A stretch of DNA of 61,651 nt from a virus (taxonomy: Duplodnaviria; Caudoviricetes), in the IMG/VR virus record IMGVR_UViG_3300044448_003018, positions 1 through 61,651 of that record. One strand, 5' to 3'. The notes beneath the pieces are model-generated. The model did not search any database, was not told where the DNA came from, and saw only the letters and a program-made list of their open reading frames with translations. This document shows positions 1-61,651 of the stretch, piece by piece. Each line of letters opens with the position of its first letter. Position 1 is the first letter of the stretch. The position numbers and the translations under genes were made by a program.

Positions 1-126
1 TTATAGATTTCAACACCTTCGTCTGTTTTTAAGAAAGCAGCAAATGCTGAGTAAGGGTTTTCATCAAAAGGTACATTCATTAGTTTTCTACCGTTTGTTC
101 CCCATGTAAACGTTCTTTGATCTTGA
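1..126. repeat. Terminal direct repeat, copy 1 (assembly circularity overlap)
   Basis: Bases 1-126 are identical to 61523-61648; the last 3 bases of the window then diverge. Confidence 0.95.
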
Positions 127-806
127 GACAAGTTAATTATACCTGCTTCAGTAGCTCTAATGGCTATATTTCTTAATTGAACATTTTCATCATTTGCTAA
201 ACTAATAAACAACGCTGGGTTGCTTCTAGCAAATAAAAGTAAATCTCTTTTTAACTCTTTAGAGCTCATGTTATTTACTTTTGAACCAAGTTCAACTCTT
301 AATATAGCTTCTGCTTGATCTATATCTATATTTCTAGCTGCGTTTAAAGCATCAATTTGCATATCTAATATGCTTAATTGATCTTCAGCTTCTGCAACTG
401 AACTAAACTCTTCATATAGTCTGCCTTTTAAAGGGTGATATAAAGAAAGTAGTTTTTGTAAGTTTTGCTTTTCTTTTGGTACTTTTAAATCTCCATCTCT
501 AAATATGATGTGACCTAAAGTTGCTTCACCTTTTTGTTCTTCTACAAATGGTGAATCTTGGTTGGTTGCATATCTAATTTCTTTTTGTTTACCTGTATTT
601 TTGTCAAAATACAATAAAGCGTGTTTTTTAGTATGCTTACTAGGTATTGTTAATGTTAGTGGATTTTTTTTACCTGTTAAATAATAAACCCTATCTTTTA
701 TTTCCCAACTAGGTTTAGTTGGTTTTGTTTCTTTTTTTGGCGCAGTTTTTACTGCTACCTCTTGAGGTGCAACCTCAACAGCTTCTGCTTGAGCTTTTTT
801 AGCCAT
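1..806 (-). CDS. Conserved hypothetical protein downstream of the major capsid gene, about 275 aa; it wraps across the circular junction and ends at 61501
   Basis: ATG at 806 (MAKKAQAEAVEVAPQ...), open to base 1, and continues via the terminal repeat to ...EGVEIYKSIDKKL* with the stop at 61501-61503. Confidence 0.85.
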   Translation of the reverse strand, partial: MAKKAQAEAVEVAPQEVAVKTAPKKETKPTKPSWEIKDRVYYLTGKKNPLTLTIPSKHTKKHALLYFDKNTGKQKEIRYATNQDSPFVEEQKGEATLGHIIFRDGDLKVPKEKQNLQKLLSLYHPLKGRLYEEFSSVAEAEDQLSILDMQIDALNAARNIDIDQAEAILRVELGSKVNNMSSKELKRDLLLFARSNPALFISLANDENVQLRNIAIRATEAGIINLSQDQRTFTWGTNGRKLMNVPFDENPYSAFAAFLKTDEGVEIY

Positions 807-836
807 GATATAATAAAATTAAATAATTAATAAAAA

Positions 837-870
837 ATCCTAGGGCTACACTCACTTTGTAACCCTAAGA
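837..870 (-). terminator. Intrinsic terminator after the major capsid gene
   Basis: Minus-strand TAGGGTTACA-AAGTGAG-TGTAGCCCTA hairpin followed by GGATTTTTT. Confidence 0.7.
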
Positions 871-887
871 TTTATTTTAAGAAGTAA

Positions 888-2369
888 TTACACTCCTTTG
901 AAAAGTACAAAGTTGTTAGCAGCTTGTGTTACTAAACATCTTTCAGATAGGAAGTTTACTTCCATAGCATCTAAAGTAGATGTAAATGCACCACCAGCAG
1001 AACCAGTTAACCAAGACTTCATTCTTCTGTCGTCAGCTTGAGAAGCTCTATAACGCACGTGTAAGAAAGGTCTACGGATGTTAGTTCCTAACACTTGATC
1101 GTATACAGTTGATGTTCCAGCAGGTATTAATACACCTTCGATAGAATTAATTCCAGCGATAGCGCCACGAGTTGAAGCATCGTTTAAGTATTTCCAATCA
1201 GTTTTGTAGAAATCATAAGAACCTCTTCTGAAACCGCTAAAACCTAAGTTTAATGCCATTTCTTCTGAGTTTTCAAATAATCCAAATGCAGTACCTCCAG
1301 CAGTACCACCAGAAATTGAAGCTAGCATATCATCAAAATCCAAAGCAGTTTGTCTTTGTAAAAATAACATGTTTTCTTCAATAGCTCCTTGAGTATCTAA
1401 GTTTTTAAGAATAGCATCAAAGTCATCGATTCCAGCAGCAGCAGTAAATCCTACTTGTACATTACCTCTGTCTTCAATAGCAGCAAATAAACCTTCAGTA
1501 CCTGCTAATTTTAAAGTTGTAGCAGCATTTATACCTGCATTTTTCTCACCTTCTACCATAGACATTTCTAAGTAATCTTCAAAACGTAATCTTGTTTCAG
1601 ACTCAGCTTTTAAGTACCATAAATATCCAGAAGCACCATCTTCAGTTGCAACTTCTACCCAACCGATTTGAGCCATATCAGAACCAGATACTACGTATTG
1701 GCTTCTAATAATAATTGGCGTATTTGAATACTGTTGGAAAGCAGGATCTACAGAAACATATCCGTTAGCAGCAGCACCAGCAGCAGCAGTATTTCTATCT
1801 AAAGCTATACCTTTTTCGTAAGCAGAACCATATACAAATACTTTTAATTGAGTTGCACCAATAGTACATCCATTAGCTGCGTTTTCCAATGCAAGATTAT
1901 TAAAAGGCTCAACGACTATAGTAGTGGCACCAGCACCAGGAGTACTAGCAGAAACAAAACATTTAGCCTCACCACCTGTTACAGTATCTAAAACAACTAC
2001 AGTGTCGCTTGGAGATATAACGTTATTTACACCCGCTGGAATAGTAAGCACGTTACCGTTAGCAGGAGCTACACCAACACCACCACCAGTAGCGGAACAA
2101 CCGTCATAAGCAATGTGTAATCTATTTTGTTCAGACCAAATTACTTGATCAGATGTCATTGGCATTTCAGCGCCAACCATTCTTAAGAAGCCAGATAACG
2201 TTCTGTTTCCATAACGCTCTACTTCTTGTTCGTAAACTTCTGGTAAATACTGCTGAGCAAATGTGTCAGTGTATCCAGCACCACCGTCGTTAAATTTTAG
2301 ATAGTTACTATTTAAAATCTCTTGTGTTTGAGATGGAATAATACTACCAAATTGAGGAGTTAAACTCAT
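888..2369 (-). CDS. Major capsid protein
   Basis: 493 aa, position after terminase-portal-scaffold, followed by a terminator; HK97-type MCP size and character. Confidence 0.8.
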   Translation of the reverse strand: MSLTPQFGSIIPSQTQEILNSNYLKFNDGGAGYTDTFAQQYLPEVYEQEVERYGNRTLSGFLRMVGAEMPMTSDQVIWSEQNRLHIAYDGCSATGGGVGVAPANGNVLTIPAGVNNVISPSDTVVVLDTVTGGEAKCFVSASTPGAGATTIVVEPFNNLALENAANGCTIGATQLKVFVYGSAYEKGIALDRNTAAAGAAANGYVSVDPAFQQYSNTPIIIRSQYVVSGSDMAQIGWVEVATEDGASGYLWYLKAESETRLRFEDYLEMSMVEGEKNAGINAATTLKLAGTEGLFAAIEDRGNVQVGFTAAAGIDDFDAILKNLDTQGAIEENMLFLQRQTALDFDDMLASISGGTAGGTAFGLFENSEEMALNLGFSGFRRGSYDFYKTDWKYLNDASTRGAIAGINSIEGVLIPAGTSTVYDQVLGTNIRRPFLHVRYRASQADDRRMKSWLTGSAGGAFTSTLDAMEVNFLSERCLVTQAANNFVLFKGV

Positions 2370-2384
2370 AATTTTAATTTTTTA

Positions 2385-3599
2385 TTAGTTAAATTTTTTA
2401 GTTTTTATTTTAAGTTTTGTAGAATCAGCACCTGAAATAGCTTTAACTTTAAATCCGTTAATAAACACATCACCTTGAGAAGTTCTAGCCTTAGTGTCAC
2501 TCAAGTTTTTTGATTTGTTTACAACTTCTTTTACAGCATCTGCCTTTCCTTGCTCATAAAAATGAGAGGCAATTTTATCTACATTTTCAGCAGCATAAAT
2601 AGCTTTATGATAACCATTAACATCTTTAACATTACCAGATTCGTCTAGGAACTTCCCAACGAGGTTTGTTATATCAGACTGGTTTTCGGCAACTTTATCT
2701 TTGTTTTGAATATTGTACTTATATTTCTTTTCACCAACACTGATATCAAAACCTTTGAAATCATCGCTAAAAAGCTTTTTTGTACTATCTTTAAACATTT
2801 TATGTTGTTGCTCAGCTTGTTCTTGCTCCTTATTATATCTATTGAAAAAATCCATAGCTTTTTGTTGTTCTTGAGTAACGCCCGGTCTCAACTTGATCTC
2901 GTCGTAATATTTACTCTTTGTTTCCTCTAAAAAGTTTTTGGCTTTTGCAACTTCTTCTTTAAACGCAAGTTTCTTTTTGCGTATATCTTTATCTTCATCT
3001 ATATCTTCATCGTACTCAAAATCTTCCAACAAAAGATCAAGATCTTCAGAATCTAGATAAGGTTTATTTTTTTTGTAATACTCTTTAATAAGAGTTTTGT
3101 CGTCTACATTGCTATAATCAGCATTCAAACGAGTATAATCTTCTATTGTCCCACCAGTTTCTTCCATAAACGAAACTAACTTTTCAATATTTTCTGGCAA
3201 TGGTTTGCCTAATACTTTTTCATCTCTTATAGCTTCTTTAACTTCAGCTTCAACTTCTTTAACTTCAGCTTCTGTTACTTCTTGGATCGGAGAAAACCCT
3301 TCAGTAGTCTCGTTGGACTCTTGTATAGGTTCTCCCACCTCTGTGCTATCTCCGGATGGTTCTTCCACAGATACCTCCTTTGTTTCTCCGATTTGAATGG
3401 CATCTTTTTTTTCTTCTTGTTTTGGAATTACTACTTTTTTAACCTCAGGTTCTAATTCAACCAAAGGTTCTTTAGGATTAATATTAACTTTAGTAATATT
3501 ATCTTTAGTTTCGTTTAATTTTCTAGGTGTTTTCTTTTTAGTTTTTAACTTAAAGTCACCTTCCTGTTTAACAGGTTCATTTGTTTTTACTTCTGACAT
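2385..3599 (-). CDS. Capsid scaffolding/assembly protein
   Basis: Very acidic, coiled-coil, 404 aa, between portal and MCP. Confidence 0.65.
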   Translation of the reverse strand: MSEVKTNEPVKQEGDFKLKTKKKTPRKLNETKDNITKVNINPKEPLVELEPEVKKVVIPKQEEKKDAIQIGETKEVSVEEPSGDSTEVGEPIQESNETTEGFSPIQEVTEAEVKEVEAEVKEAIRDEKVLGKPLPENIEKLVSFMEETGGTIEDYTRLNADYSNVDDKTLIKEYYKKNKPYLDSEDLDLLLEDFEYDEDIDEDKDIRKKKLAFKEEVAKAKNFLEETKSKYYDEIKLRPGVTQEQQKAMDFFNRYNKEQEQAEQQHKMFKDSTKKLFSDDFKGFDISVGEKKYKYNIQNKDKVAENQSDITNLVGKFLDESGNVKDVNGYHKAIYAAENVDKIASHFYEQGKADAVKEVVNKSKNLSDTKARTSQGDVFINGFKVKAISGADSTKLKIKTKKFN

Positions 3600-3631
3600 A
3601 ATATAATATAATTAAATAATTAAATAAACGT

Positions 3632-6019
3632 TTACATAAACGCTCCCATACCAGCATCTGGCTGGTTCTCGAAATCAATTGGTAAGCCGTCATTTTTTCT
3701 TTGGCTTATCATTTCACTTTGTTGCGTACCTTCCATTTTTATACGCTTGTCTTTTCTATTTTCTTTTTCAGTTTCTTTTTGCGTTTGCATTTGAGTTTCC
3801 ACTTGCTTTAATTGCATGTCAAGTTGATGTTGCATTTGCATTTTTTGTTGATCAAGTTTCGCTTGAACTTCCATTTTTTTAATTTCCATTTCAGTTCTAG
3901 CTTGCTCATATTGTACTTTAGACCCAGATATTGCTTCTTGTTTTTGAACTTCAGCCATAGCTGTTTTTTCAGCTGTTTCAGCTTGAGCAGCCGCTTGAGC
4001 TTGAATATTAGATTGCTGAACTTGCATATCTTCTTTTTGCTTACGCTTACGCTTAATTTTAAGCATTTGATTAGCAAGTTTAATATTTTTTATTTGACGT
4101 AAATCTATAGCGTCATCTAAATCAATATTACCTGCTTGTAAAGCAACTTGAATATTAGCCTCTAATTTAGCTTGCTCTTCTTCATCTGGCTCCAATTCTA
4201 AGAATATACCAAAATCATGTAAATTTAAATCTTCTACTTGTCTTAGTGTCTCAACATTAAAAGCAGATATTGAATTTTTTAATGACTCTGCAGTTAATGG
4301 AAACTCTAAAGCATCAGCTATTTTCAAAGCAATGTTTTCAGCTATTCTAAGAGTTATATATAAACTTGATTGATTTATATGTCTAGTAGCTGTATTTGAA
4401 GCATTAGCTGCTAATTTTTGTAATCCAACTAATGTATTGCGATCAGGCAGACTACCGTCTCTTGCTTCATTAAGCCCGGTTACATCACGTATCATTTGTA
4501 AGTAATATTGATACGTAGTAATTAAACTTTGTATTTTAGCACCACCACTACTACTTTGTAGTTCTTGAATTGGTACTTTACCTCTATTAAGTTCACCATC
4601 TTGAGTTAACGATCTACCAACAATAGAACCTGTTTGAAAATACATGTTTAATGCTTCAGCAGGATTATAATTAGTACCATTACCAAGATCAACTTCAGCT
4701 AAACCGTCCATATCTAAATATACACCATCTGGTACCATACGAGATAAAACTTGCTGGAGTTTTAAATGTGTTATTTGAATCATATCAGCAAAGCCAATAC
4801 ATTTACTAACTAGTGAATCAATTCTACCTTTATACATGCGTGGTGCACATATAGAGTAATTCATTTCAACTTTTGTTGTATCAGCATATGGTCTTGACAT
4901 GTTTTCAGCAAGTTCCCATTTTAACAATGTATCAGTTCCTAAAACCTTAGCACCACTATATAATACTTCAATAGATCTAGATACTCTTTCAAACATATCA
5001 CTTTCTGGAGGATTAAATGTATCAGGCTTTTCAATAGCTTTCATTAATCCTTGATCTGTTTGCTTTATTTTAAATACTTGATTATGGTATGTTTTATAAT
5101 CAAAATATAAAACTTGTACAGTATTCTCATCATAACCACCCCAACCTGTAACATATTGTCTGTTACCTGGCATAGCTTGTATTCTTTTTAACTCTTCTTC
5201 AGATATATTTGGAAACTCTTTTTTAAGTTCTGGTATTGTTATTGATTTTATTTCTCCAACATAATATATATCTTCAAAATTAGGATCTTCAGTATATGAA
5301 TAAACCATATATGCAGGATCTACATAATCAACTGTTATGCCGTTTGATGTGTTAAAATTAGTTTTACAAGCAGCAATACCACATACTGCTAAATCCATAT
5401 TTAATCTTCTTCTAACTAAGTTATATTTATTTTGAGCCATAACAGAAGATATTGCTTCTTCTTCTGCTATTTCAATAGCTTGTTTATAACCTAATTGCAT
5501 ATGAAGTTCTAACTCTTCTTCTGTTTCAGGAACTACATCAGGATTTGGTGTTTGATATAAATCAATACCCAGGGTATTTTTTATGTTTTCAATATATTCT
5601 TTTGCTAACATATCTTCATACATTTTAGAAGCGTATGAAGTTCTTTTTTTAACGGAGCTAGGATCTTGAGCGTAAGCTTTTATTTCATAAGCTTTTTGCG
5701 ATATACCATTAACTACAATATCTACAAACTTTGATAAAATAGGTACTGGCTTCCAGTCTAAATTTAAATAAGACAAATCACCATTAATTGATAATTCATC
5801 TTTGTATTTTTGTATGGGTTGTTCACCTCTAGCGTAAAGTCTTAAAGTGTTAAAGTTATTCCAGTTTGTTAAATATCTGTTACCGTTAACTCTTCCAGAT
5901 TTAAACCACTCGTATTCAATAGCCATAGCAACTTGACTGCCATATTCCCAACTTGCTTTTTCAGCATCACTTACTACTTGACTAGGAAAAGCGCTATTTG
6001 AGTTAGTATATATATTCAT
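3632..6019 (-). CDS. Portal protein
   Basis: 795 aa directly after terminase; helical, with a Q/K-rich C-terminal coiled coil as in podovirus portals. Confidence 0.8.
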   Translation of the reverse strand: MNIYTNSNSAFPSQVVSDAEKASWEYGSQVAMAIEYEWFKSGRVNGNRYLTNWNNFNTLRLYARGEQPIQKYKDELSINGDLSYLNLDWKPVPILSKFVDIVVNGISQKAYEIKAYAQDPSSVKKRTSYASKMYEDMLAKEYIENIKNTLGIDLYQTPNPDVVPETEEELELHMQLGYKQAIEIAEEEAISSVMAQNKYNLVRRRLNMDLAVCGIAACKTNFNTSNGITVDYVDPAYMVYSYTEDPNFEDIYYVGEIKSITIPELKKEFPNISEEELKRIQAMPGNRQYVTGWGGYDENTVQVLYFDYKTYHNQVFKIKQTDQGLMKAIEKPDTFNPPESDMFERVSRSIEVLYSGAKVLGTDTLLKWELAENMSRPYADTTKVEMNYSICAPRMYKGRIDSLVSKCIGFADMIQITHLKLQQVLSRMVPDGVYLDMDGLAEVDLGNGTNYNPAEALNMYFQTGSIVGRSLTQDGELNRGKVPIQELQSSSGGAKIQSLITTYQYYLQMIRDVTGLNEARDGSLPDRNTLVGLQKLAANASNTATRHINQSSLYITLRIAENIALKIADALEFPLTAESLKNSISAFNVETLRQVEDLNLHDFGIFLELEPDEEEQAKLEANIQVALQAGNIDLDDAIDLRQIKNIKLANQMLKIKRKRKQKEDMQVQQSNIQAQAAAQAETAEKTAMAEVQKQEAISGSKVQYEQARTEMEIKKMEVQAKLDQQKMQMQHQLDMQLKQVETQMQTQKETEKENRKDKRIKMEGTQQSEMISQRKNDGLPIDFENQPDAGMGAFM

Positions 6020-8230
6020 TTAACTTATAATTTTTGATGAAGTTCCCCTATTGTCATATCGTTTAATTCCTAAATCAACAGGTTGTAATTTTGTTTTGTT
6101 TACTGGTGAATACCTATGCTTATTACAAGCCATTAAAGCTAAACCAGAACTAATAGAAGCATCGTGACGTGTTCTATTATTAATATTAAATTTAGCCCAG
6201 TCTTCTAACGTTTTTTGAAAATACATATCACCATAACCAGATTCTTTTAAACCTACAAATGTTTCTATATATGTTTCTATTGCTGAAGCGTGAGCTTGCT
6301 TTATATCCTCACTTGAGTTTGGTATACCACCTAACTCTCTTTCTGTTATTGATAGTTTATTATATTTTCTATCAGGTCTGTTCATTGAAAATCCTCTATA
6401 ACCTCGTTTTTTTAAATAATACAAAAGTCTAGGTTTATTATTTTCAATTAATATAGGCATGCCATAAAAAACACAGGCCATTAGTACATCTTCAAAAAAT
6501 ATTTCAGCTGTTTGAGGTCTAGCTATATATTCTAAAAAGAAATGATTAGATGGTGCGTCTTCCATAGAAAATTTTGTTAAGCCATGTAAAGATCCTTTCG
6601 AACCTCTTTTATCAACAGTTCCTGATATATCATAAGGGTCACATCCAAAAGCACCTATATGCTCATTACCAGGATAATTTGTATTATTTTTTCTATATCT
6701 TTTGTTTTGCAAATGAACAGGAGGAACCCAGCTAACGTTAAATCTACCACTTTTGTTAGGAACAAATATAACTTTTGTATCTTGTTCTGCATTTTCCCAT
6801 TGAAAACTACCTTGCGTAATATTAATAGAATTACGCATGTCCTCGTTAAAATCTATTTGTTCATAAATTTTAGTTAGATTAAATAAAGATTCTTTTGATT
6901 CATCTCTAAACGCATGCTTTTCAGTACGTGGAAACTGTCTATAAAATTCATTTAAAGCATCTTGATCTTGCTTTAATCCTTCCACTTCGTTGTCCCAATA
7001 TTCTATTACACCTAAATCTATAATTTCACCTTGTGGTCCTTCAACAGATTTGTTTGGTGTTTGGAAGACAGGTATGCCATAAGAATCAATGTATCCTTCG
7101 TAATTCCATTCCATAGGTATGAACAAGCTATATAATCCAGAACGAGTTTGTCCATTTGCGTTTCGTTGTGTAACATCTGAGTCATTATATAGTTTTTTAA
7201 AGTTATCACCACCTTTATCTAATGAGTTTGATGTTGAACCCATCATACATTTACCTATAATTCTACTACCTAATCGTAAGCAGGTTTTCGTGACCCTCCA
7301 GTTGTTGAGGATGTTCGTCGGACGTTCCCACTTGCCGCTTTCATCGTGGACGAGGAGTTTAAGCTTCTCACCGTCGTACGAGTTGTCGCCTGTGTTTTTC
7401 CAATCGATCGTGGTGTCGAGACCGTCGATCTCTTGTAATTGCTGGTTCGTCTCGAGTTTCTTACGCGTGTACTTTGTTGCGGGTACTCTGTACGCGAGCT
7501 CTGTCTTTGGACGGTCCATTCCGTCCTGAATTGGTTTGAAAAAGAAGGGGTAATTAACCGATATCGGTACCACCTTGTCGGTAAACATCTTCTTGGCATC
7601 AGGACCAGACTTTGATAATATCCCAAACCTAGAGTCGCTTGATATTGTTGCCATATTAACGCACTCCCCGGACGCCATAAAGGAAAACCCAGAACGTCTG
7701 TTCTTAAGGTAACACATTCCATAGGATCTAGGATCGGCCTTACAAGCCTCCCAGAATATGTAAAATAATCTGTTCGATTCGCGGAAGTCTGGTTGACCGA
7801 CATCAATTTTACTCCACTGCAAGTACATGTAATGAGTACCAGTAATATAAGTAGCATTGCCTTTGTTATAAAACCAAAAACCTTGCTCTCTTCTATTAAA
7901 TTCCTCATCAATGTAATCATACCATTTTTCTTTAAAATCTAGTGGATATTGTTCCCAGTCAAAAACAGATTTAATTTTTTTTAAAACTTTAGGATATGGT
8001 GTGTATTCCCACTTATCTGTTTCAAACTTATGTATTTTATTTTCTACAGGTAAAGCTATTTTTAGGTTTTGTATTTCATATACTTCACCTATTTTACCTG
8101 TTCTGCTTATTACAACAATATCATGTTCTTTATTGTATCCATACTCCCATTTGCTATACCTGTTCATTCGTTTAAGAACTTTAGGTTTAATATGGTCTTT
8201 TAAAACTTTATATAAACTTTGTTCGTACAT
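6020..8230 (-). CDS. terL: Terminase large subunit
   Basis: Walker A-like KNRRSGFS, Walker B LLVHDESGK, motif III GSTSN, RNase H-like GCDPY and C-terminal HDASISSG. Confidence 0.9.
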   Translation of the reverse strand: MYEQSLYKVLKDHIKPKVLKRMNRYSKWEYGYNKEHDIVVISRTGKIGEVYEIQNLKIALPVENKIHKFETDKWEYTPYPKVLKKIKSVFDWEQYPLDFKEKWYDYIDEEFNRREQGFWFYNKGNATYITGTHYMYLQWSKIDVGQPDFRESNRLFYIFWEACKADPRSYGMCYLKNRRSGFSFMASGECVNMATISSDSRFGILSKSGPDAKKMFTDKVVPISVNYPFFFKPIQDGMDRPKTELAYRVPATKYTRKKLETNQQLQEIDGLDTTIDWKNTGDNSYDGEKLKLLVHDESGKWERPTNILNNWRVTKTCLRLGSRIIGKCMMGSTSNSLDKGGDNFKKLYNDSDVTQRNANGQTRSGLYSLFIPMEWNYEGYIDSYGIPVFQTPNKSVEGPQGEIIDLGVIEYWDNEVEGLKQDQDALNEFYRQFPRTEKHAFRDESKESLFNLTKIYEQIDFNEDMRNSINITQGSFQWENAEQDTKVIFVPNKSGRFNVSWVPPVHLQNKRYRKNNTNYPGNEHIGAFGCDPYDISGTVDKRGSKGSLHGLTKFSMEDAPSNHFFLEYIARPQTAEIFFEDVLMACVFYGMPILIENNKPRLLYYLKKRGYRGFSMNRPDRKYNKLSITERELGGIPNSSEDIKQAHASAIETYIETFVGLKESGYGDMYFQKTLEDWAKFNINNRTRHDASISSGLALMACNKHRYSPVNKTKLQPVDLGIKRYDNRGTSSKIIS

Positions 8231-8505
8231 TACTTAGATCTACCTTCTGCAAAACCTTTAAAAGTTCTTTCTTCTTTAACTTCTTTTGGTTTTTCGTTTA
8301 ATAAGTTTTCTTCTTCTTCGATACGACTAAGTATTTCAAACGCATCGAATATAGCAAGCTTTTTTGTAGCTGCAGCATTTTTAAGTCTATCAGCTGATAT
8401 ATCATCATCTGAATCAACGATAGCTTCTTTAGCTACTTTGATCAACTCTTCCACTGCTCTCTGCCCAGCTTGGATTATATTCTTCTTCGTCTCCTTGGTA
8501 TTCAT
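8230..8505 (-). CDS. Probable terminase small subunit
   Basis: 91-aa helical protein translationally coupled upstream of terL. Confidence 0.5.
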   Translation of the reverse strand: MNTKETKKNIIQAGQRAVEELIKVAKEAIVDSDDDISADRLKNAAATKKLAIFDAFEILSRIEEEENLLNEKPKEVKEERTFKGFAEGRSK

Positions 8506-9055
8506 ACTTAATTACAATATCATTTGATTTCATACAATAAAGTCGTTTGTCTTCGACTAAAAACTCCCATTCACTGTTGGGAGTAAATCCTACAAGATCA
8601 CCTGGACTTATATTAAGCGCTTCTAAAGACTTGTTACCATATTTAAGTATACCAATAAGGCTTGCCTCTTTATCTAGTGTTAGATCTTGTTTGCTTTTTA
8701 TAGGTGTTATAAAGCATCTATCGTTTATAGTCTTCCAATTGTTTTTATTTTTATATAAATAAATTTGGTCAACTGCGCAGAAATAATAATCATCTTTAAA
8801 ATAAGATCTGCTTTTTTTCTTTTCACCTCTCATATCATAAAATGTTCTAAATACATTTTGATGTATGATTATTAAAGCACCTTTCTTTATAGGTGTTGAA
8901 AAAGCAGCTGGGGTTTCTACAACCCTAGCTAATCTGTTTACAAACTTCCAGTTTTCTATTTTAGTATTTACAACTAATTTTTTATCACCTACTTTAACAG
9001 TATTACTGTATTTATCGCCAACTGGTTCAACGATAAAATCATATAGACTCTTCAT
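8429..9055 (-). CDS. GroES-like (co-chaperonin fold) protein
   Basis: Two GroES-like beta segments (LYDFIVEP...IKKGALII; INDRCFITP...ISPGDLVGF...MKSNDI). Confidence 0.5.
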   Translation of the reverse strand: MKSLYDFIVEPVGDKYSNTVKVGDKKLVVNTKIENWKFVNRLARVVETPAAFSTPIKKGALIIIHQNVFRTFYDMRGEKKKSRSYFKDDYYFCAVDQIYLYKNKNNWKTINDRCFITPIKSKQDLTLDKEASLIGILKYGNKSLEALNISPGDLVGFTPNSEWEFLVEDKRLYCMKSNDIVIKYEYQGDEEEYNPSWAESSGRVDQSS

Positions 9056-9282
9056 TAATACTCTAAATCATACTCAACTGATACTGCCATGTTAGAGTTG
9101 AATTTCTTCCACGGCAATACCTCGTTGCTTTTCTTTATATGTATGTTATAAGAATTGTCAAACTCATTAAATAAAATATATGCTATTTCATGACCACCAT
9201 AAACCTGTTGGCCTACAGAGTAGTGCATAGCATCGTTTTTATAATCAGATCCAATACTGATTTTTCTTATAACAGAATCCAT
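9055..9282 (-). CDS. Hypothetical protein
   Basis: 75 aa, coupled to both neighbours (TAATG overlaps). Confidence 0.75.
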   Translation of the reverse strand: MDSVIRKISIGSDYKNDAMHYSVGQQVYGGHEIAYILFNEFDNSYNIHIKKSNEVLPWKKFNSNMAVSVEYDLEY

Positions 9283-9524
9283 TATGCTTCTGTTTCTTCT
9301 TCTTTTATTTCAGTATACTCACCTGTTTTTAAGTCGATATTTATTTTACCGTACTCTTCTTCAAGCGCTGCTTTATACTTTTCTAATTCTTCGTTTACTT
9401 CAGCTACTTTATGAAGTAAAGCGTGTTTTTGTGTTTCTAGAACTCCAATATTATTTAATATTGCACCTAGTTCTTCTTGGTGTTTAACAATTATTTCTAA
9501 TTGTTCTTCTGTAATTTTTGACAT
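9282..9524 (-). CDS. Hypothetical coiled-coil protein
   Basis: 80 aa, A-rich leader, first gene after a promoter-like motif. Confidence 0.75.
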   Translation of the reverse strand: MSKITEEQLEIIVKHQEELGAILNNIGVLETQKHALLHKVAEVNEELEKYKAALEEEYGKINIDLKTGEYTEIKEEETEA

Positions 9525-9558
9525 TTAATTTAATTTAAGTTAATTGTTTTATATTTAT

Positions 9559-9586
9559 ATAGTTACACCTGTTTTAACAAATCTAC
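9559..9586 (-). promoter_or_regulatory. Putative middle/late promoter GTAGAT-N14-GTAACTAT
   Basis: One of six intergenic copies of RTWRRW-N14-GTRAnwmT. Confidence 0.55.
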
Positions 9587-9831
9587 TAAGAAGGTAAATC
9601 TTCGTAGTCATCAGCATAATCTTCAGGCAAATAAGATTCCATTTTAGTAATTTGTTCTGAAGTTAATTCATCTTTATAAAAGTCATTTGCTAAAACCCAC
9701 TTAAAATGTTCTTTAATTGCTTCAACATTATCATTAGCACCTATTTCACTTAATTGGTGTGGTATTTGTGAAGTAATTATTTCTTTATGACTTTCTTCTG
9801 TGTTTTCAGATGTTATTCCGTTTCTAAACAT
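9586..9831 (-). CDS. Hypothetical protein, possible tail-fibre accessory
   Basis: 81-aa acidic ORF directly after the tail fibre. Confidence 0.6.
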   Translation of the reverse strand: MFRNGITSENTEESHKEIITSQIPHQLSEIGANDNVEAIKEHFKWVLANDFYKDELTSEQITKMESYLPEDYADDYEDLPS

Positions 9832-9833
9832 TT

Positions 9834-12068
9834 TTATGATTTTAATAATTCTACTTCTGCTTTTAATTCTTTTATAGCTTGTACTAATATTGGAACAAGT
9901 TTTCCGTAACTTAATTCAAGTTTGTCTGGGTTGCTATCATATACAAGTCTTAAAGTATCGTTGTCTAATTCTTTAACTTCTTGTGCTATAAATCCAAAAT
10001 CTTTTTTACCTTTATTAGCAGAATAAAATTCTTGTCCATCAGCGTTTGTTTCTGCTCTATTATCCCAAACAAATTCTCTTGGTTGTAAAGTATTAATAAA
10101 AGCAAGACCATAACTTAAATCCTTTATTTCAGATTTATCTCTTTCATCAGATAAAGAAGTTATAGATGTTACTGCACAACGTAAAGTTGCAACACTTGAA
10201 TTACCTAAAGTAACCTCATTAGAAGCAGAACTTGAACTTTCAAGGGCAGAATAACCAATATTAGTAATGTTTGCACCTGTTGCTGAACCTCTCCCTGTTG
10301 CAGCACCTATGTTTGTTCTAAAATATCCATTAGAATTTCCGTCATCAGCTTGCCAACCAACAGCAGTATTATGTGAGGCTGCAGTTTGGTCTTGTGCACC
10401 TAATGCTTCATAACCGATAGCGGTATTTCTTTGTCCTGTTGTTTCAGCGTCTAATGCTCTAAAACCAACTACAGTATTATCATTACCACTTGTTTTAGCT
10501 CTACCAGCCTCAAAACCAAGATAAGTATTATGACTGCCAGTATTATTTCTTCCAGCTTCATATCCAAGAGTAACATTAAAACCACCTGTAGTATTAGCAT
10601 ATCCAGACCTATAACCTACATTAGTATTATTAGTTCCAGAAGTTTGAGAAAAACCAGCTTGGTAACCTATTGAAATATGACCAGCAGCAGAATTAACTTT
10701 TGCAGTTTGATAACCAACACCAACAGACTGACCACCGCCACCACTATTTAAAGCTTCTCTACCTAAAGCTGCATTACTTCCACCACTATTTCCCCAACCA
10801 GATTGATAACCAACATATACAGAAGATGCCGAAGAACTAACTCTACCAGCTTCAAAACCAATAGCCACAGAATCTTGACCAGCTACTACATCAAAAGTAC
10901 CTTTACCTATACAAACATTTTTATTTTTAGAAGTATCACTAATAGCTTGACCAGCTCGGTAACCAAGTGTTGTATTTTCATTAGCAGTTGTAGCTGAAAA
11001 TCCAGCATCATTCCCAATAAAAGTATTTCTAATACCAGTTGTTAAACTTGCACCAGCATCTATACCCATTACAGTATTTCCTTGAGGGTTACCACTTAAC
11101 CCACTTGGTACTTCTCCTACATATAAAGATTCTGTATCAACTAAACAATCTGAAAGACCATTTAAGTCTGACGCACCACCACCACCTGCAGCTTTTAATA
11201 CAATACCACCTGAAGCAGTTTCATATGTAAGTACGTGACCATCTGTAGATCCAAGACCTGGTATTCTTAATAAAGAAACACTTCCATTACCTAAGGTAAT
11301 TTCATTAGAAGCAGCAGCAGCAGAACACTCGGCTGCATAACCTACAAGAGTAACATTTCTACCTGGTGCGTTAGTAGTACCTGCACTAGCTCCAAGTACA
11401 GTTATTTCTTTATCAGCCCCTACAGCTGTACCAGCTTGGTAACCAATAGCTGTATTAAGTATTTGAGTAGTAGAATTTAAAGCCTCATAACCAACAGCAG
11501 TACATGAATCTTGAGTTGTCACAGCGTTTAAAGCACCACCACCAATAGCTATATTATAACTACCTTCTGTTATACTCGAGGCCACTCCCCGTCCTATTGC
11601 TATATTAAATATACCTGTAGTTAAAGAATACAGACTTGATGATCCAACACCAACGTTTCTACTACCAGTAGTGGATCCAGAAACACCTTCTCCACTTTGA
11701 TAACCAATAAAAGTATTATCACCTCCAGTACAAAATGCTCCAGCTTTAAAACCAACGTTTACATTATGACGTGTTGTAGTGATTGAAGAACCAGCCTGAA
11801 AACCTATATTTGTGTTTCTAAATCCAGTAGTATTACTACTTCCAGCATCAATACCTAAAAATGTATTTCCTTCAGGATTACCTGATAATCCAGTAGGAAC
11901 AAACCCAGAATATAATGAAGGTGAAGTACCAGTATCAATTAAGTAAGGATAACCACTTAAATTACTAGGTGCTATTTTTTTCATTGTTGTGCCTTGATAA
12001 CCTACAAGAAAATCTACATTAGATGAATTTGTTTCTGTGGTGAAAGCTGAAAATTTTATATTTGCCAT
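9834..12068 (-). CDS. Tail fibre/spike with C-terminal intramolecular chaperone (peptidase S74-like)
   Basis: About 14-aa NTxxGxxAG beta repeats; C-terminal SDERDKSEIKDL...FGFIAQEV...coiled coil. Confidence 0.85.
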   Translation of the reverse strand: MANIKFSAFTTETNSSNVDFLVGYQGTTMKKIAPSNLSGYPYLIDTGTSPSLYSGFVPTGLSGNPEGNTFLGIDAGSSNTTGFRNTNIGFQAGSSITTTRHNVNVGFKAGAFCTGGDNTFIGYQSGEGVSGSTTGSRNVGVGSSSLYSLTTGIFNIAIGRGVASSITEGSYNIAIGGGALNAVTTQDSCTAVGYEALNSTTQILNTAIGYQAGTAVGADKEITVLGASAGTTNAPGRNVTLVGYAAECSAAAASNEITLGNGSVSLLRIPGLGSTDGHVLTYETASGGIVLKAAGGGGASDLNGLSDCLVDTESLYVGEVPSGLSGNPQGNTVMGIDAGASLTTGIRNTFIGNDAGFSATTANENTTLGYRAGQAISDTSKNKNVCIGKGTFDVVAGQDSVAIGFEAGRVSSSASSVYVGYQSGWGNSGGSNAALGREALNSGGGGQSVGVGYQTAKVNSAAGHISIGYQAGFSQTSGTNNTNVGYRSGYANTTGGFNVTLGYEAGRNNTGSHNTYLGFEAGRAKTSGNDNTVVGFRALDAETTGQRNTAIGYEALGAQDQTAASHNTAVGWQADDGNSNGYFRTNIGAATGRGSATGANITNIGYSALESSSSASNEVTLGNSSVATLRCAVTSITSLSDERDKSEIKDLSYGLAFINTLQPREFVWDNRAETNADGQEFYSANKGKKDFGFIAQEVKELDNDTLRLVYDSNPDKLELSYGKLVPILVQAIKELKAEVELLKS

Positions 12069-12085
12069 TTTATATTTTTATTTAT

Positions 12086-12259
12086 TTAAGGTGCTATTTC
12101 TTGTACCATGAAATTAGTACCAACTTCTGTTATACATTTATCTCCATTTTCTGCTAATACAAAAAATGTAACAGGGCTAGGACCTCCACCACCTTGTATA
12201 GTTAATGGGACTGCTAATATTGCGTTAGCATTAGCTAACATACTTGGTCCACCTGGCAT
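12086..12259 (-). CDS. Small hypothetical protein, 57 aa (MPGGPSMLANAN...)
   Basis: Fills the gap between structural genes; not in the ORF track. Confidence 0.6.
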   Translation of the reverse strand: MPGGPSMLANANAILAVPLTIQGGGGPSPVTFFVLAENGDKCITEVGTNFMVQEIAP

Positions 12260-12260
12260 A

Positions 12261-12761
12261 CTAGTATAGTGCTAAGATTTCGCTACAAGTTGTACCAGTT
12301 CCAAAAACTCTTACTACTTGTAAAGGAATAAATGATGAATCAGGGACATTAGTTAATGTAACATCGTCTCCTGAAGCTGTTAAAACTCTTAATGTAGATC
12401 CTGCTCCTCCAGTTCCTACAAATAAAGTAAAAGAAGTTTTACCATCTTGATTTGGAGAGTATATGTTGTAAGCACCTGCGGCAGTAGAGCCTGTCGTTTT
12501 TACAGTGGTTGGTGCAGTTACACCCAATATAGTGTTTATCGCACCGGGAAAAGCACCTGTATAACTTTGATAAATAATACCGCCTGTTACATTGTATCCG
12601 TTAGCGTTAGTTACTGAAGGTGTAAAATTTTGACCAGCATCTGTTAAAACATTTGAGCCTCCACTTGAGTTAGTTCCAGTTGTTAAAATACCAGGTTGTG
12701 GTATATTTATTGTATCACTTGGAACTACAAACAGTGAACTATGTGGTTGATTATTTGCCAT
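12261..12761 (-). CDS. Putative virion structural protein
   Basis: 166 aa, G/T-rich beta protein ending VVRVFGTGTT. Confidence 0.6.
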   Translation of the reverse strand: MANNQPHSSLFVVPSDTINIPQPGILTTGTNSSGGSNVLTDAGQNFTPSVTNANGYNVTGGIIYQSYTGAFPGAINTILGVTAPTTVKTTGSTAAGAYNIYSPNQDGKTSFTLFVGTGGAGSTLRVLTASGDDVTLTNVPDSSFIPLQVVRVFGTGTTCSEILALY

Positions 12762-12767
12762 TATTTT

Positions 12768-13223
12768 TTATTTTTTAAATATATTTGTTGCTTTTTCTGT
12801 CGTGCGTCCGCCAAAATAGGCTAAGACAACGGCCATCATGACCTTCTCGAAAGTGTCATTCCATAATGCATTTATTTGAAATGGTATACTTTCAACACTG
12901 TCTAATATACCAGCTAGCGAGAAAATAGTAATACACCACACTAAAACTAGTGGGCGTACATTTTTCGACATCCAAGAATCAGACATAGAATCCGCTTGCC
13001 AACGAGTTGTTATAGCTTCTATTTCTTTATTCTGTTGTTCGTATATTAATTGTTGTAATTTTATTTTGTCATCATTAGAAACATCTGCTTTAGTTATTTC
13101 AGCAATAGCTTCTTGTGGTGACATCACGCCTTGGAGTACATTCCCCAGTGTAGGATTTATAACTGATGCAGCTCCGAATAAAAGCTTTCCAACAGTTGTA
13201 TCTTTAAATTTCTTTTTAGGCAT
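12768..13223 (-). CDS. Holin (3TM, GTA-holin-like)
   Basis: RWQADSMSDSWMSKNVRP, TM segments, YFGGRTTEK. Confidence 0.7.
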   Translation of the reverse strand: MPKKKFKDTTVGKLLFGAASVINPTLGNVLQGVMSPQEAIAEITKADVSNDDKIKLQQLIYEQQNKEIEAITTRWQADSMSDSWMSKNVRPLVLVWCITIFSLAGILDSVESIPFQINALWNDTFEKVMMAVVLAYFGGRTTEKATNIFKK

Positions 13224-13530
13224 TTTTATAAGCCTCGTCTTCCCAAGGCAGATTTTTTGCTCCTTCGTTCATTTTAGATCTTGGATAAACTTTACCTTTC
13301 CAGTAAACGTTTTTATCGTCATAATCAAGATCACCACGTTTCATTTGGTCTATATGAACCATTTCGTGCTTAACTACTTTATCAAGCATTTTAGGATCTA
13401 CATCTTTGTTTATAATAATTGTACCATTATTATTGGCTTTACCCATAACATTGTCTTCCATATCTACGTGATATATTGGAGTACTAAATAATTTTTTATC
13501 GTATGGAGGATTATTTAATTTAAAAGCCAT
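13216..13530 (-). CDS. Small zincin-like metallopeptidase
   Basis: HEMVH motif plus downstream PWEDEAY; 104 aa. Confidence 0.65.
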   Translation of the reverse strand: MAFKLNNPPYDKKLFSTPIYHVDMEDNVMGKANNNGTIIINKDVDPKMLDKVVKHEMVHIDQMKRGDLDYDDKNVYWKGKVYPRSKMNEGAKNLPWEDEAYKNA

Positions 13531-13531
13531 A

Positions 13532-13687
13532 TTATTTTTTGTAAGGAAACAATTTATTTAATGCTCCTTTTCTGGCTTCACAACCGCAAGGGATGTTTAG
13601 TCCCTTGCTCATTGTGTCAACCATTTTCTTAATGCCTGTAGCTTTAGTAAACTTCTCTACGCTGTCTCCTAAACCTGTAGACTTCAT
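13532..13687 (-). CDS. Small protein, 51 aa (MKSTGLGDSVEKFTKATG...PCGCEARKGALN)
   Basis: Clean ORF in the operon with a GLGD...CGC..R...LN pattern; not in the ORF track. Confidence 0.7.
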   Translation of the reverse strand: MKSTGLGDSVEKFTKATGIKKMVDTMSKGLNIPCGCEARKGALNKLFPYKK

Positions 13688-13689
13688 AA

Positions 13690-14082
13690 TTATGCGTATG
13701 TAGCTCCGCTAAAATATAATTGCTTTGGAGTAGCCGCTTGATCTTTTGGTAAAGATACTGTAGATACAACACCACCTGGATTAGCTGTTAAAGCTTTAAT
13801 AGCCGCGTCGTAAATTACATTTGCTTTTCCATTTACTAAAGTTGGATCTGTAGTAGCTACAGTGTCAGCAAAAACTCCAAAAGTAATTGTTTTTGGGTTA
13901 GTTGCACTACCAGCTCCTACTGATTCTTTCATACTTATAACTAAAGTTTTAGTATTTTGTCCGTTTCCACCAGTAGCAGCTATTTTTGCAATATTATCAA
14001 CGTTTATTAGTACATCATAAGATGGACCAAAAGGCTGAGTTGCAGCTGTATTGATGCAAGGAAATTTAATAAATTTTGCCAT
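13690..14082 (-). CDS. Hypothetical, likely virion protein
   Basis: 130 aa, A-rich leader. Confidence 0.7.
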   Translation of the reverse strand: MAKFIKFPCINTAATQPFGPSYDVLINVDNIAKIAATGGNGQNTKTLVISMKESVGAGSATNPKTITFGVFADTVATTDPTLVNGKANVIYDAAIKALTANPGGVVSTVSLPKDQAATPKQLYFSGATYA

Positions 14083-14150
14083 TTTGTTTTTGTTTTTGGT
14101 TTTGTTAATGTTTATGTTTGACTAGGTTTATACAGTCCTATCTGTTTGTT

Positions 14151-14591
14151 TTAATTTCTAGGATCGTTATCTCCAAATTGATTTTTAATAGCTCTAGCTA
14201 ATTTTCCGAATCCTCTTAGTTTTTCCTTTTCTTCTTTGGGCTTGTTTTTATTAGCTTCTGCTTCAGCTTTTAGTCTAGCTAAATTAGCTTGACCTTTTGC
14301 TAATTTTGCTGCATTTTCTTTTTTTAATCTGGCTTTACGTTCAGCTGGTGTTTCAGTGTTTTTAGCAGGTGAATCATAACCCATTTCAGCTGGACTGTGC
14401 CCCATGTGTAAAGCTGACTTTGAATGCTTAGACATCCATGAACCAGAAGCGTGCTTAGCTACTGGGTTATCATGTAATAAGTTGTATTTTTCTTGTTTTG
14501 CAGACTCCATTTTCATAGCTGAATCTTTGTGACCCATTTTCATAGCTGAGTCTTTGTGTCCCATTTTGTTTGGTGATTTTCCGTAAGGCAT
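14151..14591 (-). CDS. Small basic low-complexity protein with SP-motif repeats
   Basis: KMGHKDSAM tandem repeat; several SPA motifs. Confidence 0.7.
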   Translation of the reverse strand: MPYGKSPNKMGHKDSAMKMGHKDSAMKMESAKQEKYNLLHDNPVAKHASGSWMSKHSKSALHMGHSPAEMGYDSPAKNTETPAERKARLKKENAAKLAKGQANLARLKAEAEANKNKPKEEKEKLRGFGKLARAIKNQFGDNDPRN

Positions 14592-14617
14592 AATATTATT
14601 TTTTAAGTTGTTTAATT

Positions 14618-14896
14618 TTAAAAGCAGTGTTTAGCCGCTGGTGATCCATGATGTTTTTTGTCATATTTCATATCGCCTGCTAATTTAGAAATATGCTTTT
14701 CATCAGCAGTCATTTTTTCATCGCTATGCCCGTGGTGATCATCGTAAAGAACATCACGTTTCAAATAATCGATATGTGCAGCATCATCTTTTACTGATGC
14801 TTTGTAGTTTTCTTTTGTAACTTTAGTATGCGCATGATCTATAGACCACTTGGCGTTACCTGTGTATTTTCCGTAATGTCCTTTATGCATTCCCAT
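14618..14896 (-). CDS. His-rich small protein
   Basis: 92 aa with many H/D/K residues. Confidence 0.7.
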   Translation of the reverse strand: MGMHKGHYGKYTGNAKWSIDHAHTKVTKENYKASVKDDAAHIDYLKRDVLYDDHHGHSDEKMTADEKHISKLAGDMKYDKKHHGSPAAKHCF

Positions 14897-15332
14897 CTTG
14901 TTTTTTTTCTTTATTTGCTTTATTTATTGCTGCTATATAGTCTTCTTTATTCATACCATATTTAACAGTAAACTCATTATCTGGTAAATTTTTGTAATCT
15001 TGGTATTTTTTATTTTGTCTTTCAGTTTTTATACTAGTTTTAGCCCCAGAAACTATATCATCTTGTAATTGTTTAAAAGCATTTCTGTTTGAAACATAAA
15101 CCATACCATCTGCACCTGAACTATATGCACCTTGAAAAGGAGAAGTTGATCTGTGTGATTTATTTGCTTCCTTAGCTTGATCTAAAAGCTCTACAACTTT
15201 AGGATTGTCATAATCTGGAGCATCGTCTCTACCACTTGATTCCTTAGAAAGTCTCATTGCTTCTTCTTTTAATTTTTCTCCATGCTTATAAAGTGGAGAT
15301 TTTTTCATAAATGCTGATCCAAATTTTGTCAT
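14883..15332 (-). CDS. Hypothetical protein (SP-motif family)
   Basis: 149 aa; KKSPLYK and TSPFQG. Confidence 0.7.
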   Translation of the reverse strand: MTKFGSAFMKKSPLYKHGEKLKEEAMRLSKESSGRDDAPDYDNPKVVELLDQAKEANKSHRSTSPFQGAYSSGADGMVYVSNRNAFKQLQDDIVSGAKTSIKTERQNKKYQDYKNLPDNEFTVKYGMNKEDYIAAINKANKEKKQDGNA

Positions 15333-15335
15333 AAC

Positions 15336-15536
15336 TTATTTTTTTGAACAACCAAAGTTTTTAGCGTAGTTAGCCATTTTAACAACTTCTTCGCTGTATT
15401 TATCTTTCTTAGCCATAACAGCTGAAGCGGCTGAACAAGCATCTTTAAAGCCGTTCTTTTTAGCCCAAGCCGTAAACTTGCCTTTATTTTTTTCCTTTAT
15501 TTCAGGAAATTCTTTAAAAAATGGAGAATTATACAT
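15336..15536 (-). CDS. Small basic protein (SP-motif family)
   Basis: 66 aa, MYNSPFFK; NKGKFTAWAK. Confidence 0.7.
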   Translation of the reverse strand: MYNSPFFKEFPEIKEKNKGKFTAWAKKNGFKDACSAASAVMAKKDKYSEEVVKMANYAKNFGCSKK

Positions 15537-15754
15537 TATTTATATACTTTAGCTTTGCTGGTAATTGGTCCAGCTTCATATTTACATGGAAACTTTAATA
15601 CTTCCATGCCTGTAATACCAGAACTAGAACCCACAGCGTGAGGTCTACCTGTTTGATCTAATGGTCCGTCCCATATAGCGTTTTCACCTACAACTCCGTG
15701 TACGTTTTTAGACGCCATTGTTTTATTATAATTTGGATCTGTTTTATGCATCAT
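15536..15754 (-). CDS. Hypothetical protein
   Basis: 72 aa, coupled to the downstream gene. Confidence 0.7.
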   Translation of the reverse strand: MMHKTDPNYNKTMASKNVHGVVGENAIWDGPLDQTGRPHAVGSSSGITGMEVLKFPCKYEAGPITSKAKVYK

Positions 15755-15758
15755 TTTT

Positions 15759-16304
15759 TTATTTATTTATTTTAAACATCATAGGCGCGTTTACTGAGTT
15801 TTGTCTGTCAAATAAACTACCAAATACACCTCCTATAGCTGCTTGAGCTTGAGGATTAAAAATATTATTTAAACTAGAAAAACTAGGAGGTACATTTGTT
15901 AATTCTTCTTGTGGGTTTAAATCTATCATACCTCTTCTTCTCATTATTTCTGAATCACTACTAGCATCTTCTAATTTTTCACCTTCACCTAAAACATATT
16001 TATTACCTCCAGGCATATCATCATCTCTAGCTGTTGTTCTACCTGTTCTTTTACTATAGTAAAGATTATCATCACCTTGATAGTTTTCAAAACCTTTTGC
16101 AGCTATATCTCCATATTTAGAATATCCAAAATCTTGAATATTACTAGCATCTACTTGACCAGCGCTTAGTCCGCTTTGTAAAGCAGCTTTTTGTATAGCA
16201 CCTTTTCTTCTAATATCTTGCATTGTTTTTGAAGAAACTAAAGGACCGCTAATGTTTCCAATAGCTCCGGTCATGCCAGGTAAGTAAAAAGGGCTTTTGC
16301 TCAT
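15759..16304 (-). CDS. Hypothetical protein (SP-motif family)
   Basis: 181 aa, MSKSPFYL. Confidence 0.7.
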   Translation of the reverse strand: MSKSPFYLPGMTGAIGNISGPLVSSKTMQDIRRKGAIQKAALQSGLSAGQVDASNIQDFGYSKYGDIAAKGFENYQGDDNLYYSKRTGRTTARDDDMPGGNKYVLGEGEKLEDASSDSEIMRRRGMIDLNPQEELTNVPPSFSSLNNIFNPQAQAAIGGVFGSLFDRQNSVNAPMMFKINK

Positions 16305-16741
16305 CTTTGCTTGTCGTTGTTTACGTTATAAATGGCTTTTGTCATAACTTTGTCAGTATATGAATCACCATTAATTATTTTATTACGCCTACCAGTATTT
16401 ATATCTTCCTCGCCTAGCATTATTCTATATATTCTACTTATTAATTGCTTACCTTTGAAAGATACTTTATATATATGGTATTTTTGAGTGGATCTGTTTC
16501 TATGTCTCCATACAACTATCCAACCTTCTTTTAGCAGCCTGTTCCATCTGCGATTATCCCAACTGTATGAGTATACACCCATTTCAAAATCTTTTTTAGT
16601 AAAAAAATCTATACAGTCAAGATATATTAAAAGTTCTAGATCTGCATCATTTAAATTGTTGTTTTTACAAGCCCATTTTCTTATGATGCGATAGTGCTTC
16701 ATTAGGTTTAGTTCTCTAATGTCACTAGCATCTAGTCTCAT
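16301..16741 (-). CDS. Winged-helix (MarR-like) DNA-binding protein
   Basis: LNDADLELLIYL...RLLKEGWI...YKVSFKGK pattern. Confidence 0.55.
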   Translation of the reverse strand: MRLDASDIRELNLMKHYRIIRKWACKNNNLNDADLELLIYLDCIDFFTKKDFEMGVYSYSWDNRRWNRLLKEGWIVVWRHRNRSTQKYHIYKVSFKGKQLISRIYRIMLGEEDINTGRRNKIINGDSYTDKVMTKAIYNVNNDKQR

Positions 16742-16998
16742 ACTACAACGACAACGTCTGCAGATTTAATTACGTGATATGAATTATCACCAACTTCAAT
16801 TTTATGACCAGCATGACGATCAAAATATATAGTATCAGTTTCTTTGACACCAGCTACTTCTGCTCCAACAGACACTACATCTGCTTTTACATATCGTATA
16901 TCTTCACGTTGGTTTTCTGCAAGAAGTAAACCACCTTTCGTTTTGGTGGTTCCTTCTTTAATTTTGTTTATTATTAAGTTTCTACCTATTGCCTTCAT
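16738..16998 (-). CDS. groES: Co-chaperonin GroES
   Basis: TKGGLLL mobile loop, VVSVG, 86 aa, adjacent to groEL. Confidence 0.9.
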   Translation of the reverse strand: MKAIGRNLIINKIKEGTTKTKGGLLLAENQREDIRYVKADVVSVGAEVAGVKETDTIYFDRHAGHKIEVGDNSYHVIKSADVVVVV

Positions 16999-18538
16999 CT
17001 ATTCTTAAATTATTGATTACACAATCAGTAGACAATATTGTTGTTGCTACAGAAGCTGCATTTTGAAGAGCGCTCTTGGTGACAAGTAGTGGATCTATAA
17101 TACCTGACTTGATCATATTTACCATTTTTCCTGTAACCACATTGTAGCCTTGTCCTTTTCTAACGGGTGTTTCTACGTTGTCAACACCTGCATTTTCAAG
17201 TATTGTTTTATAAGGTGCTTTAATAGCTTCTAGTAAAACTGTTTCACCAATAGACTTAGCATTAATATTTGTAGCAGCGTTTAATAGAGCAATACCACCA
17301 CCAGGAACAATCCCTTCTTTAATAGCAGCTTTAGTAGCGCAGATAGCATCTTCAACTCTATCTGTCTTTTCTTTTAATTCTATTTCTGAATTAGCACCTA
17401 CTTTTACAATAGCTATTTTAGCTGATAGCATTGCTAATCTTTTTTCAAGTTTAACAAGTTTGTTTGGATTTTTTTCTTCTAAAAGTTTTTCTTTTATATC
17501 CTGTATAACCTTATTAATTTCTTCTGTGCTTTCGTTTATTTGCAATATTGTGTCTTCATGTGATGTTACACTTTTCAAGCATGTACCTAAATGATCTGGC
17601 TGTATCATATTCATGTCATCACCTAGATCTTCATTTATAATGGTAGCACCAGTAAGCATAGATAAATCTTGTAGCATTTGCTGTTTGTTTATACCGTACA
17701 TAGGCGCGTCAATCACATTGACTTTAATGTTACCTTTTGTTTTATTCATAGCTAGAGCTGATAAAACACCTTGTTCTAAGTCGCCTATAATAAGCAAAGG
17801 TTTATTGTTTTTTATTACATACTCTAGCACAGACTGTATCTGTCTGATAGTATCTACTGGTGATTCTAATAATAAAACAAGAGGTTTTTCTAATTCTGCA
17901 GTCTTACTAGCTTTGTTAGTAATAAAATGAGAATTTTTTAGCCCTTTTTCATATTGAACACCATCAACAACCTCTACACATGTTTTACCATCTGATGAGG
18001 TTTCCATCATAACAACGCCTGTGTTGTCAACTGCTCTGAAAGCATCTGCTATTATTTTACCAAGTGCAGGTTCGTTGTTAGTCGATATTGTAGCTATTTG
18101 ATCTATCATTTGACCTTTTACATCAACTGATAATGATTTTAAATACTTAACTACTTTTTTAACTGATTCGTTAATACCGTCTTTTAACTCTCTTGAGTTT
18201 GTTTTATCTACTACTTTATAAGCTTCGAGTAATATAGCATGTGCTAATACTGTAGCTGTTGTAGTTCCATCTCCTGCTTCTTGTACGGTTTTACGTGCTG
18301 CTTCTTTTAAAAGCGTTGCACCCATGTTTTCCACTGGATCTCGCAGTATTATTGAATCTGCGACTGTTACACCATCTTTTGTGATTATTGGTCTTCCAGT
18401 ATGATCTTCTAACATAACGCATTTGCCGCTAGCTCCGAGTGTAGAGCTAACAGCGTGCGTTAATTTTTCAATTCCTTTAAATACATTATCTCTGGCTTGG
18501 TCACCAAAGTTAAGATTCTTGACTATTAAGTCTGACAT
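16982..18538 (-). CDS. groEL: Chaperonin GroEL
   Basis: [33 protein letters not shown]; lacks the GGM tail. Confidence 0.97.
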
Positions 18539-18557
18539 AATTTAATTTGATTTAATT

Positions 18558-18668
18558 TTATTTAAAAAGACTTATAATTCCTAATATTGCTAAACTATAA
18601 GTTAGTATTGTTGTTAATACTCCTATAATACCTATAGTCATAACAACACTTGGTTTTAGTTTTTTCAT
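18558..18668 (-). CDS. Small single-TM membrane peptide, 36 aa
   Basis: MKKLKPSVVMTIGIIGVLTTILTYSLAILGIISLFK, ATGA overlap with the upstream gene. Confidence 0.5.
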   Translation of the reverse strand: MKKLKPSVVMTIGIIGVLTTILTYSLAILGIISLFK

Positions 18669-18949
18669 TCAAAAGTTTTTACTACTTTAGGTCCTTTCAA
18701 GTATTCTAGCTTTTTAGTGTAGTGTTCTACAGAGCTATCAATTGCTTGTTCAGCGCCTTCAATAGTTTCTCGTCTTGTAACGTCGGCCCACTCGTCTTCT
18801 AGAGTGTGGTGTTCGGTTTGATAAAAGCCATTTGGTAGTTGCACTATACGCCAGTTTTTCTTTTCAGCTACATGCTCCCATAATTGTCTGGTTTCATCGG
18901 ATACTTGTGGTTGACTAGACCACGAATTAGTCTGATAATAAATTGTCAT
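18665..18949 (-). CDS. Hypothetical protein
   Basis: 94 aa, first gene after a promoter-like motif. Confidence 0.75.
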   Translation of the reverse strand: MTIYYQTNSWSSQPQVSDETRQLWEHVAEKKNWRIVQLPNGFYQTEHHTLEDEWADVTRRETIEGAEQAIDSSVEHYTKKLEYLKGPKVVKTFE

Positions 18950-19007
18950 TGGTTTTGGTTTTTATGTTATTATTGGTTTGCACTTTCCCGTGCCGGGTAT
19001 ATTTTAT

Positions 19008-19035
19008 ATACTTACTTGGTTTTAGTGAATTTTAC
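19008..19035 (-). promoter_or_regulatory. Putative middle/late promoter GTAAAA-N14-GTAAGTAT
   Basis: Copy of the repeated bipartite motif upstream of the groEL operon. Confidence 0.6.
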
Positions 19036-19490
19036 TATGAGTATATTTTTATCTCTATATAAACTTCGTTTAACCCTTCAGCCGCAGCTCCTGTAGTGCC
19101 ATCATAGTTTTGAAGATCTAATTCTGTTTCAAGACTCCAAGAAAGTTTTTGATAATCATTTCCACCACCACTACCAGCAGTAAACCAAACCTTTTGCTCT
19201 GGCGCAACGCCTCCTGTTATAGTTGCTACGTATTTGCCAACACCAGTTCTAGCCCATGCGATTGTAAGACCTGTGTCATTTGCTAATAAATTAATTGTTG
19301 GTTGGCTACCGCCAGCTCCACTAGAAGCATTTAATCTAGCTGCATATGAATTGTATCCTAAAGTTACTTGCTTTGCTATACTTCCTACTGTAGCTGTTTT
19401 AGTTGAATTAGGCGTAGTCGATACGTCTGTTATTACAACTAGATCACCATCTTGTGGAGTTACTGTAGGATATGAATTAATTATTGCCAT
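19035..19490 (-). CDS. Putative virion structural/tail-associated protein
   Basis: 151 aa, beta-rich (RTGVGKY, VYIEIKIY). Confidence 0.6.
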   Translation of the reverse strand: MAIINSYPTVTPQDGDLVVITDVSTTPNSTKTATVGSIAKQVTLGYNSYAARLNASSGAGGSQPTINLLANDTGLTIAWARTGVGKYVATITGGVAPEQKVWFTAGSGGGNDYQKLSWSLETELDLQNYDGTTGAAAEGLNEVYIEIKIYS

Positions 19491-19496
19491 ATTTGC

Positions 19497-19742
19497 TTAA
19501 TTTTTTTCTACTCTGTTTGTTTCTGGATTATAAGTATGTGTATGAGGTGTAGTACCGGCTCTATCGTGAGCACGCTCTCCAGCTGTCATTGTATTTCTTT
19601 TCTGACCTTCTGCTGTTAGTGTACCATCTGGGTTCATATGCCCGCGTTTTTTTAATAATGCATAGGCAAAACCTTTATCACCTACTTGAGCTATCAATCT
19701 TTTTACTAATTGATTACGACCCATGAACTTTTGTGTCTCCAT
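19497..19742 (-). CDS. Hypothetical protein
   Basis: 81 aa, first gene of the leftward arm. Confidence 0.7.
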   Translation of the reverse strand: METQKFMGRNQLVKRLIAQVGDKGFAYALLKKRGHMNPDGTLTAEGQKRNTMTAGERAHDRAGTTPHTHTYNPETNRVEKN

Positions 19743-19752
19743 ATATCTATAT

Positions 19753-19780
19753 ATACTTACAGATAAAGTGAAAAACTTAC
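19753..19780 (-). promoter_or_regulatory. Putative middle/late promoter GTAAGT-N14-GTAAGTAT
   Basis: Copy of the repeated bipartite motif at the head of the leftward arm. Confidence 0.55.
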
Positions 19781-19785
19781 AAAAC

Positions 19786-19830
19786 GTGACAATAGCCTGT
19801 TACTTATATACCTTATAAGGCTTATGTCAC
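19786..19830. promoter_or_regulatory. Palindromic site A: GTGACAATAGCC-N21-GGCTTATGTCAC
   Basis: Imperfect inverted repeat; second copy with identical spacing at 26431-26475. Confidence 0.7.
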
Positions 19831-20001
19831 ACTTTTTTTAAAAGGATAGCTTATATCGAGTTGTGGTGTTCAACTATCGTGCCAAACTTTATTTTTTTAT
19901 GTAAAATTAACATATTTTAACAGGGCCCACCTTGTTTTTTATACATTTTATTATATTTTTTACATTTTTATATAATTATATATAATATTTTATATTTTTT
20001 T

Positions 20002-20033
20002 TACAAACAAAACACAATACATATTGGATAATA
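20002..20033 (+). promoter_or_regulatory. Early promoter-like motif copy 1 (TACAAAYAAA...GGATAATA)
   Basis: TACAAA and GGATAATA start 24 bp apart in all five copies. Confidence 0.7.
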
Positions 20034-20081
20034 ATAATGTAAATACTTAATAACTAATAATAATAAATAAATAACTTAACT

Positions 20082-20309
20082 ATGCAAAATTTAATTTCAA
20101 AACGCTTCGTAATTCGCAAATCACTTATTGGCAAAAATCAAATCATTGAATGCACTTTCAAAAGTGGCAAAACTTTCAAGTACAATCATGACAAAGTGTA
20201 CAATATAATGCAAAATAAACTACAAAATATGCCTTGCTTTATTAAATACAAATCTTACACTTCATCAACAAGTGTACCAGTAATTCTTCGTGACAAAGTA
20301 GTATTATAA
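20082..20309 (+). CDS. Early hypothetical protein
   Basis: 75 aa, aactATG start after motif copy 1. Confidence 0.75.
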   Translation: MQNLISKRFVIRKSLIGKNQIIECTFKSGKTFKYNHDKVYNIMQNKLQNMPCFIKYKSYTSSTSVPVILRDKVVL

Positions 20310-20490
20310 TTACTACTTGTCATGACATACTGTCACATTTCGTGCAAGACATTTACTATAATCTAAACTAATAAACAATTATACACTTATAAATAATACT
20401 TATATGAGAACATTCATACACACTATTGTATTCAAAATCAAGTCATTACCAATAAAAGTTGGAAGATTCAGTGACTTCTTATAATGGAAT

Positions 20491-20522
20491 TACAAACAAA
20501 CTACAATTATCTTTGGATAATA
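20491..20522 (+). promoter_or_regulatory. Early promoter-like motif copy 2
   Basis: TACAAACAAACTACAATTATCTTTGGATAATA. Confidence 0.7.
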
Positions 20523-20544
20523 TAATAAAATAAACTAAATAACT

Positions 20545-20745
20545 ATGCACTCTTTACAACAATTAAATTCTATTTATACAATTATTAACAATAATAATTT
20601 AAACATTCAAACACCTACTACAAAACAATTATCAACCTTTATTAAATATTCATCACTAAATATTAATAAAAATATAACTACTGAGCAAAAACTTACATTA
20701 TATTACCTTGACCAACTATTTAATATATCATCTTTAATAAAATAA
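20545..20745 (+). CDS. Early hypothetical protein
   Basis: 66 aa, aactATG start. Confidence 0.55.
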   Translation: MHSLQQLNSIYTIINNNNLNIQTPTTKQLSTFIKYSSLNINKNITTEQKLTLYYLDQLFNISSLIK

Positions 20746-20767
20746 TAACTAATAAAACTAAACAACT

Positions 20768-21019
20768 ATGCAACACAGAAATATACCTTATGAATATCGT
20801 GAGTGGACATATGAAGGCACTAAATGCTCTGCATACACTTGCAAATACTTCAACTTCTATCCTTATCACATTATGTCTTTCTCTACAAATACAGAACAAG
20901 ATATGATCACTCAAATTGATGAGTACGTAGATAACCGTGAAGTATACAAAATCAAAAGAGACTTGTCTACTAATGCTGCAAGTGAATTCTATAAAACATT
21001 AACTTATAAAGGTGATTAA
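20768..21019 (+). CDS. Early hypothetical protein
   Basis: 83 aa, aactATG start. Confidence 0.7.
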   Translation: MQHRNIPYEYREWTYEGTKCSAYTCKYFNFYPYHIMSFSTNTEQDMITQIDEYVDNREVYKIKRDLSTNAASEFYKTLTYKGD

Positions 21020-21136
21020 CTATGCAATTTATACAAATAACTAATAATAAAGAGATAGATATGACTTCTCTTATACTAAAACAAATGAGTGGCGAGATCA
21101 CTCGTGATGAAGTCTTAAAAATAATTAAAGAAAACT

Positions 21137-21343
21137 ATGAAAAGAAATAAACTACTAACTATTGCAGCAGTGTTTTTTACTGCAGTATACTTAATATTTA
21201 TGTATAATAACTTACAGAATAATAAAGTAAGTAAGAATTATGAAGTATGGTATACAGAACAAGGTGATATTCTTGGTTATAATGTGCAAATAATGCACGA
21301 TGGTGAACTAATAACTTATTTTATTGAAAATGAAAAGAAGTAA
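21137..21343 (+). CDS. Early small membrane protein
   Basis: 68 aa, N-terminal hydrophobic helix. Confidence 0.6.
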   Translation: MKRNKLLTIAAVFFTAVYLIFMYNNLQNNKVSKNYEVWYTEQGDILGYNVQIMHDGELITYFIENEKK

Positions 21344-21452
21344 AAAAAGAAAGTTTTCACATCACAAACTACTTCAAGTACAAATAAAAATGCTTGAACA
21401 AGAGTACTATGATCGACTTAACTCTGAATTACCTCAATGGCAACAAGAGCTT

Positions 21453-21484
21453 TACAAATAAAATACAATTACTATTGGATAATA
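21453..21484 (+). promoter_or_regulatory. Early promoter-like motif copy 3
   Basis: TACAAATAAAATACAATTACTATTGGATAATA. Confidence 0.7.
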
Positions 21485-21499
21485 TAATAAAATAAAACT

Positions 21500-21676
21500 A
21501 TGCAAAAAATAAAATTCCTACCAAACAATCAAATTTTACTTAACAACCAAATTTATCAAGGTTATACTATAGGTGAACTACCAAATACTTTCGGTTTTAT
21601 CTACAATCAAGATAAAGATCAAGACGGTATTAGCGAATACTTTAACTACAAAGGTCTAACTTATGTACGTAAGTAA
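21500..21676 (+). CDS. Early hypothetical protein, 58 aa (MQKIKFLPNNQ...)
   Basis: aactATG start right after motif copy 3; not in the ORF track. Confidence 0.65.
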   Translation: MQKIKFLPNNQILLNNQIYQGYTIGELPNTFGFIYNQDKDQDGISEYFNYKGLTYVRK

Positions 21677-21914
21677 TATGCGCGAGTTGCTAATCTATGC
21701 AGAGCAACAAAAGAAATTACGTGCAAGCGAGCATAGGCGCAAGCACGCCCACGATGGTTTGTGCAGTGGACTGAGCGATGTCGAGTACAATCGAGTACGA
21801 GTCAGACAGAAATCTACCTTTTCAAAGGCTAGAAAGTTCACTCACAACCGTATGTGGCGAGATAACACTAAGAAATTTACAGTAGAACAATTAAAATTAA
21901 TAAAAACACTATGA
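21663..21914 (+). CDS. Early hypothetical basic protein
   Basis: 83 aa, overlaps neighbours. Confidence 0.6.
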   Translation: MYVSNMRELLIYAEQQKKLRASEHRRKHAHDGLCSGLSDVEYNRVRVRQKSTFSKARKFTHNRMWRDNTKKFTVEQLKLIKTL

Positions 21915-22402
21915 CAAATTATCAACTTGAGCAATTTATGCTCGAAGAACAGTTCGTAAAGCGTCTGCTTATCGACTACAATATCAGAGAAGTAACAACA
22001 CGGCGTCAAGCTAAAAACGGTACTCGCGAGTTTGAGTTTCCTGTACCTTGTTATACTAAAGAAAGACTTAAGTGGTTTGAAGAACGTAATAAACAGCAAA
22101 GTCTTCAATTAACACATAGTAGATCGTGGTTTCCAAACTCTAAATTAAAAGACTTACCAAGATTAAGGCTAGCTTGTTTCAAATCAGGTTATGTACGTAA
22201 GCAAAACGGTCAATGTCGAGCGTATCAAATAAATCCTACATTTACTCAAAATCAAAGATATGTATGGATGAGACAAGGTGAATTTACTGAAAGCTCAGAG
22301 TTATATACACAAGAGTATACAACTAAAGCTCGAGCACGTATAACTTCACCACTTGTACGATTAAACTTTATGTTAAAGTATTACCTTAAAAACTATGCGT
22401 GA
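21911..22402 (+). CDS. Early hypothetical protein
   Basis: 163 aa. Confidence 0.75.
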   Translation: MTNYQLEQFMLEEQFVKRLLIDYNIREVTTRRQAKNGTREFEFPVPCYTKERLKWFEERNKQQSLQLTHSRSWFPNSKLKDLPRLRLACFKSGYVRKQNGQCRAYQINPTFTQNQRYVWMRQGEFTESSELYTQEYTTKARARITSPLVRLNFMLKYYLKNYA

Positions 22403-22519
22403 AAGAGCTATAAAAACAATACTAGATCTTACTGACAAGTATTCTAGACAAGAATTAGAATCAATAAAAGATACACTAGAATTAGTAGCACTTAGCTACG
22501 ACGTTAAAAAAATACTATT

Positions 22520-22714
22520 ATGAGTAAAATGAAAGAAATAGATCTTATAGCGCAAGGCGTGGCAGATCACTGTAAAGAAATAATGTATGACACTGTAGAG
22601 TGGCAGATAGCAAATCAACCTGTTGACGGCGATGACTATAACAATCTACACAGTTATGTAATGAGTAAAGCAATAGAATATCTTTACAAACAAAATACAA
22701 ACACTGTTGGATAA
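22520..22714 (+). CDS. Early hypothetical protein
   Basis: 64 aa. Confidence 0.65.
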   Translation: MSKMKEIDLIAQGVADHCKEIMYDTVEWQIANQPVDGDDYNNLHSYVMSKAIEYLYKQNTNTVG

Positions 22715-22716
22715 TA
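22685..22716 (+). promoter_or_regulatory. Early promoter-like motif copy 4
   Basis: TACAAACAAAATACAAACACTGTTGGATAATA. Confidence 0.7.
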
Positions 22717-22743
22717 TATATGTAACAAATAAAATAAATAACT

Positions 22744-22932
22744 ATGTATTGTAAATGTGGCACTACTGTGCACCCTGTGAGATTAAACCTAGGTTATAAA
22801 ACTTGTGTTCAATGTTCAACTACTAAAACATATTCGTATGTTCCTATTATCGAGCACAAAACAGGTAATACAATACAAATTGTCAGTCAAGAAGTAAGTG
22901 CATCAGTGCACAGAGCTTGGCGACGTAAATAG
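22744..22932 (+). CDS. Small zinc-finger protein (DksA/TraR C4-like)
   Basis: CKC...HPVRL...TCVQC. Confidence 0.55.
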   Translation: MYCKCGTTVHPVRLNLGYKTCVQCSTTKTYSYVPIIEHKTGNTIQIVSQEVSASVHRAWRRK

Positions 22933-22953
22933 CTAGACGAGTAGCTTAATTAG

Positions 22954-23092
22954 GATTTAGGTGGGCGAATGCTGTAAAGATACCACGACAAATGGTACCT
23001 AAATCACATAAGTGAATAGCTAGCAAATAGCTACATGATTAAAGGCGTAATTCCTTAGCGGGATGCGAAAAACGGCTCGATGATTGTAGCTA
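22954..23092 (+). ncRNA. Putative structured non-coding RNA(s)
   Basis: GC-enriched intergenic region with closing helices GATTTAGGT/ACCTAAATC (22954-23005) and TAGCTACA/TGTAGCTA (23028-23092). Confidence 0.45.
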
Positions 23093-23094
23093 AT

Positions 23095-23217
23095 GGGCGT
23101 GAAATGGTTAGTATCACCTAACAGGTAAATCGCGGTCTTGGCTTCCTTGAGGTATCAGTTGTACAAAGCCACGCGTAGTGACAGTGATAAACGCAGGTTC
23201 GATTCCTGCCACGTCCA
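23095..23217 (+). ncRNA. Mini tmRNA-like RNA (tRNA-Ala-like domain, no evident tag domain)
   Basis: Acceptor GGGCGTG/CACGTCC with G3·U70 and discriminator A; stemless D-loop AAATGGTTAG; helix TATCAC/GTGATA; AAC linker; T arm GCAGG-TTCGATT-CCTGC. Confidence 0.75.
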
Positions 23218-23231
23218 CTAAATTATAAATT

Positions 23232-23480
23232 ATGGAAAAATGTAACGGATGGACTAACTACGCTACGTGGCGTATTAATTTAGAAATACTATCAGATATG
23301 GAATTTGAAGATCAAGTTTCTGCAGATTATTTAGAAGATTTAGTAGAAGACTGCGTATTTACTAATGCAGTAGTAAAAGATTGTTTAGCGGCAGATTACG
23401 CTAGAGCTTTTATTGCACAAGTAAATTTTCATGAAATAGCTGAAAGTATTAATATAGAATTACAAACAAATTACGAATAA
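23232..23480 (+). CDS. Conserved phage protein (NGWTNYATW family)
   Basis: 82 aa; NGWTNYATW...VNFHEIAE. Confidence 0.75.
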   Translation: MEKCNGWTNYATWRINLEILSDMEFEDQVSADYLEDLVEDCVFTNAVVKDCLAADYARAFIAQVNFHEIAESINIELQTNYE

Positions 23481-23492
23481 TAACGGATAATA
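23461..23492 (+). promoter_or_regulatory. Early promoter-like motif copy 5
   Basis: TACAAACAAATTACGAATAATAACGGATAATA. Confidence 0.7.
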
Positions 23493-23502
23493 TAATAAAA
23501 TT

Positions 23503-23751
23503 ATGACAAGACTTACACTTTATCAAAGACTAAAGCCCGAAGTTAAAGGCGCTTTACTATCAAACATGGTTGACTATGAAGGTACTATTACAAGTATTAT
23601 TGAAAAACTTAGCAACGAAACATTTTACTCTAATCTAACAATCAGTGACATTAGCTCATTATATACATTTTCAGATATAGAACTTATTAAAGTTTCTGCT
23701 TGGGATTTTAAATACGGTGATAACATTTTAATATCAAAAGATTATGAGTAA
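23503..23751 (+). CDS. Hypothetical protein
   Basis: 82 aa. Confidence 0.7.
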   Translation: MTRLTLYQRLKPEVKGALLSNMVDYEGTITSIIEKLSNETFYSNLTISDISSLYTFSDIELIKVSAWDFKYGDNILISKDYE

Positions 23752-23980
23752 TATAACATGGTGCGAATGGACAAAATCTGAAGCTAAACAACGAGCTCAG
23801 AATAAAGCTTTTGCTAAAATTAGCTTTATAGAACTAGAGAACAGAACTTACAAAAGAGATATTAAAGCAGGTGGTGACGGTAGATTATCAGTTGAACTAC
23901 TACAACGCTGCTTAAACTCTAACGAAAAAGAATTACTAACATGGAAATACATTGCTAAATTAATAGAAACAGATGAATAA
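23744..23980 (+). CDS. Hypothetical protein
   Basis: 78 aa, overlapping start/stop. Confidence 0.7.
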   Translation: MSNITWCEWTKSEAKQRAQNKAFAKISFIELENRTYKRDIKAGGDGRLSVELLQRCLNSNEKELLTWKYIAKLIETDE

Positions 23981-24422
23981 AATACTAACAGACGAACTAA
24001 TAGAACAAAAACTAAAAGAAAAATACGAGTACCCAGAAGATCCTGATCAAGATGTAATGCTTGAAATACTGCAAGATGAGTATGAATTTAAACTAACAGA
24101 TGAGTGGTCAAGAGATCCTGACTATTCTATATATGCAGAAACTACAGCCGACGGCTACGAAGTGTGGGTTGCTACTAATGGTGATGGTAGAAATGTGTGT
24201 ATCAACGAAGACGTACATTACTATGAAAGCGATTTATCTGATAGACTTAAAGATGCTATGTTTGATTATTGCGAGCTTATATACGTAGATGATCTAGAAG
24301 CTGACTATGTAGAAGATGCTATTATGTATGCATATCAAAATTTATATGAAGAAAAAGAAGAAGAAATTACAGATGAACTTATTGAACAAGGTTACGAGTG
24401 GCCTGAAAAAGTTGAAGTATAA
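23973..24422 (+). CDS. Highly acidic early protein (possible DNA mimic)
   Basis: 149 aa, extremely D/E-rich with many Tyr. Confidence 0.65.
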   Translation: MNKILTDELIEQKLKEKYEYPEDPDQDVMLEILQDEYEFKLTDEWSRDPDYSIYAETTADGYEVWVATNGDGRNVCINEDVHYYESDLSDRLKDAMFDYCELIYVDDLEADYVEDAIMYAYQNLYEEKEEEITDELIEQGYEWPEKVEV

Positions 24423-24652
24423 TGACAAATGAACAAATGGAAATAATAGCAGATCTAGTTGTACAAAAGCTAGTTAAGCTACAGCAAGATGGCGAAATAT
24501 ACTTAGGTTTAGCTCAAGAAGATTTAATATTATCTGAAATAGCTAGACTTACAACTCTATTGTCATCATACGAAGAAGACGAGCACTATGAAGCTGCCGC
24601 TATAATACTTAATAAAATAAAACATTTAGAAAACAAATTAAAAAACTTATGA
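24422..24652 (+). CDS. Hypothetical protein with UVR-like coiled-coil motif
   Basis: EDEHYEAAAIILNKI. Confidence 0.6.
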   Translation: MTNEQMEIIADLVVQKLVKLQQDGEIYLGLAQEDLILSEIARLTTLLSSYEEDEHYEAAAIILNKIKHLENKLKNL

Positions 24653-25476
24653 TAAAACCAATGCTTGCATACAAAGTCGGTAAAAAAGAAATCGACTGGT
24701 CTGCAAAGACTTTTATACAACCTAAGCTTGATGGTGTACGTTGTATATTTACTAAAGATGGTGCGTACTCACGTACTGGCAAAGAATTTAAAAACGTAGC
24801 TCATATTGAAGAAGATCTTAAAGATTTCTTTAATAAATATCCTAACACAGTACTTGACGGTGAGTTATATAATCACGATCTAAAGCACGATTTTGAAAAG
24901 ATCATATCTTTGGTCAGAAAACAAAAACCAACAGACGAGGATCGGTTTGAAGCTGGTAATCTTGTACAATATCACGTATATGATACTATATGGAACGACG
25001 TTACGTATGAAGATCGTTACAATTGGCTAAGAATGAACTTACCAATATACAAAACTATGACACTTATTGCTAATACCACAGTTGATACTATGGCTGAAGC
25101 TAAAATGTTGCACGACATACACTTAGCTCAAGGTTACGAAGGCTCTATGCTACGTACAAATGGCTTGTATGAGCAAAAACGATCTTACAACTTACAAAAG
25201 TTTAAAGACTTTAGTGACACTGAAGCTACAATTATTGGCTATGAAGCAGGTAAAGGCAAGTTTACAGGTCTTATTGGTAAATTCTTTATGCAAGATGATG
25301 ACGGCAATAAGTTTGGCTGTCCAATCGGTAAAGGTTACAACTTCAAAGATCGTAAGTTTATATTAGATAACATACATAACTATATCGGTGAGCGTGCTAC
25401 ATTTACATATTTCCAACGTACAAATGCAGGTAGCTACAGGCATCCGTTATTTAAAACATTACGTAATTATGAGTAA
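24649..25476 (+). CDS. ATP-dependent DNA ligase
   Basis: QPKLDGVR motif I, LDGELY, GYEGSMLR, LQKFK, C-terminal OB fold RHP. Confidence 0.95.
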   Translation: MIKPMLAYKVGKKEIDWSAKTFIQPKLDGVRCIFTKDGAYSRTGKEFKNVAHIEEDLKDFFNKYPNTVLDGELYNHDLKHDFEKIISLVRKQKPTDEDRFEAGNLVQYHVYDTIWNDVTYEDRYNWLRMNLPIYKTMTLIANTTVDTMAEAKMLHDIHLAQGYEGSMLRTNGLYEQKRSYNLQKFKDFSDTEATIIGYEAGKGKFTGLIGKFFMQDDDGNKFGCPIGKGYNFKDRKFILDNIHNYIGERATFTYFQRTNAGSYRHPLFKTLRNYE

Positions 25477-25551
25477 ATTAATATGGAAACTATATCATCA
25501 AAATATGATATCAGAAGAAGTAGTAGGAATATTATTAGATAAATTATACGA

Positions 25552-26067
25552 ATGAATATATTTTACTTACATAATGACCCATACAAAGCTGCAACATACT
25601 TTTATGATAAACATAAAGTTAAAATGATTTTAGAATCAGCTCAAATGCTTTGTACTGCACATAGATACTATGGAAATGAAGATGTGCCTTATAAAATAGC
25701 TCATCTAAATCACCCATCAACAATATGGTGCAGAGAAAATGACAAACAATACAGATGGTTATTTAATCATATGTTAGCTTTAGGTAGTGAGTATACTAAA
25801 CGCTATGGTAAAAAACATTTATCAATAGACAAATGCTTTGGTCCATTATCTTTTTTACCACCAAATATACCTAAGGATAAACAATTTACTGAACCACCAC
25901 AATGTATGCCTGATCAATATAAAGTTCCTGGTTGTAGCATTACAGCATATTGGAATTATTATGAAGGTGAAAAATACTTAGTGGCTAATAAAAACGAACA
26001 ATTAATAACTAGACCAGATGAAATTTTTAGCAACATTACTAGTAACAGCTACAATATACCATGCTGA
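25552..26067 (+). CDS. Pyrimidine-dimer DNA glycosylase (DenV-like)
   Basis: MNIFYL...DKHKVKMILESAQML...NHPSTIW...EYTKRYGKKH...PPQCMPDQY. Confidence 0.8.
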   Translation: MNIFYLHNDPYKAATYFYDKHKVKMILESAQMLCTAHRYYGNEDVPYKIAHLNHPSTIWCRENDKQYRWLFNHMLALGSEYTKRYGKKHLSIDKCFGPLSFLPPNIPKDKQFTEPPQCMPDQYKVPGCSITAYWNYYEGEKYLVANKNEQLITRPDEIFSNITSNSYNIPC

Positions 26068-26347
26068 CCCTGCACAATGTAATGCAGATTATTTAACAAC
26101 TGCATCACTTAAAACTATAAACAAATCTAATCCACAAGGACATCGTTGGATAGCGGTATCACGTGATTTAGAAAAATATGGTTTTACTTTTGGTACAAGA
26201 GTTTGTATCGAAGGTGCAGGATCATATGATGGTTATTGGACTGTTGAAGATCGCATGAACAAAAGATGGAAAAACCGTATAGACTTTCTTGTGAACAAAG
26301 AAATAAAAGGAGGTAAATGGTATAATGTAAAAATAACTATAGAATGA
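26018..26347 (+). CDS. 3D-domain (double-psi barrel) peptidoglycan-acting protein
   Basis: ATIY...IAVSRDL...FGTRV.IEG...VEDRM...RIDFL; hydrophobic N-terminus. Confidence 0.75.
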   Translation: MKFLATLLVTATIYHADPAQCNADYLTTASLKTINKSNPQGHRWIAVSRDLEKYGFTFGTRVCIEGAGSYDGYWTVEDRMNKRWKNRIDFLVNKEIKGGKWYNVKITIE

Positions 26348-26430
26348 GTAGAATAAAGACGTATAAGCATCTAATACAAACAGATGCATTTGGAATAAGA
26401 ACCAAAATTAAAAATTTTGTTAAACCAAGG

Positions 26431-26475
26431 GTGACAAAAGCCCGTAAAGATAATAAAGTAAGAGGCTAATGTCAC
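26431..26475. promoter_or_regulatory. Palindromic site B: GTGACAAAAGCC-N21-GGCTAATGTCAC
   Basis: Same arms and spacing as site A; overlaps the ATG at 26469. Confidence 0.7.
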
Positions 26476-27089
26476 ATGACAGAAACATAAAATGGCTTAA
26501 TGATAGACGTGTTATTTATAGGCGTAATCCTGTAAATGATGTGCCTAGCATTAAAACCGCATTGTATGAATACTATGAAGATGGTACGCACGAAGCTTAT
26601 CACTTGTTTAATAGCAAGGCTAAGATAACTACGTACCGTTCTTTAAAGTGGCATTTTTATGTTTTATATTATTTAAACGAGGACTGGCTATCTCCTTCTA
26701 GCATGACTTATATATTTAAGTTTATAGCAAATAAAGAAAATGGTTTTGTTACATTTTTCATTAGTGACAAAAAGCTAGAAGACATGATTGAAGATGTTTT
26801 AAATAACGGTGGCGAACCACCTGTTAACAAAAAACGTAAAATAATATTTAATGACTATAGCGGTTTAAAGCCTGAAGAAAAAATGAGTATAGTTGGTAAA
26901 TTAATTGGCAGATTAAAACAAGTTGATGAAGAAACTATTTATCAATGCATGCTAGATTTAAATGAGTTTGGTAAAAAAATAACGTGGAGCAAAGTAGCAG
27001 GCTTGCTTAACTGTTCTACTAGAACTATTCAACGCAACATTAATGATGCTTTAAAGCAAGAAAAACAAATATTAAATGAAGAAATATAA
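26469..27089 (+). CDS. C-terminal HTH DNA-binding protein (regulator or replication initiator)
   Basis: ITWSKVAGLLNCSTRTIQRNI helix-turn-helix. Confidence 0.7.
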   Translation: MSHDRNIKWLNDRRVIYRRNPVNDVPSIKTALYEYYEDGTHEAYHLFNSKAKITTYRSLKWHFYVLYYLNEDWLSPSSMTYIFKFIANKENGFVTFFISDKKLEDMIEDVLNNGGEPPVNKKRKIIFNDYSGLKPEEKMSIVGKLIGRLKQVDEETIYQCMLDLNEFGKKITWSKVAGLLNCSTRTIQRNINDALKQEKQILNEEI

Positions 27090-27831
27090 TGTACAAAACT
27101 ATATAAGGTATAAAGAAGATCTTAAAAAGTCTATGCCTGATGATAAGTTTTACGACTATTATAGTCGTGACGAGCTTATTGTAAAGTTTCTACCTCTTGT
27201 AGAAAATCTAGCACGTAAGTTTTCAACTACGCAACAAGCGTCAGGCGTTTTAAGCATTAATGATCTTATACAAATCGGCTCTGAAGGACTTATTAAAGCT
27301 GTAGACAAACTTGATTGGCTACAATTATCTGAGTCTGAAGACATCGAAAAAACATTAAAGTCGTTCTTTGCAAAACGAATAAAAGGCATTGTTAGAAGAC
27401 GTATAGATATGGCTCGTGGCGGTATGCGTATACCAGAACATAAGCTAAATGAAATACGTAAAAATCCTAAAGACAAAAAGATGGTTGAAATATTTTTCAA
27501 CAGTATGTTTTTAAGTATCGATGCGCAAGTAACTAATGATGATGAAGAAAATATGATGTATCAAATAGCGGATAAATCAGAGCCATATAACATACAAATA
27601 CTTAACGTTTATTTAAAAGGTTTAATGGAAAAATACCTTGATAAAAACGAATATGAAGTATTAAGACTTAGCTACGGTTTAGACTGTGATAAGTACCCAG
27701 CGCAGTGTATAGCTGATAAACTTGGCATTAAAGGATCAGGTGCTTATGTGCGTGTTTCTGAGCTAAAAAAGCAAGCTGTACAAAAGCTTATAGATAATGT
27801 TGATCACTCGCAAGTGCTTGACTTTCTGTAA
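27076..27831 (+). CDS. Phage RNA polymerase sigma-70-family factor
   Basis: Region 2 LPLVENLARKF...DLIQIGSEGLIKAVDK, MRIP; region 4 VLRLSYGL...IADKLG...RVSELKKQAVQKL. Confidence 0.88.
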   Translation: MKKYNVQNYIRYKEDLKKSMPDDKFYDYYSRDELIVKFLPLVENLARKFSTTQQASGVLSINDLIQIGSEGLIKAVDKLDWLQLSESEDIEKTLKSFFAKRIKGIVRRRIDMARGGMRIPEHKLNEIRKNPKDKKMVEIFFNSMFLSIDAQVTNDDEENMMYQIADKSEPYNIQILNVYLKGLMEKYLDKNEYEVLRLSYGLDCDKYPAQCIADKLGIKGSGAYVRVSELKKQAVQKLIDNVDHSQVLDFL

Positions 27832-27840
27832 GTTAAATAT

Positions 27841-27868
27841 GTAAAACATCAAATCAATGTGTAATTAT
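27841..27868 (+). promoter_or_regulatory. Putative middle/late promoter GTAAAA-N14-GTAATTAT
   Basis: Copy of the bipartite motif ahead of the replication operon. Confidence 0.6.
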
Positions 27869-27894
27869 ATTAATATACCAAAACAATAAACCAT

Positions 27895-28437
27895 ATGACC
27901 ATAAATGAAAAGCTGGCAACGATCCAGACAAAATTTAAATCTAAAAAATCAAGGTTTAATTCATTCGGCAAATACTACTTCAGATCAGCCGAAGACATTC
28001 TCGAAGCAACAAAACCCTACCTGTTAGAGTTAGGAGTATCAGTAACGATTAATGAAGAACTAATCGCTAGTGATCCTATGCCAATACTACAAACTAGTGC
28101 TACAGTATCAGACGGTAAAAATCATATTGTAGCTACAGCTTTAGTTGGTGTAGACTTGAATCAAAAAGGTATGCAAGTACCTCAACAGTTTGGTTCTGCA
28201 TCGAGTTACGGTAAGAAATATGCCTTAGGCAATTTATTTCTAATCGACGACACTCAAGACAGCGATGCTGTTAATACACACGGTAAAGCGCCGAAAGCAA
28301 AAAACACGTTAACCTCTAAATCAGATCCAGCTTTCAAAAAAGCTCAGGACTATATAAAAGCAGGAGGTAAGTTAAACGCTATAAAAGCTAAGTATGCCTT
28401 ATCTAAAGAAGTTGAGGCCGAATTAAATACTCTCTAA
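27895..28437 (+). CDS. ERF-family ssDNA annealing protein
   Basis: FNSFGKYYFRSAEDILEA, QQFGSASSYGKKYALGNLFLIDDTQDSD. Confidence 0.9.
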   Translation: MTINEKLATIQTKFKSKKSRFNSFGKYYFRSAEDILEATKPYLLELGVSVTINEELIASDPMPILQTSATVSDGKNHIVATALVGVDLNQKGMQVPQQFGSASSYGKKYALGNLFLIDDTQDSDAVNTHGKAPKAKNTLTSKSDPAFKKAQDYIKAGGKLNAIKAKYALSKEVEAELNTL

Positions 28438-29162
28438 TGAAAGACGTATTAAAAAAGTTAGAAAATGATGAACATTATTATGGTGAGTTTGGAAAACAAT
28501 ACCTTAGTAATTCTGATATTTCTACATTACTTACAAACCCTTTAGCTTTAGGAAAGCAGCAAGCACCACGCCCTGCGTTTCTAATTGGTGGTTATTTTCA
28601 CACGGCTATACTAGAACCTGATAAACTTAAAAAGTTTAAGGTTATAGAAGCTACAACTAGAAATACTAAAGCTTACAAGGAGATGTCTGGCGGTGAACTA
28701 TGTTTACTACAACATGAGGTTGATCAGATCGAACTAATGACTGAAAAAGTATTAGCAAACGATATGTGCAGAGATCTTATACGTGGTATAAACGTAGAAT
28801 ACGAACGACCAGGTATTACAGAGCTTGAAGGTTTAAACTGGAAAGGTAAAGCAGATATAGTAAACCACGATGAAAAACTTATTATTGATCTAAAGACAAC
28901 AGCAGATCTTAATAAGTTTAAGTGGTCTGCTTCTAAATACAACTACGACAGTCAAGCTTATATTTACAGTAAGTTATTTGGTTATGAATTTATATTTATA
29001 GCCATAGACAAGAATACCCATCAAATAGGTATATTCGACTGTTCTCCGCAATTTTATGAGAGAGGAGCTGATAAAGTTCAACGAGCATCAGAACAATATA
29101 AACTATTTTATCAATCAGAGGATTTTGATCCTCAACAATTTTTTATTAATCAAACCCTATAA
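28437..29162 (+). CDS. PD-(D/E)XK exonuclease (RecE/ExoVIII-like)
   Basis: LSNS, G..FHTAILEP, KGKAD, IDLKTT, YDSQAYIY. Confidence 0.85.
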   Translation: MKDVLKKLENDEHYYGEFGKQYLSNSDISTLLTNPLALGKQQAPRPAFLIGGYFHTAILEPDKLKKFKVIEATTRNTKAYKEMSGGELCLLQHEVDQIELMTEKVLANDMCRDLIRGINVEYERPGITELEGLNWKGKADIVNHDEKLIIDLKTTADLNKFKWSASKYNYDSQAYIYSKLFGYEFIFIAIDKNTHQIGIFDCSPQFYERGADKVQRASEQYKLFYQSEDFDPQQFFINQTL

Positions 29163-29166
29163 ACAA

Positions 29167-29346
29167 ATGGCAAGAACCAGAAAAAACCAAACAAAAGTAT
29201 GCAGTGTAACAGGATTAGAAACTTCTGTAAACAATTTTTACAAGAACCAAACTCACGTTAAAGCTGTAGATAATTTGCGACGTAATAGTAATGCTACTAA
29301 AGAGCAAATGCAACGCATGTTTAATCAAATAAATTCATACGCATAA
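29167..29346 (+). CDS. Small hypothetical protein, 59 aa (MARTRKNQ...)
   Basis: More likely start than the 29056 given in the track; A-rich leader. Confidence 0.65.
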   Translation: MARTRKNQTKVCSVTGLETSVNNFYKNQTHVKAVDNLRRNSNATKEQMQRMFNQINSYA

Positions 29347-29654
29347 TGGCTAGTATAATTAAAGCTAGTATTAACCTTAATGAAATACCTAAAGATAAAA
29401 TTATCATAGGTAAAAAAGGTAAATACTTACCTATAACAATTACGATCAATGATGAGCCAGATCAGTTTGGCAATCAAGGTCCTATTGTTGTAGCACAATC
29501 AAAAGAAGAGAGAGAGTCTAAAACCGCTAAAGTTTACCTAGGTAATGTACAAGTAGTTTGGACTAATGGCGACAACGTTGCAGCAGCACCACGTGATGGT
29601 CAACCGCAACAAGCAGCACCAGTAGCTGCACCGGTAGATGATTTACCATTTTAA
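29346..29654 (+). CDS. Single-stranded DNA-binding protein
   Basis: Small beta protein with acidic DDLPF C-terminal tail. Confidence 0.7.
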   Translation: MASIIKASINLNEIPKDKIIIGKKGKYLPITITINDEPDQFGNQGPIVVAQSKEERESKTAKVYLGNVQVVWTNGDNVAAAPRDGQPQQAAPVAAPVDDLPF

Positions 29655-29663
29655 TTAAATTAA

Positions 29664-31373
29664 ATGCAGACAACAGAGATCAATGGATTTTTGATTGATG
29701 AGTTCAATCAACATAAGCTAGAAGAAGGGAAAAAGCAGGGTACATGCCCTCTTTGCTCGCACACTAGAAAACCTAAGAATCAAAAGGCAAAATGCGCGTC
29801 TTATGATTGGGAACGGGGTCTCGGTACTTGTCACAACTGTAATACAACTTTTCAACTTCACACATATAAGCGTAAAGGTGAAACTGTTAAGGTATATGAA
29901 AGACCCAAACAAGAGGTTATCAAACCACCTGATACTAAAGTTGTTGAATGGTTCAAATCAAGAGGTATATCTCAGAAAACCCTTGCTGACTTAAACGTCG
30001 GCGAGGGATCTGAATATATGCCACAAACCGGTAGAGCCGAGAACACAATAAAGTTCAATTATTTTATAGGCGGTGAGTTGATAAACATTAAATACCGCGA
30101 TGGAAGAAAGAACTTTAAATTATATAAAGGAGCTGAAAAAGTATTTTATAATATTGATAGCATTGTAGGTTATGACTCTTGTGCCATAGTTGAAGGCGAA
30201 ATGGACGTATTAGCTTTACATGAAGCTGGTATTACAAATGCTATATCTGTGCCAAATGGTGCTACATTAAATACTAATAACTTAGATTATCTTGATAACT
30301 GTATAGATTACTTTGAAGATAAAGATAAAGTTATATTAGCTGTAGATTCAGACGAAGCTGGTCAAGCATTACAAGCAGAACTTATAAGACGATTAGGTTC
30401 TGAAGTATGCTACATAGCTACGTTTGATGATTGTAAAGATGCTAACGAATATTTATTAAAGTATGACAAACAAAAATTGGCAGAGCGTATTGAAGGGGCA
30501 AGACCGGTACCACTTGAAAATGTCACGACATTTAGGGACATTGAAGACGAAGTCACGGACTTTGTACGTAACGGGTTTAAACCTGGATATCAAGTTGGTC
30601 TTCAAAATTTTGATAACATCTTTTCAACTTATACTGGTCAGTTTATTACTGTCACTGGTATTCCGAGTAGCGGGAAATCAGATTTTGTCGATCAGATGGT
30701 TATTGGCTATAACCAAAACTATGGCTGGAAAACGGCGTTCGCTAGTCCGGAGAATGTGCCGACTTACCTTCACGCGCATAAGTTAATGCGTAAGGTTTGG
30801 CAAGGTATGCCAACAGCAGCTGATATACACGGTGATCGTTGGAATAAAATAGCTGATCATTGTAATACAAACTTTTTTCATATTGATATGGAACGATACA
30901 CACTAGAGTCAGTACTTAAAAAAGGTGCTGAGCTAGTTAAACGTAAAGGTATTAAATGTCTTGTTATTGATCCATTTAATAAAGTTAGAGACGTTGATTG
31001 TAAAACAGAAGACGTTAACAGATATACAATGGAGTACTTAACTAAAATTGAAATGTTTGCTAAAAAGTTTGACGTTTTAGTTTTTGTAGTAGCACATCCT
31101 ACTAAAATGTATAAAGACAAAGATGGAAAAATTGAAGAACCTACAATGTATAATATCAAAGGAGGTGGTGAATGGTATGACGCTAGTTATCATGGCATAT
31201 TGGTGCATCGGGATTATGAAGAAAAAACAGTCAAAGCTAAAGTGCTTAAGGTAAAGTTTCAAAACCTCGGTGAAAACGGAGCTGAAGCATATTTTAAGTG
31301 GGAACCAAAGTCTGGTTGTTTTATACCACATGAGCCTGTAAGTATTAATGATGAACCTATGCCGTGGGAATAA
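29664..31373 (+). CDS. Primase-helicase (T7 gp4/Twinkle-like)
   Basis: Zn finger CPLC...CHNC, TOPRIM EGEMD / DSDEAG / KDANE, SF4 helicase GIPSSGKS, IDP, VAHP. Confidence 0.95.
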   Translation: MQTTEINGFLIDEFNQHKLEEGKKQGTCPLCSHTRKPKNQKAKCASYDWERGLGTCHNCNTTFQLHTYKRKGETVKVYERPKQEVIKPPDTKVVEWFKSRGISQKTLADLNVGEGSEYMPQTGRAENTIKFNYFIGGELINIKYRDGRKNFKLYKGAEKVFYNIDSIVGYDSCAIVEGEMDVLALHEAGITNAISVPNGATLNTNNLDYLDNCIDYFEDKDKVILAVDSDEAGQALQAELIRRLGSEVCYIATFDDCKDANEYLLKYDKQKLAERIEGARPVPLENVTTFRDIEDEVTDFVRNGFKPGYQVGLQNFDNIFSTYTGQFITVTGIPSSGKSDFVDQMVIGYNQNYGWKTAFASPENVPTYLHAHKLMRKVWQGMPTAADIHGDRWNKIADHCNTNFFHIDMERYTLESVLKKGAELVKRKGIKCLVIDPFNKVRDVDCKTEDVNRYTMEYLTKIEMFAKKFDVLVFVVAHPTKMYKDKDGKIEEPTMYNIKGGGEWYDASYHGILVHRDYEEKTVKAKVLKVKFQNLGENGAEAYFKWEPKSGCFIPHEPVSINDEPMPWE

Positions 31374-31628
31374 ATGGCTTGGAAGAAAAATAAGATAAAC
31401 ATGGGTAAGTATAATGCTACAGAGCATGATCTTAAAGCATATAGATGGTGTATACGTAATAAAATATATATTGCACCAAAAGCTATTAATGATGCTAAAT
31501 GGTCTATAGTAATAACAAACAACGGTAAAACCTATGAAGATCCTAGTCATTATATTAGAGATTTAATATGGGAAAAGATTTACGAATATTATAAATATTA
31601 TTATGAAAAAAACATATCAAAACGCTAA
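31374..31628 (+). CDS. Hypothetical protein
   Basis: 84 aa. Confidence 0.7.
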   Translation: MAWKKNKINMGKYNATEHDLKAYRWCIRNKIYIAPKAINDAKWSIVITNNGKTYEDPSHYIRDLIWEKIYEYYKYYYEKNISKR

Positions 31629-32244
31629 TGAAGCATACGAAGCTGTACTTAACAACATTATAGTTGAAGGTATAGACTTTGGAGATACTAAAGCTGTATT
31701 TAATTGTGGTTTTTATATAATGGATCCAGAAGATAATTATATATCAAACAGACAACGTAATTGGAGTTTAAAGTATGCAGAAGCTGAATGGCAATGGTAT
31801 TTATCTGGTGATCCAAATATTAAAAAGCTTGGTGAACTGTATGGTAAAATACCACCTATATGGGAACGTATGGCAGATAGTCACGGTAATGTTAATTCAA
31901 ACTATGGTTATCAATGGAGACGTAATTGTCAAATAGATTATGTATGTGCTAAGTTAAAGTCTTGCAAAGATACTAGGCATGCTGCTATAAGTATTTATGA
32001 TGCTAAAGAAAACAGCAAATATCAAAAAGATACGCCTTGTACTTATGCAATACAGTTTACAATTATAAACAATGAGCTTTGTATGTCAGTCTACATGCGT
32101 TCTAATGACATCTGGTACGGTTTCTGTAATGATCAATATCAATTTTCATCATTACAAAAAATGATTGCAGAGAGACTGAATTTAAAAATTGGTTGGTATT
32201 ACCACCACGCACATAACATGCACTTATATAACAATAAACTTTAA
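31603..32244 (+). CDS. Thymidylate-synthase-superfamily enzyme, dCMP hydroxymethylase-like
   Basis: EWQWY, NSNYGYQW, PCT catalytic Cys, MRSNDIWYGFCND, H.Y. Confidence 0.8.
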   Translation: MKKTYQNANEAYEAVLNNIIVEGIDFGDTKAVFNCGFYIMDPEDNYISNRQRNWSLKYAEAEWQWYLSGDPNIKKLGELYGKIPPIWERMADSHGNVNSNYGYQWRRNCQIDYVCAKLKSCKDTRHAAISIYDAKENSKYQKDTPCTYAIQFTIINNELCMSVYMRSNDIWYGFCNDQYQFSSLQKMIAERLNLKIGWYYHHAHNMHLYNNKL

Positions 32245-32249
32245 AATTT

Positions 32250-33032
32250 ATGTATTATTTATACCATATACCAGGTAAAAAGATTGGTGTTACACGTGAT
32301 CTTAATACACGGGTTACCCTTATACAAGGCTATAAGGAGAATGAGTATGAAGTTCTTGAACAGTCAGACGATATAGATTATATATCAGACCGTGAAATAG
32401 AACTTCAAAAGTCTTACGGCTATAAGGTCGATAGAAAACCATATAAACACTTATTTAATAAAATGAATATAAACGCAACAGAACAAACCTCAACTTTCCC
32501 TTGTCCAGTTAATAAATTAAAAGGCAGGCTTACGGATAACATAGGTCTTACTTGGCAAACAGATCACGGCCAGTTTGAAATTACAAAACGAACGATCTCA
32601 TGGATAATGGCTAATGTTAAAGAGTCAATGTATAATCGTAATAGATCATATGTTTATAACAAAGCTTTTTATGAAGCATTTTTAGATACAAAGCATACGC
32701 CTAAACCTAAATATAAAACTAGTGTTGAAAAAATCCCAAACCGTTTTGAGCTTATAAGAATATGGGCAAAAGACAGAGGTTTATATGACAAGGGTAATTC
32801 ACATACTCAGTACGTTAAGCTAATGGAAGAAGCTGGTGAACTTGCTCAAGCAATATTAAAGCAAGACAAACCAGAAGTACAAGATGCTATTGGCGATATG
32901 GTTGTAGTACTTACAAACCTAGCAGAACTTGAAGGCTTTACAATTGAAGACTGTATTGACTCTGCTTATACTGAAATATCTACACGTAGAGGTAAAATGC
33001 ATAACGGAACATTTGTAAAAGAAACGCTATGA
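32250..33032 (+). CDS. Fusion of GIY-YIG-like N-terminus and MazG-like NTP pyrophosphatase
   Basis: N-terminal YYLY...KIGVT..L..R...REIELQ; C-terminal WAKDRGL...KLMEEAGEL...DAIGD...AY.EI..R.G. Confidence 0.75.
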   Translation: MYYLYHIPGKKIGVTRDLNTRVTLIQGYKENEYEVLEQSDDIDYISDREIELQKSYGYKVDRKPYKHLFNKMNINATEQTSTFPCPVNKLKGRLTDNIGLTWQTDHGQFEITKRTISWIMANVKESMYNRNRSYVYNKAFYEAFLDTKHTPKPKYKTSVEKIPNRFELIRIWAKDRGLYDKGNSHTQYVKLMEEAGELAQAILKQDKPEVQDAIGDMVVVLTNLAELEGFTIEDCIDSAYTEISTRRGKMHNGTFVKETL

Positions 33033-33310
33033 AGATAAGAACTAAAGATGCTATAGTACAAGCCGTGCTTAAAAAAATGGACGAACGTAGTTTAATCGGC
33101 CAAAAAAAGTATGGAGCTACAATGATGCAAGAGATCGAAGGTCAGGAAAAAGATCTTAATCGTTTCTTAGTTGATGTACAAGAAGAACTAATGGATGCAC
33201 TGCTTTATATTGAAGCTGCTAAACGTTGTCTGTCTGACGAGATTGAAGAAGCTATGATCAAACGTTTTGACATTGAAGAAATAGAAGTTCATGATGAAAC
33301 GACCTTATAA
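33029..33310 (+). CDS. All-alpha NTP pyrophosphohydrolase-like protein
   Basis: R...GQKKYG...QEELMDALLY. Confidence 0.6.
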   Translation: MKIRTKDAIVQAVLKKMDERSLIGQKKYGATMMQEIEGQEKDLNRFLVDVQEELMDALLYIEAAKRCLSDEIEEAMIKRFDIEEIEVHDETTL

Positions 33311-33749
33311 ACGCAGACGTAAACGCGGGCCAGTACAGTCAAAAAAAGTATCATATGATGGTATTAATTTTGCATCTGGCCTTGAGCGTTATATGTATAT
33401 GGCTTTAAAAAAAGAAAAAATCAAAGCTAAATACGAAGGAGAAACTTTTGTTTTATTACCAGGTTTTCATTTTGAAAACGAAGTATACGAAAGATGCAGC
33501 AATGGTAAAGGTAATTACCAAAATCGTGGCTGCAAGCGTATACTACCTATAAAATATACACCGGATTTTATTGGTGATGATTTTATAATTGAAACAAAAG
33601 GTAGAGCTAATGAGTCTTTTCCAATGCGTTGGAAGTTATTTAAAAGACTTGTTATGAATCAGTTTCCTAATTACACTTTATATAAACCACAAAATCAAAA
33701 AGAATGCGACGAGACAATAAGCATAATCCTTTCGAAGCGAAAAGGATAG
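33291..33749 (+). CDS. Endonuclease I-like Holliday-junction resolvase
   Basis: FASGLE, YTPDF, IIETKG. Confidence 0.85.
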   Translation: MMKRPYKRRRKRGPVQSKKVSYDGINFASGLERYMYMALKKEKIKAKYEGETFVLLPGFHFENEVYERCSNGKGNYQNRGCKRILPIKYTPDFIGDDFIIETKGRANESFPMRWKLFKRLVMNQFPNYTLYKPQNQKECDETISIILSKRKG

Positions 33750-34136
33750 CTAGGCAAAAGTATGCTGAGCGTCAAATTGATAAGTGGTGGAACTGGAGTT
33801 GGGAAGCGCGAGGTAAAATAAAATATAAAGAATTAGTAGAAATACAAAATAGATATGGAATCAAATGTTATTGATTATGTTTTAGAAAAATATCCTAAGA
33901 CATTTAAAAACAAAGAAATATTAGTAGAAGAAAATGATACATGTTATTTTGTATCAACAAACAAAGATGAATCACCTTTAATATTAAGTAAAAATGTTAC
34001 AAAATAAATCATGGAGTTTATCATTAGGTTTTTATCCTGGTGTATTGCTAGGCGTAAGATCTTATCATGAAGATAAACAAACAACACACGTATTATATAT
34101 ACCTTTTATTGACATAGCTTTAGAAATATATAACTA

Positions 34137-35105
34137 ATGGGATTATTTGATAAAAGAATACCGTATAAGCCTTTTGAGTACCCGGAGTATTACACAGAAG
34201 GTTGGCTAAAACAAGCTCAAGCATTTTGGTTGCACACTGAAATACCAATGAGCGGAGATGTTAAAGATTGGAACGAAAAATTAAATGATAAAGAAAAGAA
34301 CTTGGTCGGTAATATATTACTGGGCTTCGCACAGACGGAGTGTGCGGTTTCTGATTACTGGACCCAAAAAGTAGTAAGCTGGTTTCCTAAGTACGAAATA
34401 CAGCAAATGGCTATGATGTTTGGATCTCAAGAGACGATACACGCAGTAGCATATAGTTATTTAAATGAAACATTAGGATTAGAAAATTATGAAGCATTTC
34501 TTCACGAACCAGCCACGGCTGAGAGATTTGATAATTTGGTTGCTTATAACGGTGATAATCCAGTTGGTATTGGTAAAAGCTTGGCTGTATTTTCAGCCTT
34601 CGCTGAAGGAGTTAGTTTGTATAGTGCTTTTGCAGTGCTTTATAGTTTTCAGCTTCGAAATTTACTTAAGGGTATCGGGCAACAAATGAAATGGTCTGTA
34701 CGTGATGAAAGCTTACACAGTAAAATGGGTTGCAAGCTTTTCCGCGATATGTGCAGTGAAAACAATCAATTATTGAATTTATGTCGAGAAGATATAGTAA
34801 AAGCTGCGGAAACTATGGTTGATCTAGAAACTAAATACATTAACAAAATGTTTGAGATGGGTGATATTGAAGGCATATCAGCTAATGATCTTATACATTT
34901 TATAAAAAAGAGAGCAAATGAAAAACTTGTTGAACTGGGTTACGTTGACCTTGGGAACTATTTCGCGTATGACAAGGGCGCAGCGTCTAATCTTGATTGG
35001 TTCTATCATCTTACCGGCGGGGTCACTCATACTGATTTTTTCGCAATACGGCCGACAGATTATAGCAAAGCTAATGAAGGGGAAGACTTCGAGGACATTT
35101 GGTAA
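34137..35105 (+). CDS. nrdB: Ribonucleotide reductase class Ia beta subunit
   Basis: FW...E, ETIHAVAYS, EGVSLYSAF, VRDESLH, DFF. Confidence 0.95.
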   Translation: MGLFDKRIPYKPFEYPEYYTEGWLKQAQAFWLHTEIPMSGDVKDWNEKLNDKEKNLVGNILLGFAQTECAVSDYWTQKVVSWFPKYEIQQMAMMFGSQETIHAVAYSYLNETLGLENYEAFLHEPATAERFDNLVAYNGDNPVGIGKSLAVFSAFAEGVSLYSAFAVLYSFQLRNLLKGIGQQMKWSVRDESLHSKMGCKLFRDMCSENNQLLNLCREDIVKAAETMVDLETKYINKMFEMGDIEGISANDLIHFIKKRANEKLVELGYVDLGNYFAYDKGAASNLDWFYHLTGGVTHTDFFAIRPTDYSKANEGEDFEDIW

Positions 35106-35137
35106 CATAACAGAAAAAGATATATACAAAGATTTAT

Positions 35138-35365
35138 ATGAAGGGAAGTAAACAAAGCAGAACAGATCTGCTAGAAAAAAAGATACAAGCAGCAATAAAT
35201 ATAATTAAGCAATTGTTAGACGAAAATGCTTACTTAAAAGACTTGTCTGTAGGTACACTAGAAACTGTAAAGCTAATGCCAGGTTATGAAGAGGCAATAG
35301 AACAATTAAAAAATAAATTAAAAGAAGATGGAGAGAAAAAGAAGATGGAAGTACAGGCTGATTAA
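35138..35365 (+). CDS. Hypothetical coiled-coil protein
   Basis: 75 aa. Confidence 0.65.
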   Translation: MKGSKQSRTDLLEKKIQAAINIIKQLLDENAYLKDLSVGTLETVKLMPGYEEAIEQLKNKLKEDGEKKKMEVQAD

Positions 35366-35597
35366 GGCTTTACGCTATACTAATAAGCTCACATCTTGGC
35401 AGAAGTTTGCGTCACGTGTTGGATACATGGGCGCAGGCTTTGTTATAGCTGGACAATGGACAATTGAACCTGTATTTTTTATTATAGGTTTTATATGTGT
35501 GATAGTACAAACATCATCACGTAAACAATGGAACTTAGTAGCTTTAAACATAAACGGTTTAATAGCTTGGATAATACACTTAATAAACGGAGTATAA
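35328..35597 (+). CDS. Small multi-TM membrane protein (PnuC/half-transporter-like)
   Basis: 89 aa, three hydrophobic segments, KQWNLVALN. Confidence 0.5.
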   Translation: MERKRRWKYRLIKALRYTNKLTSWQKFASRVGYMGAGFVIAGQWTIEPVFFIIGFICVIVQTSSRKQWNLVALNINGLIAWIIHLINGV

Positions 35598-35598
35598 A

Positions 35599-37320
35599 AT
35601 GTGGAATAATGAATGGAAAAAAGGAGAAGATTACCCTAAGTGGGGTGATACAGACGTATACAAAAAAACTATATCAGGCGGTTACTTACTTCAAGATGAA
35701 ACACCCCGTGAAGCATACATGCGCGTTGCTAAAACAGTTGCGCGTAGACTTTACAAACCTGAACTGGCCAACACGTTTTTTGATTATATTTGGAATGGTT
35801 GGTTGTGTCTGGCTAGTCCTGTGCTATCAAACACAGGGACTGATCGCGGTCTACCTATATCTTGCTTTGGCATTGATGTTGCAGACTCGATTCAAGACAT
35901 AGGAAGTAAAAATCTAGAGATGATGCTACTCGCAAAGCACGGCGGTGGAGTTGGTATCGGTATAAATCAAATAAGACCCGCTGGTGCTAAAATAACAGGT
36001 AATGGAACAAGTGATGGCGTTGTGCCGTTTTGTAAAATATACGATTCTACAATACTTGCCACTAATCAAGGATCTGTCAGACGAGGAGCTGCATCAGTTA
36101 ATATTAATATTGAACACTCCGATTTCGATGAGTGGCTTGAAATACGCGAACCCAAAGGTGATGTCAACAGACAATCACTTAATCTGCACCAATGCGCTGT
36201 GGTTGGCGATAAGTTTATGCGACGAATTGAACAAGGAGATAAAGACGCTAGAAAACGTTGGGGAAAATTACTTCAAAAGCGTAAAGCTACTGGAGAGCCT
36301 TATATTCTTTTTAAAGGTAACACAAACAAGAATAACCCCAGAGCCTACAAAGACAATGGCTTAAAGGTGCATATGACAAACATATGTTCAGAGATTACAT
36401 TACACACAGACGAGAACCATAGCTTTGTATGTTGCTTGTCGTCATTAAATTTAGCTAAATACGATGAATGGAAAGGAAGCAACCTTATATATCACGCCAC
36501 GTGGTTTCTTGATGGCGTCATGGAGGAATTTATTCAAAGAGCAAAAGGACTTAGAGGTTTTGAAAATGCCATTCGTTCCGCTACGAAAGGACGAGCACTT
36601 GGGTTGGGTGTACTGGGATGGCACACCTATCTCCAAGAAAAGGCTATTCCTTTTGAAGGTTTACTTGCTCAGTTTGAAACTAGGAAAATATTTTCGCAAA
36701 TTAAAATCGAGTCTGAACGCGCTAGTATGGATCTTGCTGAGGTTTATGGCGAGCCTTTGTGGTGTGTTGGTAGTGGTTATCGTAATACTCACCTTAGGGC
36801 TATTGCTCCCACTGTTAGTAATTCAAAGCTTAGCGGAAACATTTCGCCGGGAATAGAACCCTGGGCTGCTAATGTATTTACAGAGCAGTCTGCTAAGGGA
36901 ACATTTATAAGAAAAAATCCTACACTTTTAAAATTACTTAGAAAACTTAAAATCAATACAAATGAAACTTGGGATAAAATTCTGGCAGATGGTGGTAGTG
37001 TTCAAGGTCTATCTGAGCTTGATGGGGTTACAATGGGACCTCACGATGTACCAGCTAAAGACGTTTTTAAAACGTTTAAAGAGATCAATCAACTCGAACT
37101 AGTAAATCAAGCTGGTATACGCCAACAGTACATAGATCAGTCTGTTAGTTTAAACCTAGCGTTTCCTAGTGTAGCTACACCTAAATGGATTAACCAGGTC
37201 CATATGTCAGCATGGAAGAAAGGTATTAAAACTTTATATTATACTCGTACCGAGTCTGTATTAAGAGGTGATATAGCTCAACAAGCAATGAGTGAAGACT
37301 GTATAGCCTGTGACGGATAA
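35599..37320 (+). CDS. nrdA: Ribonucleotide reductase class Ia alpha subunit
   Basis: ASPVLSN, ISCF, GGGVG, TNICSEI, VCCLSS, AIAPT, DQSVS, KTLYY, C-terminal CIAC. Confidence 0.95.
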   Translation: MWNNEWKKGEDYPKWGDTDVYKKTISGGYLLQDETPREAYMRVAKTVARRLYKPELANTFFDYIWNGWLCLASPVLSNTGTDRGLPISCFGIDVADSIQDIGSKNLEMMLLAKHGGGVGIGINQIRPAGAKITGNGTSDGVVPFCKIYDSTILATNQGSVRRGAASVNINIEHSDFDEWLEIREPKGDVNRQSLNLHQCAVVGDKFMRRIEQGDKDARKRWGKLLQKRKATGEPYILFKGNTNKNNPRAYKDNGLKVHMTNICSEITLHTDENHSFVCCLSSLNLAKYDEWKGSNLIYHATWFLDGVMEEFIQRAKGLRGFENAIRSATKGRALGLGVLGWHTYLQEKAIPFEGLLAQFETRKIFSQIKIESERASMDLAEVYGEPLWCVGSGYRNTHLRAIAPTVSNSKLSGNISPGIEPWAANVFTEQSAKGTFIRKNPTLLKLLRKLKINTNETWDKILADGGSVQGLSELDGVTMGPHDVPAKDVFKTFKEINQLELVNQAGIRQQYIDQSVSLNLAFPSVATPKWINQVHMSAWKKGIKTLYYTRTESVLRGDIAQQAMSEDCIACDG

Positions 37321-37327
37321 AAACAAT

Positions 37328-37355
37328 GAAGGGGACCTCGTTTGAGATCCCCTTC
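37328..37355. terminator. Hairpin at the convergence of the two transcription arms
   Basis: GAAGGGGA-CCTCGTTTGAGA-TCCCCTTC. Confidence 0.65.
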
Positions 37356-37402
37356 GGTTACAGGAACTTTTGGGTATGGTACGCCCATTTTATTTTTGTT
37401 CC

Positions 37403-37543
37403 TTATTTTTTACATACACACTGCGCGACTGGGCAGTCTGATACGTTTATAACTAGTTTTGATAATAACCAATTCCATTTACAGCAACACTTACACCAAA
37501 ATGCTTGTATTGCTATTCCCCATTTTACTAATAATTTTCCCAT
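37403..37543 (-). CDS. Cys-rich small peptide, 46 aa
   Basis: MGKLLVKWGIAIQAFWCKCCCKWNWLLSKLVINVSDCPVAQCVCKK; last gene of the late arm; not in the ORF track. Confidence 0.6.
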   Translation of the reverse strand: MGKLLVKWGIAIQAFWCKCCCKWNWLLSKLVINVSDCPVAQCVCKK

Positions 37544-37548
37544 AATAT

Positions 37549-37839
37549 TTATTTTTTATTCATTACTGATTCATCAGCTTTACCTGTTCTAAATTCTTTA
37601 TCTCTTTTTCTATCAGCTGCAAACTTTGCTACTTCTTCTTTAGATCTAGCTAGCTTACCATCTTTTCCTTTATCTTCATCAATGCCTTTTAAAACTATTT
37701 TACCGTTTTTACAAGTAAACTCGTTTTTTTCTGCATTATATTCTTTTAAGCCATTAGGACCTTTAGCTTCGTATTTTTTTTTCATTTTATCCCAAGCAAC
37801 AGTACATTTATCTTGTTTAAACGGTGATTTACTTTTCAT
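37549..37839 (-). CDS. Small basic protein (SP-motif family)
   Basis: 96 aa, MKSKSPFKQ. Confidence 0.7.
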   Translation of the reverse strand: MKSKSPFKQDKCTVAWDKMKKKYEAKGPNGLKEYNAEKNEFTCKNGKIVLKGIDEDKGKDGKLARSKEEVAKFAADRKRDKEFRTGKADESVMNKK

Positions 37840-37851
37840 GATTTTTTTAAT

Positions 37852-38295
37852 TTATTTTTTTATACTATAAAAGTTTTTACCTCCAGAAACACTGTCTTTC
37901 TTTATAGTCATTTGCTCCATTTGATCAATAAAGTTTTTATTCATTACTCCTTTTCTTTTCATTTGTCTTTTTTGTTTTGGAGTTAAAACAATTCTATCGC
38001 TTGTATCTATAGGATCAGCTGAACCACCATCAAGGCTTAAACCAGCTACAAAGTTTCCACTAGGTTGATCTTTTTCAAATTCAAAGGTTTGCTCTCCAAT
38101 TATTTTTTTAGGATCTTCCGTGTGATTGTCATTAAGAGGTGATACCATTTTTAATGGATAATTTTTACCATCTACAGTAAAATTATCTTTACCAGCAGCT
38201 TCTGCGTCCATTTTTGCTTTAATAAAAGCGTTACCTTTTAAAGGACTTAAAGGGTTTTTTTCCATAAAAGGTGTTGAAAATTTTGATGTTTTCAT
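37852..38295 (-). CDS. Hypothetical protein (SP-motif family)
   Basis: 147 aa; FSTPFM, LSPLKG, VSPLND. Confidence 0.7.
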   Translation of the reverse strand: MKTSKFSTPFMEKNPLSPLKGNAFIKAKMDAEAAGKDNFTVDGKNYPLKMVSPLNDNHTEDPKKIIGEQTFEFEKDQPSGNFVAGLSLDGGSADPIDTSDRIVLTPKQKRQMKRKGVMNKNFIDQMEQMTIKKDSVSGGKNFYSIKK

Positions 38296-38576
38296 GATTT
38301 TTTTGATTTATTTTTTTGACAAAAGTTTCTAGCAGCTTCTACACTACCAAAACCCCATTTTTTTAGTGCCATTGCTTTTTTAGTTGGTTCGCCTTTAGCA
38401 TCTTTCATTGCTCCAGCCATGCCAGCAAATCTACAAGCAAATGACACTCTTCGCTTGTTAGTTCCTTTTGTAAGTCTCTTACCTAATGTTTTACCTGTAT
38501 CTCGCTTATGCTCTGCACGCATAGCTCTATTCTGCTTTTCGTAAGCAGCTTCTTTTATATTTATTGGTGTTTTCAT
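38292..38576 (-). CDS. Small basic protein
   Basis: 94 aa, MKTPINI; RRVSFACRF...ALKKW. Confidence 0.7.
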   Translation of the reverse strand: MKTPINIKEAAYEKQNRAMRAEHKRDTGKTLGKRLTKGTNKRRVSFACRFAGMAGAMKDAKGEPTKKAMALKKWGFGSVEAARNFCQKNKSKKS

Positions 38577-38577
38577 A

Positions 38578-38730
38578 TTAATGTCTTGGATGTTGAACCA
38601 TAGAATATACTATAAATGCGCACAATGAGAATAATAAAAATTCTGTTACGCTTTTATCAAAATCATAACTAGCAGTTTGTTTTGTAGCGCCACAGCTATA
38701 ACTTAATAATAATAGTATATACTTTTTCAT
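38578..38730 (-). CDS. Small putative lipoprotein with C-terminal TM segment, 50 aa
   Basis: MKKYILLLLSYSC...EFLLFSLCAFIVYSMV; ATGA overlap with the endolysin stop. Confidence 0.5.
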   Translation of the reverse strand: MKKYILLLLSYSCGATKQTASYDFDKSVTEFLLFSLCAFIVYSMVQHPRH

Positions 38731-39188
38731 ATTACTTTATATTTTGTTTTGCCGTTTTCCTTATATGCTTTTAAGCATTTATTTCTATTATCTTCATCAT
38801 TAACATAAGATACATGTATCCAGTTAGGATTCATATCTGTACCAAACTCCCATATAAGTTGATCAAAGTTTAAGTTTTCTTTTATCCATTGATACATCTC
38901 TGCGTTGCTCTTATGTCCATAGACGTCATCTAAATCAATTGCTTGGCCTTTACAATGCTGAGAACTTGCTGATCCTCCTATGGCCTCGTTTAAAGCAGCT
39001 GATCTAAAAAACGATGTAACTTTAATTGCTCCACCAACCCATTTACGCAGCGGTTCAAATACTTTTCTAGCAGTTAAACCCATTGTTTCTACTTGAGTAG
39101 GATTAGGTGTATTGTCTATATTTTTACGCTTAGCCGTACTAGAGTGTATAGCTTCTGCATATGTTATATGATCACTTATTTTTTCCAT
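38727..39188 (-). CDS. Endolysin, peptidase M15A family
   Basis: TSFFRS..LN.AIGG...SQHCKGQAID...WIHVS. Confidence 0.9.
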   Translation of the reverse strand: MEKISDHITYAEAIHSSTAKRKNIDNTPNPTQVETMGLTARKVFEPLRKWVGGAIKVTSFFRSAALNEAIGGSASSQHCKGQAIDLDDVYGHKSNAEMYQWIKENLNFDQLIWEFGTDMNPNWIHVSYVNDEDNRNKCLKAYKENGKTKYKVI

Positions 39189-39191
39189 AAA

Positions 39192-39602
39192 TTAGAATTT
39201 ATCAGCTTGATTTATCTCATCTATAGTTGCTTGAACTTCTTCAAGATCTGTAGGTAGTAATAAATCTAATCCAGCTTTAAATGTAGCTTCTTTAATACCG
39301 TTTTTAAATATAAGTAAAGTTGGAGCCATACGTACTCTATGTTTCTTTTTTGCTTTAGGAGCTTTAGCTATATCTATTCTATAGTATGTAGCATCTTTTA
39401 TTTTTTCCCACTCAGCAAAACAGTTTTCTTTATTAAAATCTGCCCAAAACTCGACAACTATTGTTTCAAAATTGTTTTCACCAAAAGATGACACTTGAGC
39501 TATAACCTTTTCAAAATTATTATCATCTATCCATTTATCTTCAGGCACACTTACTTGACTAAAAGCTATTGTAGTAAATAAAAGTAAAATTAAATTTTTC
39601 AT
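39192..39602 (-). CDS. Secreted thioredoxin-fold protein lacking CxxC
   Basis: Signal peptide; VVEFWADFN, VRMAPTLLIFKNG. Confidence 0.65.
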   Translation of the reverse strand: MKNLILLLFTTIAFSQVSVPEDKWIDDNNFEKVIAQVSSFGENNFETIVVEFWADFNKENCFAEWEKIKDATYYRIDIAKAPKAKKKHRVRMAPTLLIFKNGIKEATFKAGLDLLLPTDLEEVQATIDEINQADKF

Positions 39603-39889
39603 CTTCCCCTTTGTATTTCGTATAAACGTTGATCAATTTTTTCAATAGTTTCTTTAATTTCTTCTACATCTTCTTGAGTATCCATTATTGTTTGGCGTAT
39701 TAACTCATCTTTTAAATCATACTCAACTCGATCTATAACAGGTTCAGGCTTTACCATAGCCTCTTGTATATCTGCTTGCAATGTATACCACATGCCAGAT
39801 AAAGTTACAACAAAACCAACTATCATACCTATTGTTTTAAAATCTAAAGTTATTTTAGTATCTTCGCCTATTTGTGGTATTTTAGCCAT
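39599..39889 (-). CDS. Single-TM coiled-coil protein (lysis/spanin-like candidate)
   Basis: TM IGMIVGFVVTLSGMWY followed by a coiled coil. Confidence 0.5.
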   Translation of the reverse strand: MAKIPQIGEDTKITLDFKTIGMIVGFVVTLSGMWYTLQADIQEAMVKPEPVIDRVEYDLKDELIRQTIMDTQEDVEEIKETIEKIDQRLYEIQRGR

Positions 39890-41070
39890 TACTTAAGTGT
39901 TACGTTTATTCCGAAATTAGTATTAAATATTTCACGATCCCAAAACTTTACGTATTCAGCTTCAGCAAATAATCCTACTGTTTTCCATATTTTCCAGCCA
40001 AACATAATACCGCCTTGCATATCTTGCCACTGTTCAAGTTCTGCGTCTTCGCGCAGACCACCTTTACCCCAGTTGTTTCTATTTAAGTAGCTAAAGTCAA
40101 CATCACCTTTTATGTATTTGTGATGACCTAATATTAAATTACCATACATGTGCATCCAAAAATTGTTTTGATAGTGATAAAAATCAAAACCAACGATAGG
40201 TGCTATCTCTCCAAAAGCATCTAATAAATCCCATTGCTCGTTGTTATAACGCATCATTAAATCGCCAAATACTGTGTTTCTGAACTCAAGATCACTGTCA
40301 GCAACTCTATTACCAGCAGGGTCAATCCAATACCAGTCATATCTTTCATTACCAAATTCATCTTCTTCTGTAAAAAATATATCGTCATAGCCATATAAAA
40401 ATCCTAATTCATACCAGTAGTTTGTAGGGTATTCTTCACCGTTTATTACTTCTGTTTCATTAAGCCATATTTCTATTGGGTTATATCCAAAAGCTTGCTC
40501 GTGTGTTCTATATATTGCACCGGCAGATACACTAAACTTATTACCTATAGGTGCTCTAAGTCTAACTTCAGCAGACTGATATTTAAAACCTACATTACCA
40601 GCCTCTCTTTGCTCAGCTTTTATAATATGATACTTACCAGTGTGACGTATAAAGTATCTAGAGTTTTCAAACTCATCACCACGCTGACGTTCTTTTTCAT
40701 AATGAAACAAATACTCTAAACCTTGTACAGCTGCAGTAGGTGCAGATAAAGCTATATTATTTTCTGTACCATTGTAAAAGTTAGGTTTATTTTCATATCC
40801 AAATCTAGCTAGCTTACGTATACCTAACCCTAATCTATAGTCATTTGGAAAATACTCTGTATCATCTATGACTTGGGGTATATCGTATAAGTTACCGTCT
40901 TCAGGTGGTCTTACAAAATAATCTTTACGAGGTGTTTCAAATGAATTAGAAGTATTACCAGCGGCATATACACTAGAATACTTAAATACATTATCATATA
41001 TTTTTTTAAACAACTGAGCGTTACTATTAAATGTAATTAATAATAACAATAAGCATAGTATTTTTTTCAT
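39889..41070 (-). CDS. Secreted, probable outer-membrane beta-barrel protein
   Basis: Likely start MKKILCLLLLLITFNSNAQ (signal peptide); aromatic alternating strands; ends FNTNFGINVTLK. Confidence 0.55.
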   Translation of the reverse strand: MKKILCLLLLLITFNSNAQLFKKIYDNVFKYSSVYAAGNTSNSFETPRKDYFVRPPEDGNLYDIPQVIDDTEYFPNDYRLGLGIRKLARFGYENKPNFYNGTENNIALSAPTAAVQGLEYLFHYEKERQRGDEFENSRYFIRHTGKYHIIKAEQREAGNVGFKYQSAEVRLRAPIGNKFSVSAGAIYRTHEQAFGYNPIEIWLNETEVINGEEYPTNYWYELGFLYGYDDIFFTEEDEFGNERYDWYWIDPAGNRVADSDLEFRNTVFGDLMMRYNNEQWDLLDAFGEIAPIVGFDFYHYQNNFWMHMYGNLILGHHKYIKGDVDFSYLNRNNWGKGGLREDAELEQWQDMQGGIMFGWKIWKTVGLFAEAEYVKFWDREIFNTNFGINVTLK

Positions 41071-41071
41071 A

Positions 41072-41476
41072 TTATTCTCCGCATTTTTTTGATGGATCAT
41101 CTACTCTTCTCCAGTCTTCTTTTTCAAACCAGTCTCTAAGTGTAGCTCCTTTTTTACGAGCGCCTTTAACATTAGTTTTAGACGATCTTTTATATTTACC
41201 TTTTGCACCAGCTGATTTTTTAGAGTTAACAAGCTTCTGTCTTTCTTCTTTACTCATACTACGTATTTTAGCTAATGGTAAACAAGTTTTAGTTGTACCA
41301 CCACCTTTTTGTTTATTAAGTGGAGATCTTTTTTCTTCTGCATGTGCTAAACCGACTTTATTACCGTCACCTCTACCAGACACAGCAGCAGTTCTATTAC
41401 GCATTTTATTCCATGGCTTTGAGTGCATAACCGTAGCAGCACAATGCATCATTGGAGTTTTTTGTTTGTATGCCAT
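41072..41476 (-). CDS. Small basic protein (SP-motif family)
   Basis: 134 aa; KTPMMH, KRSPLNK, LRDWFEKEDW. Confidence 0.7.
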   Translation of the reverse strand: MAYKQKTPMMHCAATVMHSKPWNKMRNRTAAVSGRGDGNKVGLAHAEEKRSPLNKQKGGGTTKTCLPLAKIRSMSKEERQKLVNSKKSAGAKGKYKRSSKTNVKGARKKGATLRDWFEKEDWRRVDDPSKKCGE

Positions 41477-41718
41477 TATTTTTTATCTAATTTTCGCATA
41501 GCTTTATTTCTAGCACACTTCATTTTTTTAGCATAACTAGGATTACGTTTGCGGTTAAACACTATTTGTTGATTTAAACTACCAACAATTTTCTTTTTAT
41601 TGCCTTTTCTACTTTTAATAAGCCAATCAGCTAAAGCTTCGCAGCTAAGTTCTTTAAACTTACCTTTTGCATCTGGTGCATCAGAGTCTTTCCACTCAGG
41701 TCTTTTTTCTTTTGCCAT
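41476..41718 (-). CDS. Small basic protein
   Basis: 80 aa. Confidence 0.7.
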   Translation of the reverse strand: MAKEKRPEWKDSDAPDAKGKFKELSCEALADWLIKSRKGNKKKIVGSLNQQIVFNRKRNPSYAKKMKCARNKAMRKLDKK

Positions 41719-41875
41719 TACAGTCTTGCATGTTTATAAACCAGTTAGCTAACTGCTTGTCTCTTCCAGTAGCTTCTTTTCTAGCTTTTAATTTTTTAAC
41801 TTTAGCACAAGTAACATCGCCTCCGTATAGTTTATTAATACGAGCTTTTAAAACTCCGCGATATGCTTTTGCCAT
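41696..41875 (-). CDS. Small basic protein, 59 aa (MAKAYRGVLKARINK...)
   Basis: TAATG-coupled ORF; not in the ORF track. Confidence 0.6.
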   Translation of the reverse strand: MAKAYRGVLKARINKLYGGDVTCAKVKKLKARKEATGRDKQLANWFINMQDCNGKRKKT

Positions 41876-42033
41876 TACTTTTTCTTTTTACCTCCACCAA
41901 ATTTACTTGGTCCACCAGCTTTGGTACATCTTACACCCCAACCTGAAGCATAAGCGCTAGGCCAAACTTTAAATTTTCTTTTAGCAGCAGCTTTACAAGC
42001 TGAACTTATTTTACCATATAAAGGACTACTCAT
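41875..42033 (-). CDS. Small basic protein, 52 aa (MSSPLYGK...VWPSAYASGW)
   Basis: Start at 42033 is more likely than 42057; overlaps the giant-gene stop. Confidence 0.65.
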   Translation of the reverse strand: MSSPLYGKISSACKAAAKRKFKVWPSAYASGWGVRCTKAGGPSKFGGGKKKK

Positions 42034-45000
42034 CTTTTTTCTTTTTTTGTAATTCAATTATTTTTTTAACTCTATTGTCTTCGTATCGTAATGCTTTTAT
42101 TTGTTTTTTAGTAAGACCTAAATCTAGTAGCATTTGCGTTTGCTCAGCTGTATTAGTATCACGCTTCATTACATCAATTTCTTGTTTTTTGCGCTCTGCT
42201 TCTGTAGGTTCTTTTGGTTTATCCCAACCACCATAATATGGTAATCCAACATCATAAGCAGAATAACCAAGAGCCATAGAAACTTTTTGCCACATTTGTG
42301 ATTGCTCACTCATTATACCTCTTATGTTATTTACTTTTTTAATAACACGATCAATTGGTATATTTGTAACTGCTGTTATAATTTGAGCACCGGCTAAATA
42401 AGCTGGATTATCAAGACTGAAACCTTTTTCTTTTATTTCTTTTCTATTCCAACTAAAGCTTTTTAAACCACCTACTATTTTTCTATATTTAGAACTAATA
42501 GCTGGTGAAAAACTTAAAGCTTCAATAGCGCTTTTTTCAAACTCAGGTGTTTTCTTTTCAGACTCTTCATATATCTTCATTAGAGTATTCTTAGCAGCAA
42601 CCATAGCAGCTCCTGCAATACCTAAACCTTTTAATTGAGAGTCAATCATGCCATTTGCAACTCTAGCTATTTTTTTATCTTTAGCTTTCTTTTTCTTTTC
42701 ATCTTCTTCTTCATCATCATCACCAAAACCTATAGCAAATAATGCTTGTTGTAAAGCATTAAATATTAAGTTTTGCATAACACCGTAATAAGCTATTCTA
42801 GCAATTTTAACTTTTGGATCACCTCTACCTGCTATTAAATCTTGTAAATCTCTTTTTTGTATTCTTACATACTGCATCGGTGTGTTAGCCCAGTTAAGTA
42901 TAACACGACCAGCTGCTGATGCTTGTTGCATACTAATTTTAGAAGGATCACTTGACTGCTGACTTTCTTCAGCTATATCTCTAAAATCATTAAAAGCTTT
43001 TTCTTGAGCTAGTTCTGGGCTCATGTCTTCTTTTAAATACTTTTTAATTCTGTTTCTATAAAAAGTAGCACCACCTGAAGCAATAGCAAAACTATCAGCG
43101 TATCTAGTAAATACAAAACCTTTACTAAGTAAATAAGCTATAGCTGCTTTTACTTTATTCTTAGAATCTTTTACAGCATCTGCTATTTCAGACTCACTTA
43201 CATTAATTTTAAGACCTTTACGTCTTTGTGTTAAGTAATCAGAGTTCATAAGTGTCATAAAGTCTGACCAATATTGCTTTTGATTTGCAAATGCTTGACC
43301 TGCCTTTATGATATTATTATCACCCCAATTTATAAAGTTTACAGCAGAAATTGTTTGAAGCAATGCAGATCTTGTATTTAAGAACATTACAGCACCAACA
43401 GAGTTATTAACCCAGTCAAGTATATTACTTGTAGCATCGTTATAACCAAGTCTATTTGTACCAGCCTTCATACGCTTTAAAGTATTCTCTAAAGCTTTAC
43501 GCCAACGAGTACCGTAAGCGGCTTCCATTTTATTTAAATTCTCTGGTGAAAATATAATTTCTACATTTTCTCTCCACTCTTGCTGATATTCTGCTCTGTT
43601 TACTTTATTTATACCACCAATAATATCTGTAGTTAAATTACCACCTAACCAATCTTTACCAGGTTCAGGATATGGTTTACCTTTTTGTAAAGTTATTAAT
43701 TGATCTGCAAAAACCCTAAGATCTGTATTGTCTTTTACAAACTTATTTAATTTTCTAATATCTGCTTTAGACAGCCCAGGTATTGACATACCTTGTTTAT
43801 TCCAAATATAAGTTCGAAGCGCATGTTGATACGTGAATTTACCAACACCTGTTTCTGTTTCTAATGTTTTAGGTAAACCCGGAAACTGCTCTTTTAAAGC
43901 CATGAAATCATTGGCAGCAGATATTTTAGCTTGTATTATAGAATCTTCAGCTCTATTGTATGGATCAATAAGGTTTGTTTTTAAGAACTCATACTGAGTT
44001 TCACCTTTTTTACCGTTACCTAATAATCTATATAATAAACCTTTGAAGTCTTCAGCTGATGAAGCCAATGTTAGCCAATCAAATCTACCTTTATCTCTAC
44101 CTACTGTTCTAGCTTTTGCAGCAGAAAAAGTTTTATATGATTCAATACCCGAAGAGTCTTGTATCATATCGTTGACTATAGTGTTAAAAGTATTTTCTTT
44201 ACTAGCTTTAGCTATTTGTACTTTGTACTTTACATCAACTTGATCTAAAACCTCTTTAACAGCTGCTACGTTTTTAACAGCGTCATCTGCAAAGTAAAAA
44301 TCATTATAACCCTCTGCGGCTTTACTGGCAACCCATCTACCTTTAGCACTTGCTTTGCCATCACCTAAACCTGTTATGTTACCTAAAGGTATATTTATAC
44401 CTAAAGCTTTCATAAATTCTTGTATAGGACCAGCTGCAGCTTGCGGTCTAGCAGTTAGTATAAATATATCTTCAGTTCCTCTAGCGTTAGCAATATTTTC
44501 TGCTACTTTAAATAAAGGTCCTTTTTTACCATCAATAACTTTTTCAAACTGACTAAAATCAAATGTAGCGCCTTGAGCTTCAAGATCACCAGCTTGTTCA
44601 GCAAATTGCGTAGCATTTATTTCTGTAACAGCTCCAGGTATTTGTTGTAATACTTTTATTTGTTGCTGATCTGTTAAGCTGTTAAAAGTTTGCTTATAGC
44701 TTGGTAGATTTTCAAATTCTTTTTTAAATAATCTTCTGGCTATTATATCTGCCATTTCACTACCACGTTCTAAAAAAGGCATTGTAACAATAACTTTACT
44801 CTTAGATCTAGCTAATGTATCATCAAAATCAAATATTCTAGCTTTTTTAATAGGGTTATTTAATTTCCTAGCAATTCTTGCAGCAGCATCTAAATTACCT
44901 AACTCTTTAACAACTTCTATAGAGTTATTAGAATTTTCACCTTCAATGCTAAGCTTGCCAGCCATTTCATTATTTATAGGAGCAACGCTGTTTTCTTTAG

Positions 45001-48000
45001 CTACAATTGGAGCGTCTTTTTTACCATAATCTCTTATTTGCTGCAATGAACTTTCACCACTAAAGTATTCTTTTAGAAGAGCATTTTGAGTTTGCACAGG
45101 TAAACCATTTGTTCCAAAAAAGTATTCTGAAAAAGTTTGGTTTTCTGGTAAAAATAAATAATTATCTAAATTAACACCCGATTCCGATAGTCTTATAACA
45201 GAAGCAGATCCTTCAGGTATTTTTAAATCACCAGATAGTATTCTTGGAACCATTGTATCCCAGAAAAAATCTGGCATAGTTCTTTTAAAATCAACATCTA
45301 TTTTATTATCATCACTCATTATGAGTGGGCCTTGCATGTAAGCAGCACTTACGACTTTAAATGCTTCTTCAACATTACCTTTCATAGCAGCATCTAATAA
45401 CATACTACCAACTTGATTAGCTGGAAAATTATGCTCTTCTCTTATAATACTAGTAAAATCTATTTTACCATTTTTTAATGGCAAAAACAATATAGGAGGA
45501 GATATACGCATTAAACTACCCATATTGTTTTGAGAATCATCTAGCATTTGTTCAAACACAAAAGCTTGATCTTTATTGTCTTTTAAATAACTTTGAACAT
45601 CAATCCAAAAATTTTCAAGATATTTTAACTTACCATATTGATCCCTTAAATAGTCTTTGCTGTTAGTCTTTTTAACAAAACCTTTGGTAAGTTTTTTATC
45701 TTTACCTTTGTATGGATCTCTTTTTATAATATCAAATTCACCTTCTGCTTTAGGTACAACTTTATCAAAATAAGTAGTACCAACCATACTATTTCTTTTC
45801 ATAGAACTAGTGGTGGATCTTCTTATAATTTCTCTATATTGAGGAAATTCTTTTAAGAATTTATTGACTGCATTTGTCATTACCTGAACATTACCTCCTA
45901 AAGCTTTAAAACCTGAACTAGTTATAGGTCTATTATCATCAGGTCTTATGTTTAGATTAAATGCTCTTTTAACATCAGCTACAGTTTCAAAACCCATGTC
46001 TTTAAGCTCTTTAACTGTGAAGTTTTTAAAAGTACCTCCAGTTAAAGATCCAGTAGCTGCTAAAGCTGCTTTTCTTAAACTAGCTGGTGTTATTTTTACT
46101 TCCTCGCTAAATTTAGCGCCTAACTGCACTCTTTTTCCTTGTAATGGCACTAATGTTTCAAACGCTCTATTTCTAATGTGAAAATCTAAAGCAGCAGTTA
46201 TATGTTGAGAGTCTCTATATATAGGTTTCTTTTTACCTTGAGCATCTCTAGCGTTAAAAGTAATTTCATTACCATTGTAATCTGGTAATGTAATTTCTTT
46301 ACCTTGTATTATATCTTTATATTGCTTTAATGTACCAACAAGTTTACCATTTTTATTGTACATTACTTTACCTAACTTTGTTTGAAATATACCAGTGGCT
46401 TTTCCAAGATCATCTTTAACTCTAGGCAGTCTAGCAAAATCAGCTGCAGCATTGTCAATTAAAAACTGTCTAGCTCTTATAGCTCCAGGCTCATCTAGCT
46501 TTTGAAGGTTTCTTTGTTTTTCTATTAAAGCGTTAACTGTTTTTATACCAAACATGTCAGCATATAACTTAGCTAAAGCTTGAGGTATTTTACCAGTGTC
46601 TTTAAAATTACTAACAGATCTGTCTTTAAAAGACTCAGTTACGGTTTCTGTTATTTTAGTTTCAACACCTTCTTTGCTAATATCGTTGTTTTGTGCAAAT
46701 TCTGGATCAATGTAATTTTTATTAAATCTAGTAGTTTCGCTAGGTTTTTTAGCTATATTATCTGTTGTTGTTTCAACTGTAGTAGTGTCTACTATAGAAT
46801 CTGGATCTTGCGTTTGTTGAGCAGCTGTAGAATCTTCAATACTAACCGTATCTAATGTTCCTTTGCTAAATTCTTCTACTAATTTAGTACCTATTCTTCT
46901 ACCTAATATTCTATCCAAGTATGTTGTAAACTCTTGCTTTACACCTGTAGCAGGATTAATAGGCTTGTAGTTTTTCATAATACTAGGGAACTGATCTAAC
47001 AATTTACCTTGTATATCATTTTTAGGACTTGTTATCGCGGAAACAGGAACGCCTTTTGTCGCAGCCCATCTTTTTAAAGCATCTACTCCTGTTTTAAAGT
47101 ATTGATCTCTAAAAGAAGATATTTGCTTTTCTGTCATATTATCTTTATTGTTTTGATAATTAACAGCGGCTTTACTTACAGGTGAAGTAACTTCTTCACT
47201 GGCTTTAGCTTCTGTACTAGCAGCTTGAGCTGTAACAACAACTTCGTCAAGCTCTTGAACTGGAACTTCTGTTTTTCCGGCTAAACCTTCTTCTTGTATT
47301 GTTTTTACATCACCAACAGTTAAAGTGCCATCTTTTAATTTTCTACCTATTTCTTTAGAAAACTTAATTATGTCAGTTTCTCCTTTAAAATTGTAGTTAT
47401 AATCTGTATTTGATGCTTGCGATGTAGCTGTTCCAAGCATCGATCCTAAGTAACCTAAAAATCCTGTGCCCTTTGCTTTATCTAGTTTTATTTTACCATC
47501 TGCAACTTCTTCAAAAAATACAGTAAAAACTTCGTCAGCGCCTTGACCTTTTGTTCTAGTTGAAATTCTAGTATAAGCCTCTGGGTTTGCTTCTTTTAAA
47601 TAAGATAGAATAAGGTCTGCTCCTTGTATGAATGCACTAGAATCAATCCCTAGTGCTTCAGCTAATATAACATGACCAAGTTCATGCAGACTTGTTTGAC
47701 TTCTTTCGTTAGCTATGGAATTTTGAACAGATGTTACGGAATCATATACTTTTTTACCAGTTTTTAAATTAGTTGAAGGTATGTTAATACCATTTAAATT
47801 ACCGCTGTTTATACCATTTGTAAATTGTTCTATATGTTTTTGAGCTTGCTCTTCTGTAATACTATTATTAGAGTCTGCCGCTCTAGCGTTCATCATTTTA
47901 GTAAACTCATCAATAGCTTGTTTATTAGTGTCAGAAACATTGTATTTAACGTCTATACCAGCTCCAGCCATTGCTTTTAAAGTAGACTTATCAGATTTTA

Positions 48001-50581
48001 AAGTGTTTTCTAATTTTTCTTTAACATGCAATTGCTCTGCTTTTCTAGCTATTTGAGTTCCAGACGGTTCTTGAACGCCATCAACTTGCAGTAATCTAGT
48101 GGCTTCAGTCTTTAATCTGTTTTGTTCTGTAGCTTTTAAAAGACCAAAAGTGTTAGTAAAGGCTTTTTTAAACTTATCCGCCCCAGCTTCTAATGTATTA
48201 AATTCATTTTGAAGAGCGCTAATCATTGCTTTTTTCTGATCAGCTGGTATTGCATCATTATTATCTAAAGCCTCTGCTTGAACTCTAAGTTCTTCTTGCC
48301 TTTTCATAGAAGCAGACAGTAACTCTCCACCCTGCTTGTTTAGATTGTTAGTAGTTAAATTTATTCTATCTTCTACTATTTTATTGTTTTGATCTTCTAA
48401 TTCTTTTCTTTGTTTTTCAAAAGCCTCTTTGTCTTGTTTAGACGTAAACGGTGAATCTATAGCGTTTTGTAAACTTTGCATCATTTTAAGATTAGCTCTA
48501 TAGTCAGACGTTGTGCTATAGTCGCTTAAAGCCGCGGCAAAACCGCCTTTTAGATATGAATATCCTGTAAAAGTAGAAGCAAACATTCCACCTGAAAATA
48601 TAGATTCTGCAACATTTTCACCTAATGGTCTACCATCTATACCGTTTTGAACTATTGTAGTTAAACCTTCACCTGCAGCATCTGCAGCCGCTAGACCTAT
48701 ATCTAAAACTCCATTTTCTTTTATGTATTTAAAATAATTTTTAGCGCCATTAAATAAATTTCTTTTGCCAAGCTCAGTAGCGCTTTTTCCAACTCCTCTT
48801 AGTATTAAAGAAGTAGGCGCAGCTCCAAAAACATATTCAGCAGTTCCAAAACCTAATGATTGAAGAAAAACAGTATCTTTATCGTATTTTCTACCTCCAA
48901 TTTGTTCAGCTTCTAGCTGTCTACTAATTTGATATTCACCAGCTGAAGCCGCTGAAACTGCTAGCATACCTACGTTACCAGTATAAATAGCCGCAAATAT
49001 AGGTGCTTGAGCTATTGCTTGATCAATAGCATACTCGCCAAAGTTTTCAAAACTATCAAAAGCTTTATCAAAAGTTATTGGTTTGTAATATTTCTCTGCA
49101 GCAAATTCTTTTGCTTTAGATACTTTTTTAGCTACATCTTGAAAAAATGTAGAGCCTTCTGCTTCTTTTACTGTTTTAGTTTCTTCGTCTAAAATTACTG
49201 TTTTAGCACCAAGATAATTACTAGCAGTTTCTAAAAAAGCAGCACTATTAGAGAATAATCCAGCAAAACCTAACCCTAAATCTGTAAATCTTTTGTCTGT
49301 TTTGTTATAAATTCTTTTTAAAGCATCTAGCTGAGTTTCTGATTCTTTTATAGTAGAAACCATTTCAGTGTATTCTGAAACTCTATTTTCAAGATCCATT
49401 TGCTCATTTCTTAAATTAGCTCCAAGCTTGTTATAATAACCTACAAAGTCTTTGTAATTTTCAGATATTTCTCTATATTTCAAAAGATCTTCAGTTACAG
49501 GTAAACCTTTTTTTTGTTTTTCAACAATTTTATCTTGAAGAGTCTTTATAGCTTTTTGTTTTTCTTTTAAGCCTTTAGTGTAATTTTTAAAATTACTAAC
49601 AAGAGAACTTTCTTTAAACTTGCTTAAATCAAATTCTAAATCTTTAGCATAGTCATCTATTTCCCAAGTTGTTTTGTTTCTTTTTTCAACTATGTAATCA
49701 CCTATTTCATTTCTTACTTTAGCTCTTTCTTCAGGATCTGTTATATTAAAAAGAAAATTAGTAGCATTAGACATTCTAATATCTCTAGACTTAGCGTTAA
49801 ACATGTTCTGTCTAGCTCTATATTCTATGTCTTCTTGAGTAGGCTTTGGATCACCTTTTTTTCTAGGCTGTTCTAAAAGTTGTTTTTTAGCTTTGTCTAG
49901 TTCTGCTTGGTTTGGATAAACAGTATATTGTTCTTGTAAGCCAGGTGTCATTAAACCAGCTTTAATATCCATGCCGCTACCTGCTGAGCCTTCTGCTAAT
50001 CGTGTTCTAATAATAGGTTTAAATAAATCTTCATTATTAAAAAACTCATCTTGCAGGCTATCAAATTGCTCTTTAGTTAAAGCCTCTGCTTCTATAAAGC
50101 TTCTAACTTGATCTGGAACTCTTTCTGATTTATCTACTACAGGTAAAACGGCTTCGGCTTTTTGTAAATCAATTTTACCAGCTTCTCCAATACCCTCCTC
50201 CTCTATTAACTCATCAAATCCAGAATAAGGATCTTCAAATGAAACTCGAGAAGTAGCTAAAGCTCTTTGAGCGTCTGCTATTATACCTCTTTCTATGTTT
50301 TGATTTATCTTATTAAGACTGTTTTGAGCTACTATATCTTCGTCGTACATTGAAGTAAAAGTCGGCTTGCCATTTCCAGAATCTGAAACTACGGACCCTG
50401 TGTTGTTTTGCGACTTCTCGTTCGGATCCTTTTCCGGGAAGTCTTTTGTCTTTACCTCGACAGCTTCTGGTGCTTTATAGCCAGTAGATGTTTTCCACTC
50501 TTCTATTCTTCTCTTCATCTCTGTAGGATCAAGAGGAGGTTGAATTGCTTGTAATTCCTGTACTTTTTCTATTAACAGCAT
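42026..50581 (-). CDS. Giant (2851 aa) internal virion / DNA-ejection polyvalent protein with zincin and HAD domains
   Basis: Position after tail and small ejection genes; HELGH zincin motif; HAD motifs FDFDDTL, ILTARP, K, FADD. Confidence 0.7.
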   Translation of the reverse strand: MLLIEKVQELQAIQPPLDPTEMKRRIEEWKTSTGYKAPEAVEVKTKDFPEKDPNEKSQNNTGSVVSDSGNGKPTFTSMYDEDIVAQNSLNKINQNIERGIIADAQRALATSRVSFEDPYSGFDELIEEEGIGEAGKIDLQKAEAVLPVVDKSERVPDQVRSFIEAEALTKEQFDSLQDEFFNNEDLFKPIIRTRLAEGSAGSGMDIKAGLMTPGLQEQYTVYPNQAELDKAKKQLLEQPRKKGDPKPTQEDIEYRARQNMFNAKSRDIRMSNATNFLFNITDPEERAKVRNEIGDYIVEKRNKTTWEIDDYAKDLEFDLSKFKESSLVSNFKNYTKGLKEKQKAIKTLQDKIVEKQKKGLPVTEDLLKYREISENYKDFVGYYNKLGANLRNEQMDLENRVSEYTEMVSTIKESETQLDALKRIYNKTDKRFTDLGLGFAGLFSNSAAFLETASNYLGAKTVILDEETKTVKEAEGSTFFQDVAKKVSKAKEFAAEKYYKPITFDKAFDSFENFGEYAIDQAIAQAPIFAAIYTGNVGMLAVSAASAGEYQISRQLEAEQIGGRKYDKDTVFLQSLGFGTAEYVFGAAPTSLILRGVGKSATELGKRNLFNGAKNYFKYIKENGVLDIGLAAADAAGEGLTTIVQNGIDGRPLGENVAESIFSGGMFASTFTGYSYLKGGFAAALSDYSTTSDYRANLKMMQSLQNAIDSPFTSKQDKEAFEKQRKELEDQNNKIVEDRINLTTNNLNKQGGELLSASMKRQEELRVQAEALDNNDAIPADQKKAMISALQNEFNTLEAGADKFKKAFTNTFGLLKATEQNRLKTEATRLLQVDGVQEPSGTQIARKAEQLHVKEKLENTLKSDKSTLKAMAGAGIDVKYNVSDTNKQAIDEFTKMMNARAADSNNSITEEQAQKHIEQFTNGINSGNLNGINIPSTNLKTGKKVYDSVTSVQNSIANERSQTSLHELGHVILAEALGIDSSAFIQGADLILSYLKEANPEAYTRISTRTKGQGADEVFTVFFEEVADGKIKLDKAKGTGFLGYLGSMLGTATSQASNTDYNYNFKGETDIIKFSKEIGRKLKDGTLTVGDVKTIQEEGLAGKTEVPVQELDEVVVTAQAASTEAKASEEVTSPVSKAAVNYQNNKDNMTEKQISSFRDQYFKTGVDALKRWAATKGVPVSAITSPKNDIQGKLLDQFPSIMKNYKPINPATGVKQEFTTYLDRILGRRIGTKLVEEFSKGTLDTVSIEDSTAAQQTQDPDSIVDTTTVETTTDNIAKKPSETTRFNKNYIDPEFAQNNDISKEGVETKITETVTESFKDRSVSNFKDTGKIPQALAKLYADMFGIKTVNALIEKQRNLQKLDEPGAIRARQFLIDNAAADFARLPRVKDDLGKATGIFQTKLGKVMYNKNGKLVGTLKQYKDIIQGKEITLPDYNGNEITFNARDAQGKKKPIYRDSQHITAALDFHIRNRAFETLVPLQGKRVQLGAKFSEEVKITPASLRKAALAATGSLTGGTFKNFTVKELKDMGFETVADVKRAFNLNIRPDDNRPITSSGFKALGGNVQVMTNAVNKFLKEFPQYREIIRRSTTSSMKRNSMVGTTYFDKVVPKAEGEFDIIKRDPYKGKDKKLTKGFVKKTNSKDYLRDQYGKLKYLENFWIDVQSYLKDNKDQAFVFEQMLDDSQNNMGSLMRISPPILFLPLKNGKIDFTSIIREEHNFPANQVGSMLLDAAMKGNVEEAFKVVSAAYMQGPLIMSDDNKIDVDFKRTMPDFFWDTMVPRILSGDLKIPEGSASVIRLSESGVNLDNYLFLPENQTFSEYFFGTNGLPVQTQNALLKEYFSGESSLQQIRDYGKKDAPIVAKENSVAPINNEMAGKLSIEGENSNNSIEVVKELGNLDAAARIARKLNNPIKKARIFDFDDTLARSKSKVIVTMPFLERGSEMADIIARRLFKKEFENLPSYKQTFNSLTDQQQIKVLQQIPGAVTEINATQFAEQAGDLEAQGATFDFSQFEKVIDGKKGPLFKVAENIANARGTEDIFILTARPQAAAGPIQEFMKALGINIPLGNITGLGDGKASAKGRWVASKAAEGYNDFYFADDAVKNVAAVKEVLDQVDVKYKVQIAKASKENTFNTIVNDMIQDSSGIESYKTFSAAKARTVGRDKGRFDWLTLASSAEDFKGLLYRLLGNGKKGETQYEFLKTNLIDPYNRAEDSIIQAKISAANDFMALKEQFPGLPKTLETETGVGKFTYQHALRTYIWNKQGMSIPGLSKADIRKLNKFVKDNTDLRVFADQLITLQKGKPYPEPGKDWLGGNLTTDIIGGINKVNRAEYQQEWRENVEIIFSPENLNKMEAAYGTRWRKALENTLKRMKAGTNRLGYNDATSNILDWVNNSVGAVMFLNTRSALLQTISAVNFINWGDNNIIKAGQAFANQKQYWSDFMTLMNSDYLTQRRKGLKINVSESEIADAVKDSKNKVKAAIAYLLSKGFVFTRYADSFAIASGGATFYRNRIKKYLKEDMSPELAQEKAFNDFRDIAEESQQSSDPSKISMQQASAAGRVILNWANTPMQYVRIQKRDLQDLIAGRGDPKVKIARIAYYGVMQNLIFNALQQALFAIGFGDDDEEEDEKKKKAKDKKIARVANGMIDSQLKGLGIAGAAMVAAKNTLMKIYEESEKKTPEFEKSAIEALSFSPAISSKYRKIVGGLKSFSWNRKEIKEKGFSLDNPAYLAGAQIITAVTNIPIDRVIKKVNNIRGIMSEQSQMWQKVSMALGYSAYDVGLPYYGGWDKPKEPTEAERKKQEIDVMKRDTNTAEQTQMLLDLGLTKKQIKALRYEDNRVKKIIELQKKKKDE

Positions 50582-50591
50582 TTAATTAAAT

Positions 50592-51689
50592 TTATAATTG
50601 GTTATCGTCAATGAACTTTTGAGCTTTAGCTTTTCTAGCTTCTTCTAAATCAAATACAGCGGCGTCTGCCTCTACTGTAGGTAGCTTGTTTGTAATAAAT
50701 TGTTTTATGTAGTTTTCCATGAAATACTCTTTATATTTACTTTCAAATAAAACTTTTTTATCTTGTGACAATGGTAAATCTTTTTCATAACTCCAACTTT
50801 CTGAAGCTGCATTAGCATTTTGAACCATTTGATCGTCTTCTTCAACACTGCTGCCTTTAGATATATATACGTTCCAAGCGGCTACTGCCTCTTGTTCTGA
50901 TTGAAGTAAGCCAGCAACTTCTGCGTTTATAAAAGGATCTGTTTTTCTTTTTATTTTATCTAAATCAAACTTAAGTATATTTCTACCTTTACCACCACCT
51001 ATATCTATAATTTCATAGTCAAAAGATCTATCTGAATTTTTTAATATAAATTCATCTAAAATTACAGCTTGAGATGAAAGTTCACCATTTACTATTGATT
51101 CTGCAGAAAAAACACCAACATTAGCTAAAAGCTTTAACATCATAGAATTTATGTCTGGAGTTGCTGCTATTAAAAAAGAATCAGACTGTAATATTGAATC
51201 TAAAGCAGAACTATTAATTACTAAAGGATTATTTTCAAACATAGGCCCTTCAAAAATAATAACTTGATTACCATCTTCATGTAATTTTAAACTAACATTA
51301 TATCCATCAGTTTTTGAAAAACCAGGTCTAGACTTCATTATAGCATTAGCGACAGCATATCTATAATCATTGTTAACATCATAATTAGCTGTATCTGTAA
51401 CATCTAGCTCTCCTAATATATTTTGTATAAATTCTAAAGAAATCTGTGGAGCCTCTTCTAATTGTTTTATAATGGAATTTTCTAAAAAACAATCAGCAGT
51501 TTCACAATTGTTATTTTTGACTTTCATTTTTAAACTAGCGTATAACTTAGCAGTTTCAGCATATGTTCTTTCTAGTATTCTAAAATTATAATTAGAAGAC
51601 TGTTTTAAAAAATTACTATTATAAGCTATAGCATTACTTTCGTTTAGCTGCTTTAAAAATAAATTTATTTTTATGTTTTTATCTTCCAT
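50592..51689 (-). CDS. Hypothetical, probable internal virion protein
   Basis: Probable start MEDKNIK; lies between two ejection-type genes. Confidence 0.6.
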   Translation of the reverse strand: MEDKNIKINLFLKQLNESNAIAYNSNFLKQSSNYNFRILERTYAETAKLYASLKMKVKNNNCETADCFLENSIIKQLEEAPQISLEFIQNILGELDVTDTANYDVNNDYRYAVANAIMKSRPGFSKTDGYNVSLKLHEDGNQVIIFEGPMFENNPLVINSSALDSILQSDSFLIAATPDINSMMLKLLANVGVFSAESIVNGELSSQAVILDEFILKNSDRSFDYEIIDIGGGKGRNILKFDLDKIKRKTDPFINAEVAGLLQSEQEAVAAWNVYISKGSSVEEDDQMVQNANAASESWSYEKDLPLSQDKKVLFESKYKEYFMENYIKQFITNKLPTVEADAAVFDLEEARKAKAQKFIDDNQL

Positions 51690-51693
51690 TTTA

Positions 51694-52362
51694 TTAATTA
51701 AATTTAAAAGCACCAGGTGTACCAGCTATAGAAGCAATACCACCTATCATACCAGTTAAAGCAGAAGTTCTGTCTGCAGCTGCTTGTCCTGCGGCTGCTC
51801 TAGCTGCGGCTAGTTGTCCAGCAACTCTATCTAATTGTTGCATTTCTCTTTGTTCTCTTGTTTGGAATACAAATTGATCTCCAGATACTTTAGCTTGTTG
51901 TACTCTTTGAGCTTCACTCATTTCCATTTGAGCAACTTGAGCTTCGCCTTGAGCTCTTAATTTTTCATTGTTAACTTCTTGTTGCTCTATGCTTGCTGCA
52001 ATATTTTCTTTACTTTTAAGCGCGGCTTGAGCCAAAGCTGTAGCTCCTCCAGCGCTAGCACCTGTAGCTCTTATTGTATCTAAAGTATTAGCTAGAGCTA
52101 AATCAGTTTGTTCCATTTGTATTTCAGCAGATTTAGTTGCTACGCCTAGATTATCAAAAGGATTTTGTATCATACTAGATAAGTTCTGCACATTGACATA
52201 AGGATTTACAATAGCTTGTCTATTGTTTTCTAGCTGAGTTAATTTAGCTTGTAATTTTCTTGCTTCTTTAGCTGCGGCTCTTTGTGCTCTTTTAGCAGCA
52301 CCTCCACCAATAAGACCTCCAGCTATTGATCCAGCTATTCCTAAAACTGCTCCAATTGCCAT
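51694..52362 (-). CDS. Probable internal virion/ejection (pilot) protein
   Basis: G/A-rich hydrophobic N- and C-termini with a Q/A-rich coiled coil. Confidence 0.6.
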   Translation of the reverse strand: MAIGAVLGIAGSIAGGLIGGGAAKRAQRAAAKEARKLQAKLTQLENNRQAIVNPYVNVQNLSSMIQNPFDNLGVATKSAEIQMEQTDLALANTLDTIRATGASAGGATALAQAALKSKENIAASIEQQEVNNEKLRAQGEAQVAQMEMSEAQRVQQAKVSGDQFVFQTREQREMQQLDRVAGQLAAARAAAGQAAADRTSALTGMIGGIASIAGTPGAFKFN

Positions 52363-52377
52363 ATTTTTTTGTTTTTA

Positions 52378-54057
52378 TTATTGATATCCATTGTTCATTA
52401 TATATTCTGTTCCTACTTGGAATAATTGTTTTTCACCGCCAAAATCAGTTGAATTATCTGTAGTCATTGTTACTACAGCATAAAATCCTTTTATACCTGT
52501 TATTTGCTCGCCAAAATGCACTTCATACTGTGTAGGTGTGCTTTTATTTTTTAAATTAGCATAATATTTATTTTCCTTACGATAAAAACCTGATCTAAAA
52601 ATATTACCAAGTAACTGCTGAGGGTATGAATTACCAAAAGAATCATAAGCCCCTTCATTATAACTATAAACATAGTTAACAGAATCGTTTGAAAAAGAAT
52701 AATTATTATTTAACTCATCTTCACCTGTTGGATCTGAAATAAAAGAATCTACAGCCCAACCATTATAGCCTTCATATTCTATAGTTTTAAAAGTTTTAGA
52801 GATACTAGCATTATTATTAAAAACAAATGTTATATTTGAATTATTATTTACTCCGTAAAATTTATTTCTAGCCAAGCTACTAAAAGATAAAGATGTATTA
52901 TCTGCTATTGTTTGAGTTTTATTTAAAATTAAATTAAGACCATTTATAGATAATACATATGTGCCTAGTAAAATATTTGGACCAGTTACAATATCTCCTT
53001 TACTTATATTTCCTACAACGTTATCTATAGTTACATTAGTACTGTTGTTTACAGCTCCATTAGTTAAAGCTTGAGATACTGTATTTTGTTTTGAATTATG
53101 AAGCCATAAACCACCGTCTTTAGTAGTATAAAATTTATTTCTAATACTAAACATTTGATCTGGTTTAAAACTAAAAAAGCTAGTCCAACCATTGATTTTT
53201 TCATCCCATGCAAGAGTTGTGTTTTCTGTATTAGTATCTGTTAAAGTTATATTTTTTTGAGTTGAAACAAAGTATTGACTAGTATATATATCCCAACCAC
53301 CTAATATTCTTCCCGGTGTTGAAGCTACTTTTATTCTATTAACTTCATCTCTAAAATAATCTTTCATACCTACAGAAGATATTTCATCTAATCCACTTTG
53401 TGAAAGTCTTAATATAACATTTTTATTAGCATCAGCAAAATATTTATTATAACCATAAACAGCAAAACTTTCAGGATTTTGACTAATACCATATTCGCCA
53501 GAATACGGTACTATTTGACCAATAACTAAATTTAATTGAGTTACTGGAGTTCCCTGTCCTTCTGCAGAATATATTGCATCTTTGTTTATTAATGCTTTAC
53601 TTACTTTTAACTCCTGAAATATATTTAAATTAGTATTTTCTGCATATAATTTTTGTATTCCTCCATTTGCTGGATCTAAACTTTTAGTTATTTCTTCTCC
53701 AACGCTAAAAACATTTGTATCATTTACACCTGTTCTAGAATTAAATATACCTGAGTATATTAAAGTATTTATTCTATTAGCTGAATTAGGTTCTTCTTCT
53801 ACTAAATATGCTTTAGCGCCATAATCTGTTGATGTATTATTAAAACCACCTCTAATTCTAGCTTCTTCTATAGCCCAATTAGTTGGATTGTTATCGTCTG
53901 GAGCTTGGGGTGTAGATCTAGGATAACCACCTATTTGCGGTGGTATGCCATAAGAACCATTCCACATAGCTATACCAGCATTACCTGGGGTATTATTGCT
54001 ATTAGTCTTTTTAAGAATAAAAGTATTAAAAAATTTTACTTCTACTGTTGCTGCCAT
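52378..54057 (-). CDS. Tail stabilisation/nozzle-type protein
   Basis: 559 aa, beta-propeller-like (YGISQNPESF, GWTSFFS). Confidence 0.6.
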   Translation of the reverse strand: MAATVEVKFFNTFILKKTNSNNTPGNAGIAMWNGSYGIPPQIGGYPRSTPQAPDDNNPTNWAIEEARIRGGFNNTSTDYGAKAYLVEEEPNSANRINTLIYSGIFNSRTGVNDTNVFSVGEEITKSLDPANGGIQKLYAENTNLNIFQELKVSKALINKDAIYSAEGQGTPVTQLNLVIGQIVPYSGEYGISQNPESFAVYGYNKYFADANKNVILRLSQSGLDEISSVGMKDYFRDEVNRIKVASTPGRILGGWDIYTSQYFVSTQKNITLTDTNTENTTLAWDEKINGWTSFFSFKPDQMFSIRNKFYTTKDGGLWLHNSKQNTVSQALTNGAVNNSTNVTIDNVVGNISKGDIVTGPNILLGTYVLSINGLNLILNKTQTIADNTSLSFSSLARNKFYGVNNNSNITFVFNNNASISKTFKTIEYEGYNGWAVDSFISDPTGEDELNNNYSFSNDSVNYVYSYNEGAYDSFGNSYPQQLLGNIFRSGFYRKENKYYANLKNKSTPTQYEVHFGEQITGIKGFYAVVTMTTDNSTDFGGEKQLFQVGTEYIMNNGYQ

Positions 54058-54062
54058 ATTAT

Positions 54063-54090
54063 ATTATCACTTAATTTTTTTTGTTTTAAC
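54063..54090 (-). promoter_or_regulatory. Putative middle/late promoter GTTAAA-N14-GTGATAAT
   Basis: Copy of the bipartite motif. Confidence 0.5.
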
Positions 54091-54091
54091 A

Positions 54092-57000
54092 CTATTCTCC
54101 TGATACACAGTTTTCTGCGCAGCCATAAGTTACCGAGGCTACAAAAGAATCCATTAATTGCTGACTATTAATTCCTAAAAATGGATTTAAAGGCGCAACG
54201 TTATTAACTTCTTCAGGCTGAGAAACAAATTCACAAGCAGGTCCAGTATTATTAGTACCGTTTTTACGAGGCGAAGCATTAGTAACTTGAGCACATAATT
54301 CACTTGTTGAAGCCTGCTGCGTAGGATTTGTTGTAGAATAAAAAGGAAAAACGTTACTTATGTGCACTCTTGGAAAAACATTTGAAGTAAAGTTTGTTCC
54401 TGCAACATTAGGCATAGTCACTGCCCATCTTCCAGTTGAAAAATTAATTTGATCACCAGTGCTTAAACCGTGAGGCGCAAATGTTGTTACGGTTGCTGCA
54501 GGTCCAAAATCACTTCCACTTGGAGTTCCTGTATATTCTACAGTACTAACTCTTACTCCACTGTTTACTCCTGCAGAATTTAATATAACAGAATTAGGCG
54601 GAACTAAGTATGAATTTGAAGTAGTAGAATCTGGTAAATTATATACATCATTACTATTTCCTAAATCTCCAGTAGGTAGACAAAATATAGGGCCTTGAAG
54701 TGGAATTTGCGCGCTTGGAATCACTGAAAAACCATAAAAAACATTATCACCTGTTAACGTAGCAGTCGTAAAAGTAGTTGCATCTACAACTGTAACAGTG
54801 CACGTAGAGTCTATAACAGTATTAACACTGCTAGCTCCAACTGCTGGTAAATTTAAATTTTTAGGTGTTGTAAAAGTCCAAAATAATCCTTTTGTAAAGT
54901 TCTCTTTACTTATTCTAATTACTAATCTATTTGGAGCAGGACTTAGTACTGGTGATTCACTAGAACCGCTACTTCCACTAGCATCTGTAACTTTCACCCA
55001 TACTACATAATCTACGTAATCATCAGTTATAAAAGGTGCTTGAGTGTTAGGAATTCCTAATTCTGAAAGTAAATCAATATTAGGATCACTAATATCTTCT
55101 CTTATAAGACTTAAAAAACTTTTACCATCAACTATTCCGTCAGGAGTAGTATTAGTTGTAGCTATAGTTTCAGTTATAGAAAAAGGTCCTCCGCCTATAA
55201 AAGTTCCAGGTAGATATCCAGGAGGTGCATATCGATCTATGTATTGTTGTTCTGTATATTGAGGAATATTACCAAAACCAACCATTAAAAAATCAGCTCT
55301 AACTTGGTTTACTATTTCAAATATTAATTCTCTACCTGCGTTAAATTTAGTACCACCAGCTCCGGATGTACCGTCTATATAAAATCTAGATCCATTGTTA
55401 GCAACTAATTTTGATATTGCAACAGTACTTCCTGAACCCATTATAATAGTAGGCGTAATAGGAGCTGTTGTAGCTGCAGGATAAGATATAGGAGGTATAG
55501 TGTAATTTGCTGTTAATGGATTTGTAGGTGTTGAAGCTGCAAGATCAAAAGCAGGAGCTATGTTTTTTAACTCCATTGTTTCTTCAAAAAAGTTAAAACT
55601 TCCGTCTACTAGACTTGTTATTTTAAAACTAACATTGAAATTTCTTATAGCACTATCTTCTAGAAATACAAATAAAGATGCTGTTTGCAATTGATAAAAA
55701 CCTGGATTAGGTCCTGTTCCTCCTGGAGCTCCAAGATCTACTAATGTAAAATCACTTGTTCTATCTGCACCTGTAAGATCTGCAATAGCAAAATCGTCAG
55801 CAAATTGAGATTCAAGAGTTATTTGAAAATCAGCAGCAGCTAAAGGAACACCAAAAACGTTTGTTGCTGTAAAACCAGGAGCTGTGCTACCAACTCTTTG
55901 ACCGACTTGTAATCCTTCATTGAAATTAGTATCATTAAAACCACTAAGAGTAGAGGCAGATAAATTATCTGAAAGTATAGCAGTGTTTAATTCTTCTATT
56001 AAACCACTCGATGATGTTTCCCAAAATATATCTAATAAACTTTCTACAGGTTCTGTTTCATATACAGCTAAATATTGAATACCAGGCGTATTAGTATTAG
56101 GATCATCAAAAAATGTTAATACGTCACCTTGGCTAAATATGTTGGATTTTGGTGGGCCTACTGTTCCAATATTAGCTGGATTACCTGCTGCATCATTTAA
56201 AGTTACTACAGAACCGGCAACACCTGCTACATTTGTTCCTTCTGCTAAACCTCCACCTCTTACTAACATGCCAATGGTTATAGTTCCTTGAACATCTAAT
56301 AAAGTTACTTGATTAGCAGCTGCAGATGGTGTATTAGCTAAATCTATAATACCACTAGCGGTGTCAAATTCAGTACTTGCTATTTGCCCTATTTTGTTTT
56401 CAGTGGTTATTCTACCTATTAAAGGGTTAGAATCAAAAACATAAAACTGTGGAAAGAAATCAGGTCTTTCTGCTACTAAAGCATTAAAATCAAATAAATC
56501 ATTTAACGTAGATATAGTAGATACAGTGTCTGGTTTTATTCCAGGAAAATAAGGTGTGTTTTTAGAATTATTAACAGCTGGTGCTAATGGCGCTGTAACA
56601 TCGTTTTCTACTCTACCAAATACCTGTACAGAACTTCTAAACTGTTTTTGCTGAGGACCTACTTCATTTAAATCTCTAGGTATTTTATTTATATTATCAT
56701 TTATAAGTACAGTATGAGATGTTCTTCCTAATTCTAAAGAAGTATCATTAGGATAGGAAGCCATTATACCTGGTAAGTATACATTGTAATACTCTTGCTC
56801 TGTTTGTTTTACAACTATTTTCCACGAATACCAACCTAGTGGATTATAATCGCTACTAGAAGGCACACCGTTATATAATCCTGGCCAACCTGTTGAAATA
56901 TTTTTATTAGAAGGACCAATAGGGCTATTAAAAGAAATTTTTAAAGAATCTCCAGGCCATGTTGCTTGTTCAACAGAGCTGCTATTATAGTCAGAATATA

Positions 57001-59203
57001 TAGTGGATCCTTTGAAATCTACAGTTCCTATAGTAACAATATTTAAGCTATTTGATAATATAACGCTTGACTGTCTACCAAATCTATCAGAAAGCACAAC
57101 TCCAACTTGATAGTTTCTATTTTGTTTTAAAGAGTGATTAGGGTATTCTATAATACTACTTGTGTCTTGAACACCGCTAGCCGGACTTAATTCAATCGTA
57201 TCTAAAGCTGCAATTGTTATATTATTAGTTACAGTTAGAACACCTGTGCTGTAATTAAAACTATCAACTAATGTTCCAGGTGGAATAACAGCTCCGCTAG
57301 AAAAACTAACTATAGTAGATCCTACTACATTACTACTAGACCAAAATGTAACAGCTCCAAATCCTTTAGGTGTAACTGTTATTGTTTTTCCTGCAACTAT
57401 ACCGACTGATACGTCAGCATCACCAAAATTTATATTAAATATTGCTTTTTGGCTTGTGTTAACATTATAATCTATAAAAGCAGGAGGAGTGTGCTTATTT
57501 TGAAAATTACCATAAACAACTCTATTACCTGTTACTTCTTGAGCTAAAGATCTAACTGGTGTTTTATCATACACTCTAATAAGATCTGCTTCTGGTAAAG
57601 CTTTAAAAGGTTTTCTAGACTGATAATCATACACATAAAACTTAGGATTACCAATAGTTATGATAGCGTCGTTTGCTAAAGTTACATTACCGTTTAAAGT
57701 TATATTTCCAGATACTGGATTATTAGGATCAGTTGGTACAAAAGCAGTTACAGTTCTTGGCACAGTTATGCCGCCACCTGTTACTTGAGCGCCTATTTGT
57801 ATTCCACCTTGAATATTATCTATAGCAAAAGGTCCAGCAGAACTTGCAACAGCTCCGTTAACTTGTGCTTGGGCCGCGGAGTTAAATATAGTTTCTATAG
57901 ATACTTGTTCTATAACTTTTACTGATGATTGATTTGATTCTTTATAAAGAATATCTATAGAGTCTATTTTTAATGCGTTTTGTAAATCATAATTGTTAAA
58001 TGGAAGAGGTATATAAAGTAAGATTTTATTTACTTTATTTTCCATAAACTCTACTATTGTGCTTTGATAAGATAATTCTTGATCATCTTTTTCTCTGCTA
58101 ACAAAAACATCACCCGCTGTAGTAGTAGGAGACGCTGCTAATTTAGTAGTATCTGTAACAAAATAACCGTCCTGTTTAGGTATAAAGGTTGGTTGTGTAA
58201 AAGGTGAAAATATAGAGTTTTCTCCATCTACATAATTAAATCTATATCCAAACCTTACAAATTTATCTTCTAAATAATTTGGATCACCATTATAAGAAGC
58301 ATCGTAATATGGATTTGGTTCAAAAACAATTTCTGGGTTATTTGCGGTTGGTGTAAAACCTGCACTTAATTTTATTTCAGTAACTTGAGTAGGAGAAGAA
58401 GTGTATGTAATTTCTGTTACTGTAGGAACTGTTATTCCTAGGTTTGAATCTAGTATTTGAACTTCAGATCCTATATAAATATTACCTTTTACATTACTGA
58501 TAGGTATAGAAGTGCCAGCAAGTATAGCAACACCAGACGTGGCTGTTAGTGTTCCAGATCCACCGTTTGGATAAAACTTGCTAACAACATCAAGCATCGT
58601 AGTTTCATAAGCTTCTACGTTTCCAGTAGACAGGCTTTGTCTATATAATTGTATTGCCTGGTAAGGATTATAAGTAGATACAGATATTTGATCTTCTGTT
58701 GTATAAAAAGTACTAGATCCTAATGCTGATGTTATGTTTATTTTTCTTGGTTGGTTTCTGTTATCTGTCCAAAAAAGTAAATTTTCTAAAACATTAACAG
58801 CATATATAAAATGAGTTTTAGAAAAGTTTAAAAAAGGTCCTTCTACTAACTTACTAGGCACTTGTGTTACAGTGTTGTAAGAGTATATAAAGTTATTAGC
58901 TCCAGTGCTATAAGTTAAGTTTAATGGAGAAGGATCTGTATAATCAGTTAAAAATAAATATATGTTATTATTAATTTCATCAGCGCAATATCCTATACAC
59001 GTTAAATTACTAACACCAGTTAAAGATTCAAAGTTTACTGCTAAAGAATTACCTAGCACATTTTCTAATGAACCAACTCCATCACCTTCTGATCTGCTTA
59101 TTTGAACATTTAAAGCGTCTCTATAATCACCGTTTTGTAATATTCTTGCATCTATGTCTTTATTCATTTTAGATCCAAGAAAAGTGTTTTTAGCTTTAGC
59201 CAT
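54092..59203 (-). CDS. Large tail (stabilisation/hub) protein
   Basis: 1703 aa; MNKDID.R...YRDALN, LFWTDNRNQPRKIN, NRVVYGNF, YQVGVV..D.FGR. Confidence 0.7.
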   Translation of the reverse strand: MAKAKNTFLGSKMNKDIDARILQNGDYRDALNVQISRSEGDGVGSLENVLGNSLAVNFESLTGVSNLTCIGYCADEINNNIYLFLTDYTDPSPLNLTYSTGANNFIYSYNTVTQVPSKLVEGPFLNFSKTHFIYAVNVLENLLFWTDNRNQPRKINITSALGSSTFYTTEDQISVSTYNPYQAIQLYRQSLSTGNVEAYETTMLDVVSKFYPNGGSGTLTATSGVAILAGTSIPISNVKGNIYIGSEVQILDSNLGITVPTVTEITYTSSPTQVTEIKLSAGFTPTANNPEIVFEPNPYYDASYNGDPNYLEDKFVRFGYRFNYVDGENSIFSPFTQPTFIPKQDGYFVTDTTKLAASPTTTAGDVFVSREKDDQELSYQSTIVEFMENKVNKILLYIPLPFNNYDLQNALKIDSIDILYKESNQSSVKVIEQVSIETIFNSAAQAQVNGAVASSAGPFAIDNIQGGIQIGAQVTGGGITVPRTVTAFVPTDPNNPVSGNITLNGNVTLANDAIITIGNPKFYVYDYQSRKPFKALPEADLIRVYDKTPVRSLAQEVTGNRVVYGNFQNKHTPPAFIDYNVNTSQKAIFNINFGDADVSVGIVAGKTITVTPKGFGAVTFWSSSNVVGSTIVSFSSGAVIPPGTLVDSFNYSTGVLTVTNNITIAALDTIELSPASGVQDTSSIIEYPNHSLKQNRNYQVGVVLSDRFGRQSSVILSNSLNIVTIGTVDFKGSTIYSDYNSSSVEQATWPGDSLKISFNSPIGPSNKNISTGWPGLYNGVPSSSDYNPLGWYSWKIVVKQTEQEYYNVYLPGIMASYPNDTSLELGRTSHTVLINDNINKIPRDLNEVGPQQKQFRSSVQVFGRVENDVTAPLAPAVNNSKNTPYFPGIKPDTVSTISTLNDLFDFNALVAERPDFFPQFYVFDSNPLIGRITTENKIGQIASTEFDTASGIIDLANTPSAAANQVTLLDVQGTITIGMLVRGGGLAEGTNVAGVAGSVVTLNDAAGNPANIGTVGPPKSNIFSQGDVLTFFDDPNTNTPGIQYLAVYETEPVESLLDIFWETSSSGLIEELNTAILSDNLSASTLSGFNDTNFNEGLQVGQRVGSTAPGFTATNVFGVPLAAADFQITLESQFADDFAIADLTGADRTSDFTLVDLGAPGGTGPNPGFYQLQTASLFVFLEDSAIRNFNVSFKITSLVDGSFNFFEETMELKNIAPAFDLAASTPTNPLTANYTIPPISYPAATTAPITPTIIMGSGSTVAISKLVANNGSRFYIDGTSGAGGTKFNAGRELIFEIVNQVRADFLMVGFGNIPQYTEQQYIDRYAPPGYLPGTFIGGGPFSITETIATTNTTPDGIVDGKSFLSLIREDISDPNIDLLSELGIPNTQAPFITDDYVDYVVWVKVTDASGSSGSSESPVLSPAPNRLVIRISKENFTKGLFWTFTTPKNLNLPAVGASSVNTVIDSTCTVTVVDATTFTTATLTGDNVFYGFSVIPSAQIPLQGPIFCLPTGDLGNSNDVYNLPDSTTSNSYLVPPNSVILNSAGVNSGVRVSTVEYTGTPSGSDFGPAATVTTFAPHGLSTGDQINFSTGRWAVTMPNVAGTNFTSNVFPRVHISNVFPFYSTTNPTQQASTSELCAQVTNASPRKNGTNNTGPACEFVSQPEEVNNVAPLNPFLGINSQQLMDSFVASVTYGCAENCVSGE

Positions 59204-59209
59204 TTAATT

Positions 59210-60442
59210 TTAGTGTTTTATCCATTTAGATTTACCTCTCATTACTTGTACTATTTCGTCAAGTTTAATATTAGATAATCTTATTTTAGCATTTCTAAGT
59301 TTAGCACTTCTGTCTCTTCTTAATCTTTGAACAATATACTCTTGTTGACCAGATCTAGTTGAAACTATTCCATAAAGTATAGAAGCGTATAAAGCGTCTT
59401 CTGCAAGCTTTGGCACTTTAGTATCTTTATCATGTGCTAAACCATCAGATATATATTCTAAAACAATTAATTTATTTACTAAATTACTAGAAAAAGATAT
59501 TTTACCTTCTCTATAATTAAAATTAAAAAAACCGTTTCTTTGAGCGTATTGTGGCACTATACCGTATTGTTGACCATAAGCAAAATTATCTAATCCATAG
59601 TAATTAGCCCAATAAAGATAATCATCAAAATTTTCAAATAATTCTTGAGTTATTATTTTAGTATTTGCGCTTTTCCATCTATCTTCAGTAATTGATGTTC
59701 CTTCTAAATTATTTCCAAAGTTATCTTGTGTTGGCACACCTTGATTGTCTTGTATAGGATTTTCATAAGGACTAGTTGTTAAATTATTAGCAGGGTATAT
59801 AGGTCTTTTAACACCTAACTGATCTATATAACACATGCTTACATAATTAACATAATCTTGAGGTAATGGTAAGCTTAAACTAGCAGGAACCGTAAGCTCT
59901 TGTGAATGTATGCTTTTTAATGTATCGTAGCTAAACTCTTGTAATGATCTTTTAGCAAAAAACAATACATCAGATTTTTTAGCGTTTTGTAATATTTTAC
60001 CGTCACCTACATAACCAACCATAAAGTTATCTATAGCATCATTTAAGGTTATATATTCATATCCTCCATAGTTTTCTTCTACTGTGTCACCAAAAGCATC
60101 AAAACCAGTTCCAGCGGCAGAGTCTCCATATTTTCCACCATCTAATGTTTTTAATTGAACAACTAAATAATGATTTATTGTTAAAGAGCCAGCTATTTTT
60201 ATAACATTATTTACTACTGTATAAGAGCTAGTATATTCTGTAAAACTACCTGGCAAACCAGAAGAGCTTGTATAAACCTTAAAGTTATTTAAAGCGTAAT
60301 CTACATTAATTGGATCAAAATTACCAAACACTAAATTTGTATTAAAAGTCGTAGTAAACTCTTGATTAATTCCAGTAGATGGTATTAAAAAAACTTGAGC
60401 GCCTTGATAATATTGTTGATTTGTTTCTGTTACTAAACTCAT
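59210..60442 (-). CDS. Tail tubular/ring (adaptor) protein
   Basis: 410 aa; LPLPQDYVNY motif; position in the tail module. Confidence 0.6.
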   Translation of the reverse strand: MSLVTETNQQYYQGAQVFLIPSTGINQEFTTTFNTNLVFGNFDPINVDYALNNFKVYTSSSGLPGSFTEYTSSYTVVNNVIKIAGSLTINHYLVVQLKTLDGGKYGDSAAGTGFDAFGDTVEENYGGYEYITLNDAIDNFMVGYVGDGKILQNAKKSDVLFFAKRSLQEFSYDTLKSIHSQELTVPASLSLPLPQDYVNYVSMCYIDQLGVKRPIYPANNLTTSPYENPIQDNQGVPTQDNFGNNLEGTSITEDRWKSANTKIITQELFENFDDYLYWANYYGLDNFAYGQQYGIVPQYAQRNGFFNFNYREGKISFSSNLVNKLIVLEYISDGLAHDKDTKVPKLAEDALYASILYGIVSTRSGQQEYIVQRLRRDRSAKLRNAKIRLSNIKLDEIVQVMRGKSKWIKH

Positions 60443-60446
60443 TTAT

Positions 60447-61439
60447 TTAAGATTTTTCGTTTACTTCAACTGCTTGAGCTTCTTGAGCCGCAGCTTGTAT
60501 AATAAGAGGATCACTTATAATTATACCACAATATTTTAAAATATTTATAATTAAATTAGTTTGTTCTGATATATCTAATTCAAAATCTACAGAAGTAGAA
60601 CCTATATTGCCTACTTTTGTAAAAACATATTGACCAACATTACCTGTAGTAAATCCCCAAACTGGAGAAGTAGGTTTTAATATACAATTAACACTTACAG
60701 TATCATTTACATTATTAGGGTTTGGTGATATTTTTAAAACTAATTTATTTAAAGGTGTTATAGTTATTTGAGCGGATGTTGTACCTCCACTTATAGTTAA
60801 TACATCTCCAGCAGAATATCCAGATCCATAATCAGTAACCGTTACTGATGTTACAACTCCAGCTGGCGCGGTTACGGTAACTGTAAAACCAGTTCCTGTA
60901 CCTCCTGTTGTTCCATGACTAGAGCCATTTACATATCCTGCTCCTCCACTATTTATTGAAATTAGCGCTTCTAATAAATCACTACTAGTAGTTCTAAATA
61001 TAGGGTATTGTTTGGTTGGGGCTGTTAGTTTAGATCTAGTTATTTTATCAAAATCTTTTTTGCTAACTAATTGTGTTATAGATTCATTTTGAGGTTGTCC
61101 TGCGTATTTAGTAATAACCTCACCTATTTTAAATATTGTAGAAGTAGTATTGTTGTAATAACAGTTTTGAGAAGAATTATATGTAAACTGTATTTCTTTT
61201 TCAAAAGGATACAATTTATAACTTATATCTTTAAACATATTAAAGAATTCAGTATCGTTTTGAGTGTTATTTTGATTTAATCTATTAACTTGATTTCCAT
61301 TTGGAAAATAAGATTGAAAAATTTCATCTTGAACTTGAGTAGCAAGACTATTAAATTCAGCAGGTGTTATATAACCTCGTTGTTCTTTGTTTAATATATA
61401 CAAGACTGTTTGGTATACTGTATTTACGCTTACTGCCAT
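60447..61439 (-). CDS. Head-tail adaptor/ring protein
   Basis: 330 aa; NKEQRGYITPAEFN; G/T-rich insert. Confidence 0.55.
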   Translation of the reverse strand: MAVSVNTVYQTVLYILNKEQRGYITPAEFNSLATQVQDEIFQSYFPNGNQVNRLNQNNTQNDTEFFNMFKDISYKLYPFEKEIQFTYNSSQNCYYNNTTSTIFKIGEVITKYAGQPQNESITQLVSKKDFDKITRSKLTAPTKQYPIFRTTSSDLLEALISINSGGAGYVNGSSHGTTGGTGTGFTVTVTAPAGVVTSVTVTDYGSGYSAGDVLTISGGTTSAQITITPLNKLVLKISPNPNNVNDTVSVNCILKPTSPVWGFTTGNVGQYVFTKVGNIGSTSVDFELDISEQTNLIINILKYCGIIISDPLIIQAAAQEAQAVEVNEKS

Positions 61440-61463
61440 ATTAATTTTTTATTTATACTATAA

Positions 61464-61481
61464 AGGCGGCCGAAACCGCCT
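61464..61481 (-). terminator. GC hairpin (terminator or 5' stabilising hairpin)
   Basis: AGGCGG-CCGAAA-CCGCCT in an AT-rich intergenic gap. Confidence 0.5.
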
Positions 61482-61486
61482 ATATT

Positions 61487-61514
61487 AGTATCACTTGTTT
61501 TTATAGTTTTTTAT
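61487..61514 (-). promoter_or_regulatory. Putative middle/late promoter ATAAAA-N14-GTGATACT
   Basis: Copy of the bipartite motif upstream of the tail operon. Confidence 0.45.
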
Positions 61515-61648
61515 CTATAGACTTATAGATTTCAACACCTTCGTCTGTTTTTAAGAAAGCAGCAAATGCTGAGTAAGGGTTTTCATCAAAAGGTACATTC
61601 ATTAGTTTTCTACCGTTTGTTCCCCATGTAAACGTTCTTTGATCTTGA
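61501..61648 (-). CDS. C-terminal part of the wrap-around gene that starts at 806
   Basis: In frame with the 1-806 ORF through the terminal repeat; TAA at 61501-61503. Confidence 0.8.
61523..61648. repeat. Terminal direct repeat, copy 2
   Basis: Identical to 1-126. Confidence 0.95.
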
Positions 61649-61651
61649 CCT

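Follow-up and report, generated by a model that had tools for sequence, protein, structure and literature searches.

In Bacillus phage phi29, the small DNA-binding protein p4 has its sites between the early promoters A2b and A2c and the late promoter A3. It binds inverted repeats with a long AT-rich spacer upstream of the late promoter, which brings about the early-to-late switch; the sites read CTTTTT-N15-AAAATG, and four of them lie within ~200 bp. In phage lambda, cI starts at or beside its own operator (OR/PRM), the PRM mRNA is leaderless and OL lies kilobases away. The lambda operators are compact 17-bp dyads in triplets, and a CI site centred near −42 activates the adjacent promoter. Mor and C of phage Mu and MotA of T4 bind at weak phage promoters, either over the −35 region or a short way upstream of it, leading to expression of the next temporal class. 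Phage sigma factors with their own promoter classes include gp28 and gp33/34 of SPO1 and gp36 of phiEco32.

The locus described here belongs to an uncultured marine phage with Flavobacteriaceae as probable hosts; the window, which is the whole stretch of DNA analysed, has 61,651 nucleotides. Two copies of a 45-bp element, 6.6 kb apart and mutually inverted, bracket the early region. Copy A (19786–19830, minus strand) faces the leftward structural genes, and copy B (26431–26475, plus strand) overlaps the start of the gene for a 206-aa helix-turn-helix (HTH) protein. Similar to the p4 sites, the element, known here from its sequence, combines inverted repeats with a long spacer in a divergent early/late control region. 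It differs in having two sites separated by 6.6 kb, of which one covers the start codon of the putative regulator itself, and in that the protein is larger, unrelated in sequence and carries its HTH at the end. As in lambda, the candidate regulator gene lies at its own predicted operator with a second site kilobases away, and copy B would give a leaderless HTH mRNA, as PRM does, if the core of the element is a promoter. Unlike in lambda, the half-sites are 34 bp apart around a directional core, and no lysogeny genes (no integrase) were found among the window ORFs scanned. The position of copy A relative to P_L, a putative leftward promoter, fits those of Mor, C and MotA, but there is no sequence or fold similarity to these proteins, a phage sigma factor is encoded next door, and we know of no instance of Mor, C or MotA on its own start codon. 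Similar to SPO1 and phiEco32, a sigma-70-family gene belongs to the operon headed by copy B; unlike the promoters of those sigma factors, the element does not track the sigma gene from one relative to the next. As a kind of system this is nothing unusual; what stands out is its geometry.

A gapped-pattern search for GTGACAnnAGCC-N21-GGCTnnTGTCAC returned exactly two matches in the ~61.5-kb genome, the same two sites that a preliminary description of this DNA had picked out, and none of 100 dinucleotide shuffles contained two or more (shuffle mean 0.00). With a position-weight matrix built from relatives, copy B scored 66.3 bits and copy A 65.3 bits; no other match in the window reached 8 bits, and five shuffles gave nothing at or above 0 bits. 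The arms of both copies are imperfect, with 10 of 12 positions paired and a central 2 × 2 mismatch. Copy B shares its last 7 nt with the beginning of the HTH ORF, which puts the ATG at 26469 inside the right half-site CTAATGTCAC and confirms the earlier placement of this site over the start codon; since an in-frame stop occurs at 26454, the ORF cannot start further upstream. The spacers had also been described as alike in inverted orientation. This is correct but weak inside the window alone: copy A read on the minus strand matches copy B at 34/45 positions (spacer 12/21), compared with 31/45 (spacer 9/21) when read on the plus strand, and it is the relatives that settle the orientation. Read toward the gene downstream of it, each site is a copy of one directional 45-bp element with the invariant pattern GACA..G..AGTA..C..TGTC. 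The shared orientation of the sites relative to the genes they precede had been overlooked.

Our alignment of 42 sites draws on the window and 25 loci, 26 genomes in total. Fourteen columns are invariant in all 42 sites: G3, A4, C5, A6, G10, A27, G28, T29, A30, C36, T40, G41, T42 and C43. The AGTA at positions 27–30 is invariant only when the A-type copies are read from the strand that encodes the leftward genes, and the relatives thereby fix the orientation of these sites. Two inverted 9-bp half-sites, TGACAwwAG and CTAwTGTCA, are centred 34 bp apart around the directional AGTA core. The length of the element varies from 44 to 46 bp; insertions and deletions are confined to the stretch separating the left half-site from AGTAA, and AGTAA-N4-CTAwTGTCAC is rigid. 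In 22/22 genomes both copies face the gene they precede. A/B pairs within one genome are slightly more alike than pairs between genomes (17.36 versus 16.02 of 28 variable columns), a value reached in 95 of 5000 permutations. The element is conserved as a DNA sequence, not as a structure.

The surroundings of copy A agree with the preliminary description, which had set it beside a leftward promoter motif and an AT-rich tract at the strand switch. P_L (TTGTAAG-N13-TGTAAGTATATA; 19750–19782, minus strand) is a conserved promoter-like stretch that starts 3 nt past the element and ends 8 nt short of the ATG at 19742. The TGTAAGTATATA box, with at most one mismatch, lies 22–26 nt past the element end in 11 of 22 genomes. 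In alignment A4, P_L is conserved in six HTH-positive and two HTH-less genomes, and the 45-bp element is present only in the six. The ATG opens an 81-aa gene (19497–19742, minus strand) with no family match, which heads a minus-strand block of ~44 kb running through GroES/GroEL, terminase, portal and virion genes. On the other side of copy A, a divergent intergenic tract (19831–20081) with 18.3% G+C (window, 33.0%) extends to the first rightward gene. It holds the first of five copies of an early promoter-like repeat, TTACAAACAAAATACAAT ... GGATAATATAAT (19990–23501, plus strand; starts at 19990, 20479, 21441, 22673 and 23449), each located inside the bracketed region just upstream of a plus-strand ORF. 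The search for this repeat gave six matches against 0.62 expected, five of them in the bracketed region, and the repeat was also found in the relative L013. T-runs follow site A on both strands, and a short hairpin (26367–26387) lies upstream of B in the window.

The HTH protein (26469–27089, plus strand) is a candidate cognate DNA-binding regulator from a virus-only family that carries no annotation: 396 representative proteins match it at E ≤ 0.001, and its atlas neighbours are all viral hypothetical proteins. None of the known HTH regulator families searched (TetR, sigma region 4, HTH_23, resolvase HTH_7) exceeded its family threshold for this ORF; the Pfam HTH_23 match is weak (residues 170–192, E 0.0042, 17.3 bits against a cutoff of 24.6), and TIGR02999 scored 15.8 against a cutoff of 126. 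There was no PHROG match, and a PDB profile search with the protein returned nothing relevant. An AlphaFold2 model (pLDDT 79.7) contains a C-terminal three-helix domain (149–205) resembling TetR-type DNA-binding domains, at Z scores of 5.2–6.6 that are within the chance range, making the likeness generic. Residues R185, T186 and R189 of the C-terminal helix-turn-helix are invariant, and the recognition helix is unchanged where the left half-site goes from GACA to GACG. The phage sigma gene (27076–27831, plus strand) begins within the HTH gene, whose last 14 nt it shares. Its product matches TIGR02937 over residues 31–238 (48.3 bits, cutoff 42.9), which places it in the sigma-70 family, as well as phrog_351 (E 1.5e-18), with FliA as the best solved relative (E 1.8e-05); Pfam Sigma70_r2 alone stays under its cutoff (20.8 versus 24). 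Aligned with each other by hhalign, the HTH protein and the sigma factor gave a probability of 1%.

The element and the HTH gene occur together in related uncultured phages. By eye, copy B was seen in 38/38 loci of a first set that have upstream DNA. In a second set, 74 HTH-positive loci had 70 nt or more of upstream sequence and were scored at a threshold of 20 bits, where random 102-nt windows reach at most −7.6 bits; copy B was present at the HTH start in 72 of them. The two exceptions, L074 and L103, keep an A-type copy in their records. In each of the 20 loci where the HTH gene is preceded by 9 kb or more of sequence, an inverted A-type copy lies 5.3–9.0 kb upstream of the gene, at the head of the leftward structural genes. 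Conversely, four of four records from relatives that have the sigma gene and lack the HTH gene gave no pattern match (two of these records are 97% and 100% complete); the control record G005 gave one match per strand. Score scans of the two near-complete HTH-less genomes gave best values of only 2.1 bits in the whole 62.5-kb record of G001 and only 1.9 bits in 68.5 of the 68.85 kb of G003, and the window sites reach 54.8 and 54.0 bits under the same split matrix. A profile of the HTH family found nothing in either genome (best E-value 0.084). Both genomes retain P_L, the first early gene, the ligase and the sigma gene, indicating that what is missing is the HTH gene plus two sites ~7 kb apart, not one deletion. 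Among the window ORFs missing from both, only the HTH gene is found in 40/40 loci of the HTH set; the next-best such ORF is found in 19/40. MW202828.1, a more distantly related genome whose terminase large subunit (TerL) is 63% identical, lacks the HTH gene and also lacks the element. In a quick sigma tree, the four HTH-less rows form two pairs in a part of the tree that lacks resolution, and, judged from these sequences, the joint loss of gene and element may represent perhaps just one or two evolutionary events.

We consider it somewhat more probable than not that the HTH protein has these two sites as its operator set. Together they would make up an accessory regulatory cassette, the sites acting in cis and the protein in trans, with the protein reading the element as double-stranded DNA by its sequence. 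Occupancy of copy B at the HTH start codon would control the operon of HTH, sigma, recombination and replication genes, amounting to autoregulation. At copy A, the protein would act on the conserved leftward promoter that lies 24 nt further on and heads the structural-gene block, turning leftward transcription either on or off. The right half-site of copy A would be centred near −43, provided that TGTAAGTATATA is a Bacteroidota-type −7 box. We infer the HTH protein as the binder, transcriptional regulation as the function and the direction of the effect, and likewise a role for the directional AGTAA core, which may be a promoter giving a leaderless HTH mRNA. The distance of 34 bp between half-site centres and the length of 44–46 bp fit a simple dimer poorly, and an AGTA core that is both invariant and directional is left unexplained by symmetric binding.

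A possible but doubtful alternative, compatible with control by the HTH protein, is that the element is itself a promoter. The left half-site would then be a −35/−33-like box and the AAGTAA core a −10/−7-like box, with the start at A38/A39, and the half-sites would form an operator over the −35 box and the start point; copy B would give an HTH mRNA with no leader or a 1-nt leader, and copy A would fire leftward through P_L. The constant orientation of both copies toward the downstream gene fits such a layout, as does the flexible spacing (±1) between left box and core together with the rigid core-to-right-end distance, the pattern expected for −35/−10 spacers. GTGACA-17-TAAAGT at B matches 9/12 in a sigma-70-type scan, the core TAAGTA is similar to the P_L box TAAGTATA, the hairpin lies ahead of B, and in L021–L026 the sequence continues to the element with no obvious separate intergenic stretch (by eye, with ORFs uncalled). 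However, the same scan of the region found 4 sites against 2.2 expected, not above chance, and did not call site A, and the probable host class uses a different consensus. Flavobacteriaceae promoters presumably read TTG / TAnnTTTG, of which the core matches only the first five positions. Third copies of the element in L013, L014 and G009 face no ORF, and the sigma gene is kept in the four HTH-less records that lack the element, so the element is not the general promoter of that sigma factor. It is less probable still, and in our view unlikely, that another factor common to these phages or their host reads the half-sites, with the HTH protein only an associate that might, for instance, contact the core or bend the 25-bp spacer to make a split operator usable. 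The candidates would be a small early protein or the phage sigma factor, through its region 4. When its arms are joined, the 45-bp element becomes the compact palindrome TGACA-N3-TGTCA, of which the early regions of two HTH-less genomes hold three and two copies, five in 131 kb against ~0.35 expected (~0.17 per genome), so a factor other than the HTH protein may read TGACA. Some of these palindromes adjoin early-promoter-like repeats. GTGACA also agrees at 5 of 6 positions with TTGACA, the box recognised by sigma region 4 in other bacteria, which would favour such a reader. Against it, the 40 HTH-positive loci, with only 3 compact palindromes in 639 kb, show no such enrichment, and the whole 45-bp element tracks the HTH gene, not the first early gene or the sigma gene; HTH-less genomes retain both of the latter.

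Very little probability attaches to a hairpin in RNA or single-stranded DNA, acting as a terminator or as a translational operator masking the start codon of the HTH gene. Copy B folds at −11.7 kcal/mol (z −5.06) with the AUG within its 3′ arm, copy A folds on the minus strand at −12.5 kcal/mol (z −2.66), and the T-runs flanking A would suit a terminator. The copies in relatives fold weakly, however (−4.3 to −8.5 kcal/mol, z −1.15 to −1.85), and the AGTA loop is better conserved than the inner stem. Pairing shows no covariation (87.9% of paired cells versus 88.3% in shuffles) and is broken by variable columns in 15/42 sites at 1–45, 12/42 at 11–35 and 14/42 at 12–34, indicating that the element is not a selected hairpin. 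Rfam gave no match, no terminator-like site was found at B, and no gene enters site A from either strand. The preliminary description had also raised recombination or inversion, for which the mutually inverted copies around the early region, and presumably the size and C-terminal HTH of the protein, reminiscent of small serine invertases, could speak. Inversion sites for the 6.6-kb early segment, or terminal inverted repeats of a mobile cassette, are nevertheless highly improbable: the enclosed genes are on the HTH-gene strand in 22/22 genomes, a single orientation, none of 71 ORFs matched resolvase, integrase or transposase families (13 and 58 ORFs, E ≤ 0.01 and 0.001), and fold searches with the HTH model, in a weak Z range, list no recombinase fold. 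HTH-less genomes keep homologous early genes between P_L and sigma with no sites, so the early region is not cargo; a reading as transposon ends found no support. To our knowledge, known crossover sites do not resemble the 21-bp asymmetric spacer. No better a chance is given to the earlier suggestions of a replication origin or initiator site, or of genome ends or pac/cos packaging signals. Site A does adjoin the 18% G+C tract, and cumulative GC skew, one of the checks proposed earlier, turns near 20–22 kb, but this turn coincides with the coding-strand switch. There are two single sites and no iteron arrays, HTH-less relatives keep the ERF, exonuclease, primase-helicase, terminase and portal genes with no site, and the assembly end repeat (1–126 = 61523–61648) is distant from both copies.

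Returning to the operator set of the HTH protein, the proposed link between sites and gene is supported in part, namely by their co-occurrence in relatives, the check that the preliminary description had put forward. Its early–late switch at A is likewise supported in part: the position directly upstream of P_L fits, and P_L itself is conserved with or without the HTH gene. Since the element occurs only in phages with the HTH regulator, the two sites are most likely binding sites of that regulator, through which it would time gene expression in these phages.

The window carries exactly two copies of a 45-bp site, at 19786–19830 (−, site A) and 26431–26475 (+, site B), where the preliminary description had located them. 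Their gapped pattern matches nowhere else in the window, and two matches arose in none of 100 shuffles. Similarly, a position-weight scan of the window returned the two copies only (66.3 and 65.3 bits), with nothing else reaching 8 bits. Site B indeed covers the start of the 206-aa helix-turn-helix (HTH) gene (26469–27089, +), whose ATG at 26469 lies inside the right arm. An in-frame stop at 26454 rules out an earlier start for this ORF, and the N-terminal residues encoded past the element (R5, N6, K8, L10 and D12) are invariant in 24 relatives, indicating that the ATG at 26469 is the true start.

To place the sites in an evolutionary context, 40 related viral contigs were fetched via the HTH protein. 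All 38 contigs with DNA upstream of the gene carry an element that ends 7 nt into the HTH ORF. A second copy on the opposite strand was present 5.3–9.0 kb upstream wherever the upstream flank reached at least 9 kb (20 of 20 loci), and also in one further locus (L017). Taken in the direction of the leftward genes, the upstream copies align gap-free to the B copies, and in this register the 42 sites share the invariant positions G3 A4 C5 A6, G10, A27 G28 T29 A30, C36 and T40 G41 T42 C43. Each copy thus points at the gene block that it precedes. The sites had been described as two palindromes; their positions and dyad hold, but they are really one directional element, the orientation of which had been missed.

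The element is an imperfect dyad, with 9-bp half-sites TGACAwwAG and CTAwTGTCA flanking an asymmetric core. Some copies measure 44 or 46 bp, and in these the indel always falls between the left half-site and AGTAA, and AGTAA-N4-CTAwTGTCAC is constant in length across the variants. Three loci (L098, L099 and L117) have an HTH start codon that the element does not cover, and the right half-site is conserved there too, so that its conservation is not a coding by-product. The architecture is unusual: 34 bp separate the half-sites, the core between them is directional, and one copy sits on the regulator's own start codon.

A second set of 80 loci, many of them contigs common to the first set, was fetched via the protein of the adjacent sigma gene (27076–27831, +). 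An HTH homologue lies just upstream of the sigma gene in 75 of them. At a call threshold of 20 bits (376 random windows gave no score above −7.6), the element was found at the HTH start in 72 of the 74 loci that have 70 nt or more of DNA upstream; the two loci without it (L074 and L103) keep an A-type copy ~6 kb upstream. In four loci (L082, L083, L107 and L118) the HTH gene is absent and the sigma gene directly follows the early genes. The whole records of these four (97%, 45%, 100% and 77% complete) yielded 0 matches to a degenerate element pattern, which gave one match per strand, 8.1 kb apart, in a control record. With a split matrix, the two near-complete HTH-less genomes reached at best 2.1 bits (G001, whole record scanned) and 1.9 bits (G003, 68.5 of 68.85 kb), compared with 54.8 and 54.0 bits for the window copies. 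A profile of the HTH family detected nothing in these two genomes (best E 0.084). Most genes are retained in both, among them GroEL, the ligase, the sigma gene and the first early gene. Among the window ORFs absent from both, only the HTH gene occurs in 40 of 40 loci of the HTH set; the runner-up occurs in 19 of 40. A more distant uncultured relative, MW202828.1, has neither the HTH gene nor the element. The element thus tracks the HTH gene and not the sigma gene. Co-conservation of sites and gene, suggested as a check in the preliminary description, is thereby supported (0 of 4 HTH-less records with the element). In a quick sigma tree the four HTH-less loci form two pairs in a poorly split region and may reflect a single loss; even one loss event comprised the HTH gene together with two sites about 7 kb apart. 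The feature is real, and comparison among relatives solidly supports its link to the HTH gene; its mechanism is inferred.

The AlphaFold2 model of the HTH protein (pLDDT 79.7) is rich in strands towards the N-terminus and helical in the middle, with a three-helix HTH at the C-terminus (residues 149–205). This domain aligned with TetR-type DNA-binding domains at Z 5.2–6.6 in VIA-align, which is within the range of chance; for the protein, VIA-align returned generic HTH and helical matches only, with Z at most 6.6. Querying the PDB with Foldseek gave nothing at E ≤ 0.001, and a sequence profile search of the PDB gave no useful match. No Pfam, PHROG or NCBIfam family scored above cutoff, and hhalign detected no kinship with the phage sigma factor encoded next door. 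The regulator belongs to an unannotated protein family, for which 396 representatives match at E ≤ 0.001; only viral proteins appear among its atlas neighbours. There is hardly any variation in the recognition helix (CSTRTIxRN), which is unchanged in the subgroup with a GACG left half-site, and no covariation between the helix and GACA/GACG was found. A homodimer prediction scored 0.00, which is uninformative either way.

Bases 1–126 of the window are an exact direct repeat of 61523–61648, indicating a complete, circularly closed (or terminally redundant) assembly of about 61.5 kb, which is classed as a virus record. The leftward gene block extends from 19742 across the end join to about 37.5 kb and encodes GroES, GroEL, terminase, portal, virion proteins and a 2851-aa ORF (42026–50581, −), which has no Pfam or PHROG match and is kept in relatives. 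The chaperonin genes (Cpn10, E 2.1e-12; Cpn60, E 7.3e-58; 16738–18538, −) lie within the first 3 kb of the block from the leftward promoter-like stretch and are likewise kept in relatives, including MW202828.1. A 559-aa protein (52378–54057, −) contains crAss-virus muzzle-protein domains (E 3.6e-10). The rightward block (20082 to about 37.6 kb) begins with small early ORFs, a ligase, a pyrimidine-dimer glycosylase, the HTH gene and the sigma factor, and continues with an ERF recombinase, an exonuclease, a primase-helicase, thymidylate synthase, MazG and ribonucleotide reductase. The terminase large subunit shares 43% identity with those of Flavobacterium, Cellulophaga, Tenacibaculum and Maribacter phages and 63% with that of MW202828.1, from which the host is probably a member of the Flavobacteriaceae. 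The terminase gives the only link to a cultured-phage collection, in which no near-identical DNA and no match to the HTH or sigma protein was found.

We favor the reading that the element forms the operator set of the HTH protein. In an alignment of the leftward side, TTGTAA-N15-TGTAAGTATATAT (19750–19782, −) just before the first leftward gene was common to six HTH-positive and two HTH-less genomes; the element was present only in the six HTH-positive ones, ending 2–3 nt before this stretch. We read the conserved stretch as a putative leftward promoter, PL. Bacteroidota promoters follow the pattern TTG / TAnnTTTG, to which the PL geometry TTG-N20-TAAGTATA is close. In 11 of 22 genomes, a TGTAAGTATATA box (at most 1 mismatch) follows the element at a distance of 22–26 nt; the remaining genomes are more diverged. 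Further copies of this box were not above chance (25 versus 21.9 expected). If PL is of the Bacteroidota type, element A would span about −84 to −40 with the centre of its right half-site near −43, an activator-like position, where repression would also be possible. Copy B leaves no space for a downstream promoter because it sits on the start codon, and a protein occupying it would control whether the HTH–sigma operon is expressed. The first 14 nt of the sigma gene, from its ATG, overlap the end of the HTH gene (27076–27089), which suggests translational coupling. In HTH-less relatives, the sigma gene instead follows a leader rich in A and a short inverted repeat, GGTACCAA..TTGGTA. Between the last early ORF and copy B (26367–26392 and 26412–26419), we also noted a hairpin with a 6-bp stem (GCATCT..AGATGC) and a TTTG-N19-AAATTTTG motif; the motif resembles the Bacteroidota promoter pattern and is conserved in close relatives only.

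Several other roles for a paired dyad were considered. If the element acted as an RNA hairpin, its arms should pair; paired cells amounted to 87.9% across the 42 sites versus 88.3% expected from shuffling, with no covariation, and variation in the stem columns mostly disrupts pairing, in 15, 12 and 14 of the 42 sites for three of the pairs. Moreover, the core in the would-be loop is more conserved than the inner stem. The window copies fold at −11.7 and −12.5 kcal/mol and those of relatives at only −4.3 to −8.5 kcal/mol. Neither Rfam (gathering and E-value thresholds) nor ARAGORN (tRNA, tmRNA) reported anything at the two sites. The alignment thus points to selection on the element as double-stranded sequence, not as a hairpin. 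The preliminary description had also proposed inversion sites, a replication origin or genome-end and packaging signals. All 22 genomes show one orientation and no recombinase family was found, which speaks against inversion, and ends of a transposon or mobile element are rejected because site-less genomes retain the early genes. An origin is disfavored by the lack of iterons, by a GC skew that tracks the coding strand and by site-less relatives with the same replication genes. A packaging role is likewise disfavored, as the assembly end repeat lies elsewhere and site-less relatives have the same packaging genes.

It is possible, though we are inclined to doubt it, that the element is in addition a promoter with an AGTAA core, which would be compatible with its serving as the HTH operator. 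The left half-site would then be the upstream box and TAAGTA the downstream box, with transcription starting at A38/A39; in copy B this is the A of the ATG, so that the HTH mRNA would be leaderless. Three traits are promoter-like: the AGTAA core has a direction, its distance to the right half-site is fixed, and the spacer on its left is flexible. A sigma-70-type scan scored 9 of 12 at B, but the total of that scan was not above chance and site A was uncalled. Some relatives have a third copy within the early region. Those in L013 (2160–2204, −, after the first early gene, in copy-A orientation), L014 (1639–1683, −, in the early region after the first early gene) and the related record G009 point leftward with no ORF ahead, and fit neither operator nor promoter neatly. 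The GC-rich stretch past the L013 copy has no significant fold (z 0.47). In L133 (7415–7460, +), the third copy has its GACG/GACA halves swapped relative to that genome's other copies. Compact dyads TGACA-N3-TGTCA, equivalent to the element arms minus the interior, occur 3 and 2 times in the early regions of the two near-complete HTH-less genomes (L125 at 11663, 11869 and 14089; L126 at 4244 and 8056), where about 0.17 per genome is expected. HTH-positive loci have only 3 in 639 kb, and the window has a single one at 20323 (20290–20336), after the first early gene. This excess suggests that another factor may read TGACA, and it makes us less sure that the half-sites are read directly by the HTH helix. 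Another possibility is that the 45-bp element derives from the compact dyad by splitting. An extended version, which we consider improbable, is a split operator-promoter acting with an HTH-bridged loop as a one-step long-range switch. Here the TGACA-N3-TGTCA dyad, which HTH-less sister phages would still use, would have been opened by about 30 bp bearing a directional promoter core, and the HTH protein would bridge the inverted copies in a 5–9 kb loop round the whole early region. In one step, early transcription would be shut, a leaderless HTH–sigma mRNA autoregulated and the leftward late promoter released, like the lambda OL–OR long-range switch, here in a lytic Bacteroidota phage.

The early region between the two copies has further features of its own. 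The repeat TTACAAACAAAATACAAT ... GGATAATATAAT (19990–20042, 20479–20531, 21441–21493, 22673–22725 and 23449–23501, +) is promoter-like, and each of these five copies lies just upstream of a rightward ORF. It gave 6 matches versus 0.62 expected. Relatives carry the repeat as well, and it matches neither the sigma-70 nor the Bacteroidota consensus closely. A tmRNA-like mini gene (23095–23220, +) lies in an ORF-free gap (22933–23231). Its match to Rfam RF00023 (32.9 bits, below the gathering score of 47; E 1.2e-11) covers the tRNA-like domain only, namely the acceptor stem and the T-arm GGUUCGAUUCC, and its halves are 66 nt apart versus about 306; ARAGORN did not call it. A similar T-arm occupies the corresponding position in HTH-less relatives.

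Regarding the operator reading, phi29 p4 acts at divergent early and late promoters, and lambda CI acts at OR/PRM with a distant OL. Together with Mu Mor/C, these are functionally the nearest systems. A phage regulator with a small operator set is familiar and not new biology in kind. To our knowledge, transcription control in marine Flavobacteriaceae phages is almost unstudied, and the portion of the literature that our search covered contained nothing on promoters, operators or sigma factors of Cellulophaga and Flavobacterium phages of this group. The HTH gene and its sites represent a candidate, self-contained regulatory cassette, with a virus-only HTH family of hundreds of metagenomic members, a precisely defined target of 45 bp at two places in the genome, and relatives missing the whole cassette that serve as natural knock-outs. 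The compact protein/site pair could become a genetic part for Bacteroidota, and the cassette would offer a handle on early, middle and late gene timing in abundant uncultured phages.
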